Source of the DNA: Raja brachyura
Lineage: Eukaryota
Direction: 5' to 3'
Length of the DNA: 64,000 nt
NCBI GenBank assembly: GCA_963514005.1
Contig: OY740827.1
Coordinates: 2,480,001 to 2,544,000, forward strand
The notes under the pieces are model-generated. The model worked only from the letters and a program-made list of their open reading frames with translations, ran no database searches and was not told the origin of the DNA. Position numbers and translations under genes: made by a program. Positions 1-64,000 of the stretch are shown piece after piece. Position 1 is the stretch's first letter; every line of letters starts with the position of its first letter.

Positions 1-1122
1 CTGGATTATCTTCGGGATATTGGAAGATAGTCCTGAATTAAATGTGTTTCAAAAGACTCTATTTGAATATAGCTTAATAACTGGAAAAAAGCTAATCTTA
101 AAATTCTGAAAAAGTACTCCTATACCAACAGTTAATATGTGGATTTCAACCATGTTCGAAATACTACACTTGGAAGATATGACACTCCGACTAGCAGGAA
201 AATCAGACTCTTTCTATAAGACGTGGTCTGCATTTATAAATCTATTACAAGGATAAGGTGCATGAATACCTCAAAAAAGTACCGGCGTCGGGTCTTGGTA
301 AAGGGGGAAGAAAAACTGTCGAGTTGGTAGATTCCTTTTGCAAGAATAGTTTGGTGACTACTGGACAGTTGACGGCACGGTTAAGACGGCACCCGGGAAA
401 GGCTGGGTTAGCACCCCAGTCTTTGTCTTTCGTGAGAAAGACACCCAACAAAGCTACGGAAAGGCCTAATGAACCATCGTGGCCTAAACATTCATCAGGC
501 GAGAATGAAATGCTCGGAGAAGGAGAAAGAGGTGCAGCGAGCGCACAGGCCTTGAACCTGGTGAGACGCAGGAGGAGCCCGGCCGGGAGTCACCCCACAG
601 AGCCCAGTCCCTCCATGCACTAGAGTCTCCCAACCCCTGCAGAGTAGTTATTAAGATGGCTGATCCGTGGGCGGTTGCTGCTGGGACGCAAGTCGGGGCC
701 TGATCAACCCCAGCTGGGTCGCCTGGGCGAGGGTGTCTGATGTTGTGAGACCCGAAACACCCGATGACCCCAGGTCACATCACTGAGGATGCGTCCCAGC
801 GCATCTAGAAGATGTATATTTTACACATTTGGCGAGATAATTGGCTTTCCTTTTTTCTTTCTCTTTCTTTCCCTTTTTCATTTTTTTTCCTCTCCAGGGT
901 CTATCTCTTAATCTCCGGTCTCTAACTCTTCAAGGGTTTCCTTTCCCTCTGTCACGCTTTTGCACTTTCACATCTCTTTTTCACTCTTCCACCTTCTTTG
1001 CTGTAATTTCTCTCTTTTCTAAAGCCTTAAAAAAATTAAGGGGTACAATGACTGTAATACAATATAAGGGATGTACACTGATGTAACTTACGGTACCTCT
1101 AATAAATGAAGATATTAAAAAA
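1..1122 (+). mobile_element. L1-clade LINE 3' fragment (ORF2 C-terminus, 3' UTR, poly-A), interrupted by another element
   Basis: 1-245 resembles the ORF2 end at 20160-20416 (ataactggaaaaaagctaatcttaaaattctg). A pyrimidine-rich UTR follows at 840-1020, then AATAAA at about 1101 and an A-run. Confidence 0.7.
270..820 (+). mobile_element. Internally deleted non-autonomous HERO-like element
   Basis: 700-795 shares motifs (ctgatcaacc, gagggtgtct, aaacaccc, actga.gatg.gtc) with the reverse complement of the HERO 3' UTR at 8230-8332. No RT is present. Confidence 0.5.
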
Positions 1123-1159
1123 AAGGATATACATGTGTTTAGCTGGACAAGGGCTGCTT

Positions 1160-1890
1160 TGGGATGGTCAACATGGTTTTGTATATGGGAGGTTGTGTCA
1201 AAAAAGTTCAAAGAGGGCAGAGCTGTAGACGTATTTAAGGATTTCAGTAAGGCGTCCAACAAGGTTCCGCATGGTAGGCTGCTCTGGAAGGTTAGCTTGC
1301 ATGGGATCCAAGGAGATCATTAGCATAAAATCATACATGATAGGAGCAGAATTCGGTCATTCGGCCCATCCAGTCTACTCCACCATTCAATCATGGCTGT
1401 TCTATCTCTCCCTCCTAACTCCATTCTACTGCCTTCTTCCCATACCCTTCGACACCCATATTAATCAGGAATCAATCTATCTCTTCTTTAAATATATCCA
1501 CTGACTTGGCCTCCACAGCCTCCTGTGGCAGAGACCGATGGATGGATAGAAAATAGACACAAAGTGCTGGAGTAACTCAGCGGGGCAGGCAGCATCTCTG
1601 GAGAGAAGAAATGGGTGACGTTTCGGGTCGAGAAAATCGGCTTCATGGAAGGAAGCAGAGCGTGATGGTGGAAGGTTGTTTATCGGACTGGCGGCCTGTG
1701 ACTAGTGGCGTGCCTCGGGGTTCGGTGCTGGGCCCATTGCAGTTTGTCACCTGTATCAATGATTTGACTGAGAATGTACACAGCAAGCTTGCAGACGACA
1801 CAAAAGTTGGTGAAGATGGTTGGCAAAAAATTGCAGCAGGATCTTGATCAGTTGAGATGGGCTGAGTAATGGTTGATGGAATTTAATCCC
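1160..1890 (+). mobile_element. CR1-clade LINE RT fragments (interrupted)
   Basis: Translations DFSKA.KVPHGRLLWK and [30 protein letters not shown]. Confidence 0.8.
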
Positions 1891-2064
1891 AAGAGGATTG
1901 GAGAAGGTTACATGGTCAAATAGAAACAAGGCTGCAAACTGAAACATCCAGCAATGTTAACTGGAAGGAACCAGAGGGGTGAGATCTGATTTAAAGCAGT
2001 AGTGTCAGGTGGACACGGGTTTATGGAGAATGGGTAAAAGGAGCCAGGAGAATGTTGTGATGTG

Positions 2065-2745
2065 TAGGAAGGAACTGCTGATACTGATTTAAACCGATGA
2101 TAGACACAAAATGCTGGAGTAACTCAGCAGGACAGGCAGCATCTCTGGAGAGAGGGAATGGGCGACGTTTCGGGTCGAAACCCTTCTTCAGACTGATGTC
2201 AGGGGAGAGGGTGTGACAGAGATAGAATGTTGTCAGAGACAGCAAGACTGGTGGGAGAACTGGTACGGAGAGAGGGAAAGCAAGGGCTATCTCAAGTTGG
2301 AGAAGTCAATGTTTATACCGCGGCTGTGTAATTGTTTTGGAAGGAACTGCAGATGCTGTTTTAAACCGAAGATAGACACAAAAAGCTGGAGTAACTCAGC
2401 GGGAGGAACAGCATCCCTGGACAGAAAGAATGGGTAACGTTTCAGGTCGAGACCGTTCTTCAGACTGAAAGTCACGGGAAAGGGAAACGAGAGATATAAA
2501 CGGTGATGTAGAGAGAGAGATACAGAGCAATGAATGAAAAATATGCAAAAAAGTAACGATAAAGGAAACAGGCCATTGTTTACTGTTTGTTGGGTGAAAA
2601 CGAAAAGCTGGTGCGACGGGTGGGGGAGGGATGGAGAGAGAGGGAATGCCGGGGTTAACTGACATGAGAGAAATCAATATACATATCACTGGACTGTAAG
2701 CTGCCCAAACGAAATATAAAATGCTGTTCCTCCAATTTGCATTTT
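2065..2745 (-). mobile_element. Penelope-like element remnants (GIY-YIG C-terminus and tandem pseudo-LTRs with hammerhead-like cores)
   Basis: Minus strand encodes KLEEQHFIFRLGSLQSSDMYIDFS and carries CTGAAGAAGGGTTTCGACCCGAAACGTC at about 2164-2191. Confidence 0.7.
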
Positions 2746-3854
2746 GACAGTTCAGTTTTGGTCACCCTGCTACAGCAAATATGCCGGTAAGGTGGAAAGA
2801 GTGCAGAGAAGATTTTCAAGGGTGCTACTAGGACTTCAGGGATTGAGCAATAGGGAGAGGTTGGGCAGGCACAAACTGTATTCCTCAGAGCACAGGAGGC
2901 TGAGGGGTGGGTGATCTTATAGTGGTGAATATAATCATCAGAAGAATAGATAGCGTGAATGCACAGTCGTTCTTTTCCCAAGGATTTGGTAATCGAGAAC
3001 AAGAAGGCAGAGGGGAATGATTTAATAGGAATCTGAGGGGCAACTTTTTCACACAAAGTGTGGTTGGTATCTGGGAACGAACTGCCAGAGGTTGTAGTTG
3101 GTACAATAACAGCATTTGGACAGATACACAGATAGGAAAGGTTCAGAGAGATATGGGCAAAATGGGACTTATTTAGATGGGACGAGTTGGGCCAAATGGC
3201 CTGTTTCCGTGCTGTACCAATGCACAATTCTGAAACGATGAAGGGTTAGAATGGAATGGATGTGGGGAAGAGCAGAAGTTGAGGCCATCATCAGTAAACA
3301 GCCGTTGGGACCTCAGAGGGACATGGCTTTGCTCAGAGAGAGGTGAGTGGTGGACTTCACTGCCCTCAGGGTGGGTTGAGGCCACAGTAGAAGTAGATTT
3401 AGAGGGAGGTAGGACATTCTGATAAATGAGAAAAGTAGGGTCAGCAGGGCAAGATGGGTCAAATAGCCTGTTTGCATTCTGTAATTCCAGTGTAATCCAA
3501 TGGAGTGATGCATGCTGGAGAATCTCTGTCGCTGCTCGGTCTGGGCTGGAGTTGGGGTTAAGTTATGGTGACTGTTTCTCAGAGCTGGGCTCTCACTGAC
3601 TCCTCTCTCTACCCCTCAGTACATGGCTCGGAAAGGACTTGGAAATGCGTTGCAGCCATGATCGTTCTTGCCGTCATCCTTGCTGCCTCCGTCATCATCA
3701 CCGCAATCTTCTGGGCAACACGTTGTCGCAACAAATGAGGTGCGAGATGATCTGGAAGCTGTCCGAATGTCTTCACTGCCATTTACTGACAGGGCAGATT
3801 GCCCAATATCCTGGACTTGATATTTTTCCTCATCCACATCAGCAAAAACTAATA

Positions 3855-4672
3855 AGTAAAGTCAAAGTATTCTTTATTGTCATTCAGACTTTTCAGTCTG
3901 AATGAAATTTCGTGCCTTGCAGTCATAACATAGAATAAAATACCAAAACACACAATAAACACAGATTTAACATCCACCACAGTGAGTCTATCAGGCACCT
4001 CCTCACTGTGATGGAAGGCAAAAGTCTTAAAGTCCATGTCTCTTCCCTCCTTGTTCTCCCTCTGCGTTGAGGCGATCCAGGCCTCTGATGTTGTGACCCC
4101 GCCGGGTGATGGTAAACAAGTCCCGCGGCTGAATCCGAGCTCCGTGAACGGGCCGGTTCAAACTCCATGGCCCGGGGTGGTCGAACTGCCGCCCTCCAGT
4201 CCAACGGACAAAGCTGTTGTTGCGGGAGCTCCAGAAAAACAGGTCACCAACCTGGGACCTGTGAGCTCCCGACGTTGTCGTCCACTGGGCCCGCAGCTGA
4301 GACCACAGGGCCCGCGGCTGAAGCCTCCGAGGCTCCGAAGTCGGGCCGCTGCCGCCGCCGTAGCACCGCCACAGCCCCAAAGTCGGCCGGCCTTGCGTTG
4401 GTAAGCCCTGGCTCTGCCTCCGGAGCCTCGAGGTCGGTCCCGGTTGGAGGCCGCCAGCTCTGCCATTAGGCCTCAGCGCAGACAGAGACAGGGGATACGA
4501 CAATAAAAGGTCGCATCCCCCCCCGAAGGAAAAGACTAAAAACAAGTTTCTCCCACCCCCACACACACACATACACAATTAAAATAAACTGAAATAGCAG
4601 GACAAATGAAAACAAATAAAGAAAAGACAAACAGACTGCAGGCGAGACGCAGCTGCAGGGCAGCGCCACCAC
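3855..4672 (-). mobile_element. Non-autonomous retroelement (SINE-like), GC-rich core, AATAAAG...(ACTTTG)n tail
   Basis: Same termini as the elements at 10898-12414 and 56762-58540. Absent from the equivalent site in copy B (about 48510). Confidence 0.7.
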
Positions 4673-5337
4673 TTGTGGAAGATTGTTCCCATCATCTGGG
4701 AACAATCTCAGTGCCGCTCCTAATCCCATTCACTCCCACTGTCCACACTCCCAATTGACCCATCTCCTCCCCATTCCCTCCCACCACTCACCATGGAGCA
4801 AGACTCTCTCCCACTCCCCACGCTGCCTATAGACCCAATCTCCTCCCCACTCTCTCCCCATGGATCCAACTGCCTCCCCCACATGTGACAATAAACTAAC
4901 TAAACTTTCCCCCATCCTAGTGTCGGGCAACAACCCCCACCCCCCACTCCTGCCCACTGAAGCTTTGCCTCCCAAATCACCGTCCCCACCCCGCCAACGT
5001 CTGCCCCAGGATACTGACCCCCCACCCACCCCCCTCCCCTCAGCACATTGTATCCGTACATCACACCCCACTTTTCCCACTGAGACTGGCCCCACCATGT
5101 CCATAGGTGATGGGAGTAGAATTAGCCCATTCGGCCCATCTAGTCTACTCCACCGTTCAATCATGGCTGTTCTATCTCTCTCTCCTAACCCCATTCTCCT
5201 GCCTTCTCCCCACAACCCCTGACACCCGCACTAATCAACAATCTATCTCTGCCATAAAAAAAATCCACTGACATGGCCTCCACAGCCGTCTGTGGCAATG
5301 AATCCCGCAGATTCACCACCCTCTGGTGAAAGAAATT

Positions 5338-6019
5338 GGTAGGTATGTGATAATTAGCATATGTAATTAGTGTCTTGTGATGTCTTGTGCAAGTACGCAT
5401 GTGCGGGGGAGACTCAAGATGGCGTCCTGGAATAAAGTAGCTTGCTAAATTACTCCCGTGTCCGAGCCTTATTTAAGTTTGTTCCAAGAACCCAAATACA
5501 CAACAATTGGCGACGAGGATAAAAGCACGAAGATAAGAACAAGGACAGCTAAGAAAAACGAAAACAAGTTTAAAAATATAAGTAGTATTTGGAAACAAAG
5601 TAAAATAGCACCAAGCCAAAAGATTTGGCGCCAAATGGTTTTGAATTGGCGCCAAAAAGAAAAAAAAGGTAGGAACGGGCAGCAATAGCTCAGGGAAGAG
5701 CGCAGGGAAGACAAGAAGTAAGGGTCACCAAGCACAGCTGGAAGCTAGGAGCGACGGTGTCAGCTTACCTGGAACGTTTTCCAGGACTGTGCAGCCCACG
5801 GCCAGCCCCAGTAGCAGCCACAGTTGTCAGGTGGGTGCCTAGTACCATGTAGGCCACGGACAGGTCCAGAGGAGCCACCGATGAAAGAGGTCTGCGTAGC
5901 CCACGGCCAGCCCCAGTAGCAGACACAGGCGTCGGGTGGGTGCCTAGTACCGTGTAGGCCACGGATAGGTCCAGAAAGGCCACCGACAAAAGCTGAGTCT
6001 TCAGCCCGGCCGGGAACAG
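5338..6019 (+). mobile_element. Gypsy-type LTR retrotransposon remnant (partial LTR, PBS, leader)
   Basis: AATAAA at about 5430, LTR-like end ...CAACA at 5505, then PBS-like TGGCGACGAGG (5508-5518). It interrupts a CR1 fragment that is uninterrupted in copy B (about 51130). Confidence 0.55.
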
Positions 6020-6344
6020 CCTCATTTTCTTCCTGAAGGAACGTCCTATAATGCTGAGGCTGTGGCCCTGGTCCTAGACTCTCCCATGAGTAGAAACATC
6101 CTCGGACCCCACTTCCCCGCTTTGTCCTGTTCCACATACTAAACATCACCGACCCTGTCCCAGCCCCACTCGCCCACGGCTAGAACCATATCCTATGCCT
6201 TCCACACCCTGACCGGGACCTGTACAGCGAGGTCAAGCCCTGTTAATGAGCCTCTGCTCAACCCCTCTCAGTGCGCACCCTCCACTCTGCCCACTTTCTC
6301 TGACGTTTCTCTCTGCCCACCTCTCTCTTTCCTTACTCTCTATA

Positions 6345-6555
6345 ATTAATCTCCCTCCCATTGACTCCATCTACACCTCACGCTGCCTCGGCAAGGCCAG
6401 CAGCATCATTAAGGACCAGTCTCACCCCGGCCACTCCCTCTTCTCCCCTCTCCCATTGGGTAAGAGGTACAGAAGTGTGAAAACGAACCCACACCTCCAG
6501 ATTCAGGGACAGTTTCTTCCCAGCTGTTATCAGGCAACTGAATCATCCTACCACA
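6345..6555 (+). mobile_element. Rex1/Babar-clade LINE 3' fragment (also 50320-50735, 52105-52310, 37385-37920 minus)
   Basis: Translation SIYTSRCLGKASSIIKDQSHPGHSLFSPLPLGKRYRSV...SRFRDSFFPAVIRQLN, typical of the Rex1-type RT C-terminus. Confidence 0.7.
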
Positions 6556-8551
6556 AGATTACCCATGAATCTGCCCATGGCTGTACTGCGTCTTTTTGGT
6601 CGAGTGGACTATCTTGCTCGCTATAGGATCTTTGCTCGTGATCACCGTATTTTATATGCCCCGCGAACCTGAGGGCTGACCCACACAGGGCGTTGTTTGA
6701 CACTTGCCCAACAACAGATATCGATTAACCCCATATATAACAGACATCTCCCTGAACCAATAATACAACAGCTCAACACATTGTATTCCTATCGGACTCC
6801 AGGGTGAAGTCAACTATTGGAACGTCCCCTGATTTACAGGGTTTCCAGACAAGGCTTAACACTTCATCCAATAAACATCCAGCAGAGTCAGAGTCTGCAA
6901 CATTATATATAACTTATTTACAAATGTATATCTAGTTTGCAACCACCCAATCCATTCTATGCATTTGGTATCAGATTGACAAGGCTTGCAGGTTCCCAAC
7001 CCTTTGGCATATAAATTGTATCAAGCTCCAGACTCTCTGGCACCTCTCGCAGCCTGTCCCAGCTCTGCAGAGATCATTGCCAATCTGACCAAATCTCCCA
7101 ACAAGCCCTGTAATTTAGCCCCATTTTAGAAGCCCTGACTGGTCCAATTTAGCCAGGATTAACATTCCTTGTAAATTGTCCCCAGCGAGTGTGGGATAGT
7201 GTGGGGATCGCTTGTCGGCGTGGACTCGGTGGGCCACAGAGGGCCTGTTTCCACGCTTAAAAAATTAAATGCTGCTAATGGTCTTGCCATTAACTCTACA
7301 CCCTCTCCTTGTGCCTTCAACCTCCCAACGTGCAACACCGCACCCTTGCTCGGATTAAACTCTGTCTGCCATTTCTCCGCCCCTTTCTGCATCTAATGTT
7401 CATCCCGCAGTATCTTCCGGCAGCTTCCTCACTGTCTGCAACTTCTCCAATCGTGGTGTCGTCTGCAAACCAACTCTGCCACAGATCGCCAGCATCTTCA
7501 CACATGCACTCTGACGGTGAGGGACATCGCCACCATGTGGTCCAGGACATTTTTGCCACTGTAAATAGAATAAAGCAAAGATCCTATAGCGGAGCAAGAT
7601 AGACCACTCCTGCTAAATGCAATGGGCTGACGTGTAGTACGCAAGACAACGGAGCGGAACGTGGACCTTTTTTGTTAATGATTAATATGTTAACAAATTA
7701 TGATTCTGTTAATTGTCTTTTTTAATGTTTTTTTTAAAAGCTTTTCTTTTTAAATGGCTCATGTGGTGTGTTTGAGTTTGAGTTGATTTTTGTATTACTC
7801 TTGCACTCTGTAATTCATCTAATCACAGTGTTCACAACTGCGGTATTTGGAAAATAATAGCAATATGAAGATTCCAGTTGCTCTACTCTTGAAATGTTCC
7901 TTAATGTTCAGTAATGTTCCTTAATGATTTTTTGTGTCCATGGAACTGTTTTTCAACAATAAAATGGGTCTGGTGTTCCCAATAGCCAGAGAATGAAATG
8001 AGATCAGTCTGTAATGGTGGGGTTATCTAAATGAAGTATTTAACAAAATAAAATTTGTTTTGAGCTAGATTAAAAAATGATGTATAACTGAAGGATGGTT
8101 TTATTCAGTGACCATACAACTGATTAGATTGTGTAGATTCATTAGTAGGACTGGATGTTACAATCCCGATGATTTTTCACTACAATTGGCATTCTTGGGG
8201 ATGACCACTAGGTGATTTTGCTACCAATCAGACACATCTTCAGTTGTGTACCTCAACATCACTGGGTGTTTTGGCCTTTTATCACAAGACACCCTCAGTC
8301 AAGGCAGGTCCACCACAGGTTGATCAGACCTGGGTGTGTGTCTTATGGCTAGCCTCTAGATGGTCACGTGGCAGCCCAGACAGCATCTTTTCTCTTCAGC
8401 CACAGCCAGTGACTGCTCCATTCGGCGACATTGGCAAGTTCCTTTATTGCCCTCCTTTGTGCCTGCCCTCTGACTCCTACTTCCCTCAGGAGCCTTGCGG
8501 TGGAACTGGCTACAAAGCCCCTGCACCCGACCTCCACTGGACACACCCTAA

Positions 8552-9116
8552 TGCCCCTGTCCCACTTAGGAAACTTGAACGGAAACCCCTGGAGACGTTG
8601 CGCCCCACGCAAGGTTTCCGTGAGGTTCCCGGAGGTTCCCGTGAGGTTCCCGGAGGTTTCGGTCACTCTCCATGAGTAACCAGAGGTTTTGGTCACTTGC
8701 CTGGAAAGCCTCGACTGATGCGTGAGCTGCATCTCCTGATCAAAGGTCCTACAGGATCTTTGCTACCGACCGCACACACACACACACAAACACATCACGA
8801 AGGTGGGGGCCAGGGACAGCGGAGGAGCGCTTTCTGCGCGATGAAGAGGAATGTAAACGGCTGCCACAGAGCACGGTAAGTCCTTCAGAGAGCGCGGGAG
8901 GGAGGGAGTGAAAGGGAAAGAAGGGGAGAGAGAAGGGGAGAGAAGGGGAAGAAATGGGGAGAGAGAAGGTGAGAGGTGAGAGAGAAGGGGAGAGAGAAGG
9001 GGAGAGAGAAGGGGAGAGAAGGGTGGAGAAGGGGAGAGAATGGGGGAGAAGGAGTGGAGACAGTTTTAAGAAGTTTAATAAAGTTAGCGGGCATTTTATC
9101 TTCCGGCGGATCTTCT
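8552..9116 (+). mobile_element. Non-autonomous DNA transposon fragment (Harbinger-like end) with purine-rich low-complexity tract; copy B about 54385-54980
   Basis: Starts TAA|TGCCCCTGTCCCACTTA and replaces the HERO zinc-knuckle/RLE region. Only one end is recognisable. Confidence 0.4.
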
Positions 9117-10897
9117 AGGTAGGTTTCATTGCTCCCAGGCCAAAGCCCCCTCGGCCTTGTTGGACATGGCCCACTATGTCCCGGTGTCGGAGGGCGGATT
9201 TTGCGTCCAGTTCCACTGCTGCTGGAGTCCATTTCTTCCCTGTTGCTAAGGTTGGAGCGACACCTCTTATTATTGGGTCCCGGGATTCTGTTAGTGTCAT
9301 GTCCAGCCTCACTTTGGCACACTTGTACTCTTCCACCAGGCTTGAGATTGGCAGTGAGAGGGCTCCATTCCCATAGAGCCCTATGCTGCTGAGGCATCTC
9401 GGTAGCCCATGCCACTTCCTCACTTGTGAGTTCACCAGTCTCTCCAGATTGTTCCCATGGGATAAAGTGACCTCGTAGATGGTAATTGGCCACATGAGTC
9501 AGGGCAGTAGACCAAATTGAAGGCACCAATGCTTCAGCTTCCCTGGGAGAGCAGTATTGTTGATTTGCTTGAGGCCACTGATTGTATCCTGCCTGAGTTG
9601 TTCCACCTGCTCTGCATCCTTGAGGTATGCGGTGTGCCATCGCCCGAGGCTTTTGACAGGCTTCTCCAGGACAGTTGGTATTGTCTCAATATTGATGCGG
9701 AACCTTTCGTCAGTGAGCCGGCCTTTGACGATGGGAATACTGCAGGATTTGCTGGGTTTAATCTCCATTGGTGCCCATTTGATGTTTTCCTGGAGTTTAT
9801 CCAGCAGGCGTTTGGTGCATGCTTTTGTTGTTGTTATTGTGGTCATGTTATCCATGTACGCCCTGATTGGAGGAAGACGCAGCCCACTCTTTAAGCGTTC
9901 ACCTCCAACCACCCATCGTGATGCTCGAATGATGAGCTCCATTGCCATGGTGAAAACCAGAGGAGAAATGGTACAGCCTGCCATTATGCCTACCTCAAGG
10001 TGCTGCCAGGCGGTGGTGTTGTCCTGTGTTGTGACGCAGAACTGGAGGTCCTGGAAGTAAGCTTTTACCAGCTTTGTGATGACCTCTGTGACCTGGAAGA
10101 AATTAAAAGCTGCCGAAAGAGTCTCATGGGGCACCGAGCGAAAGGCATTGGCTAGATCTAAGAAAACCACATGCAAATCTCTCTTTTCCTTCTTGGCAGT
10201 TTGTATCTGGTGCCAGATGACGTTTGCATGTTCCAGACATCCTGAGAAACCACGTACCCCTGCTTTCTGCACTGACGTGTCAATGAAGTTGTTGCTCTGC
10301 AAAAATGCTGAGAGTCTTTGGGCCACAACACCAAAGAAGATCTTTCCTTCCACGTTCAGAAGGCTGATCTGGGGGAATTGGCTAATGGTTGAGGAGTTCT
10401 TTTCTTTGGGAATTATGATCCCTCCTGCCCTTCGCCATGCCTTAGGTATGATTGCTTTCCCCCATTAACTTCCAAAGGTATTTCATGGCACCAAGGGTGT
10501 TCTTATAGAACCTGTATGGAATGCCATTGGGCCCTGGGGCTGATGCTGTTCTTGCCCGTTTGACTGTGTTCTCCACCTCCTTCCATGTAGGAGGCCTTAT
10601 GTCCATCTGGTGCTCAGGTGGGTGCATAGGTAGCATATCATCTGGAATGGTGACTGGCACATGCCTCCGGTTGTCAGAATACATCTTTGACAGGTGCTCA
10701 TCCAGTTCCCTTACAGGTATTCTCAGTATACCGCTCTTCTCCTTGACAAAGAGGCTTTTGACAAACTTATACGGATCGCTGTCGAAACTTGTCCTCGCCC
10801 GTTCTTTCTTCTTGTGTTGCTTTCTCAGGCATTCTGCTCTTCGCAGGATTGCCAGGCACAGCTTTATTTCTGCCTGCAGTGCCTCGAGTCCTTTCCT

Positions 10898-12414
10898 CAA
10901 AGTCAAAGTCAAAGTATCCTTTATTGTCATTCAGACCTTTGGGTCTGAACAAAATTTAATTGCCTTGCAGTCATACATATAATAAAAAACAAAACACACA
11001 ATAAACATATATTTAACATCCACCACAGTGAGTTCACCAGGCACCTCCTCACTGTGATGGAAGGCAAAAGTCTTAAAGTCCATGTCTTCTTCCCTCCTTG
11101 TTCTCCCTCTGCGCTGAGGTGATCCAGGCCTCCACTGGGCCCGCCGCCGAGCCTCCGAAGTGGGGCCGCCGCCGCCGGAACGCTGGAACACCGCCACAGC
11201 TCTGCTGCCGGGTCCGCCGCCGTCGCCGGAACGCTGGAACGCCACAGCTCTGAAGCTGGGTCCGCCACCGTCGCCGGAACTCAGGAACCCTGGAACGCCG
11301 CCACAGCTCTGAAGCCGGGTCCGCCACAGTCGCCGGAACGCTGGAACGCTGCCACAACTCTGAATCCGGGTCCGCCACTGTCGCCGGAACGCTGGAACGC
11401 CACAGCTCTGAAGCCAGGTCCACCACCGTCGCCGGAACGCTGGAACGCCGCCACAGCTCTGAAGCCGGGTCCGCCACCGTCGCCGGAACGCTGGAACACC
11501 ACCACAGCTCTGAAGCCGGGTCCTCCGCCATCGCCGGAACGCTGGAACGCCGCCACAGCTCTGAAGCCGGGTCCGCCACCGTCGCCGGAACGCTGGAACG
11601 CCGCCACAGCTCTGAAGCCGGGTCCGCCACCGTCGCCGGAACGCTGGAACACCACCACAGCTCTGAAGCCGGGTCCTCCGCCATCGCCGGAACGCTGGAA
11701 CGCCGCCACAGCTCTGATGCCGGGTCAGCCGCCGTCGCCGGAACGCTGGAACGCCGCCACAGCTATGAAGCTGGGTCCGCCACCGTTGCTGGAACGCTGG
11801 AACGCTGGAATGCCAGAGCTCTGAAGCCGGGTCCGCCACCGTCGCCGGAATGCTGGAACGCCACAGCTCTTAAGCCGGGTCCGCCACCATCGCCGGAACG
11901 CTGGAACGCCACAGCTCTGAAGCCAGGTCCGCCACCGTTGCTGGAAAGCTGGAACGGCACAGCTCTGAAGCCGGGTCCGCCACCGTCGCTGGAACGCTGG
12001 AACGCCGCCACAGCTCTGAAGCCGGGTCCGCCACCGTCGCTGGAACGCCGGAACGCTGGAACGCTGCCACAACTCTGAATCCGGGTCCGCCACCATCGCC
12101 GGAACGCTGGAACGCCACAGCTCTGAAGCCGGGTCCGCCACCGTCGCCGGAACGCCGCCACAGCTCTGAAGCCGGGTCCGCCGCCGTCGCCAGAACGCTG
12201 GAACGCCGCCACAGCTCCGAGGCCGCCAGCTCCCCTCCGAAAGTCACATCCCCCCCCGAAGGGAGAGACTAAATCCTTGTTTCTCCCACCCCCCACCCCC
12301 CCACACACACATACACAGCCTAATAAACTAAATTTAACTAAAACAGACGCAAGAAAAAAAGAAAGAACAGACAGACTGCGGGCGAGCCGCAGCTGCCAGG
12401 CAGCACCGCCACTT
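10898..12414 (-). mobile_element. Non-autonomous retroelement inserted in HERO ORF, carrying an expanded GC-rich VNTR
   Basis: Splits the HERO peptide ...KATEAER / KGLEALQAEIK. Has a (CAAAGT)n tail at about 10898-10916 and termini shared with 3855-4672. Confidence 0.75.
11165..12225. repeat. GC-rich minisatellite, ~48-60 bp unit (gccacagctctgaagccgggtccgccaccgtcgccggaacgctggaacgcc), copy A
   Basis: Directly visible tandem array, about 20 units, varying by 3-bp and 9-bp modules. Confidence 0.95.
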
Positions 12415-13659
12415 CTCCTACCTGTTCCTTTCTGCCTCTGTGGCCTTCCTCCACTGCTTTCTCAGCTCCCTCTTTTCTTTCACCAGTCTTTTGATCTCCT
12501 GCTGCCTCCTGGACTTGTACTGGAGTGCTGGTTCCTGCTGTGCCCTCTGTTTCATGACCTTCACCCCAAATCTCATCGCCCCATAGTTGTATATGGTGTC
12601 TCCCCACTTCTCCAGTTGTCTTTCCACACATCCCTTCAATCCTTCCAGAAGATGGACGAGGTCAGTGTTAATGGTCTCCCATTCTTTCCTCTGGCAGGAT
12701 TTAGGCCACAAGATTTCAGGCTTTTTCCCTTCCATCTTCCTCTCTACCGCTGACTGTGACTGGTTGGGCTCTGGACTCGTGTCTGTTGGTGGGACTGTAC
12801 TTGGTTGTGCTTCGCCTGGGGTGGTGATACCCTGTGGACTGTGGTGGTTATCCTGCCACTGGGCTTCACTCCACTGATTTGGCCACCTCTTAGGAAGTAA
12901 TGGTCAATGCGAGGCCCCACACCAAGCTCTCCCAGGCACTTTTTCCTGCCCCAAGTTGCACCAGCTTCTCGTTCCCAGCTAGCATACAGCCAACATTGTT
13001 TCCTTTATCATCGTTACTTGTTTTCATTCATTTGTTCTATATCTCTCTACATCACCGTCTATATCTCTCGTTGCCCTCTCCCCTGATTCAGTCTGAAGAA
13101 GGGTCTCGACCCGAAACGTCACCCATTCCTTCTGTCCAGAGATGCTGCCCATCCCAATGAGTTACTCCTGCATTTTGTGTCTCTCTTTGGTTTAAACCAG
13201 CATCTGCGGTTCCTTCCGACACTGTTTATGATTTGGTTTACTTTAGTTTAGAGCGCCTACACTAGGAATTATTTTTACTTTTATACCAAGCCAATGAATG
13301 TTTATAATTCCACATACCATCCACCCAGTGAGTGGAAGAGTTGCTCCTCAAGTTCCTATTTCATCTTTATTGCTATGTTACCGCGTCGCCGCACTAATGC
13401 AGAGAATCTTTGCTGGTCGGCACGGACATGATGGGCCGAAGGGCCTGTTTCTGGGATGTATCTCTAAACTAAACACATACCTAGTGTGAACAGGTGATCG
13501 ATGGTCATCGCGAACTTGGCGGGCTGAATGGCCTGTTTCCATGCTGTATCTGCACTGTATCTCTAAACTAAATTAAACTGACCCATTGAGTTACTCCAGC
13601 TTTTTGTGTCTATCTTTGGTTTAAGCCAGCATCTGCGGTTCCTTCTTCAACTAAATTTA

Positions 13660-16600
13660 CCCTCTCAACCGTAAACCCTCGTGATAACAGACCACTTTAT
13701 GACAGATTTTACTGTCCGGCTTATCAAGGTAACACGGCAACAACACACCCCACGCCTCTATCGACAGCAAGTGTTTCACTGAAGCTGGTGGCAGCTTCAA
13801 AGCTGGGCACAGGTCTTTCAGGCCAAGGCCCAAACCGGTCCTAAGGGAAAATATGGGAAACACGCACCCCAACAATCCTACTCTCCAAATCTGGGACGGA
13901 AATAGAACCCACATCAGGGGCCTTTGGGCTTACCACAAGACCACCAATAACCATGAAGGTAGGTGGGTCTGGTTCTTTCCGAAATATGAGGTATGTGGAC
14001 CATTTACAAGTTGGTAAAATTTTCACTTGTTTTGTGCATATGATCTATTTATAAACTAAAAGAAAATGAGATCAGTTTTATACTACACAGTGTACAAGCG
14101 AGACAGAGTTCCCTTTAAAGACAAGCCCGCAGTTGCGGCCTGCTCATTGTCACAATGGAAGATACCGGTTCAACTGGCATGTGCAGTATAGACATTTCTG
14201 AATAGGAAACTTCATTAATGTCTAACAACTGAGGAACAGTTTCCACTCACAGGGCTCACTGAAGATATTTGAAATTTAGCTGGATGGAACAATGATACAG
14301 TTAAAAGCGTTGCAAAATGGGCTAACTTCAGCCCCAGGCTATTTACCAAATTACTAAAACCAGTGCTTCGGATGCTCAGACTAAATAAGCTATTGTTATG
14401 GCCTATCTGGATGATGCTCTAAACACCGTATTTTGCCAAATTAGCGGTATCAGCCACAAAACTATATTTCAGAAATTGGGTTCTCATCCATCCAGTTAAA
14501 TTGATACCAACTAAAATTATTGAGTATTGAGTATTGGGATTTACCTTTAACTCAATTAAATTGTCTAGGAATTGGCAATACATTGGCTTTCAGCTGAGCT
14601 ATTTGGGCCTTTGCATTATCAGAGCTCTCCAGTGTGCAAAGGAGTAAGCTCTCAAGTACCATTTCGATCATTGCTACCAGAACTATGCTATTCCCAGCTG
14701 AAACTATTGCTCAAAGATGGAAAATTACTAATACCACCTCTAGTTACGGAGGCAGATGGGTTTGCATGAGTTACCAATTATTCAGTTACATGGTATCAAC
14801 TACCTATACAAACTAGGTGCATTCCGTGGATTAAAGGGTTTGTGCGAATATGCATAATCTGCATGGTCAAGTTTAACTTGATACACTCTGGTACTGTTAT
14901 ATGTTAATCACATGGGTGCAATCAAGTCAAAGTATCCGGTAATAGTTTACCTAACTTCATTTGACATTGGTGTATCATCATGTAAAGTCAATGACTACAC
15001 AGAATGGATGTTGGATCATGACTTCCGGTGGCGCTAATGGTGGAGTAGGGTGAGTGCCAGCTAGCTCCACGCGAAAAAAACGAAAAAAAAGGGGAGTAAA
15101 ATAAAGAAGTGACCTGCAGAAATCGCTTCGGCAGCCTGCGTGACATCATCAGACCGCGACTCTGGAGACCTAATGTCGGTAACTCGCTCCCCCACAAAGG
15201 AACCGATTATAAAAACTACAAGAGGAAAACAACCGAAGGAGGAAGTAAGCCTGACTGAAGCCTCGGGCTCAGTTTTAACGTCGTCCCAGGTGGGAGTCTC
15301 AAAAGCCCAGAAGACAAAGATAAAGAAAAGTGAAATGGAGGAACTTCACAACTTCATCGTAAGGGAAATTGCAAGTATAAAAGAAGAATTGATAAGCTTT
15401 AAAAAAGAATTGAATATTAAAGAAATACTGAAAAGTCTTAAAAATGAGATTAAAGACAACTTCTTAGAGTTTGAAACTAAAATGACTAATCTTGTGCGCA
15501 TGAAACTGACTAATATGAAGGAGGAAATGTCAGTAAATTTTGACTTACAAATCAATGAAGTAAACGAGAAAATTAAGTCGAATTAAACCAACTTTAATGA
15601 TAAGCTGGAGTCGACCTTCACTGCAATGGGTCAACAACTGGGCCAGCAAGCTGACGCCATAACTCACTTGGAACAAACTACAGAGACACTCCTTGCCGAG
15701 AACAAGCGTTTATCAGATTTACTGCATAAAGTAATTGAAAAATGTATTGACTTGGAGGGCCATCAGAGACGTCAGAATTTAAGAATTGTGGGTGTTCGTG
15801 AGGGTAAAGAAGGAAATAAAGATCTCCATGACTTTGCCGCAGACTTATTAAAAAAAGTTTTGAATTTAGATCAAAAGCCCTTATTAGGGCGGGCACACAG
15901 AGTTCGTGGACATCGCTCAGATCCGAACGCCCCCCCAAGGCAGCTGATAGTGAAGGTCCAATACGTTCATGTTTTGGAGGATATCATGAAAAAAATTGTT
16001 GCCACAAGAAATCTTATGCTTGATGGAGACAAAATAAGCATATTTCGAGATTACCCTGCAGAGGTGGTCAGAAGGAGAGCGCTATTCAATGAGACAAGAG
16101 GGATTCTAAAGACAACTTGAAATATGGATTGCTGTACCCTGCAAGATTGAGAGTCACTTATCTGCAGAAGGAACAGTTTTTCACTGATCAGAAGAAAGCA
16201 TTGGCGTATGCCCAGAAGATTGTGGATTCGAGTGAGGACTGAATAACATTCATATAATATCGTCATCCTGCTGAGAATAAATGGAACTTTAATTCGCTTT
16301 ATTCAAGGACTAATGAAAGTTGATAATGATAACTGCGCAGTCCTTCCTGTTATGGACATATTATTCTAATATTTTAGTACTAATTTTTACTAACAATTAT
16401 TAATCATTAAAAACACTTGTTATTATTATTGGAATAATTAGTTGAATACAAGAAATGTTTAAAAAAAAAGGTATAATTTAGATATCTTATTAATTGGAAT
16501 TTGTTATATTCGATATCTTATTAATTGGAATTTGTTATATTCTTCCTTTATTTACATCAGACTAACACTTGACTAATGATTAACTAAGAGAGTAATAGTC

Positions 16601-19600
16601 TCTCACTATATGATTACTAACACTCTGGACCAAAATAGTTTTAATTCAATCCCGTAAATTACTTATATTCAAATTTTTTTTAAAGCGTGGAGCTAGGAAT
16701 ACATTCTTTTTCTACAGAAGATGGTCAGCCACGTTAGTGTGGCTAGCACTAATTATACTGAATTTAGATGTAGTTTCTTTTTTTCCTTACACTTTATTAA
16801 TTTTTTATCTTTTTACTTTTTGTATTTTTTACTTAATTACAATTTTAAACTTGAATTAATTTACAAATATTATTTGAGGAGATGTGTCCGTGAGGAAGAT
16901 TTAATTGAATTAATTTTACAACTCATCTGTCCTGTGTTCGGGTGGCATGTCGGGTTTACAGTGCTGAGCTATCTGCTCTTTTATAGACCACCCTAACCAC
17001 AAGATGCAAGACGTTAATAGAAAAATCGAGGGTCAAGGAATTACTTTTTGTAGTTGGAATGTTAAGGGAATTAATGAGTCAATCAAGAGAGGTAAGGTAT
17101 TAGCACACTTAAAATCACTCAAAGCAGACATAACATTTCTTCAAGAGACGCACCTTCAAAACGACGCACAACATAGATTGAAAGCAAAATGGATCGCTGA
17201 AACATATCACTCGTCATTCTCTCATAAGGCCAGAGGTGTCGCAATTTTAATTCGTAAAGGTATACCTTTTAAACACATATCAACTATGGAGGACACCAAT
17301 GGTAGATATATTATACTAGTGGGTGAATTATATTTTAAAAAAGTGATTTTTCTCAATGTCTATGGACCAAATTTTGATAATCCTATGTTTTTTAAGAATA
17401 TACTTAATACTATCCCGGAGCTCACACAACATAATTTGATAATCGGTGAAGATTTAACTTGTACACTAGATTCCTATCTTGATAGATCATCAAGACAAAG
17501 CAAAGCAAAATCCAAGACGCGAATTATTAAACTCATACATCAATACTACCAATATCAAGGATGTTTGGAGAATTGAAAACCCATCTGGAAGGGAATACTC
17601 ATTTTACTCATCAGTGCATAAAACCTATTCAAGGATAGACTACTTTTTAGTAGATTCTAAACTTATCCCATTTATTTATAATTCGAAATATCATAATATT
17701 ATAATTTCAGACCATTCTCCTTTAACATTTATGATCAAACTAAGTGGAATGACTGATAAGCAGACACAATGGAGAGTTAATCCTCAAATTTTAAATGATA
17801 AAGCATGTTACGAATAACTTATCAAACAGATAAAAATTCCTGCACTCAAATATAAATTAAACCCAATATGCTCAGACCAAATCATAAAATTTTATCAAAA
17901 GACTAAACAGTTACACTTTGAATTAGGTGATAAACCACAAACATTACTGGCACGCCAACTCCGGAAACAGGAAGGGGAAAAAACAATACATAAAATTAAA
18001 GCAGATACGGGAGAAATATTAACACTACCCAAGGATATTAATGACAGATTCTCTCACTACTATCAAACACTTTACTCAACCAAAACGGCAGTGGGTTCTG
18101 CAGGAATGGAATTATTCTTACAGAATTGTAACCTTACTGGTTTAGACTTGAAAGAGAGGGAATTATTAGGGGCTGAAATATCAGTAAAAGATATTGAAGA
18201 ATCTATTATTTCTTTAAAAAATGGAAAGGCCGCTGGCCCAGATGGTTTAAATAGTGAATTTTATTAAAAAATTCATGATTTAATCTCGCCACGCCTACAG
18301 ACATTATATACTCAAGCATTCATGCAACAGAAACTTCCAGAAACTTTAAATGAATCAACAATAATACTTATACCAAAAATGGATAAGGACCTTGAAGACC
18401 CAGGTTCATATGGAGCAATTGCTCTTTTAAACACCGATCAGAAAATATTAACCAAAATTTTAGCACATAGATTAAGCTTAGTGATTCATAAATTAATACA
18501 CCCCGATCAAACTGGCTTTATTCCAAAACGTTATTCATATTATAATCTGAGACGATTATTTAACATTATATGCTCAAATCGAATAGCTAATGTAGATTTA
18601 GCAGTCATTTCACTAGATGCTAAGAAAGCATTCGATCAAGTTGAATGGCCCTATTTATTTTCGGTGATGGAAAAATTTCAATTAAGTTTTGTACATGGGT
18701 TAAGCTTCTATATACCAACCCAACAGCCAGAATAATGACAAATCAAATGTTATCAAAAAAAATTGATTTATCTAAAGGTTGTAGACAAGGATGCCCACTA
18801 TCCCCGTTACTATTCACCCTTGCTATTGAACCACTAGCAGAAAGAGTTCGAGCACATCCAGAAATATATGGGTATAACACTAAAAATACAGTTAATAACA
18901 TTTCTCTATATGTAGATGATGTATTACTATATATTACAAATCTAGAAATTAGCATCCCTAACCTGTTAAATCTTATAACTCAATTTGATTTATTCTCGGG
19001 ATACAGAATCAATTGGAATAAGAGTGAGATTATGCCAATAATGGAACCTAATTTATATATATTGCAACAATCACCTTTTAAAATAGTGAATGAAACATTT
19101 AAATACTTAGGAATTTATGTGTCCAAGAAATATACTTCTTTATTTAAATCAAATTTCGTACCTTTACTTAATAAATTGCATAAGAATATTCAATATTGGA
19201 AAACACTTCCCTTTTCAATGCTCGGTAAAATTAATGCTATTAAAATGATTTTCCTTCCTCAACTTCTATACCTCTTTCAATCAATTCCGATATATCTCTG
19301 TAGAAATGTCAATGTCAAAAACTTTCTGGTTGGAAGATATGGATTAACAACCAGACTGGTTAAAGATGGAAAAGGAGGATTGTCTGCCATTTAAAATTGG
19401 CCCGATTCTGTTAACTCCTTCAAAATTGAATTAAAAAATCCAATAATACATAGTGGTATTCGAATTTGGAAACAAATAAAAAAGACGTTAAAATTGGATA
19501 ATTTATCACTTTCGCTCCCTATTGCAAATAACCCTTCATTTAAGCCTTCACTATTGGATTAATTTTTGCACAATGGAAAAATTATGGAATTAAAAAGATG

Positions 19601-22298
19601 GGACATCTTTATATAAAAGGTGTGTTTCTTTCATTTCAGGGGGTACAACAGAATTATGGATTACAATCAAACAATTTTTTTAGATATTTACAACTGAAAG
19701 ATTATGTTAAATCACATACACAAGAATACAGAACTCGAGAGCCAGAGATTCTAGATGAATGTTTGAATAAACACTCCAACACAGTCAAATTAGTATCTTA
19801 CATTTATAATATTCTTTTAGATAGTGAGAATCCGTCGACGGAATTACATAGACAAGCATTGGAAAATGAATTAGTTCAACCCATAACGAAAGATATTTGG
19901 GATGAAAGTTTACAACATATACATCAATGTTTGTTAAACACCAGACATTCTTTAATACAATTTAAAATATTACATAGATTGCATTATTCTAACACAAAAT
20001 TAAATAGCATTTTTCCTAATATTTCTCCTATCTGCGATAAACGTCAATATTCTGAGGCTAATTTAACCCATACCTTTGTCAGTTGCATGAAAATGAAAAC
20101 ATTTTGGGTGGATATTTGTTTAATTATTTACGTAGTGGTTAATACCCAACTGGAGCCCGATCCTAAATTAATAATACTGGGCATATCTGAACAATACCTA
20201 AAACTTACAATAAACCAAAGAAATTTCCTTGATTATAGTAAAATAACTGGGAAAAAATTAATATTAAAATTTTGGAAAAACCCTGCATCCACCACACTCA
20301 AAATTATGGAGATGTCGGAGACATTAAATCTGGAAAAAATTTGATTTGTCTTAATTGACAAACCAGAATTATTTACTAGAATATGGTCTCCGTTCATAGA
20401 TTATTTGAAGGGGTAGAATGGGCCGACGCTGATACCTGACGGAAGCTTGAACCCAGGACTAGATGAATAGTTATGTTTTCTTACCTACGGACCTATCTCC
20501 TAAGTTGTATTATGGATAGTTTATTCTATTTTTCTAATTTTCTTTTCTTTTTCTTTATTTTTTCTATCTATTAAAAAAAATAATAATAATTAGAGTCAAT
20601 GTTAATATGTAACCGATAAACGAAGACTCCAGCTACATTGGTAGTGGAGTCCCTGGAATCCTGGATATTTAATATGTAACCGTTTAACAAAGTTTGTAGT
20701 GGTTCGGACTATGATATGTACATGCCTCAAATAAAATTTAACTATATAAAAAAAAAAGAATGGATGTTGGATCACAAGTATTCAATGACATTGTGGGCTT
20801 GATGGAACACCAAAAGATCGAGATGTTTGCATCTAGGCTCTATCACCAGTTGCAAAATATGTGACATATCAGTGGCGATGGATGCATTCTCGCTACACTG
20901 GGGAGGAATGTTCTTTATGTCTTCCTCCATTTTGCCTCATCAGATGGGTCTTGCAAAATTCAGCAATTTCCCGCTTCAGGCATTTTCGTAGTGCTTGACT
21001 GGCCTATACAGCCATGATTGCCACTGATGTTGGGAATGGGAATAGAACCTTATATAATTATTTCAAGACACAAAAATTGTGGTTAGCCATGACTCGGGAA
21101 ACCATCCTCTGCATTATATAATCAATTCATTGACTTGCAGATTGGGAAGACCATTCCTGGGGCTCAGGCTGTTGAACCAAACCATGGATGTGCTCACTGC
21201 AAACGCAGGGATAGCACCAAATAAGCAGCACTTCCTCATAAGGAGATGGGAAGTATTTTTGTTTTATACTAATATTACCTATCATTCTGCACGGATGACT
21301 GACGTCTTGAAGTTCAGTGCTGTATGGGGTTTGACAATCATTAATTTAAAGTGCCATTTACTGTGCCTAACGTGCCTTCTCATCATATTGTCTACAGAAA
21401 GCAGAATCCACTCTGTCGGGTCTCACCTTCTGATATCTAGATTATGAAGGGCATCTTCAACTCGAAACCTCCCAGACCAGGTACGCAGATATATGGGATG
21501 TTAACATTGGAACATCCCTGTCCTTGGTCAAACTCACTTACAAAGTGGTTATGCTCATGGCGCTGAGAACAGCGTAACGGGTCCAGTCTTTGCATAGCCG
21601 TGACTGGACAGGATGATTATATCTGCAGGCAATATAACATTTATGTTTATGACTTAGTCAAGCAAATACACCAGGGATATCAGGTCTCAAACTAGATTTG
21701 TTGGCATATCCCATGGACCTTCGGTTGTGTGTGGCCACACATCTACACCATTATGTTAAGGCCACTAGAGCCTTAGAGACTCTGAACTAGCAATGTTTGT
21801 TAAGTCACATAAAGCCCCATAAGAATGTATCACTACAGACCACCTCCAGGTGGTTAAAATGGGTTCTGGGTTACAGGAGTGAACTCTGACATTTCAAGTC
21901 TCACTCCACCTAGGCTGCAACAATATCAGCAGCAGGGTTATGAACGTTTCACGGGACCACATCCTAGCTGCTGCAGGATGGTCAAACGAATGATCTTTTC
22001 AAAAACATTTTAGAACTAACCCATTGCCAGACCGGGGGTATTTGCCAACTCTATTTTAGGTCCTGTTTATAGTTTCCTCCCAGTTGAGGAAGGTTACTAT
22101 TATCATTATTTGTTCATTAAAAGCATCAACATGTCCATATCTATGTCATGTCTGAATGCATTATTAATGTTCACTCATCATTAGCCAACTGATGCAGTGT
22201 GTGGACTCATTTCTACGGCATGAAATCACAGAGCTTTGAAATCTTCACGAAGTCACTCACGTGACTCCGAAGTAAAATAGTAAGATTAAACGAGAACT
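13660..22298 (+). mobile_element. Old degenerate DIRS1-like tyrosine-recombinase retrotransposon, split by an L1 insertion
   Basis: 14320-14415 reads GLTSAPRLFTKLLKPV...MAYLDD. 20775-22070 has decayed methyltransferase-like and YR motifs (FKSHST, ILAAAGWSNE). 22232-22298 matches the 3' region of the younger DIRS at 25867-25933. Confidence 0.8.
15020..20756 (+). mobile_element. Full-length but inactivated L1-clade LINE with target-site duplication
   Basis: TSD AGAATGGATGTTGGATCA at 15001-15018 and 20757-20774. ORF1 (about 15140-16240) has LEGHQRRQNLRIVG. ORF2 (17004-20416) has APE motifs SWNVKG, LQETH, RIDY, SDH and RT motifs GCRQGCPLSPLLF, YVDD. AATAAA and poly-A at the 3' end. Multiple stops and frameshifts. 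Confidence 0.95.
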
Positions 22299-22347
22299 AG
22301 TTAATTAGCGGATCCTGAAACTCCTCACGGCCGGGATTACTGCCTTT

Positions 22348-22827
22348 GTGCGGTCGGTCGACGGAGAGGAGCTTAATTTGGACCAGGAGGATGCTCTGGC
22401 GCTTCTATGCGCTACTCAAAACGAAATCAACGGCTTTCGGAAAAATAACATCCGCCCAGCGCTCAACCCCAAATTTGCAGGGTTGTGCAAACCACCGCCG
22501 CCGCCGCCGCCCCGTCAGCTCTTTGGCGAAGACCTTTCCAAAAGGGTCAGAGAACTTGATGAACAAGCCAAGACCGTGGGGCTCATGCGCTCTCAGAGTG
22601 CCCCCATGCCATCGAGCTCCAAAGCTCCGCTTGGCCGCTCACGAGGGTCTGTCAGCACGTCTACCAGGAATTACCCTCCAGCTCCAAACCGATATCAACC
22701 ACCCCAACCACAGGGGTCTTTTTTAGGACAGGCTCGGCAGAAGCCGAGATGGAAAATGAGGACGCCACAACCTCAAACCAACCCAGCACCTCTACGTCCA
22801 CCCACTCGTGTCAGGGACCGCCGGTAA
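22348..22827 (+). CDS. DIRS gag-like ORF, C-terminal part
   Basis: RKNNIRPALNPKFAGLCK...LFGEDL motif; overlaps the pol frame as in DIRS elements; 5' part missing. Confidence 0.65.
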   Translation: MRSVDGEELNLDQEDALALLCATQNEINGFRKNNIRPALNPKFAGLCKPPPPPPPRQLFGEDLSKRVRELDEQAKTVGLMRSQSAPMPSSSKAPLGRSRGSVSTSTRNYPPAPNRYQPPQPQGSFLGQARQKPRWKMRTPQPQTNPAPLRPPTRVRDRR

Positions 22828-24757
22828 CCACAGAGGTGAGGCGGTCTGGTTCTCTTTTTTCTCTTTGTTTAACTTCACATGTTGGTGGGCGTTTGCGGTT
22901 GTTTGCGGGTGCATGGGGTGATATTACCAGTGATGAGTATGTGTTACGGAATATTCAGGGCCATAGCATTGAGTTTATTAATGGGGACATCCCTCCGTCT
23001 CAGCATAGACCGGGTCGTATGTTTAAACTAACGGCTGCGGAACAGTCCGTAGGCTATACGGAAATTTTAAGGTTGGAACAGAAAGGGGTCATAGAGAAAA
23101 CGGTTCATGAGCCCGTTGAATTTGTTTCCAATATTTTTACCCGACCTAAGAAAGATGGAGCCTGTAGAGTCATTATTGATCTAACCACTCTGAATAACTT
23201 TGTAACATATACTCATTTTAAAATGGACACGTTTGAAACGGCCAAATTATTGATCTCACAAGGGTGCTTTATGGCATGTATTGATTTACAGGATGCGTAC
23301 TATACCGTACCCATGCAACAATATTACAGAAGGTTCTTGAAATTTATCTGGATGGACCAGCTGTGGCAATATAGGGCGTTGCCTAATGGGCTCACCACAG
23401 CCCTCGATTATTTACTAAATTGGTGAAGCCAATTATGGCTTATTTAAGACAACGACGTCATATCGTTATGGCCTATTTAGATGATATTTTAATTATCGGA
23501 CACACCTTGGAATCAGCTCAACAAGGGGTTGCAGCTGCGGTCAATTTGTTCCAACAGCTTGGGTTCATTGTTCATCCAGAAAAATCTAAGTTCTGCCCCA
23601 CCCAGGTAATTAATTATCTGGGGTTCCAGGTGAATTCCATTAGCATGAGAGTCACCATACCAATTAACAAAATTGAGGAGGTAACACAGGTGTGTACAGA
23701 TTTAATCAATACTCGTATACCATCGATTCGTCACACAGCTACTGTCATTGGCAAGATTGTGGCTTTGTTTCCGGCAGCCCGGTATGGACCTCTGCATTAT
23801 CAAAACTTGCAGAGAGCCAAGATCGCTGCGCTGCGACGGCATGCTGGTCATTATGATCGATCAATGCAGCTGCCGCCTGCAGCATTGGATGAGTTACGAT
23901 GGTGGGTTTGCCACATTAATAACTCGTTTAAAACTATTATTGAGGCGAAACCGATGATATACTTACAAACTGATGCGAGCTCTGATGGCTGGGGAGCTAC
24001 GAATCAACATTCTAGTTGTGGGGGCCGATGGGATACCCTTGAGAATACGATGTTGGTATCACAAGGGATCAACTATTTGGAGCTGCTTGCAGCGTTTCAT
24101 GGACTTCGTGCATATTGTTCCAAGATCTTTGGAGCACATGTCCGGCTCCAAATAGACAACACCACAGCGGTGGCGTATTTAAACCACATATGCGGTACCA
24201 GGTCAGTTTCATGTGATAAATTGGCTAATTCAATTTGGCTCTGGTGTGTCAAGAGAGACATTTGGATTTCAGCCACCTATTTGCCAGGTGAGCTTAATTT
24301 TGTGGCGGACGCCAGGTCACGCAAGTTCAATGATAATATTGAATGGATGTTACATCCTGAAATTTTTGCAAAAATCACAGCCAAATTTGGGAAACCGGAC
24401 ATTGACCTTTTTGCGTCCCGGTTGAACCATCAGGTACCAACCTACGTTTCGTGGGAACCAGATCCTGGGGCTATAGCGTTAGATGCATTCTCGCTAGACT
24501 GGGGGAATTGCTTTTTCTATGCATTCCCTCCGTTTTGCCTCGTCAGTCGGGTATTACGTAAAATTCAGATGGATGGTGCCAAGGGCATCCTTATCATACC
24601 CGACTGGCCTACACAGCCGTGGTATCCGATGGTCTTTGACACGCTCAGTGAACCTTGGGTCCGTTTGCAGGGTAGCCCAGAATTAGTTACTCACCCTGTT
24701 TCAGGGGAGCCACATCCCTGCCATGGCTATTTAAATTTGTTGGCTTGCAGATTCTGA
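22749..24757 (+). pseudogene. DIRS pol: reverse transcriptase, RNase H and adenine-methyltransferase-like domain; one frameshift near 23400
   Basis: Motifs SNIFTRPKKDG..RVIIDL, IDLQDAY, LPNGLTTA(P)RLFTK (one C missing), YLDD, TDAS..GWG, INYLEL, DNTTAV, DLFASRLN and YAFPPF. Confidence 0.9.
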
Positions 24758-25734
24758 ATCGGCCTTTAGTTGGATACGGCCTTTCTACCCGGACCATGGA
24801 TACCATTGCGGCGTCGTGCCGAGAGTCTACAAGGCGAAGATACCGCTCTCACATCAGGAAGAGGGAAGCCTTCTGCAGCCGCTCTCGCATCACGTACGAT
24901 GCCGTGACTATAACCGACGTCCTGGAATTCCTCGCGGGGTTGCACCATGATGAACACTTAAGTTACAGTGCCATCAACAGCGCCAGGAGCGCTCTATCAT
25001 TCTACCTCAATATTGAGGTGGGATCCAACAGGCTAGTGTCCAGGCTCATGCGGGGTATTTTCAATACGAATCCGCCTACACCACGCTACAATATCACCTG
25101 GGATGTCAGGGTCGTTTTAACTCTGCTCAGGACGTGGTCCCCCATGGAAGGGCTCCAGCTGGACAAACTCACCATGAAGCTGGTGATGTTACTAGCGCTG
25201 ACTTCAGCACAGAGGGTACAGACACTCCATAATCTACGTGTCGACAGAATGATGTCTACCCCCACAGAAGTAGTTTTCTTTGTTGACGAGCTACTAAAGC
25301 AGCATAGACCTGGGTGCACAGGGCTGCAGCTGAAGTTCCCGGCATACCCCGCAGATGCTAGGCTATGTTTAGTCTCCCACATCCGTTACTACGTCAAGGT
25401 GACGGCAAGCATCAGAGGAATGGAGAGATACCTGCTTGTCACTCATAAGAGACCTCACCATCGAGTGACAACACAGACGATATCCAGGTGGCTTCGAGTC
25501 GTCTTGGGTAAGTCAGGTATCGACACTAATGTGTTCAAATCTCATTCCACCAGGGCTGCATCGACGTCGGCGGCGAGGGTCATGGAGGTGCCCATGGACC
25601 ATATTCTCGCCACAGCAGGATGGGCTAATGAAGCGGTGTTCCAGCGTTTCTACAACCGGCCCGTCGCTGCGCCTCTACAGTTCGCACAAGCCGTGCTAGA
25701 TGCGGGGCAAGAACGTGGAGATGTCCCCGAATAA
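24745..25734 (+). CDS. DIRS tyrosine recombinase
   Basis: 329-aa ORF with catalytic-type motifs SAQRV, HSTRAAS, AGW and RFYNRP. Confidence 0.9.
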   Translation: MQILNRPLVGYGLSTRTMDTIAASCRESTRRRYRSHIRKREAFCSRSRITYDAVTITDVLEFLAGLHHDEHLSYSAINSARSALSFYLNIEVGSNRLVSRLMRGIFNTNPPTPRYNITWDVRVVLTLLRTWSPMEGLQLDKLTMKLVMLLALTSAQRVQTLHNLRVDRMMSTPTEVVFFVDELLKQHRPGCTGLQLKFPAYPADARLCLVSHIRYYVKVTASIRGMERYLLVTHKRPHHRVTTQTISRWLRVVLGKSGIDTNVFKSHSTRAASTSAARVMEVPMDHILATAGWANEAVFQRFYNRPVAAPLQFAQAVLDAGQERGDVPE

Positions 25735-25910
25735 GGGGTTTTTTGATCTGTTTGTTAATAAATATGATTTGTTTTGCAGTATGGACTAGTCAGCACGTTA
25801 TTCCTCCCATCCATCCCTGGTAGTGGTGTGTCAGCATGGACGTGGTCCAGGGCGTGTCATTACAGAAGCTTTGAAGTCTTCACGAAGTCACTCACGTGAC
25901 TCCGAAATGA

Positions 25911-26214
25911 AATAGTAAGATTGAACGAGAACTTACCAGTTCGAAGGTTGATCTTTATTTCATGAGGAGTCGAAGTGAGGGATTTCGTGCCCTCCTCGCC
26001 CAACCCTCAATCACCTTCATCTGGTAATCTTAGTCGTTTTCATTCTTACTATGTGAAGTCATTTCTTTTGATTGGTTTCTGTGATTCCACGCCGCTACTT
26101 TGAAGTATGTCAAGCATGCGCGCCGGCGGGCTCTTCACGAAATCCCTCACTTCGACTCCTCATGAAATAAAGATCAACCTTCGAACTGGTAAGTTCTCGT
26201 TCAATCTTACTATT
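25911..26214. repeat. Perfect 79-bp inverted repeat (25911-25989 / 26136-26214): DIRS internal complementary region and right terminus
   Basis: The arms are exact reverse complements, with a 146-nt spacer. Confidence 0.9.
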
Positions 26215-27085
26215 CTCTGCCTCAGAGAGAGGGCAGTGGAGGCAGGTTCTCTGGATGCTTTCAAGAGAGAGCTAGATAGGGCTCTTAAAAATAGCGGAGT
26301 CAGGGGATATGGGGAGAAGGCAGGAACGGGGTACTGATTGGGGATAATCAGCCATGATCACATTGAATGGCGGTGCTGGCTCGAAGAGCCGAATGGCCTA
26401 CTCCTGCACCTATTATCTATTGTCTATTGTCTAGTCTAATCATCTGCCCCCCTCACCTGTATCCACCTATCACTTGGCAGGCTTTGACCTGTTCACACTT
26501 GCTCACACAGTCCGCACCGTGTAGATGTCGGGAGGTCATGTTGCAGTTGGTGAAGCCGCATTTAGAATATGTGCATTCAGTACTGGGCACCGTGTGATAG
26601 GAAAGATGTTTTCAGCTGGAAAGCATACAGAGAAGATTTACGTGGATGTTGCCAGGTGTCTATGGTCTGAGCTAAAGGGAGAGGATGAGTATTTCTTGGA
26701 GCGCAGGAAGATGAGGGTGATCTTCCAGAGGTGTATAAAATCATGAGAGGAATAGATCGGGTAGACACACAGAGTCTCTTGCCCAGAGTAGGTGAATCGA
26801 GAACCAAAGGACATAGGTTAAAGGTGAGAGGGGGGAAAAAGTCAATAGGAATCTGAGGGTTAACTTTTTCACAAAGGGTGGTTGGTGCATGGAACAAGCT
26901 GCCAGAGGAGGTAGTTGAGGCATTGGCTATCCCAATGTTCAAGAAACAGGCAGGTATATGGGTAGGAGAGGTTTGGAGGGACATGGACCAAATGTGGGCA
27001 GGTGGGATTAGTGTATCTGGGACATGTTGGCCGATGTCGGCAAGTTGGGCCGAAGGGCCTGTTTCCACGCTGTATCACTCTATGA
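26215..27085 (+). mobile_element. CR1-clade LINE 3' fragments
   Basis: FSQRVVGAWNKLPEEVVEA-type C-terminus and the 3' UTR motif gggccgaa..ggcct. Confidence 0.75.
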
Positions 27086-27460
27086 ATATGTACCTTGCTT
27101 TTCCAGTTTTCTACCCTCTATTCCCTCAGTCTGAAGAAGGGACTCAATCCGAAAGGTTGTTTGTGGAAACAAGGAACTGGTGATACTAATCCACTCCCTC
27201 CGCAGATCCGCTGAGTTCCTCCAGCACTTTGCTTTCTTGATTAATAAAGGAACTGTTCAGCACCCTCAGCTTTGGGGAACTGTTCGATACATTTTCTCTT
27301 CTGTAAAAAGGACATTTTTTATTTTTCGCACTAAATTTCCTGTTCCTACTTCTGTCCACTTCCTCGTGAAGCAAGAGGTCATTGGGCCACTCAAGTCTCT
27401 TACTCATAAACTAGGAACAACTTACGGGGCAAATGAAGGTCAGAGGGGGAAAGCTGAAAT

Positions 27461-27730
27461 GGGTGGCAATGTGGCACAGCGGTAGAATTGCTGCCTCACA
27501 GCTCCAGAGACCTGGGTTCGATCCCGACTACATGTGTTGTCTGTACAGAGCTTGCACGTTCTCCCCGTGATCTGTGTGGGTTTTCTCCAAAACCTTTGGT
27601 TTCCTCCCACATTCTAAAGACGTACGGCTTTATAGGTTAATTGGCTTGATATAAATGTAAAATTGTTCCTAGTGTGTATCGGATGGTACTACTGTGCAGG
27701 TATCGCTGGTTGGTGCGGACTTGGTGGGCC
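27461..27730 (+). mobile_element. tRNA-derived SINE (elasmobranch HE1-like); further copies 31541-31970 (+) and 33320-33595 (-)
   Basis: A-box-like GTGGCACAGCGGTAG and B-box-like GGTTCGATCCC, followed by a conserved body and CR1-like tail. Confidence 0.75.
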
Positions 27731-28389
27731 GATCGTTTTTTATCCAGAGAGTGATGGTGCCTAGGGGTGATGGTAGAGGCTGTGATGACGGTGGTGTTTT
27801 TGTGGCCTTTAGATAGGCACATGGACATGCAGAGTTCCAGATTATTTGCAGGCAAAGGAGAATCATTTAGCATCATGTTCGGCACGGACACTGTGGGCCG
27901 AGGCGCCTGTTCCTGTGCTGTGCTGTTCTCTGTTCTAGGTTTTCACTCTCTGCTAATTCATTGAAATACTTTGCTGAGTTAGTTGGGCAAACTTGCCTTG
28001 CACAAATCCAGACATTCTTGAATCAGTAACTCAGCGGGTCAGGCAGCATCTCTGGAGAGAAGGAATGGTGCTGTTTCGGGTCGAGACCCTTCTTCAGACC
28101 CGAAACATCACCCATTCTTTCTCCCCAGAGATGCTGCCTGTCCTGCTGAGGTACTCCAGCATTTTGTGTCTATCTTCAATTTAAACCAGTACTGCAGTTG
28201 TTTCCTACACAATTCTTGAATCAGTGGTCTTGTCCAAATGAGCACCCATACCATGGCACTGTGGAACAGGAGACTGTCACACCCGTTAGATTAAATACCT
28301 CCAATTTGACAGGGAGGGGTGTAAGGGCCGGTGGGGAGCGGGTGACAGAGACCAGGAATAGGGTCAGAGCCAGAGTAGGTTTGCAGAGA

Positions 28390-28622
28390 TAGTGAGGGAC
28401 TCTTCCCACATTACAGCACTCCCTCCACTAAGTCAAAGTCATGCCCCATCAGGGATGAAAGGGGTTAACCGTTTGCTGATAAAGGTATACTTCCTTATTT
28501 TATTTCAGTTTCTTGATGTAAATTTTCCCCTCTACACATTCGTGTTCTCCACACAGTGACAGCCGCTGAGGACAAGAGTTTGTCAGTCGATACTCCAGAG
28601 ACGAGCAGCGGACAGAACCCAG
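28390..28622 (+). promoter_or_regulatory. Candidate promoter and non-coding first exon of the Siglec-like gene
   Basis: Non-repeat island with an ETS core ACTTCCT (28489-28495), an ISRE-like TTTCAGTTTC (28503-28512), TGATAA and kappaB-like motifs. It ends in a good donor CAG|gtacgt at 28622. The leader exon at 35051 has an acceptor and so needs an upstream exon. Confidence 0.4.
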
Positions 28623-28944
28623 GTACGTAATTCCTTGTCTGTCGCTCGTTCCCACAAACAACGACCTGTTTTGTTGAGTTTAATTGGGTACTGAGTCTGA
28701 TCACTGAAATACTTTGTGTATTAACGTAACTGCAGATGCTGGTTTACACTGAATATAGACACAAAGTGCGGGGTAACTCAGCGGGACAGGCAGCATCTCT
28801 GGAGAGTTTACTTTAGTTTTCGTGCTATTGAGGGAGAAACATCACCCATTCCTTCTCTCCAGAGATGCTGCCTGTCGCGCTGAGTTACTCCTTCAATTTA
28901 AACCAGCATCTGCTGTTCTTTCCTGCACATTTTAACTAGGTTCA

Positions 28945-29410
28945 TTCCCAGGATGGCAAGACTGACATATGATGAAAGAATGGGTTGACTGGGCTTGTAT
29001 TCACTGGAATTTTGAAGGATGAGAGGGAACCTTATAGAAACATACAAAATTCTTAAGGGATTGGACAGGCTAGATGCAGGAAAAATATTCCCGAAGTTGG
29101 TGGAGTCCAGAACCAGGGTTCACAGTTTAAGAATTACGGATAGGCCATTTAGGACTGAGATGAGGAAAAACGTTTTCACCCAGAGAGTTGTGAATCTGCG
29201 GAATTCTCTGTCACAGAAGGCAGTGGAGGCCAATTCACTGGATGTTTTCAAAAGAGAGTTAGATTTATCTCCTAGGGCTAACGGAATCAAGGGATATGGG
29301 TAGAAAACAGGAACGGAATACTGATTTTGGATGATCAGCCGTGAACATATTGAATGGCGGTGCTGGCTGGAAGGGCCGAATGGCCTACTCCTGCACCTAT
29401 TTTCTATTAT
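28945..29410 (+). mobile_element. CR1-clade LINE 3' fragment
   Basis: Translation MRGNLIETYKILKGLDRLDAGKIFP...FTQRVVNL. Confidence 0.85.
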
Positions 29411-29934
29411 TCTCTGTTTTCTATGATTATTGTCATGCTAACCAAGATACAGCAAAAAGTTTTTGTTGCGTGCTAACCAGTCAGCGCAAAGACAACACAT
29501 GATTACAATCAAAGACAGACACAAAATGCTGGAGTAACTCAGTGGGACAGGCAGCATATTCCAGTCAAGGATAGTCCGAGGGTCGTCAAAGAGGTAGTTA
29601 GTAGTTCAGCACTGCTCTCTCGTTGTGGTAGAATGGTTCAGTTGCCTGATAACAGCTGGGAAGAAACTATCCCCGATTCGGAAACTCGGTGAGAAGGAAT
29701 GGGTGACGTTTCGGGTTGAGACGCTTCTGCACACTGAGAGTGATGGGAGAGAGAGACACGGAGATAAGGACGTGAAAGGTGTGAAAACGAGACAAAGGTT
29801 ATGAAGGTCGAGGAAAATGTGGAATAGATAATTGTTAGCGAGGAGAAGGTGACAACGAAGCAAACAGAGATAACATTGAATCAGGAGAAAAGTCAGACTG
29901 GTCATATAATAGGAAAATGGAGGGATGGACAATA

Positions 29935-30540
29935 GACAATAGGTGCAGGAGTAGGCCATTCAGCCCTTCAAGACAGCACACCCATTCAATTTGATCATGG
30001 CTGATCATCCACAATCAGTACCTCGTTCCTGCCTTCTCTCCATATCCCTTAACTCTGCTATCCCTAAGAGCTCTATCTAACTCTCTATTGAAAGCATCCA
30101 GAGAACCGGCCTCCACCGCCTCTGAGGCAGAGAATTCCACAGACTCACAACTCTGTGTGTGAATGTTTTTCCTCGTCTCCGGTCTAAATGGTTTACCACT
30201 TATTCTTAAACTATGGCAACTGCTTCACGACTCCCCCAACATTTTGAACATGTTTCCTGCCTCTAGCGTGTCCAAACCCTTAATAATCTTATTTGTTTCA
30301 ATAAGATCCCCTCTGATCTTTCTAAATTCCAGAGTATACATGCCCAGCTGCTCCAATCTATCAACATATGACAGTCCCTCCATCCCGGGAATTAACCTGG
30401 TGAACCTACGCTGCACTCCCTCAATAGCAAGGATGTCCTTCCTCAAGTTTGGAGACCAAAACTGCACACAATACTCCAGGTGTGGTCTCACTAGGGCCCA
30501 ATACAACTGCAGGAGGACCTCTTTGCTCCTATACTCAACT
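29935..30540 (-). mobile_element. CR1-clade LINE 3' fragment
   Basis: Translation ALVRPHLEYCVQFWSPNLRKDILAIEGVQRRFTRLIPG. Confidence 0.85.
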
Positions 30541-30744
30541 CATCTTGAGAGAGGGAAAGCAAGAGTTAAAGTTAGAGAAGTTGATATACCACTGGGGTGT
30601 AAAGTGCCCAAGTGAAATATGTGGTGCTGTTCCTCCAATTTGCATTGGGCCTTATTCTGACAGTGGAGGAGGCCCAGGACAGAAAGGTCAGAAAGGTATC
30701 TCTATGTCTCCCTCTCCCCTGACTCTCAGTCTGTATTGTACTCA

Positions 30745-31290
30745 ATATTGTGAGCAATTTTGTACCCCGTTTCTGAGGATGTGCTGGCTCTGGAGAGGGT
30801 CCAGAAGAGGTTTACAAGAACGATCCCAGGAATGAGTGGATTAACGTGTGATGAGCATTTGACGCACTGGTCCTGAACTCGATGGAGTTTAGAATAATGA
30901 GGGGGGAATCTCATTGAAAAGTACAGAATATTGAATGGCTTGCATAGAGTGCATGTGGAGTGGATGTTTCCACTAGCGGGAGAGTATCGGACCAGAGGTT
31001 ATAGCCTCCGAATTAAAGGATGTTCTTTTAGGAAGGAGATGAGGAGGAATATCTTTAGTCAGAGGGTGGTGAATCTGTGGAGGCTTTGCCACAGAAGACT
31101 GTGGAGGCCAAGTCAGTGGATGTATTTAAGGCAGAGATAGATAGATTCTTGTTTAGTCGTGGAGTCAGTGGTTATGGGGAGAAGGGAGGAAAATGGGGTT
31201 AGGAGGGAGAGATAGATCAGCTATGACTAAATGTCAGAGTAAACTTGATGGGCCGAATGGCCTGATTCTGCTCCCATCACTTATGACCTT
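30745..31290 (+). mobile_element. CR1-clade LINE 3' fragment
   Basis: LERVQKRFTR.IPG...RTRGYSLRIKG...FSQRVVNLW plus 3' UTR. Confidence 0.8.
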
Positions 31291-31899
31291 ATATAGTACG
31301 ATTTACCTGGGTTGCATGCAAACACTGTATCCTGTTACAATGGCAATTGTACAACCATACCAATCGATGGGCAAAAAAGGACTGGCATGGACGTGGTGGG
31401 CCGAAGATCCTGTTGCTGTGTGGATGGAACTGTTCCCAAACCAAGCTCCGATGCATCCTGATTAAATGCTTTTTAACATGCCCTTCAGGGGGTGGAATGG
31501 GGAGACTGATTTGTGTGATGGACTGAACGATATCCAAGTTAGGGGCGGCAAGGTGGCGCAGCGGTAGAATTGCTGCCTCACAGCACCAGAGATCCTGGTT
31601 GATCCTGACTTTGGGTGCTTGTCTGTACGGAGTTTGCACGTTTACATATTCTGTTGTGCTGCTGCAAGTAAGAATTTCATTCTACAATCTGGGACATTTG
31701 ACAATAAAACATTCTTGAATCTGGACTCTTGACCTGCTTGAGTTTTAGAAAATAGGTGCAAGAGGAGGCCATTCGGCCCTTTGAGCCAGCACCGATTTCT
31801 CTGGTTTCCTCCCACATTCCAAAGATATGCTGGTTTGTAGGTTAATTGACTTGGCAAAATTGTAAATTGTCTCTAGTGTGTGTAGGATAGTGTTAGTGT

Positions 31900-33320
31900 G
31901 CGGGGATCGCTGGTCGGCACGGACTGGGTGGGCCGAAGAAACTGTTTCCGTGCTGTATCTCTAAACTAAACACAGAATTAATATGTGAATGGGTGATTGC
32001 TGGTCGGGCAAACTCGGTGGGCTGAAGGTCCTGTGTCTGTATTGTATCTCAAAAACTAAACATATAACTAGTAAGTGAACGCGTGATCGATGGCCGGCAT
32101 GGACTCTGTGGGCCGAGGGGGCCTGTTTCAGCGCTGCATCTCTGAACTAAACTAAACTAAACTCTCAGCAATTTCCTGTGGTCTTGGGCAGAGCTGGTCC
32201 CAAACCATGGCGTGCTGCAACCTAACAGTGTTCTTTCACAGTTCATGTGAAGAAGTTGGTGTGAGTCACTGGAGAAATGCCGAACTGCCTTCATCTTTTG
32301 AGGAAGATGAGACATTAGTGTGCCTTATTGACCACAGCTCCAATGTAGTTGATGCGGGGTATGTTGTTGGTGATATTTACAGTCATGTGATAGGAGCAGA
32401 ATTAGGCCATTCGGCCCATCAAGTCTACTCTGCCACTCAATCATGGCTGATCTATCTCTCCCTCCTAACCCCATTCTCCTGCCTTCTCCCCATAACCCCT
32501 GACACCCGCACTAATCAACAATCTATCTATCTCTGCCTTAAAAATATCCACTGACTTGTGTCCTCCACAGCCGTCTGTGGCAAAGAATCCCACAGATTCA
32601 CCACCCTCTGACTAAAGAGAGAACTTGTGTGTGAACGGGTGATCGCTGGTGGGTACGGACCTGGTGGGCCAAAGGGCCTGTTTCCATGCTGTATCTCTAA
32701 TCTAAACACAGAACTCGTGTGTGAACGGGTGCTCGATGGTCAGCGTGGGCTCGGTGGACTGAAGGGCCTGTTTCCATGCTGTATCGCCAAACTAAACCTA
32801 GAACTAAAGTGTGAACGGGTGCGCGGTGGTCAGCATGGGCTCGGTGCGCTGAAGGGCCTGTTTCCACGCTGTATTGCCAAACTAAACCTAGAACTAGAGT
32901 GTGAATGGGTGATCATTGGTCGACACGGATGCAGTGGGCCGAAGGGCCTGTTTCCACGCTGTGCCTCTTAACTGAACTAAACTAAATGTTGTTATTGTAC
33001 TTGCCTCAACTACTTCCTCCGGCAGCTTGTTCCACAATCCACACAACCGCTCATCAACCGCTGTATGAATAGCCTCTTACTTCTACCTTAGTAATGATCA
33101 GCTTAGAGCACTAAGCTGTTCCTCAGATACCTTCCCTAAATCATGTACCAGGCACCTTGTGGGACATGACCACATGGCAGAACAGTAGCAGTGATGCCAG
33201 TTTAGTTTAGTTTTCTAGTTTAGAGACACAGCACGGAAACAGGCCCTTCGGCCCATCGAGTCCACGCCGACAATCAATCACCCGTTCACACACTAGTTCT
33301 GTGTTTAGTTTAGTGATACT
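31900..33320. repeat. Tandem ~80-bp SINE/CR1-tail repeats (gtgaacgggtgatcg...gggccgaagggcctgtttcc..gctgtatctctaaactaaac)
   Basis: Several adjacent copies at 31900-32160 and 32620-32985, an inverted copy at 33200-33320, and more at 39500-39735 and 41950-42270. Confidence 0.7.
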
Positions 33321-33847
33321 GTGCAGAAACAGGCACTTCGGCCCATGCTGACCTGCGACCAACGCTATCCTACACACACTTTGGACAAATACATTTTTTT
33401 TTACCAAAGTCTAATTAACCAACAAACCTGTACGTCTTTGGAGTGTGGAAGGAAACCAGAGATCCCGGAGAAAATCCACGCAGATCACGGGGAGAACGTA
33501 CAAACTCCATACAGACAGCAGCTGTAGTCAGGATCGAAGACGGGTCTCTGGCACTGTGAGGCAGCAACTCTACCGCTGCGCCACTGTGCGCCATCATGTT
33601 ACTTGGCAAAGATTATCGCAAAGCTTTTAAAAACCAAAAGAAGGCAACAAGATTGCTCATAAGGTCATAAGTGATGGGAGTAGAATTAGGCCATTTAGAT
33701 CATCAAATCTACTCTCCCATTCAATCAAGCCTGATCTATCACTCCCTCTTAATCCCATTCTCCTGTCTTCTCCCATTATCCCCTGGCACCCATATTAATT
33801 CATAATCTTTCTATCTCTGCCTTAACAATATCCACTGACTTAACCAC

Positions 33848-34600
33848 CAGGTGGCACCAGCAATGGCTGCCTCGCCAACAGTCTGTCTGTCCCTTCCTTC
33901 TTTGTTGTCTGTCTGTGTGTGTAAATGTATGTTTTTAGTGATCTTCAGGTTACTTTATGTGGGGAGTGGGGGGGAGTTGGGGGAAACTTTTCCTATTCAC
34001 TTACCTCGACGGAGATGCGATTTTCTTCCGTATCATATCTCCGTCCGCACTGCGGTCTAACATCGAGGAGTTGGTGGCCTTTGCCGGAGACCGACTTCGA
34101 GAGCTGCACCCCGGGTGCCTGCAGGACTTACCATCACGGAGCTTGCGATCCCAGTCGGGGGCCGTTTTTGGGGCTCCATCCGTGGGTGCCTGCGAACATT
34201 AACATCACGGAGCTTGTGGCCTCGGGTTAGAGACCGACTTCAGGAAACTCCAAACCGCAGGAGCTTTGATCACCCGAACGTGGGAGCTTCGATCGCCCTG
34301 AAGCGGGGGGTTTCGATCGCCCTGACGCGGGGTCTTCCACCGCTGGCTGCGGGAGCTTCAATCCCCCAGACTGCGGATGGTTCGACTGCCCCGACCGCAG
34401 GAGAATAAAAGAGGAAGAAGTCTGGACTTTATTGCATTCCGTCGTGGGGAGTCCACTGTGGTGGATGTTTATGTTAACTTTTATGTAGTTATGTCTCTTG
34501 TTTTATGTAGTTGTGTCTCTTGTTGCTTTTTTTTGGTAATTCGATTTTCACTGTACCTTAATTGGTACATGTGACAATAAACTGACCTTGAAAGCTTGAA
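33848..34600 (+). mobile_element. Non-autonomous retroelement related to 3855-4672
   Basis: Starts gtggcaccagcaatggctgcctcgcc..cagtctgtctgtc and ends actgtggtggatgtt...gtgacaataaa...cttgaa. Confidence 0.55.
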
Positions 34601-35050
34601 TTGGCCTCAACAGCCGTCTATGGCAAAGAATTCCACAGATTCACCACCCTCTGACTAAAGAAATTCCTCCTCATTTCCTTCCGAAAAGAATGTCCTTTAA
34701 GTCTGAGGTTATGATCTCTCCCATTAGTGGAAATATCTTCTCCACATCCACTCTATCCAGGCCTTTCACTATTCGGTAAGTTTCATTGAGGTCCCCCCTC
34801 ATTCATCTAAACTCCAGCGAGTACAGGCCCAGTGCTGTCAAACGCTCATCCTTTGTAAACCCACTCATTCCTGTAAACCTCCTCTAGACCCATCCAGAGC
34901 CTGCACATCCTTCATCAGATACGGGGCTCAAAATTGCTCACATTATTCCATATGTGACCTGACCAGCACCTTATAGAGCTTAGCATTGCATCCATGTCGT
35001 TTAATGTATATTGGTCGCTAGAAATTTACTGCAATCATTTTCTCTTCCAG

Positions 35051-35131
35051 ACCGGGAGATCGGGGACTGACGGGATATCTGGGATCGGACAATGATCGGG
35101 AGATCGTTCTTCCTCCTCTCCCTTCTCCAAG
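35051..35131 (+). CDS. Leader exon (ATG at 35092; MIGRSFFLLSLLQ + phase-1 G)
   Basis: Acceptor ttttctcttccag ends at 35050 and donor CAAG|gtacca follows. Joined to the V exon it gives the signal-peptide-like MIGRSFFLLSLLQAVVSG|QWS. Confidence 0.75.
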
Positions 35132-38100
35132 GTACCATCAGCAGCAACTCACAAGTGTTTACGGGCGAGGAGGTGTTCACTGGTTGGCTGCCAGTGACTA
35201 GCGGAGTTCCGCAGGGGTCGGTGCTGGGGCCGCTACGATCCTTTCGCTGACCACCTTCGCTCAGTCCGCCTGGACTTACCTGATCTCCCGGTTGCCAAAC
35301 ACTTTAATTCCCCTTCCCATTCCCACATTGATCTTTCTGTCCTAGTTCTCCTCCACTGTCAGGGTGAGGCCAAATGCAAATTGGAGGAACAGCTTCTCAT
35401 ATTTTGCTTGGGCAGCTTACATCCCAGCGGTATGAATATTGATTTCTCTCACTTCAAGTAAACCCTACATTCCCTCTCTCTCCATCGCTCCCTTAGTCTA
35501 GTCGCACCAGATTCTCGTTCTCACTCAACAATCAGCTAACAATGGCTTGTTTTCTTTATCATCATTACTTTCATGCATATCTTTCATTCATTGTTCTCTG
35601 TCTCTCTACATCACCGTCTATATCTCCCGTTGCCCTTTCCCGTGACTTTCAGTCTGAAGAAGGGTCTTGAGCCAAAACGTCACCCATTCCTTCTCTCCAG
35701 AGATGCTGCCTGTCCGGCTGAGTTTCTCCCTATTTTTGTGTCAATCTTCAGTTTAAACCAGCTACTGCAGTTCCTTCCTACACACCACGACTCTTCACGT
35801 TATATATTAATGATTTAGACCAGGGGATTGAAGGCTTTGTGGTCAAGTTTGCAGATGATACGGAAATAGGTGGAGGGGCAGGTAGTGTAGAGAAAGCATG
35901 GACTCTGCTGAAGGACTTGGGCAGGTTGGGAGAGTGGACAGAGAAGTGGCAGATGGAATATACTGGTGCTGCTTGCCCTCCGGACCCTGGCTATAAGGGA
36001 CACTCTACTGGTCCCTGGGAGTGACGCGCAGTGGGGGGGCATTGAAGAGGCAGTAATACACTGTGTGAGGGAGTGACACACACTGGGAGGGGCGGTGAGG
36101 AGGGAGTGACTCACTGTGGGAGGGGCGGTGAAGGAGTGGCACACTGTGGGAGGGGTGGTGAGGAGGGAGTGACACACTGTGGGAGGGGCGGTGAGGAGGG
36201 AGTGACACACTGTGGGAGGGGTGGTGAGGAGGGAGTGACACACTGTGGGAGGGGCGGTGAGGAGGGAGTGACTCACTGTGGGAGGGGCAGTGAGGAGGGA
36301 GTGACACACTGTGGGAGGGGTGGTGAGGAGGGAGTGACACACTGTGGGAGGGGTGGTGAGGAGGGAGTGACTCACTGTGGGAGGGGCAGTGAGGAGGGAG
36401 TGACACACTGTGGGAGGGGCGGTGAGGAGGGAGGCTCTACCCCTACACCACCATGCCGCTCTTCTACGTTCTGTACACACCAGGTCCACAGCGCAGGATA
36501 AAAGGTGGGGAAAGTGAGTCCAGTGAACTGACAGGGTGTTCACTGCTAAAGATTGTTCCTTCTGTCCTCAGCCGTGGTGTCGGGACAGTGGAGTGCGGAC
36601 ACTCCACCAGATGTGACAGTGCAGAATGGTTTGTGTGCACGGATTCCGTGTCGCTACAGGTACCCGTCGAATCTGAACAATAAACCACGGACTGGAATCT
36701 GGTATAACAGTGAGAAGAACAAAGAAGATTCTGTAGCCTTCCACTCCGTGGATCCCAGTCTAGAATCAACAAAGTTTCAGTATCGGACCCGACTGTCAGG
36801 AGTCCTGAGAGACAACGACTGTTCCCTGGTTATAGACAACATCACGCAGCAAGATGCAGGTCCTTATTTTTTCAGAGTTGAATTTGGAGGGGGAAATCGT
36901 TTCAACTACCACCCTGTAACACGGCTCCGTGTTACTGGTAAGTGCTCTGTATAATTCACTCATTCACTCAACAGTTTCTTCCCAGCTATTATCAGGCAAC
37001 TGAACCATCCTACCACAACCAGAGAGCATCAACCTCACTGGTGACCCTCGGACTATCCTTGATCGGACTTTGGACTGTACACGTTCCCTATTCACACACA
37101 CACCACCGCATCAGGATCCTTCTGGTTCATTTCTGGATCACCGTGACACCTCCAGTTTTTGCACTGTTATTACCAGGTTTTCATTGCCCATATATGCTCC
37201 TAATATCAACTCCATCTACACTTCACGCAGCCTGAACTAAACTAAACAATGTCTGTCTTATCCTTACTGCCCTTAGTGGAGAACTCTGTCCCCATCTTCC
37301 CGATCACAGGTCATCATGACATTCCTGATCCCCATCTGTTTCAACCTCCCCTGGCCATTGTACCTCCTTGTTCAGGGATCATCCTTGTTTAGTTTAGTTT
37401 AGTTAGTTAATTTTATTGTCACGTGTACCAAGGTACAGTGGAAAGCTTTTGTTGCGTGCTATCCAGTCAGCAGAAAGACAATACATGATTACCATCGAGC
37501 CGTTTACAGTGTACAGCTGCATGATAAGGGAATAACGTTTAGTGCAAGATTAAGCCAGCAAAGTCCAATCAGGGATAGTGAAGAAGGGTTTCGGCCCGAA
37601 ACGTTGCCTATCTCCTTCGCTCCATAGATGCAGCTGCACCCGCTGAGTTTCTCCAGCATTTTGTGTACCTCTGATCAGGGATAGTCTGAAGGTCACCAAT
37701 GAGCTAGATAGTAGTTCAGGACTGCTCTCTGATTATGGTAGGATGGTTCAGTTGCCTGATAACAGCTGGGAAAAAACTGTCCCTGAATCTGGAGGTGTGT
37801 GTGTTCACATTTCCGTACCTCTTGCCTGGTGGGAGAGTGGAGAAGAGGGAATGATCGGGTATGAGACTCGTCCATGATAATCTGGAGGTGTGTGTTTTCA
37901 CACTTCTATACCTTGTAAACACATCCTTCCTTGTGTGGGACTGGGATTACGATGTGAACCGATGTATCCAGTGATATTTAACTAACAGTATCTGTTTCTG
38001 TGTGCGTTAGATTTCACAGATAACCCCACGATATTCCCTGCTGAAATGGTGGCAGGTCAGCCTGTGAACGTGACCTGCATCTTCAACACCACATGTGATG

Positions 38101-41100
38101 GAACGGCACCCACCTTAACCTGGGTCACCCCCGATTATGAACCAACGTCAGCCTCACACAGCGTAACTCAGCGGGGAGACACTTTGATATATACTTCTGT
38201 TCTGTCCCTGACCCCAGCGCTCAAACATCACGGGGAAAACCTCACCTGCAGAGTCACATACCCAACTGTCTCATCGGAGCAGATCCTCACACTGACTGTG
38301 CAATGTAAGTACGGAGATCGTTTATTGTGCAGGAACAGCAATAATCTATTAGCAGTGCTGGTACATAAGGTCATAAGTGGAAGGAACAGAATTTGGCCAT
38401 TCAGCCCATCAAGTCTACTCCGCCATTCAATCATGGCTGATCTATCTCTCCCTCATAACCCCATTCTACTGCCTTCTCCCCATAACCCCATTCTCCCCAT
38501 AACCCCTGACACCCATACTAATCAAGAATATATCTCTCTCTGCCTTAAAAATATCTATAGACTGCCTCCGCAGCCTTCTATGATAAAGAATTCCACAGAT
38601 TATTCACCCTCTGACTAAAAAAATTCCTCATCTTCTTCCTAAAGAAATGTCCTTTAATTCAGAGACTGTGACCTCTGGTCCTAGACTATCCCACTGGTGG
38701 AAACATCCTCTGCACAACCACTCTATCCAGGCCTCTGCCTGCACGTCATCCATATCCCTCCAGGATCTGCAGTTCCTTCCCACGCTAATCAAATCAATGG
38801 TACGCTGATAAGCTCATCTGTCCTTCACTGATGAGACACTGCCTTGGATACAGGTACTAAACACACAAAGTGCTGGAGTCATAGAGCATTACAGTAGCAA
38901 TGTTACAACATTTTGAGATTTTACAAATCAAGTCTGCAATTTCCCCCATCAGATAAAGCATAAAAAGTAGTTTAATTTGACACCTAATTCAATTTCATAT
39001 CTTCAGTATTAAAAAAGTTATGGCCATTTTCATACTCGGAAATTAGCATCTTGATCCCCATTGCTTTTCCATTGACTTAACTCAAAGGTTATGATCAAGG
39101 ACAGTCAAAAGCCCATAACTTTCTTAAAAATTAAGAGAACTCAATGACATTTTCAGTTATTATGGATTGAAGCATTCTGAAACAAATATGAAACAATCTT
39201 ATTTGGATGAACTGAAATTAAAGCATATAATTAGTTAATTACCTAATTGTAGCTAATTACAAAATTCAATTACTAGATCTAAACTTATCCATTTCTTAAG
39301 AAAAGATAAACATTTTTAAATTGCCTAAGTGTCCAAATAACATTCACACAATAATTCACAATATAACATGATTTTTAAATCTCATTTTCATGAATTTATG
39401 GGCCAAAATGAAGGAATTTAGTGTTAAATTCCTGTAAATTAATGGCCATTTAAATAAGTTGTGAGTGGGTTTTTGTGGAACGCGATGGATGGTGTATGGA
39501 TGCGGACTGGGTGGGCCGCAGGTCCTTTTTCCGCGCTGTCTCTCTAAACAACATAGAAATCGCGTGAACGGGTGATCGATGGTCGGTGGGCACGGTGGGC
39601 TGCATGTCCTTTTTCCGCGCTCTATCTCTAACTAAACAAAGAACTATTGTGTGAAAGGGTGATCGATGGTCGGCGCGGACACGGAGGGCTGAAGGGCCTG
39701 TTTCCGCGTTGTATCTCTAAAGTCTAAAGACTAAACTATTTTACAATCCAAGGATCTCCGAAAGTGCCACAAAACTGGTTGCTGCATTTTATCTGTTTGC
39801 AGACGCTCCCCAGAATCTCTCAATCACTTCCCCCGACAACGTGAACAATTCATGGGTCAGTGTAAAGGAAGGAAACTCTGCAGCGATCCTCTGCTCCGTC
39901 CAGAGTTTCCCAGCGTCTAACCTGATGTGGAGACATCTCGGTGTCACGCTGAACACAACACGTTCCAGCAACGAGCTGTGGATGGAGTTCCCTCAGCTGA
40001 CACAGCAGGATGCCGGGGTCTATCAGTGTGTGGCGGAGAATGAACACGGAACGGCAGAGAGGGATGTTACCCTCACTGTAGAATGTGAGTAGACACACAC
40101 AGACACACCTCTATAAACACAGATGGATTATTCTCTATACAGGCAGATGAGAACTGCATACCCTCTCATTCGTTCTCTCCTGGCAAAGAGCTACCAATTA
40201 CCTGTTTCCTTTCTCATCATTACATTTTTGCCTATCTTTAATTCATTTGTTCTATATCTCTCTACGCCATCGTCTATATCTCTCATTTTCCTTAGCCGTG
40301 ACTTTCAATCTGAAGGAAGGTCTCAACCCAAAACGTCACACATTCCTTCGTTCCAGAGATGTTGCCTGTCCCGCTATGTTGCTCCAGCATTTTGTGTCTA
40401 TCTTTGGTTTAAACCAGCATCTCCAGTTCCTTCCAACACACTCACTCACACCCACACAATTTCTCTTTAGTTTATGTGTGAGAAATAACTGCAGATGCTG
40501 GATATAATCGAAGATAGACACTAAACACTGGAGTAAATCAACGGGTGAGGCAGCATCTATGGAGAGAAGCAAAGGGTGACCTTTCTGGTCGAGACCCTTC
40601 CTCAGACTGATGGGGCGGCGGGAAAAAGATAGAAAGTGGGCGGAGACAGTAGGACGTAGGAGAACTGGGAAGGCAGAGGGGAATGAGTGAGAAAGCAAGG
40701 TCTGTCTGAAATTGGAGAAATCAATCTTCATACCACCAGGGGCGTTGCACGATGAGACAATAGACAATAGGTGCAGGAGTAGGCCATTCGGCCCTTCGAG
40801 CCAGCACCGATATTCAAAGTGATTATGGCAGATCATCCACAATCAGTACCCTGTTCCTGCCTTGTCATATCCCCATGTCTCTGCTATCTTTAAGAGCTAT
40901 ATCTAAATTCTCTTGAAAGCACCCCAAGAACTGGCCTCCACTACCTTCTGAGGCAGAGAATTCCACAGACTCACAACTTTCTGTGAAAACGTTTTTCCTC
41001 ATCTCCATTCTAAATGGCTTACCCCTTATTCTTAAACTATGGCCCCTGGTTCTGGGCTCCCCCCAACATGTCCAAACCCTTAATAATCTTATATGTTTCA

Positions 41101-44100
41101 ATCGACAATAGGTGCAGGAGTAGGCCATTCTGCCCTTTGAGCCAGCACCGACATTCAATGTGATCATGCCTGATCATCCCCACCCAATCAGTGCCCCGTT
41201 CCTGCCTACTCCCCATATCCCGACTCCGCTATTTTTAAGAGCCCATCTAGCTCAATTTTAAGAGCCCATATCTTCACCAACCACCATCTTTCCTTGCTCC
41301 CCTCTCCCCCTTCACTCAGCTTAACCCCCAGCACATCAGTGCAGACGGCAAGGGCTCTGTTCTAAATTGTGTCTTCAAGGAGGTGGTGATGGAAGACAGA
41401 GAGACTCCCATTTCATCAGCACCTTTCACCATCCCTTCTCCCAACTAACAATTATCTATTCTACATTTTCCTTAATCTCCATTCCCTTTGTTCTATTTTC
41501 ACATCTCAGACTTCCCTATCCATGTATCTCCCTCTCCCCTGACATCAGTCAGAAGAAGGATCTCGACCCGAAAACGTCACCCATTCCTTCTCTCCAGAGA
41601 TGCTGCCTGTTCCGCTCAGTTATTCCAGCATTCTGTGTCCATCTTCCATATCCCTCTAAACCCCTGTCCTATCCGCGTAACCGTCTAAATATTTCTTAAA
41701 CATTGCGATAGTACCTGCCTTAGCTACCTCCTCTGGCAACTCGTTCCGTACACCCACATCCCTTGTGTGAAAAGATTACCCCTCAGGTCCCTATTAAATC
41801 TTTCCCCCCCTCACCTTAAACCCATGTCCTCTCGTTCTCATTTCCTCCAACACTCCAAAGACGTACAGACTTGTTGGTTAATTGGCTTTGTATAATTGTA
41901 AATTGTACCCAGTGTGTGTAGGGGTGCTGATGTGAGGGGTGATCGTGGTCGACGCGGACTGGGTGGGCCGCATGACCTTTTTCCGCGCTGTATCTCTAAA
42001 CAACATAGAAATCTCGTGAACGGGTGATCGATGGTCGGTGGGCACGGTGGGCCGAAGGTCCTGTTTCCGCGCTGTATTTCTAAACTAAAGATTAACATTG
42101 TGTGAACGGATGATTAGTGGTCGGAACGGACTCGGTGGGCCAAAGGTCCTGTTTCCCGCTGTATCTCTAAACTAAACGGAACTAGCGTGTGAACGGGTGA
42201 TCGATGGTCGGCGCGGACACGTTGGGGCAAAGGGGCTGTTTCATCGCTGTATCTCTAAAGTCTAAAGACTAAACTATTTTACAATCCAAGGATCACTGAA
42301 AGTGCCACAAAACTGGTTGCTGCATTTTATCTGTTTGCAGACGCTCCCCAGAATCTCTCAATCACTTCCCCCGACAACGTGAACAATTCATGGGTCAGTG
42401 TAAAGGAAGGAAACTCTGCAGCGATCCTCTGCTCCGTCCAGAGTTTCCCAGCGTCTAACCTGATGTGGAGACATCTCGGTGTCACGTTGAACACAACACG
42501 TTCCAGCAACGAGCTGTGGATGGAGTTCCCTCAGCTGACACAGCAGGACGCCGGGGTCTATCAGTGTGTGGCGGAGAATGAACACGGAACGGCAGAGAGG
42601 GATGTTACCCTCACTGTAGAATGTGAGTAGACACACACTGACACATCTCTATAAACACAGATGGATTATTCTCTATACAAGCAGATGAGAACTGCATACC
42701 CTCTCATTCGTTCTCTCCTGGCAAAGAGCTACCAATTACCTGTTTCCTTTCTCATCATTACATTTTTGCCTATCTTTAATTCATTTGTTCTATATCTCTC
42801 TACGCCATCGTCTATATCTCTCATTTTCCTTAGCCGTGACTTTCAATCTGAAGGAAGGCCTCAACCCAAAACGTCACACATTCCTTCGTTCCAGAGATGT
42901 TGCCTGTCCCGCTATGTTGCTCCAGCATTTTGTGTCTATCTTTGGTTTAAACCAGCATCTCCAGTTCCTTCCAACACACTCACTCACACCCACACAATTT
43001 CTCTTTAGTTTATGTGTGAGAAATAACTGCAGATGCTGGATATAATCGAAGATAGACACAAAACACTGGAGTAAATCAACGGGTGAGGCAGCATCTATGG
43101 AGAGAAGCAAAGGGTGACCTTTCTGGTCGAGACCCTTCCTCAGACTGATGGGGCGGCGGGAAAAAGATAGAAAGTGGGCGGAGACAGTAGGACGTAGGAG
43201 AACTGGGAAGGCGGAGGGGAATGAGTGAGAAAGCAAGGTCTGTCTGAAATTGGAGAAATCAATCTTCATACCACCAGGGGCGTTGCACGATGAGACAATA
43301 GACAATAGGTGCAGGAGTAGGCCATTCGGCCCTTCGAGCCAGCACCGATATTCAAAGTGATTATGGCAGATCATCCACAATCAGGACCCTGGTCCCCATG
43401 TCCGCATGTCTCCGCTATCTTTAAGAGCTCTATCTAAATTCTCTTGAAAGCACCCCAAGAACCGGCGTCCACTACCTTCTGAGGCAGAGGATTCCACAGA
43501 CTCACAACTCTCTGTGTGAAAAAGTTTTTCCTCATCTCCATTCTAAATGGCTTACCCCTTATTCTTAAACTATGGCCCCTGGTTCTGGGCTCCCCCCAAC
43601 ATGTCCAAACCCTTAATAATCTTATATGTTTCAATAGACAATAGGTGCAGGAGTAGGCCATTCTGCCCTTCGAGCCAGCACTGACATTCAATGTGATCAT
43701 GGCAGATCATCCACAATCAGTACCCCATTCCTGCCTTCTCCTCACATCCCCATGTCTCACGCTATCTTTCAGAGCACCTTTCACCATCTCTTCTCCAAAC
43801 TAACAATTATCAATTCTACATTTTTCTTAACTCCATTCCCTTTGTCCTATTTTCACATCTCATACTTCCTTATCTATGTATCTCCCTCTCCGCTGGCATC
43901 TAAATATTTTCAGAAGTGATAAATCTGGCTGTAAAATTTTAAAATCGCCCATGGTTCTCAAGTGGGTTTTTACATAAAACAAGAAAATGCCTCTGAAGCA
44001 AAATTTATCATTAAAAAAATCGCAAACCATACGTGGGTTTTGAATTATATTTTATTCAGATGCAAGCTAAGGAATTGGAAAATTGTTAACTGTTAATTGG

Positions 44101-47100
44101 ACATAATCAACCTCAGGATATTGACAATGTGGGTGTTTAAGGTGTCAGGACATTTTATTACTTGCCAAAATATACATCTCAATAGTATAAAGATAGAAAA
44201 GTTACTTTTCCACACACCACTCGTAAATCTGGAGATTTTTTTAATGATAAACCGAATGATTCAAACGTTTAAAGCCTCCTGTGGAGGCTGCTTCTGAAGC
44301 AAAAGCGTGCTTTAAATAACGTCCAACATACACTCACCATAGACAGAGCAGTCTGCTCTCTTGAATTATTGAACAACGTCTTCACTCTGTGCCTTCTGCA
44401 GTTAGCGCCAACTTGCCACGAACTGGAAATGACGCACTCAGCGCCATCTTGCTGCTAATCGGAAATGACATCATCGCCACCATCTTCCCACTAAGCAGAA
44501 GTCACGGAATGAGTGCCAATTTTGCAACTAAACACAGTCCTGATCTAATAAAATGTTTATTCACGCTTTATCCATCCGGAAACTGTTGCAACCATTTTAA
44601 AAGCCAAGAGAAACAAATTTGCAAACTCTTTGTAACCAATACATTTCCTGAAAACATTTTTCTAACCGCCAAGGGAAACAAATTTGCAACCACTTTACAA
44701 CCAATACATTTTCTGAAAAAACACACACACTCAATCACACACTCACAACCAATACTAAAATGCCAAGTAACTTCAGAACTTGGTAAACATACAGTGTATA
44801 AACCGAATGATTCAAACGCTTAAAGGCTCATGTAGAGGCTGATGCTGAAGCAAAAACATGCTTTAAATAACGTCCAACAAACACACTCACCATAAACAGA
44901 GCAGTCAGCTCTCTTCAATTATTCAACAACATCTTCACTCTGTGTCTTCTAGAGCCAGCGCCATCTTGCCACAAACCGGAAATGATGCACTGAATGCCAT
45001 CCTGCCGCTAACTGGAAATGACGTAATTGCCGCCATCTTGCCACTAAGCAGAAGTCACGGAATGAGCGCCAATTTTGCAATTAAATGCAGTCCTGAACTA
45101 ATAAAATGTTTACTAACGCTTTATCCATCCGAAACTGTTGCAACCATTTTAAAAGCCAAGACAAACAAATTTGCAAATACTCTCTAACCAATACGTTTTC
45201 TGAAAACATTTTTTTTAAAGCCAAGAGAAACAAATTTGCAAACTCTTTCTAACCAATACATTTTCTGAAAACATTTTTTAAAAGCCAAGAGAAACAAATT
45301 TGCAAACTCTTTAAAACCAATACATTTTCTGAAAACATTTTTTAACAGCCAAGAGAAACAAATTTGCAAACACTTTACAACCAATACATTTTCTGAAAAA
45401 ACACACACACTCACAACCAACACTAAAGTGCCAAGTAACTTCAGCATGCTTTAAATAACGTCCAACAAACACACTCACCATAGGCAGAGCAGTCATCTCT
45501 CTTGAATTATTCAACGACGTCTTCACTCTGTGCCTTCTGCAGTTAGTGCCATCTTGACGTTAACCGGAAATGATGTCATCGGCGGCGTCTTGCCACTTAA
45601 CAGAAGTCATGGAATGAGTGCCAATTGTGCAATTAAACACAGTCTTGATCTAATAAAATGTTTATTCACGCTTTATCCATCCAAAAACTGTTGCAACCAT
45701 TTTAAAACCAAGACAAACAAATGTGCAAATACTTTTTAAAACCAATACGTTTTCTGAAAACATTTTTTTAAAGCCAAGACAAACAAATTTGCAAATGCTT
45801 TACAACCAATACGTTTTCAGAAAATATTTTTTTAAGCCAAGACAAACACATTTGCAAACATTTTTTAACCAATAAATTTTCTGAAACATTTTTTTAAAGC
45901 CAAGAGAAACAAATTTGCAAACTCTTTACAACCAATTCATTTTCTGAAAACATTTTGTTTAAAGCCAAGAGAAACAAATTTGCAAACACTTTACAACCAA
46001 TACATTTTCTGAAAATAACAGACACACACACTCACTCACAACCAATACTAAAATGCCAAGTAACTTCAGAACGTGGTAAACATACATTGTGTAAACCGAA
46101 TGATTCAAATGATTAAAGCCTCCTGTAGATGCTGCTGCTGAAGCAAAAACATGCTTTAAATGACGTCCAACAAACACACTCACCATAGACAGAGCAGTCA
46201 GCTCTCTTAAATTATTCAATGACATCTTCGCTCTGTGTCTTCTGCAGTCAGCTCCTTCTTCTTCTTTCGTGTGGCGTGCACAGCCTAAAGTTGTTGGACA
46301 ACTTGTTCTATTTGATCTTCCGTTTGTGCATGTCGAATTGATTGCATTAGTCAAAACAGGGCGGTCGACGTGACCCATTTTGCCACGAACCGGAAATGAC
46401 GCACTCAACGCCATCTTGCCGCTAACAAAAAATGACATCATCGGCGCCATCTTGCCACTGAGCGGAAGTCATGGAATGAGTGCCAATTTTACAATTAAAC
46501 ACAGTCCTGATCGAATAAAATGTTTATTCACGCTTTATCCATCTGAAAACTGTTGCGACCATTTTAAAAGACAAGAAAAACAAATGTGCAAATACTTTAC
46601 AACCAATACATTTTCTGAAAACAAAAAAATAAAAACCAAGACAAACAAATTTGCAAACACTTTTGTAACCAATCCATTTTCTGAAAACATTTTTTTAACA
46701 GCCAAGAGAAACAAATTTGCAAACACTTTACAACCAATACGTTCAGTGTTATTCGCAGCTCAGAGAGCCGTGACCCACTTGCTTCCTAGGTCTGGCAGAG
46801 ACTGAGTGAGGCACGAATCTTCCTGCTTTTATAGTCTCTCCCGCTGCTGCCAGCGGGGGAAGCAGAAAGAATGGTGATTTTAAAAAAACATTAATATCTC
46901 TGATTTTTCATCGATAGGAAAAATCCTCTGGTCCAAGAAGGCGGAGGTGGGCTTTGAGCGAGGAGCCTAAAATGACGGCCGTAGGTAGCGGTGTTCTCTC
47001 GGAAATCACAGCACAGTGAGCCAAAAGCGGTCAAGAAAAGGCTTTTAGTAATATAGATAGATATAGAGAGAAAAAGAACAATGATTGAAAGATATGCAAA

Positions 47101-50100
47101 AAAGCAACGAGGATAGAGGAAACAGACCATTGTTAGCTGTTTGTTGGGTGAAAACGAGAAGCTGGTGCACCTTGGGTGGAGGAGGGATAGATCAAGAGGG
47201 AATGCCGGAGCTACTTGAACTTAGAGACATCAATATTCACACCACTGGGTTGTAAGTTGCCCAAGTGAAATATGAGATGCTGTTCCTCCAATTTGTGTTT
47301 TGTCTGTTCAGCTTTGGTCACCCTGTTACAGAAAATAAACTATTAAGCTAGAAAAAGTGCAGAGAAGATTTTCAAGGATGCTACTAGGACCTGAGGGATT
47401 GAGCGATAGGGAGAGGTTGGGCAGGCATAAACTTTATTCCTCAGAGCACAGGAGGCTGAGGGGTGGGTGATCTTATAGTGGTGAATATAATCATGAGAGG
47501 AATAGATATGGTGAATGGACAGTCGTTCTTTTCCAAGGATACGGTAATCGAGAACTAGAAGGCACTGGGAATGATTTAATAGGAATCTGAGGTGCACCTT
47601 TTTCACACAAAGGGTGGTTGGTATCTGGGAACGAACTGCCAGAGGATGCAGTTGAAGTTGGTACAATAACAACATTTGGACAGATACACAGATAGGAAAG
47701 GTTCAGAGAGATATGGGCCAAATAGGACCTAGATGGAACGTCTTGGTTGGCATGGACGAGTTGGGCCAAAGGGCCTGTTCCATGTTGTACCACTCCACGA
47801 CTCTGAAACAATGAAGGGTTAGGATGGAATGGATGTGGGGAAGAGCAGAAGTGGAGGCCATCAACAGTAAACAGCCATTGGGTCCTCAGAGGGACATGGC
47901 TTTGTTCAGAGAGATGAGTGGTGGACCGCACTGCCCTCAGGGTGGGTTGAGGCCACAGTAGAAGTAGATTTAGAGGGAGGTAGGACATTCTGATAGATGA
48001 GGAAAGTAGGGTCAGCAGGACAAGATGGGCTGAATGGTCTGTTTCCGTTTTGTGATTCCAGTGTAATCCAATGGAGTGCTGTGTGCTGGAAAATCTCTTT
48101 CGCTGCTCGGCCTGGGCTGGAGTTGGGGTTAAATTGTCATGTCTGTTTCTCACTGACTCCTCTCTCCACCCCTCAGTAAGTGGCTGGGACAGGACTGGGA
48201 AATGCGTCGTGGCCGTGATCGTTCTTGCCATCATCCTTGGCGTCGTTACTGTCTCCGTCATCATCATCGCAATCTTCTGGGCAGCGCGTTGCCGCAGCAA
48301 AGGAGGTCTTCACTGCCATTTACTCAAGAGAGAGAGAGGGGGCGGGGGGGTGGGGGGTGGGCGATACACACTGCATCAACCTGAAATCAGGGCCCTCTCC
48401 AAAACCTAACTCCCCCCACCCCACCGCTACCACCGTGTTTTGGAGAGGGGCAGGGCAGATTGCCCAAGTATTCTGGCACTGATATTCATACCTCATCCGC
48501 ATCAGCGAAAACAACGTCATCTGGGAACAATCTCAGTGCCGCTCACAATCCCATTCCCCACTGTCCCCACTCCACATGGACCAAAACTCCCACCCCAATC
48601 CCTCTCACTGTCCACACTCCCAATGGACCCATCCTTATCTCAATGGGGTTAGGTTAGGTAAGGGGGAGGTGCAGCAAGACCTGGGTGTCCTTGTACTGAA
48701 AGTTGGCGTGCAGGTACAGCTGGCAGTGAAGAAAGCTAATGGAATGTTGGCCTTCATAACAAGAGGATTTCAGTACAGCAGTAAAGAGGTTCTTCTGCAG
48801 TTGTATAGGGCTCTGGTGAGACCACATCTGGAGTATTGTGTACAGTTTTGGTGTCATAATTTGAGGAAGGACATCCTTGTGATTGAGGCAGTGCAGCGTG
48901 GTTCACGAGATTGATCCCTGGGATGGCGGGACTGTCATATGAGGAAAGATTGAAAAGACTAGGCTTGTATTCACTGGAATTTTGAAGGATGATGGGGATC
49001 TTATAGAAACATATAAAAGATATAAAATTATAAATGGACATGACAAGCTAGGTGCAGGAAAAATGTTCCCAATGTTGAGTGAGTCCAGAACCAGCGGTCA
49101 CAGTCTTAGAATAAAGGGAAGGTCATTTAAGACTGAGGTGAGAAAAAACATTTTCACCCAGAGTTGTGAATTTATGGAATTCCCTGCCACAGAGGGCAGT
49201 GGAGGCCAAGTCACTGGATGGATTTAAGGGAGAGTTACAAAGAGCACTAGGGGCTAGTGGAGTCAAGGGATATGGGGAGAAGGCAGGCACAGGTTATTGA
49301 TAGGGGACAATTAGCCATGATCACAATGAATGGCGGTGCTGGCTCGAAGGGCCGAATGGCCTCCTCCTCCACCTATTTTCTATGTCTATGTCTATCCTCC
49401 TCCCCAATCCCTGTCACCGTCCACAGCTCCCCATCCTCTCCCTCTGCCCACAAACCCCATAGACCAAACCCTTCCTCATTCCCTCCCTCCACACTCCTAA
49501 TACACCAAAACTCCCTCCCCATTCTCCCCCTCTCCCCACACTCCCAATAGACTGAAACTCTCTCCCCATTCCCTCTCCCCACACTCCCCATTGATTTAAA
49601 CTCCCTCCCACATTCTCCCCACTGCCCACACTCCTCATACACCATCCTTTTCCTATTCACTTCCACATATCAATAGATCCTAAGAATTGCCCATCCACAG
49701 AGTTTCAGTCGAGCCAAACCCCTTCCCAGAGGGATGATCCAAGAACATTTACAGTGGGAGAAAGACTGAATAAGGTAATAAGTGATAGGAGGAGTATTAG
49801 GCCATTCAGCCCACCAAATCTACACCACCATTCAATCATGGCTGGTCTATCTCTTCTTCCTAACCCCATTCTCCTGCCTTCTCCCCATAACCACTGACAC
49901 CAGTACTAATGAATGGGAAAAGACATGGAAGGGAGGAGGAATAGGGAAATGGAAGGTGTTCAAGAGAATGAATGTGAGGGAGGGAGGGAGGGAGGGAGGG
50001 AGGGATTGAAGTGCAACGGTGTGAGAGAGGTTGAATGTGAAAGATGTGTATTGAGAATGAATGTTGAAAGGAATGTGGAAGAGTGAGAGGGAGGGAGAAG

Positions 50101-52004
50101 GATGAATGAAGGAATTCCCAAAGAAAGAGTGATGGGAGACAGAAGCAAAGAGGAAAGCGAGTGGTCTGAATGAAATTCTGTCTTCCAGAAAGTTCCGTGA
50201 TGCAGCGGAAGGAGCAGAAAGCTGAAGATGGGCCGGTGGAGTCCCCCTATCAGGTTGGTACTGTTGTGGCAAAGAGGCAGATCAGCATTTGTCCCCTTGT
50301 TGTCCCTCCACACCAGCACTGCCCCATGGATACTAACTCCATCACCTCACGCTGCCTCGGCAATGCCAGCAGCATCAAGGACCAGTCGCACCCCGGCCAC
50401 TCCCTCTTCTCCCCTCCCCCATCTGGCAAGAGGTACAGAAGTGTAAAAACACACCTCCAGATTCAGGAACAGTTTCTTCCCAGCTTCTATCAGGCAATTG
50501 AACCATCCTTCCACAACCAGAGAGCGGTCCTGAACTAATATCTACCTCATTGATGCCCCTCGGACTATCTTTGCTGGCTTTACCTTGCACTAAATGTTAT
50601 TCCCTTATCATGCGTCTCTACACCGTAAATGGCTCGATTGTAATCATGCATTGTCTTTCCGCAGACTGGTTAGCATGCTGCAACAAAAGCTTTTCACCGT
50701 ATATCGGTACTTGTGACAATAAGCTAAACTGAACTAAACACTTCCCCCCCCTCCCTGTGTCGGGCACCAACCATCTCCCCCATTCCTGCCCACCAAACCC
50801 ACATCACCGTCCCCACCCCGTCACCGTCTTTCCCCCAGGATACTGACGCCCCTCAACACACTGAATCCCTCCAGCATATCCCACTTTGCCCACTGAGACT
50901 GACCCACGATGTTCATAAGTGATGGGAGCAGAATTAGCCCATTCAGCCCATCAAGTCTACTCCGCCGTTCAATCATGGCTGATCTATCTCTCGTCCCCAA
51001 CCCCATTCTCCTGCCTTCTCCCCATAACCCCTGACACCCGTACTAATCTCTGCCTAAAAAATATCCACTGACACGACCTCCACAGCCGTCTGTGGCAATG
51101 AATCCCACAGATTCCTCTGATGAAAGAAATTCCACCTCATGGTCTTTCTAAAAGAACATCCTTTTATTCTGAGGCTGTGGCCTCTGGTCCTAGAATCTCC
51201 CACGGAACCCACCTTCCCACTCCATCCCATTCCACGTACTAAACATCACCAACCCTGTCCCTGCCCCACACCTCAACATTCACTCCCCTGTACCCACCCC
51301 GAGCTCAGTGAAGGTCCCTCCACCTCCAGACTCTGTAACCACCTCCCCTCCGGCCCCTGCACCCCTCCCTGTCTCTGTAACCCCTTCCCTCCCTTCCCTC
51401 CCCTCCAGCCTCTACACCGTGCAGGCTGCTTATTCTATTCCTATGACCGCTGTTTCTTGGAGAGGGTCCAGGGGAGGTTTACAAGAATTACCCCAGGAAT
51501 GAGTGGGTTAACATATGATGAGTGCTTGACAGCACTGGGCCTGTACTCACTGGAGTTGAGGAGGTTGAGCGGGGACCTCATTGAAACGTACAGAATAGTA
51601 AAATGCCTGGATAGAGTGGATGTGGAGAGGATGGTGGGGGAGTCTAGGACCAGAGGTCATAGCCTGAGAATTAAAGGGCGCTCTTTTATAAAGGTGAGGA
51701 GTAACCTCTTTAGCCAGAATGTCGTTAATCTGTGGAACTCATTGCCACAGAGGGTTGTGGAGGCCAAGTCAGTGAATATTTTTAAGACAGAAATAGATCA
51801 ATTCTTGATTGGAAAGGGTGTCAAGGGTTTTGTGGAGAAATCAGGAAAATAGGGTTAGGAGTCAGATCAGCCATGACTGAATGACAGAGTAGACTTGATG
51901 GGCCAAATGGCCTAATTCTACAACTATAACTTGAGAACTTCTTTTCCTCACAGGAGCTGCATCTCGGCGACCGGGATCTGTACAGCGAGGTTAAGCCCTG
52001 TTAA
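35092..52004 (+). CDS. Spliced Siglec-like (CD33/MAG/CD22 family) type I receptor with DAP12-like ITAM tail; join(35092..35131,36572..36937,38011..38304,39803..40084,42341..42622,48177..48305,50189..50253,51954..52004), 502 aa
   Basis: All introns are GT..AG with compatible phases (1,1,1,1,1,1,0). The exons sum to 1509 nt, open from ATG to TAA. Domain order is leader, V-set, C2-set, Ig, Ig, TM, tail. The donor after the TM exon (GAG|GTCTTC) is weak, so intactness is uncertain. Confidence 0.75.
35235..35785 (+). mobile_element. Penelope-like element 3' fragment (GIY-YIG C-terminus and pseudo-LTR)
   Basis: Translation FADHLRSVRLDLPDLPVAKHFNSPSHSH...KLEEQLLIFCLGSLHPSGMNIDFSHFK*, then a hammerhead-like core at about 35653-35682. 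Confidence 0.8.
36070..36432. repeat. 33-bp G-rich minisatellite (gagtgacacactgtgggaggggcggtgaggagg), ~11 copies, intronic
   Basis: Directly visible; ends about 140 bp upstream of the V-set exon. Confidence 0.95.
36572..36937 (+). CDS. Siglec-type V-set Ig domain exon
   Basis: Bounded by tctgtcctcag| and |gtaagt. Carries the Siglec motifs VQNGLCARIPC, DCSLVIDNI and DAGPYFFRVE (cf. CD33 GLCVLVPC / NCSLSI / YFFRME), including the essential F-strand Arg. Confidence 0.93.
38011..38304 (+). CDS. Siglec-type C2-set Ig domain exon (domain 2)
   Basis: Bounded by gcgttag| and |gtaagt. Reads DFTDNPTIFPAEMVAGQPVNVTCIFNTTCDGTAPTLTW...HHGENLTCRVTYP...LTLTVQ. The extra Cys after the B-strand Cys is the Siglec inter-domain disulfide partner. 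Confidence 0.92.
39803..40084 (+). CDS. Ig (C2/I-set) domain exon, copy 1
   Basis: Bounded by tgtttgcag| and |gtgagt. Reads YAPQNLSI...VKEGNSAAILCSVQSFPASNLMW...DAGVYQCVAENEHG...LTVE. Confidence 0.92.
42341..42622 (+). CDS. Ig (C2/I-set) domain exon, copy 2 (tandem duplicate)
   Basis: Same splice sites and same peptide as 39803..40084, at an offset of 2538 bp. Confidence 0.88.
43898..47058 (-). mobile_element. Helitron-like non-autonomous element with hierarchical internal tandem repeats
   Basis: Minus strand begins A|TCTATATTACTAAAAG (47043-47058), like a Helitron 5' TC end. It contains about 4 units of 550-650 bp, each with ~58-bp subrepeats (aaagccaagagaaacaaatttgcaaac...accaatacattttctgaaaac). 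No CTRR 3' end found. Confidence 0.5.
48177..48305 (+). CDS. Transmembrane exon (DAP12-TM-like, uncharged)
   Basis: Acceptor tcctctctccacccctcag. Reads LSGWDRTGKCVVAVIVLAIILGVVTVSVIIIAIFWAARCRSKG: a hydrophobic span followed by basic stop-transfer residues. A paralogous exon lies at 3620. Confidence 0.85.
48650..49390 (+). mobile_element. CR1-clade LINE 3' fragment (copy B only)
   Basis: Translation AVKKANGMLAFITRG...LYRALVRPHLEYCVQFW, plus 3' UTR. Confidence 0.85.
50189..50253 (+). CDS. Cytoplasmic exon 1 (ESSVMQRKEQKAEDGPVESPYQ), first half of ITAM
   Basis: Bounded by ttctgtcttccag| and TATCAG|gttggt; phase 1 in, phase 0 out. A unique-sequence island between repeats. Confidence 0.8.
51455..51925 (+). 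mobile_element. CR1-clade LINE 3' fragment immediately upstream of last exon acceptor
   Basis: Translation LERVQGRFTRITPGMSGL.Y...LYSLELRRLSGDLIETYRI...FSQNVVNLWNSLP. Confidence 0.85.
51954..52004 (+). CDS. Terminal coding exon (ELHLGDRDLYSEVKPC*), second half of ITAM
   Basis: Acceptor cttcttttcctcacag, phase 0, TAA at 52002-52004. Completes YQEL-x7-YSEV. Confidence 0.82.
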   Translation, partial: ELHLGDRDLYSEVKPC

Positions 52005-54049
52005 TGAGCCTCTGCTCAACCCCTCTCAGTGCGCACCCTCCACTCTGCCCACTTTCTCTGACGTTTCTCTCTGCCCACCTCCCTCTTTCCTTACTCTCTA
52101 CAATCAATCTCCCTCCCATTGACTCCATCTACATCTCACGCTGCCTCGGCAAGGCCAGCAGCATCATCAAGGACCAGTCTCACCCCAGCCACTCCCTCTT
52201 CTCCCCTCTCCCATTGGGTAAGAGGTACAGAAGTGTGAAAATGAACGCACACCTCCAGATTCAGGGACAGTTTCTTCCCAGCTGTTATCAGGCAACTGAA
52301 TCATCCTACCACAAGATTACCCATGACTCTGCCCATGACCGTACTACGTCTTTTTCGTTGAGTGGACTATCTTGCTCGCCATAGGATCTTTGCTCGTGAT
52401 CACCGTATTTTATATGCCCCGCGAACCTGAGGGCCGACCCACACAGGGGGTTGTCTGACACTTGCCCAACAACAGATATCGATTAACCCCATATATAACA
52501 GACATCTCCCTGACCCAATAATACAACAGCTCAACACATTGTATTCCTATCGGACTCCAGGGTGAAGTCAATTATTGGAACATGTCCCCTGATTTACAGG
52601 GTTTCCAGACAAGGCTTAACACTTCATCCAATAAACATCCAGCAGAGTCAGAGTCTGCAACATTATATATAACTTATTTACAAATGTATATCTAGTTTGC
52701 AACCACCCAATCCATTCTATGCATTTGGTATCAGATTGACAAGGCTTGCAGGTTCCCAACCCTTTGGCATATAAATTGTATCAAGCTCCAGACTCTCTGG
52801 CACCTCTCGCAGCCTGTCCCAGCTCTGCAGAGATCATTCCCAATCTGACCAAATCTCCCAACAAGCCCTGTAATTTAGCCCCATTTTACAAGCCCTGACT
52901 GGTCCAATTTAGCCAGGATTAACATTCCTTGTAAATTGTCCCCAGCGAGTGTGGGATAGTGCGGGGATCGCTTGTCGGCGTGGACTCGGTGGGCCACAGG
53001 GCTTTATTCTGCGCTGTATCTCCAAACTTATCCTAGAACTAGAGTGTGAACGAGTGATGGATGGTTGGTCAGGGTTAGGTGGGCCGAAGGGTCTGTTTCC
53101 ATGCTTAAAAAATTAAATGCTGCTAATGGTCTTGCCATTATCTCCACACTCTCTCCTTGTGCCTTCAACCTCCCAACGTGCAACACCGAACCCTTGCTCG
53201 GATTAAACTCCATCTGCCATTTCTCCGCCCCTTTCTGCATCTAATCTTCATCCCGCAGTATCTTCCGGCAGCTTCCTCACTGTCTGCAACTCCTCCAATC
53301 TTGGTGTCGTCACCAAACCCACGCAGCCACAGATCGCCAGCATCTTCACACATGCACTCTGACGGTGAGGGACATCGCCCCCATGTGGTCCTGGACATTT
53401 TTGCCACTGTAAATAGAATAAAGCAAAGATCCTATAGCGGACCAAGGTAGACCACTCCTGCTAAATGCAATGGGCTGACGTGTAGTACGCAAGACAACGG
53501 AGCGGAACGTGGGCCTTTTTTGTTAATTATTAATATGTTAACAAATTATGATTCTGTTAATTGTCTTTTTTAATGTTTTTAAATAAAGCTTTTCTTTTTA
53601 AATGGCTCATGTGGTGTGTTTGAGTTTGAGTTGATTTTTGTATTACACTTGCACTCTGTAATTCATCTAATCACACTGTTCACAACTGCGGTATTTGGAA
53701 AATAATAACAATATGAAGATTCCAGTTGCTCGAGGAATGTTCCTTAATGATCCTTAATGATTTTTTGTGTCTATGGAATTGTTTTTCAACAATAAAATGG
53801 GTCTGGTCTTCCCAACAGCCAGAGAATGAAATGAGATCTGTCTGTAATGGTGGGGTTATCTAAATGAAGTATTTAACAAAATAAAATTTGTTTTGAGCTA
53901 GATTAAAAAATGAAGTATAACTTAAGGATGGTTTTATTCAGTGACCATACAACTGATTAGATTGTGTAGATTCATTAGTAGGACTGCATGTTACAATCCC
54001 GATGATTTTTCACTACAATTGGCATTCTTGGGGATGACCACTAGGTGAT

Positions 54050-57000
54050 TTTGCTACCAATCAGACACATCTTCAGTTGTGTACCTCAACATCACTGGGT
54101 GTTTTGGCCTTTTATCACAAGACACCCTCAGTCAAGGCAGGCCCACCACAGGTTGATCAGACCTGGGTGTGTGTCTTATGGCTAGCCTCTAGATGGTCAC
54201 GTGGCAGCCCAGACAGCATCTTTTCTCTTCAGCCACAGCCAGTGACTGCTCCATTCGGCGACATTGGCAAGTTCCTTTATTGCCCTCCTTTGTGCCTGCC
54301 CTCTGACTCCTACTTCCCTCAGGAGCCTTGCGGTGGAACTGGCTACAAAGCCCCTGCACCCGACCTCCACTGGACACACCCTAATGCCCCTGTCCCACTT
54401 AGGAAACCGGAACGGAAACCTCTGGAGACCTTGCGCCCCACCCAAGGTTTCCGTGACGTTCCCGGAGGTTCCCGTGAGGTTCCCGGAGGCTCCGATCACT
54501 CTCCATGAGTCACCAGAGGTTTTGGTCACTTGCCTGGAAAGCCTCGACAGATGCGTGAGCTGCATCTACTGATCAAGGTTCTACAGGATCTTTGCTACCG
54601 ACCGCACACACACACACACAAACACAAACACACCGCGAAGGTGGGGGCCAGGGACAGCGGAGGAGCGCTTTCTGCGCGATGAAGAGGAATGTAAACGGCT
54701 GCCACAGAGCACGGTAAGTCCTTCTGAGAGCGCGGGAGGGAGGGAGTGAAAGGGAAAGAAGGGGAGAGAAAAGGGGAGAGAAGGGGAAGAAATGGGGAGA
54801 GAGAAGGGGAGAGAGAAGGGGAGAGAGAAGGGGAGAGAGAAGGAGGGAGAAGGAGGGAGAAGGGGAGAGAGAAGGGGAGAGAAGGGTGGAGAAGCGGAAA
54901 GAACGGGGGGAGAAGGAGTGGAGACAGGTTTAAGAAGTTTAATAAAGTTAGCGGGCATTTTACCTTCCGGCGGATCTTCTAGGTAGGTTTCATTGCTCCC
55001 AGGCCAAAGCCCCCTCGGCCTTGTTGGACATGGCCCACTATGTCCCGGTGTCGGAGGGCGGATTTTGCGTCCAGTTCCACTGCTGCTGGAGTCCATTTCT
55101 TCCCTGTTGCTAAGGTTGGGCCGACACCTCTTATTATTGGGTCCCGGGATTCCGTTAGTGTCATGTCCAGCCTGACTTTGGCACATTTGTACTCCTCCAC
55201 TAGGCTTGAGACTGGCAGTGAGAGGGCTCCATTCCCATAGAGCCCTATGCTGCTGAGGCATCTCGGTAGCCCATGCCACTTCCTCACTTGTGAGTTCACC
55301 AGTCTCTCCAGATGGTTCCCATGGGATAAAGTGACCTCGCAGATGGTAATTGGCCACATGAGTTGGGGCAGTAGACCAAATTGAAGGCACCAATGCTTCA
55401 GCTTCCCTGGGAGAGCAGTATTGTTGATTTGCTTGAGGCCACTGATTGTATCCTGCCTGAGTTGTTCCACCTGCTCTGCATTCTTGAGGTATGCGGTGTA
55501 CCATCGCCCGAGGCTTTTGACAGGCTTCTCCAGGACAGTTGGTATTGTCTCGATATTGATGCGGAACCTTTCGTCAGTGAGCCGGCCTTTGACGATGGGA
55601 ATACTGCAGGATTTAATCTCCATTGGTGCCCATTTGATGTTTTCCTGGAGTTTATCCAGCAGGCGTTTGGTGGATGCTTTTGTTGTTGTTATTGTGGTCA
55701 TGTCATCCATGTACGCCCTGATTGGAGGAAGACCCAGCCCACTCTTCAAGCTTTCCCCTCCAACCACCCATCGTGATGCTCGAATGATGAGCTCCATTGC
55801 CATGGTGAAAACCAGAGGAGAAATGGTACAGCCTGCCATTATGCCTACCTCAAGGTGCTGCCAGGCGGTGGTGTTGTCCTGTGTTGTGACGCAGAACTTG
55901 AGGTCCTGGAAGTAAGTTTTTACCAGCTTTGTGATGACCTCTGTGACCTGGAAGAAATTAAAAGCTGGCCAAAGAGTCTCATGGGGCACTGAACCAAAGG
56001 CGTTGGCTAGATCTAAGAAAACCACATGCAGATCTCTCTTTTCCTTCTTGGCAGTTTGTATCTGGTGCCAGATGACGTTTGCATGTTCCAGACATCCTGA
56101 GAAACCACGTACACCTGCTTTCTGCGCTGACGTATCAATGAAGTTGTTGCTCTGCAAAAATGCTGAGAGTCTTTGGGCCACAACACCAAAGAAGATCTTT
56201 CCTTCCACGTTCAGAAGGCTGATCAGGCAGAATTGGCTAATGGTTGAGGAGTTCTTTTCTTTGGGAATTATGATCCCTCCTGCCCTTCGCCATGCCTTAG
56301 GTATGATTCCTTTTCCCCATTAACTTCCAAAGGTATTTCATGGCACCAAGGGTGTTCTTATAGAGCCTGTATGGAATGCCATTGGGCCCTGGGGCTGATG
56401 CTGTTCTTGCCCGTTTGACTGAGTTCTCCACCTCCTTCCATGTAGGAGGCCTTATGTCCATCTGGTGCTCAGGTGGGTGCATAGGTGGCATTTCATCTGG
56501 AATGGTGACTGGTTCATGCCTCCGGTTGTCAGAGTATGTCATCCTCAGGTGCTCATCCAGTTCCAGCTCATTCATTACAGGTATTCTCAGTATCCCGCTT
56601 TTCTCCTTGACAAAAAGGCTTTTGACAAACTTATACGGATCTCTGTAGAAACTTGTCCTCGCCCGTTCTTTCTTCTTGTGTTGCTTTCTCAGGCATTCTG
56701 CTCTTCGCAGGATTGCCAGGCACAGCTTTATTTCTGCCTGCAGTGCCTCGAGTCCTTTCCTCAAAGTCAAAGTCAAAGTATCCTTTATTGTCATTCAGAC
56801 CTTTGGGTCTGAACAAAATTTAATTGCCTTGCAGTCATACATATAATAAAAAACAAAACACACAATAAACATATATTTAACATCCACCACAGTGAGTTCA
56901 CCAGGCACCTCCTCACTGTGATGGAAGGCAAAAGTCTTAAAGTCTTTGTCTTCTTCCCTCCTTGTTCTCCCTCTGCGCTGAGGTGATCCAGGCCTCCACT

Positions 57001-58715
57001 GGGCCCGCAGCCGAGCCTCCGAAGTGGGGCCGCCGCCGCTGGAATGCCGGAACACCGCCACAGCTCTGCTGCCGGGTCCGCCGCCGTCGCCGGAACGGTG
57101 GAACACCGCCACAGCTCTGAAGCTGGGTCCGCCACCGTCGCCGGAACGCTGGAACGCTGGAACGCCGCCACAGCTCTGAAGCCGGGTCCGCCACCGTCGC
57201 CGGAACGCTGGAACACCACAGCTCTGAAGCGGGTCCGCCACCGTCGCCGGAACGCTGGAACGCCGCCACAGCTCTGAAGCCGGGTCCGCCACCGTCGCCA
57301 GAACGCTGGAACGCCGCCACAGCTCTGATGCCGGGTCCGCCGCCATCGCAGGAACGCTGGAACGCCGCCACAGCTCTGAAGCCAGGTCAGCCACCGTCGC
57401 CGGAACGCTGGAACACCGCCACAGCTCTGCTGCCGAGTTCGCCACCGTCGCCGGAACGCTGGAACGCCACAGCTCTGAAGCCGGGTCCGCCGCCGTCGCC
57501 GGAACGCTGGAACGCCGCCACAGCTCTGAAGCCGGGTCCGCCACCATCGCCGGAACGCTGGAACGCCACCACAGCTCTGAAGCCGGGTCCGCCGCCATCG
57601 CTGGAACGCTGGAACGCCGCCACAGCTCTGAAACCAGGTCAGCCATCATCGCCGGAACGCCGCCACAGCTCTGATGCCGGGTCCGCCGCCATCGCTGGAA
57701 CGCTGGAACGCCACCACAGCTCTGATGCCGGGTCAGCCGCCGTCGCCGGAACGCTGGAACGCAGCCACAGCTCTGAAGCCGGGTCCGCCACTGTTGCTGG
57801 AACGCTGGAACGCTGGAATGCCACAGCTCTGAAGCCGGGTCCGCCACCGTCGCCGGAACGCTGGAACGCCACAGCTCTGAAGCCGGGTCCGCCACCGTTG
57901 CTGGAACGCTGCAACGCCACAGCTCTGAAGCCGGGTCCGCCACTGTCGCCGGAACGCTGGAACGCCACAGCTCTGAAGCCGGGTCCGCCACCGTCGCCGG
58001 AACGCTGGAACGCCACCACAGCTCTGAAGCCGGGTCCGCCACCGTCGCTGGAACGCCAGAACGCTGCCACAACTCTGAATCCGGGTCCGCCACCGTCGCC
58101 GGAACGCTGGAACGCCACAGCTCTGAAGCTGGGTCCGCCACCGTCGCCGGAACGCTGGAACGCCACAGCTCTGAAGCCAGGTCCGCCACCGTCGCCGGAA
58201 CGCCGCCACAGCTCTGAAGCCGGGCCGGCCGCCATCGCCGGAACGCTGCCACAGCTCTGAAGCCGGGTCCACCGCCATCGCCAGAACGCTGGAACGCCGC
58301 CACAGCTCCGAGGCCGCCAGCTCCGCCATTAGGCCTCAGCACAGATGGAGACGGGGGACACAACAAGAAAAAGTCACATCCCCCCCGAAGGGAGAGACTA
58401 AATCCTTGTTTCTCCCACCCCCCACCCCCCCACACACATACACAGCCTAATAAACTAAATTTAACTAAAACAGACGCAAGAAAAAAAGAAAGATCAGACG
58501 GACTGCGGGCGAGCCGCAGCTGCCAGGCAGCACCGCCACTTCTCCTAGCTGTTCCTTTCTGCCTCTGTGGCCTTCCTCCACTGCTTTCTCAGCTCCCTCT
58601 TTTCTTTCACCAGTCTTTTGATCACCTGCTGCCTCCTGGACTTGTACATGTACAGGCTTTTTCCCTTCCATCTTCCTCTCTACTGCTGACTGTGACTGGT
58701 TGGGCTCTGTATTCA
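54050..58715 (-). mobile_element. HERO-like non-LTR retrotransposon, copy B
   Basis: ORF 54979..56208 (409 aa) retains AFGSVPH and YMDD. Same insertions as copy A, with extra 5' deletions. Confidence 0.85.
57030..58315. repeat. GC-rich minisatellite, copy B (longer array)
   Basis: Same unit as 11165-12225, about 200 bp longer, with a different order of variants. Confidence 0.95.
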
Positions 58716-59349
58716 TGTCTGGAAGAAGGGTCTCGACCCGAAACTTCACCCATTCCTTCTGTCCAGAGATGCTGCCCGTCCCAATGAGTTACTCCTGCAT
58801 TTTGTGTCTCTCTTTGGTTTAAACCAGCATCTGCGGTTCCTTCCGACACTGTTTATGATTTGGTTTACTTTAGTTTAGAGCGCCTACGCAGGCCCTTCAG
58901 CCCACTGAGTCCGCACCAACCAGCGATCCCCGCACACTAACACTATCCTACACTAGGAATTATTTTTACTTTTATACCAAGCCAATGAATGTTTATAATT
59001 CCACATACCATCCACCCAGTGAGTGGAAGAGTTGCTCCTCAAGTTCCTATTTCATCTTTATTGCTATGTTACCGCGTCGCCGCACTAATGCAGAGAATCT
59101 TTGCTGGTCGGCACGGACATGATGGGCCGAAGGGCCTGTTTCTGGGATGTATCTCTAAACTAAACACATACCTAGTGTGAACAGGTGATTGATGGTCATC
59201 GCGAACTTGGCGGGCTGAATGGCCTGTTTCCATGCTGTATCTGCACTGTATCTCTAAACTAAATTAAACTGACCCATTGAGTTACTCCAGCTTTTTGTGT
59301 CTATCTTTGGTTTAAGCCAGCATCTGCGGTTCCTTCTTCAACTAAATTT

Positions 59350-60710
59350 ACCCTCTCAACCATAAACCCTCGTGATAACAGACCACTTTATGACAGATTT
59401 TACTGTCCGGCTTATCAAGGTAACACGGCAACCACACACCCCACGCCTCTATCGACAGCAAGCGTTTCACTGAAGCTGGTGGCAGCTTCAAAGCTGGGCA
59501 CAGGTCTTTCAGGCCAAGGCCCAAACCGGTCCTCAGGGAAAATATGGGATCCACGCACCCCAACAATCCTACTCTCCAAATCTGGGACGGAAATAGAACC
59601 CACATCAGGGGCCTTTGGGCTTACCACAAGACCACCAATAACCATGAAGGTAGGTGGGTCTGGTTCTTTCCGAAATATGAGGTATGTGGACCATTTACAA
59701 GTTGGTAAAATTTTCACTTGTTTTGTGCATATGATCTATTTATAAACTAAAAGAAAATGAGATCAGTTTTATACTGCACAGTGTACAAGCGAGACAGAGT
59801 TCCCTTTAAAGACAAGCCCGCAGTTGCGGCCTGCTCATTGTCACAATGGAAGATACCGGTTCAACTGGCATGTGCAGTATAGACATTTCTGAATAGGAAA
59901 CTTCATTACTGTCTAACAACTGAGGAACAGTTTCCACTCACAGGGCTCACTGAAGATATTTGAAATTTAGCTGGATGGAACAATGATACAGTTAAAAGCG
60001 TTGCAAAATGGGCTAACCTCAGCCTCAGGCTATTTACCAAATTACTAAAACCAGTGCTTCGGATGCTCAGACTAAATAAGCTATTGTTATGACCTATCTG
60101 GATGATGCTCTAAACACTGTATTTTGCCAAATTAGCGGTATCAGCCACAAAACTATATTTCAGAAATTGGGTTCTCATCCATCCAGTTAAATTGATACCA
60201 ACTGAAAGTATTGAGTATTGAGTATTGGGATTTACCTTTAACTCAATTAAATTGTCTAGGAATTGGCAATACATTGGCTTTCAGCTGAGCTATTTGGGCC
60301 TTTGCATTATCAGAGCTATACAGTGTGCAAAGGAGTAAGCTCTCAAGTACCATTTCGCTCATTGCTACCAGAACTATGCTATTCCCAGCTGAAACTATTG
60401 CTCAAAGATGGAAAATTACTAATACCACCTCTAGTTACGGAGGCAGATGGGTTTGCATGAGTTACCAATTATTCAGTTATATGGTATCAACTACCTATAC
60501 AAACTAGGTGCATTCTGTGGATTAAAGGGTTTGTGCGAATATGCATAATCTGCATGGTCAAGTTTAACTTGATACACTCTGGTACTGTTATATGTTAATC
60601 ACATGGGTGCAATCAAGTCAAAGTATACGGTGATAGTTTATCTAACTTCATTTGACATTGGTGTATCATCATGTAAAGTCAATGACTACACAGAATGGAT
60701 GTTGGATCAC
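59350..60710 (+). mobile_element. Old DIRS 5' portion, copy B
   Basis: Near-identical to 13660-15019. Confidence 0.8.
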
Positions 60711-63700
60711 GACTTCCGGTGGCGCTAATGCTGGAGTAGGGTGAGTGCCAGCTAGCTCCACGCAAAAAAAAACCAAAAAAAGGGGAGTAAAATGAAGAAC
60801 TGACCTGCAGAAATCGCTCCGGCAGCCTGCGTGACGTCATCAGACCGCGACTCTGGAGACCTAAATTCGGTAACTCGCTCCCCCACAAAGGAACCGATTA
60901 AAAAAACTACAAGAGGAAAACAACCGAAGGAGGAAGTAGGCCTGACTGAAGCCTCGGGCTCAGTTTTAACATCGTCCCAGGTGGAAGTCTCAAAAGCCCA
61001 GAAGACAAAGATAAAGAAAAGTGAAATGGAGGAACTTCACAACTTCATCACAATGGAAATTGCAAGTATAAAAGAAGAATTGATAAGCTTTAAAAAAGAA
61101 TTGAATATTAAAGAAATACTGAAAGGTCTTAAAAAAGAGATTAAAGACGACTTCTTAGAGTTTGAAACTAAAATGACTAATCTTGTGCGCATGAAACTGA
61201 CTAATATGAAGGAGGAAATGTCAGTAAATTTTGACTTACAAATCAATGAAGTAAACGAGAAAATTAAGTCGAATTAAACCAACTTTAATGATAAGCTGGA
61301 GTCGACCTTCACTACAATGGGTCAACAACTGGGGCAGCAAGCTGACGCCATAACTCACTTGGAAGAAACTACAGAGACACTCCTTGCCGAGAACAAGCGT
61401 TTATCAGATTTACTGCATAAAGTAACTGAAAAATGTATTGACTTGGAGGGCCATCAGAGACGTCAGAATTTAAGAATTGTGGGCGTTCGTGAGGGTAAAG
61501 AAGGAAATAAAGATCTCCATGACTTTGCCGCAGACTTATAAAAAAAATTTTGAATTTAGATCAAAAGCCCTTATTAGGGCGGGCACACAGAGTTCGTGGA
61601 TGTCGCTCAGATCCAGACCCCCCCAAGGCAGCTGATAGTGAAGGTCCAATACGTTCATGTTTTGGAGGATACCATGAAAAAAATTGCTGCCACAAGAAAT
61701 CTTATGCTTGATGGAGACAAAATAAGTATATTTCGAGATTACCCTGCAGAGGTGGTCAGAAGGAGAGCGCTATTCAATGAGACAAGAGGGATTCTAAAGA
61801 AGATAGACAACTTGAAATATGGATTGCTGTACCCGGCGAGATTGAGAGTCACTTATCTGCAGAAGGAACAGTTTTTCACTGATCACAAGAAAGCATTGGC
61901 GTATGCCCAGAAGATTGTGGATTCGAGTGAGGACTGAATAACATTCATATAATATCGTCATCCTGCTGAGAATAAATGGAACTTTAATTCGCTTTATTCA
62001 AGGACTAATGAAAGCTGATAATGATAACTGCGCAGTCCCTCCTGTTATGGACATATTATTCTAATATTTTAGTACTAATTTTTACTAACAATTATTAATC
62101 ATTAAAAACACTTGTTATTACTATTGGAATAATTAGTTGAATACAAGAAATGTTAAAAAAAAGGTATAATTTAGATATCTTATTAATTGGAATTTGTTAT
62201 ATTCGATATCTTATTAATTGGAATTTGTTATATTCTTCCTTTATTTACATCAGACTAACACTTGACTAATGATTAACTAAGAGAGTAATAGTCTCTCGCT
62301 ATATGATTACTAACACTCTGGACCAAAATAGTTTTAATTCAATCCCGTAAATTACTTATATTCAATTTTTTTTTAAAGCGTGGAGCTAGGAATACATTTT
62401 TTTTTCTACGGAAGTCCTTAGATGGTCAGCCACGTTAGTGTGGCTAGCACTAATTATACTGAATTTAGATGTCGTTTCTTTTTTTCCTTACACTTTCTTA
62501 ATTTTTTATTTTTTTACTTTTTGTATTTTTTACTTAATTACAATTTAAAAACTTGAATTAATTTACAAATATTATTTGAGGAGATGTGTCCGTGAGGAAG
62601 ATTTAATTGAATTAGTTTTACAACTCATCTGTCCTGTGTTCGGGTGGCATGTCGTGTTTACGGTGCTGAGCTATCTGCTCTTTTATAGATCACCCTAACC
62701 ACAAGATGCAAGACGTTAATAGAAAAAACGGGGGTCAAGGAATTATTTTTTGTAGTTGGAATGTTACGGGAATTAATGGGTCAATCAAGAGAGGTAAGGT
62801 ATTAGCACACTTAAAATCACTCAAAGCAGGCATAACACTTCTTCAAGAGACGCACCTTAAAAACGACGCACAACATAGATAGAAAGCAAAATGGATCGCT
62901 GAAACATATCACTCGTCATTCTCTCATAAGGCCAGAGGTGTCGTAATTTTAATTCGTAAAGGTATACCTTTTAAACACATATCAACTATGGCGGACACCA
63001 ATGGTAGATATATTATACTAGTGGGTGAATTATATTTTTAAAAAGTGATTTTTCTCAATGTCTATGGACCAAATTTTGATAATCCTTTGTTTTTTAAGAA
63101 AATACTTAATACTCTCCCGGAGCTCACACAACATAATTTGATAATCGGTGGAGATTTAACTTGTACACTAGATTCCTATCTTGATAGATCATCAAGACAA
63201 AGAAAAGCAAAATCCAAGACGCGAATTATTAAACTCATACATCAATACTACCAATATCAAGGATGTTTGGAGAATTGAAAACCCATATGGAAGGGAATAC
63301 TCATTTTACTCATCAGTACATAAAACCTATTCAAGGATAGACTACTTTTTAGTAGATTCTAAGCTTATCCCACTTATTTATAATTCGAAATATCATAATA
63401 ATATAATTTCGGACCATGCTCCTTTAACATTTATGATCAAACTAAGTGGAATGACTGATAAGCAGACACAATGGAGACTCAATCCTCAAATTTTAAATGA
63501 TAAAGCATGTTACGAATATCGTATCAAACAGATAAAAATTCTTGCACTCAAATATAAATTAAACCAAATATACTAAGACCAAATCATAAAATCTTATCAA
63601 AAGACTAAACAGTTACACTTTGAATTTGGTGATAAACCACAAACATTACTGGCACGCCAACTCCGGAAACAGGAAGGGGAAAAAACAATACATAAAATTA

Positions 63701-64000
63701 AAGCAGATACGGGAGAAATATTAACACTACCCAAGGATATTAATGATAGATTCTCTCACTACCATCAAACACTTTACTCAACCAAAACGGCAGTGGGATC
63801 TGCAGGAATGGAATTATTCTTACAGAATTGTAACCTTACTGGTTTAGACTTGAAAGAGAGGGAATTATTAGGGGCTGAAATATCAGTAAAAGATATTGAA
63901 GAATCTATTATTTCTTTACAAAATGGAAAGGCCGCTGGCCCAGATGGGTTAAATAGTGAATTTTATAAAATATTTCATGATTTGATCTCGCCACGCCTAC
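60711..64000 (+). mobile_element. L1 copy B (5' UTR, ORF1, start of ORF2; truncated by window)
   Basis: Same insertion site (agaatggatgttggatcac|gacttccggtggcgc) and sequence as 15020 onward. Confidence 0.95.

What the first reader, a model, noticed from the sequence alone, without database searches (positions are those of the whole stretch)
35092..52004. Siglec-like receptor with a built-in DAP12/TYROBP-type ITAM: candidate natural chimeric activating lectin receptor
Seen: a Siglec ectodomain is followed on the same strand, in compatible phases, by a TM exon and two small exons not apparent from the ORF track (50189-50253, 51954-52004). They splice to ...QRKEQKAEDGPVESPYQ|ELHLGDRDLYSEVKPC*. 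Known (from recall): human DAP12 reads ...[33 protein letters not shown] is identical, the spacer is also 7 residues, and as I recall the last TYROBP intron also falls in phase 0 after YQ. Characterised Siglecs either carry ITIMs or recruit DAP12 in trans through a TM Lys/Arg (Siglec-14/15/16); they do not normally carry the ITAM themselves. CD22, MAG and TYROBP are neighbours on human 19q13.1, so local exon shuffling is plausible. Inference: the ectodomain was fused to the last three exons of a tyrobp duplicate, giving a single-chain sialic-acid sensor that could signal through Syk directly. Caveat: the distal motif is YSEV rather than YxxL/I.
Basis: partly seen in the sequence, partly recalled or inferred. 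Interest (0 to 1): 0.93.

Follow-up and report, generated by a model that had tools for sequence, protein, structure and literature searches.

The report
Skate Siglec gene with built-in ITAM
This is an eight-exon gene of a skate-like fish for a sialic-acid-lectin (Siglec) surface receptor whose own tail carries an activation motif (ITAM), a design already present in automatic gene predictions of two other rays, though this copy has a weak splice site and an off-consensus second motif.

Summary
They are a leader, a Siglec-type V-set, one C2-set, two near-identical Ig exons, a stalk/TM exon and two small tail exons. The tail reads ESPYQ|ELHLGDRDLYSEVKPC*.

The architecture is not unique. NCBI models of Rhinoraja longicauda (at least 6) and Pristis pectinata (2) join the same ectodomain to the same TM and ITAM tail. 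Three other models pin both tail introns to the same places. So this is one member of a ray/skate Siglec expansion with ITIM, YxN, ITAM and tail-less classes. The scan had already flagged two sister loci in this genome (s1-880908, s1-881407).

The TYROBP-capture origin is not shown:
- The TM has no acidic residue.
- No search recovered DAP12.
- The phase-0 Yx|xL split is generic to ITAMs.

New caveats for this copy:
- The TM-exon donor (GAG|gtcttc) is no better than a random GT, after a 29-nt deletion. An in-frame substitute donor lies 51 nt downstream.
- The second motif is YSEV, not YxxL/I.
- The neighbouring paralogue has already lost its ITAM (TGA at the end of its TM exon, first tail exon gone).

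The reads call gave no verdict on the junctions. I could not find the design described in the papers searched.

The parts
35092..35131 (+). Exon 1: ATG plus signal-peptide exon (13 codons + 1 nt, phase 1), donor AAG|gtacc
   Evidence: Read directly. The N-terminus MIGRSFFLLSLLQ-A-VVSGQW is identical to that of transcript-size Logan contig proteins and NCBI models of relatives, which confirms the exon 1 to exon 2 joint in kin.
36572..36937 (+). Exon 2: Siglec-type V-set domain (366 nt, phase 1 to 1) with a CxxxxC plus E-strand Cys pattern and the FFRVE arginine
   Evidence: Pfam V-set 47.4 bits and Ig_CD22 27.9 bits, cut-off 27. PDB hits are MAG, sialoadhesin, CD33 and Siglec-5/7/8/10/15 at E 1e-15 to 1e-9. 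The Arg aligns with MAG YYFRGD and sialoadhesin YNFRFE.
38011..38304 (+). Exon 3: C2-set Ig domain (294 nt, phase 1 to 1)
   Evidence: Pfam C2-set_2, E 1e-9. 83-89% identical to skate Siglec models.
39803..40084 (+). Exon 4: I-set-like Ig domain, copy a of a 2538-bp tandem duplication
   Evidence: Pfam I-set/Ig_3. Acceptor ttgcag| and donor AAT|gtgagt. Duplication shown.
42341..42622 (+). Exon 5: Ig domain copy b. The protein is identical to copy a, with 2 synonymous differences in 282 nt against about 4.5% in the flanking intron.
   Evidence: About 12.7 differences would be expected at the intron rate (Poisson P about 3e-4, my arithmetic). So both copies are kept by selection or by conversion.
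48177..48305 (+). Exon 6: stalk with Cys, uncharged TM helix and basic stop-transfer (phase 1 to 1). Its donor GAG|gtcttc is very weak. An in-frame substitute donor GGG|gtgggc follows 48356 (+17 codons).
   Evidence: It is the only hydrophobic TM candidate downstream of the Ig exons. 70-72% identical to the TM part of P0201, P0202 and P0205. Donor PWM score -4.6, the 51st percentile of all GT in the window, against the 88th-99.9th for the other donors. A 29-nt deletion relative to the upstream copy is visible.
50189..50253 (+). Exon 7 (T1): cytoplasmic spacer plus the first half of the ITAM, ending ...VESPYQ in phase 0
   Evidence: 19/21 identical to R. longicauda models. The partial model P0262 ends exactly at ...ESPYQ. 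P0186 inserts VGTVVAKRQ there, which equals the translation of window 50254-50280. Both pin the intron position.
51954..52004 (+). Exon 8 (T2): ELHLGDRDLYSEVKPC plus TAA. The first AATAAA downstream is at 52630.
   Evidence: 11/15 identical to the Pristis pectinata P0013 tail.
3620..3739 (+). TM exon of the upstream tandem paralogue, with TGA (3736-3738) where the studied gene has GGA. This is the 'tail-less' class.
   Evidence: AATAAA at 3934 and 3954. The same ...CR(N/S)K* ending is seen in P0226, P0227, P0237 and in Logan contig proteins P0224, P0264 and P0265.
6211..6246 (+). Relic of the 3' two-thirds of T2 in the upstream paralogue (DRDLYSEVKPC**). It lacks the acceptor and the first 15 nt, and no T1 exon is present.

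Best explanation
The stretch is one gene of a large, tandemly duplicated Siglec-like receptor family of batoid cartilaginous fishes. It belongs to the subclass whose last three exons form a 'stalk-Cys + uncharged TM + split ITAM' module.

Shown:
- The exon structure and phases.
- The Siglec-type V-set with the sialic-acid arginine.
- The same ectodomain-TM-ITAM architecture in annotated proteins of a skate and a sawfish.
- ITIM-bearing, YxN-bearing and tail-less paralogues with related ectodomains.

Inferred mechanism:
- The V-set binds sialylated ligands.
- Clustering lets Src-family kinases phosphorylate the two tail tyrosines.
- A Syk/ZAP-70-type tandem-SH2 kinase docks directly, without a DAP12-type adaptor. 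The TM has no charged residue with which to recruit one.
- The gene would then be the activating counterpart of its ITIM paralogues. CEACAM3 and CEACAM28 are that to CEACAM1.

This copy looks like a weakened member. A 29-nt deletion left a poor TM-exon donor, and the distal motif is YSEV. Its upstream neighbour shows the end state of the process: a stop at the end of the TM exon and lost ITAM exons.
For: - Exon model and phases.
- Pfam V-set and Ig_CD22.
- Siglec-only top PDB hits with aligned Arg and Cys pattern.
- Single TM candidate and no alternative tail exon.
- Homologues with an identical architecture and an almost identical tail: R. longicauda P0201, P0202, P0205, P0234, P0261 and P0263, which include XP_078251090, -091, -092 and -464, and Pristis pectinata P0013 and P0219.
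- Intron positions pinned by P0262, P0186 and P0191.
- Pfam ITAM hits on homologues at E 0.002-0.009.
- ITIM, YxN and tail-less classes intermingled with ITAM on the V-set tree of skates.
- Purifying signal on the duplicated Ig exons.
- No poly(A) signal close behind the TM exon, unlike the tail-less neighbour.
- The phase-0 split is typical of ITAMs (PMC5112662).
Against: - There is no transcript evidence for this gene. The single reads call was swamped by repeats and listed none of the three junctions.
- No transcript-derived protein with this tail was found in the length ranges searched.
- The donor at 48305 scores like a random GT.
- The second motif has V at +3, while all homologues have L or I.
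- The T2 3' part is 97% identical to a non-functional relic upstream. Its state may therefore have been copied from, or shared with, a dead copy.
- Skate-to-skate conservation is uninformative. Even the intron read-through is identical over 9 codons.
- Pfam ITAM scores are below the gathering cut-off.
Confidence: 0.68

Rival explanations
1. This copy is on its way to the tail-less class. The 29-nt deletion has disabled the TM-exon donor. The mRNA then reads through into an ITAM-less tail of about 35 residues, or is degraded. Exons T1 and T2 would be still-intact relics.
For: - Donor PWM score -4.6, at the 51st percentile of all GT in the window.
- The deletion is seen against the upstream copy and against the read-through of P0191.
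- The distal motif YSEV and the shortened C-terminus are shared with the dead upstream relic.
- The tail-less class is real and transcribed in relatives.
- The neighbour shows exactly this fate.
Against: - All eight exons are open and in phase.
- The T1 and T2 splice sites are good.
- An in-frame substitute donor exists at 48356.
- There is no stop at the exon end and no nearby poly(A) signal, unlike the tail-less neighbour.
- The GT of the donor is retained.
Confidence: 0.25
2. One reading: the last three exons are a captured duplicate of tyrobp (DAP12) that lost its TM aspartate. The protein would then be a receptor-adaptor chimera.
For: - ESPYQEL is identical to human DAP12. The antibody peptides [14 protein letters not shown] and DVYSDLNTQRPYYK are given in PMC11335228.
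- The family consensus ends YSDL, as in DAP12.
- The module has a membrane-proximal Cys, a single ITAM at the C-terminus and a three-exon layout.
- Adaptor, CEACAM and SIGLEC genes share the extended LRC region on human 19q13 (PMC2110893).
Against: - There is no acidic TM residue in any member.
- No PDB hit for the TM exon or for T1 at E up to 10.
- The ESM Atlas look-alikes for the TM plus tail or the tail alone are not TYROBP.
- E-x-x-Y-x-x-L and the phase-0 split are generic ITAM features.
- By my hand comparison, made from recall, the inter-tyrosine part (ELxLGxR) is about as close to the first CD3-zeta ITAM as to DAP12.
- If capture occurred, it predates the skate-sawfish split and is not local or recent.
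Confidence: 0.2
3. The tail does not act as an ITAM. It acts as ITIM-like or endocytic tyrosine motifs. SPYQEL fits S-x-Y-x-x-L, and YSEV recalls the distal xEYSE(I/V) motif of CD33-type Siglecs.
For: Read directly from the motifs. V at +3 is allowed in ITIM and ITSM but is not in the ITAM consensus quoted in PMC5112662.
Against: - The Y-to-Y spacing of 11 residues, the acidic residue at -3 and the phase-0 split match ITAM.
- The ITIM paralogues of the same family have a different TM and a different tail, VYANL...VEYAEL, with much wider spacing.
- Homologues have a canonical YxxL/I at both sites.
Confidence: 0.1

Closest known systems
Activating Siglecs of mammals (Siglec-14, -15, -16, mouse Siglec-H)
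   Same: They have a Siglec V-set with the essential Arg and are activating counterparts of ITIM Siglecs within a gene cluster.
   Different: They have a Lys or Arg in the TM and borrow the ITAM from DAP12 in trans (PMC7226832). Here the TM is uncharged and the ITAM is encoded by the receptor gene itself.
CEACAM3 / CEACAM28-type receptors (ITAM in the receptor's own tail, paired with ITIM CEACAM1)
   Same: They are single-chain IgSF receptors with a built-in ITAM or ITAM-like motif, split by a phase-0 intron. They are paired with ITIM paralogues and show fast birth-and-death evolution (PMC2110893 and PMC5112662).
   Different: The ectodomain family differs. The CEACAM N domain lacks the Siglec cysteines and the sialic-acid Arg. 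The tail sequences are unrelated.
DAP12 / TYROBP
   Same: It shares ESPYQEL, a 7-residue spacer, YSDL in the family consensus, a membrane-proximal Cys and one C-terminal ITAM.
   Different: DAP12 is a roughly 110-aa adaptor with its own leader and a TM Asp. The module here has no acidic TM residue and no leader. No similarity outside the motif was detected.
NCBI gene models XP_078251090/-091/-092/-464 (Rhinoraja longicauda, 'Siglec-13') and the Pristis pectinata 'MAG-like' and 'CD33-like' models P0013 and P0219
   Same: They show the same domain order and the same TM and ITAM tail. T1 is 86-90% identical and the TM exon 70-72% identical to the skate models. T2 is 73% identical to Pristis P0013.
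   Different: Those carry canonical YSDL, YSEL or YSDI and a longer C-terminus. The window's V-set is only 70-71% identical to them and lies nearest (85%) to Amblyraja radiata XP_032868245.

Membership tests
Siglec family | N-terminal V-set Ig domain of the Siglec/CD22 type | tested here: met
   Pfam V-set 47.4 bits and Ig_CD22 27.9 bits, cut-off 27. The 18 best PDB hits are all Siglecs, E 1e-15 to 1e-9.
Siglec family | Essential arginine on strand F, plus flanking aromatic residues | tested here: met
   FFRVE aligns with MAG YYFRGD and sialoadhesin YNFRFE. The N-terminal Trp aligns with sialoadhesin W2. Phe stands at the W106 position.
Siglec family | Unusual cysteine pattern: CxxxxC in strand B, an E-strand Cys, and an extra Cys in domain 2 | tested here: met
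   CARIPC and NDCSL in exon 2, and TCIFNTTC in exon 3. Read directly and aligned to MAG and sialoadhesin.
Siglec family | Binds sialylated glycans | not testable with these tools
   Needs a glycan array or cell-binding assay with an Arg-to-Ala control.
ITAM-bearing receptor | (D/E)xxYxx(L/I) first half | tested here: met
   ESPYQ|EL across exons 7 and 8. Consensus as quoted in PMC5112662.
ITAM-bearing receptor | Spacer of 6-8 residues, then Yxx(L/I) | tested here: not met
   The 7-residue spacer is met, but the second motif is YSEV. Homologues have YSDL, YSEL or YSDI.
ITAM-bearing receptor | Phase-0 intron splitting Yx|xL | tested here: met
   Exon 7 ends in phase 0 after YQ. The same border is seen in P0262 and P0186.
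ITAM-bearing receptor | Pfam PF02189 at or above the gathering score | tested here: inconclusive
   Homologues P0263 and P0013 score 16.9 and 18.7 bits against a cut-off of 22.2. The window's joined tail was not scanned, because joined models were not to be searched.
ITAM-bearing receptor | Recruits Syk/ZAP-70 after tyrosine phosphorylation | not testable with these tools
   Needs a biochemical or reporter assay.
TYROBP (DAP12)-derived module | Acidic residue in the TM helix | tested here: not met
   There is no D or E in the TM of the window's gene or of any homologue.
TYROBP (DAP12)-derived module | Sequence similarity to DAP12 beyond the ITAM consensus | tested here: inconclusive
   Only ESPYQEL is shared. 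There was no hit in PDB or the ESM Atlas. No elasmobranch DAP12 sequence could be fetched.
Paired (activating/inhibitory) receptor family | Related ectodomains joined to opposing tails in the same taxa or cluster | tested here: met
   ITIM, ITAM, YxN and tail-less tails are intermingled in one well-supported skate V-set clade (98/94). A tail-less paralogue lies 45 kb upstream in the window.

The most novel reading that the evidence does not exclude
An ancestor of rays and skates fused a DAP12-like 'Cys-stalk + TM + ITAM' module onto a Siglec ectodomain. That created adaptor-independent activating sialic-acid receptors. These now cycle within tandem arrays between ITAM-bearing, weakened and tail-less states, and this window catches two of those states side by side.
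Probability: 0.25. Interest if true: 0.75.

Novelty: new variant of a known kind. Interest (0 to 1): 0.55.

Why it matters
Textbook Siglec biology, based on mammals, holds that activating Siglecs signal only through a charged TM residue and DAP12. A cartilaginous-fish Siglec clade with the ITAM in cis would show that this rule is lineage-specific. It would also mean the cis-ITAM solution known from CEACAM3 and FcγRIIA arose in the Siglec family too.

The clade offers a natural single-chain sialic-acid sensor for comparative and synthetic work. The cluster also shows how such receptors are lost: a stop at the TM exon, loss of ITAM exons and splice-site decay. That bears on how paired-receptor families turn over.

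The interest is tempered for four reasons:
- The design is already visible in automatic annotations.
- It was flagged twice before in this genome.
- It lacks transcript proof here.
- This copy may be a weakened one.

Tried and rejected
- **Reads:** The runs that hold the stretch are DNA or of uncertain kind. Laid at 90% likeness they were dominated by interspersed repeats. None of the 15 joints shown is 48305>50189 or 50253>51954, and 198 further joints were not shown. This gives no verdict on splicing.
- **The look-up of encoding contigs:** The R. longicauda and Pristis loci could not be fetched for exon-by-exon DNA comparison.
- **DAP12 comparison:**
  - PDB searches with T1 (21 aa) and the TM exon (42 aa) found nothing at E up to 10.
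  - Two ESM Atlas look-ups of a homologue's TM plus tail gave only weak, unrelated small TM proteins or nothing.
  - A length-matched search using the open frame over T1 found no candidate sharing three words.
  - A blank in any of these is not evidence of absence.
- **Tail-restricted search:** A search with P0263 residues 327-406 returned only R. longicauda proteins. No transcript-derived (Logan) protein carried the ITAM tail.
- All searches were exon by exon, by reference. The joined protein was therefore not scanned against Pfam ITAM, not folded and not searched.
- **Complex prediction** was not used. No binding claim rests on it.
- **Separate tyrobp-like gene:** I considered and rejected the idea that the three 3' exons form a separate gene. 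No leader-like or other TM exon lies between 42622 and 48177. Part of that interval (44.4-46.8 kb) is a ~553-bp direct-repeat array with ~64-bp tandem sub-repeats.
Full report
**Observation**

Each follows a pyrimidine-rich tract and an AG, and the first two are followed by GT. I completed the model upstream by hand:
- leader 35092-35131
- V-set 36572-36937
- C2-set 38011-38304
- two Ig exons, 39803-40084 and 42341-42622

All Ig exons and the TM exon are phase 1 to phase 1. The 65-nt exon T1 starts in phase 1 and ends in phase 0 after ...VESPYQ. The last exon T2 reads ELHLGDRDLYSEVKPC and stops at TAA. Exon sizes add up to 1509 nt, about 502 codons. Every search was made exon by exon, by reference.

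**What the ectodomain is**

- Exon 2 hits Pfam V-set and, just above its cut-off, Ig_CD22.
- Against the PDB its 18 best matches are all Siglecs: MAG, sialoadhesin, CD33 and Siglec-5, -7, -8, -10 and -15, at E 1e-15 to 1e-9.
- The printed alignments put its FFRVE arginine on the sialic-acid arginine of MAG and sialoadhesin. They also show the Siglec cysteine pattern.
- The other exons are C2-set and I-set-like Ig domains.
- The two Ig exons lie in a 2538-bp tandem duplication. They differ at 2 synonymous sites in 282 nt, while the surrounding intron differs by about 4.5%. So both copies appear to be maintained.

**Is the tail really part of this gene?**

Downstream of the Ig exons the + strand holds a single convincing TM segment, the one at 48177-48305. 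I found no other ITIM or ITAM exon and no leader for a separate small gene.

The strongest support comes from relatives. A library-wide HMMER search with the V-set exon, and a follow-up search, returned several hundred cartilaginous-fish Siglec-like proteins. Among them are six Rhinoraja longicauda models (P0201, P0202, P0205, P0234, P0261, P0263, which include XP_078251090, -091, -092 and -464). Two Pristis pectinata models (P0013, P0219) are also among them. All of these join such ectodomains to a TM and a tail that is almost the window's own...KEQKAEDGPVESPYQELRLGERDLYSDL... in the skate and ...ESLYQELRAGNRDLYSEL... in the sawfish.

The window's T1 is 19/21 identical and its TM exon 70-72% identical to the skate models. 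Three imperfect models pin the intron positions:
- A partial model stops exactly at ...ESPYQ (P0262).
- P0186 inserts nine residues after SPYQ that equal the translation of window 50254-50280.
- P0191 runs on after the TM exon into what is intron in the window's neighbour.

The leader exon and its joint are confirmed by identical N-termini in relatives, including proteins from transcript-size Logan contigs.

Direct RNA evidence for this gene is missing.

**The family**

Tails fall into four classes:
- ITIM (VYANL...VEYAEL type), by far the commonest class in stingrays
- a YxN type
- the ITAM type
- a tail-less type that ends ...CR(N/S)K right after the TM

On a V-set tree of skate and sawfish members the classes are intermingled inside one well-supported skate clade. 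The window's V-set sits nearest an Amblyraja radiata model (85% identity), not inside the R. longicauda ITAM group. ITAM tails therefore occur on several ectodomain lineages. That fits modular exchange or repeated loss in a birth-and-death family of paired receptors. In the sample I retrieved, the ITAM tail was seen only in skates and the sawfish, not in sharks or stingrays. That sample was chosen by ectodomain similarity and is not a census.

**New points about this copy**

1. *Weak donor.* The donor of the TM exon, GAG|gtcttc, scores -4.6 on a simple 5' splice-site matrix. That is the 51st percentile of all GT dinucleotides in the window, while the other six donors lie at the 88th to 99.9th. 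Alignment with the upstream paralogue shows that a 29-nt deletion removed the original intron start (gtgcga...) and kept a GT only by microhomology. The read-through of P0191 shows the same longer form. A better, frame-compatible donor (GGG|gtgggc) follows position 48356 and would add 17 codons.
2. *Off-consensus motif.* The second motif is YSEV. Every homologue has L or I at +3.
3. *A decayed neighbour.* The window also holds the 3' end of the next paralogue upstream, about 45.7 kb away.
   - Its TM exon carries TGA where this gene has GGA.
   - Poly(A) signals lie about 200 nt downstream of that stop.
   - It has no T1 exon.
   - It keeps only the last two-thirds of T2 as a relic, 97% identical to this gene's and also coding YSEV-KPC.

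   This neighbour matches the tail-less class seen in NCBI models and in Logan contigs of 1.4-1.5 kb. It suggests that class arose from ITAM-type genes.

This gene has no stop at the exon end and no nearby poly(A) signal. I therefore still favour an ITAM-bearing product, but only at about 0.6 for this copy. For the family I put it at about 0.85-0.9.

**The TYROBP idea**

Human DAP12 does contain ESPYQEL and ...DVYSDL (antibody peptides in PMC11335228). The family consensus resembles it. The rest of the argument is generic:
- E-x-x-Y-x-x-L is the ITAM consensus.
- The phase-0 split of YxxL is called characteristic of ITAMs in CEACAMs too (PMC5112662).
- The TM has no acidic residue in any member.
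- Searches with the TM exon, T1 or a homologue's TM plus tail never returned DAP12.
- I could not obtain an elasmobranch DAP12.

If a capture happened, it predates the skate-sawfish split. I rate the origin claim as open, at about 0.2.

**Comparison and novelty**

The nearest functional analogues are CEACAM3 and CEACAM28, with a cis ITAM paired with ITIM CEACAM1 (PMC2110893). Mammalian Siglec-14, -15 and -16 reach the same end in trans through DAP12 (PMC7226832).

Full-text searches for Siglec with ITAM and cartilaginous fish, shark, skate or teleost found no description of a Siglec with its own ITAM. The design is, however, visible in public automatic annotations. ITAM-like tails also occur on Siglec-type models of a bowfin, a seabream and a frog. 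The scan had already flagged two sister loci in this genome. For one of them (s1-880908) a follow-up agent reached the same reading.

I therefore class it as a new variant of a known kind, of moderate interest.

Noticed in passing
window 2514-3741 and 6211-10145: This is the 3' end of an upstream tandem paralogue, with a duplication unit of about 45.7 kb. The TM-exon region is 85% identical to 47065-48307, but the 3' flank is 95-97% identical to 51969-56000. The two parts therefore have different histories, either conversion or a more recent duplication of the flank. The paralogue is of the tail-less class: TGA at 3736-3738, T1 missing and T2 truncated.
   Followed up: yes
window 48305-48334 compared with 3739-3797: A 29-nt deletion lies right at the TM-exon donor of the studied gene, relative to the neighbour and to the read-through of R. 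longicauda P0191. It leaves GAG|gtcttc.
   Followed up: yes
window 44408-46800: An array of roughly 553-bp direct repeats, with internal 63-66-bp tandem units, sits inside the 5.5-kb intron between the last Ig exon and the TM exon. It is AT-rich.
   Followed up: no
window 36067-36433: A 33-bp minisatellite (11 copies, 92% matches) lies in intron 1, just upstream of the V-set exon. It creates long spurious ORFs on both strands.
   Followed up: no
window 22749-25734 (+), 18645-20344 (+), 54581-58435 (-), 8885-12308 (-): Transposable-element ORFs. A DIRS-like unit carries a reverse transcriptase, a Dam-like methyltransferase hit and a tyrosine recombinase (23420-25731). LINE-type RT ORFs lie at 18.6 kb and at 55-56 kb. 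The 54.6-58.4 kb ORFs lie in or just past the segment duplicated at 7.2-10.1 kb, so they are probably the counterparts of the 8.9-12.3 kb ORFs; only the part up to 56.0 kb was aligned.
   Followed up: partly
proteins P0103, P0105, P0089: Predicted Siglec/CD22-type proteins outside cartilaginous fishes also end in ITAM-like motifs. They are bowfin XP_066575221, black seabream KAM8735390 and African bullfrog XP_072282880. A cis ITAM on Siglec-type ectodomains may therefore be more widespread than the literature suggests.
   Followed up: partly
protein P0186 (R. longicauda XP_078251266): This model uses a donor 27 nt further downstream after SPYQ. That inserts 9 residues and destroys the first YxxL. 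It is either an annotation artefact or a natural ITAM-disabling isoform. In the window the corresponding site is CAG|at and cannot serve as a donor.
   Followed up: partly
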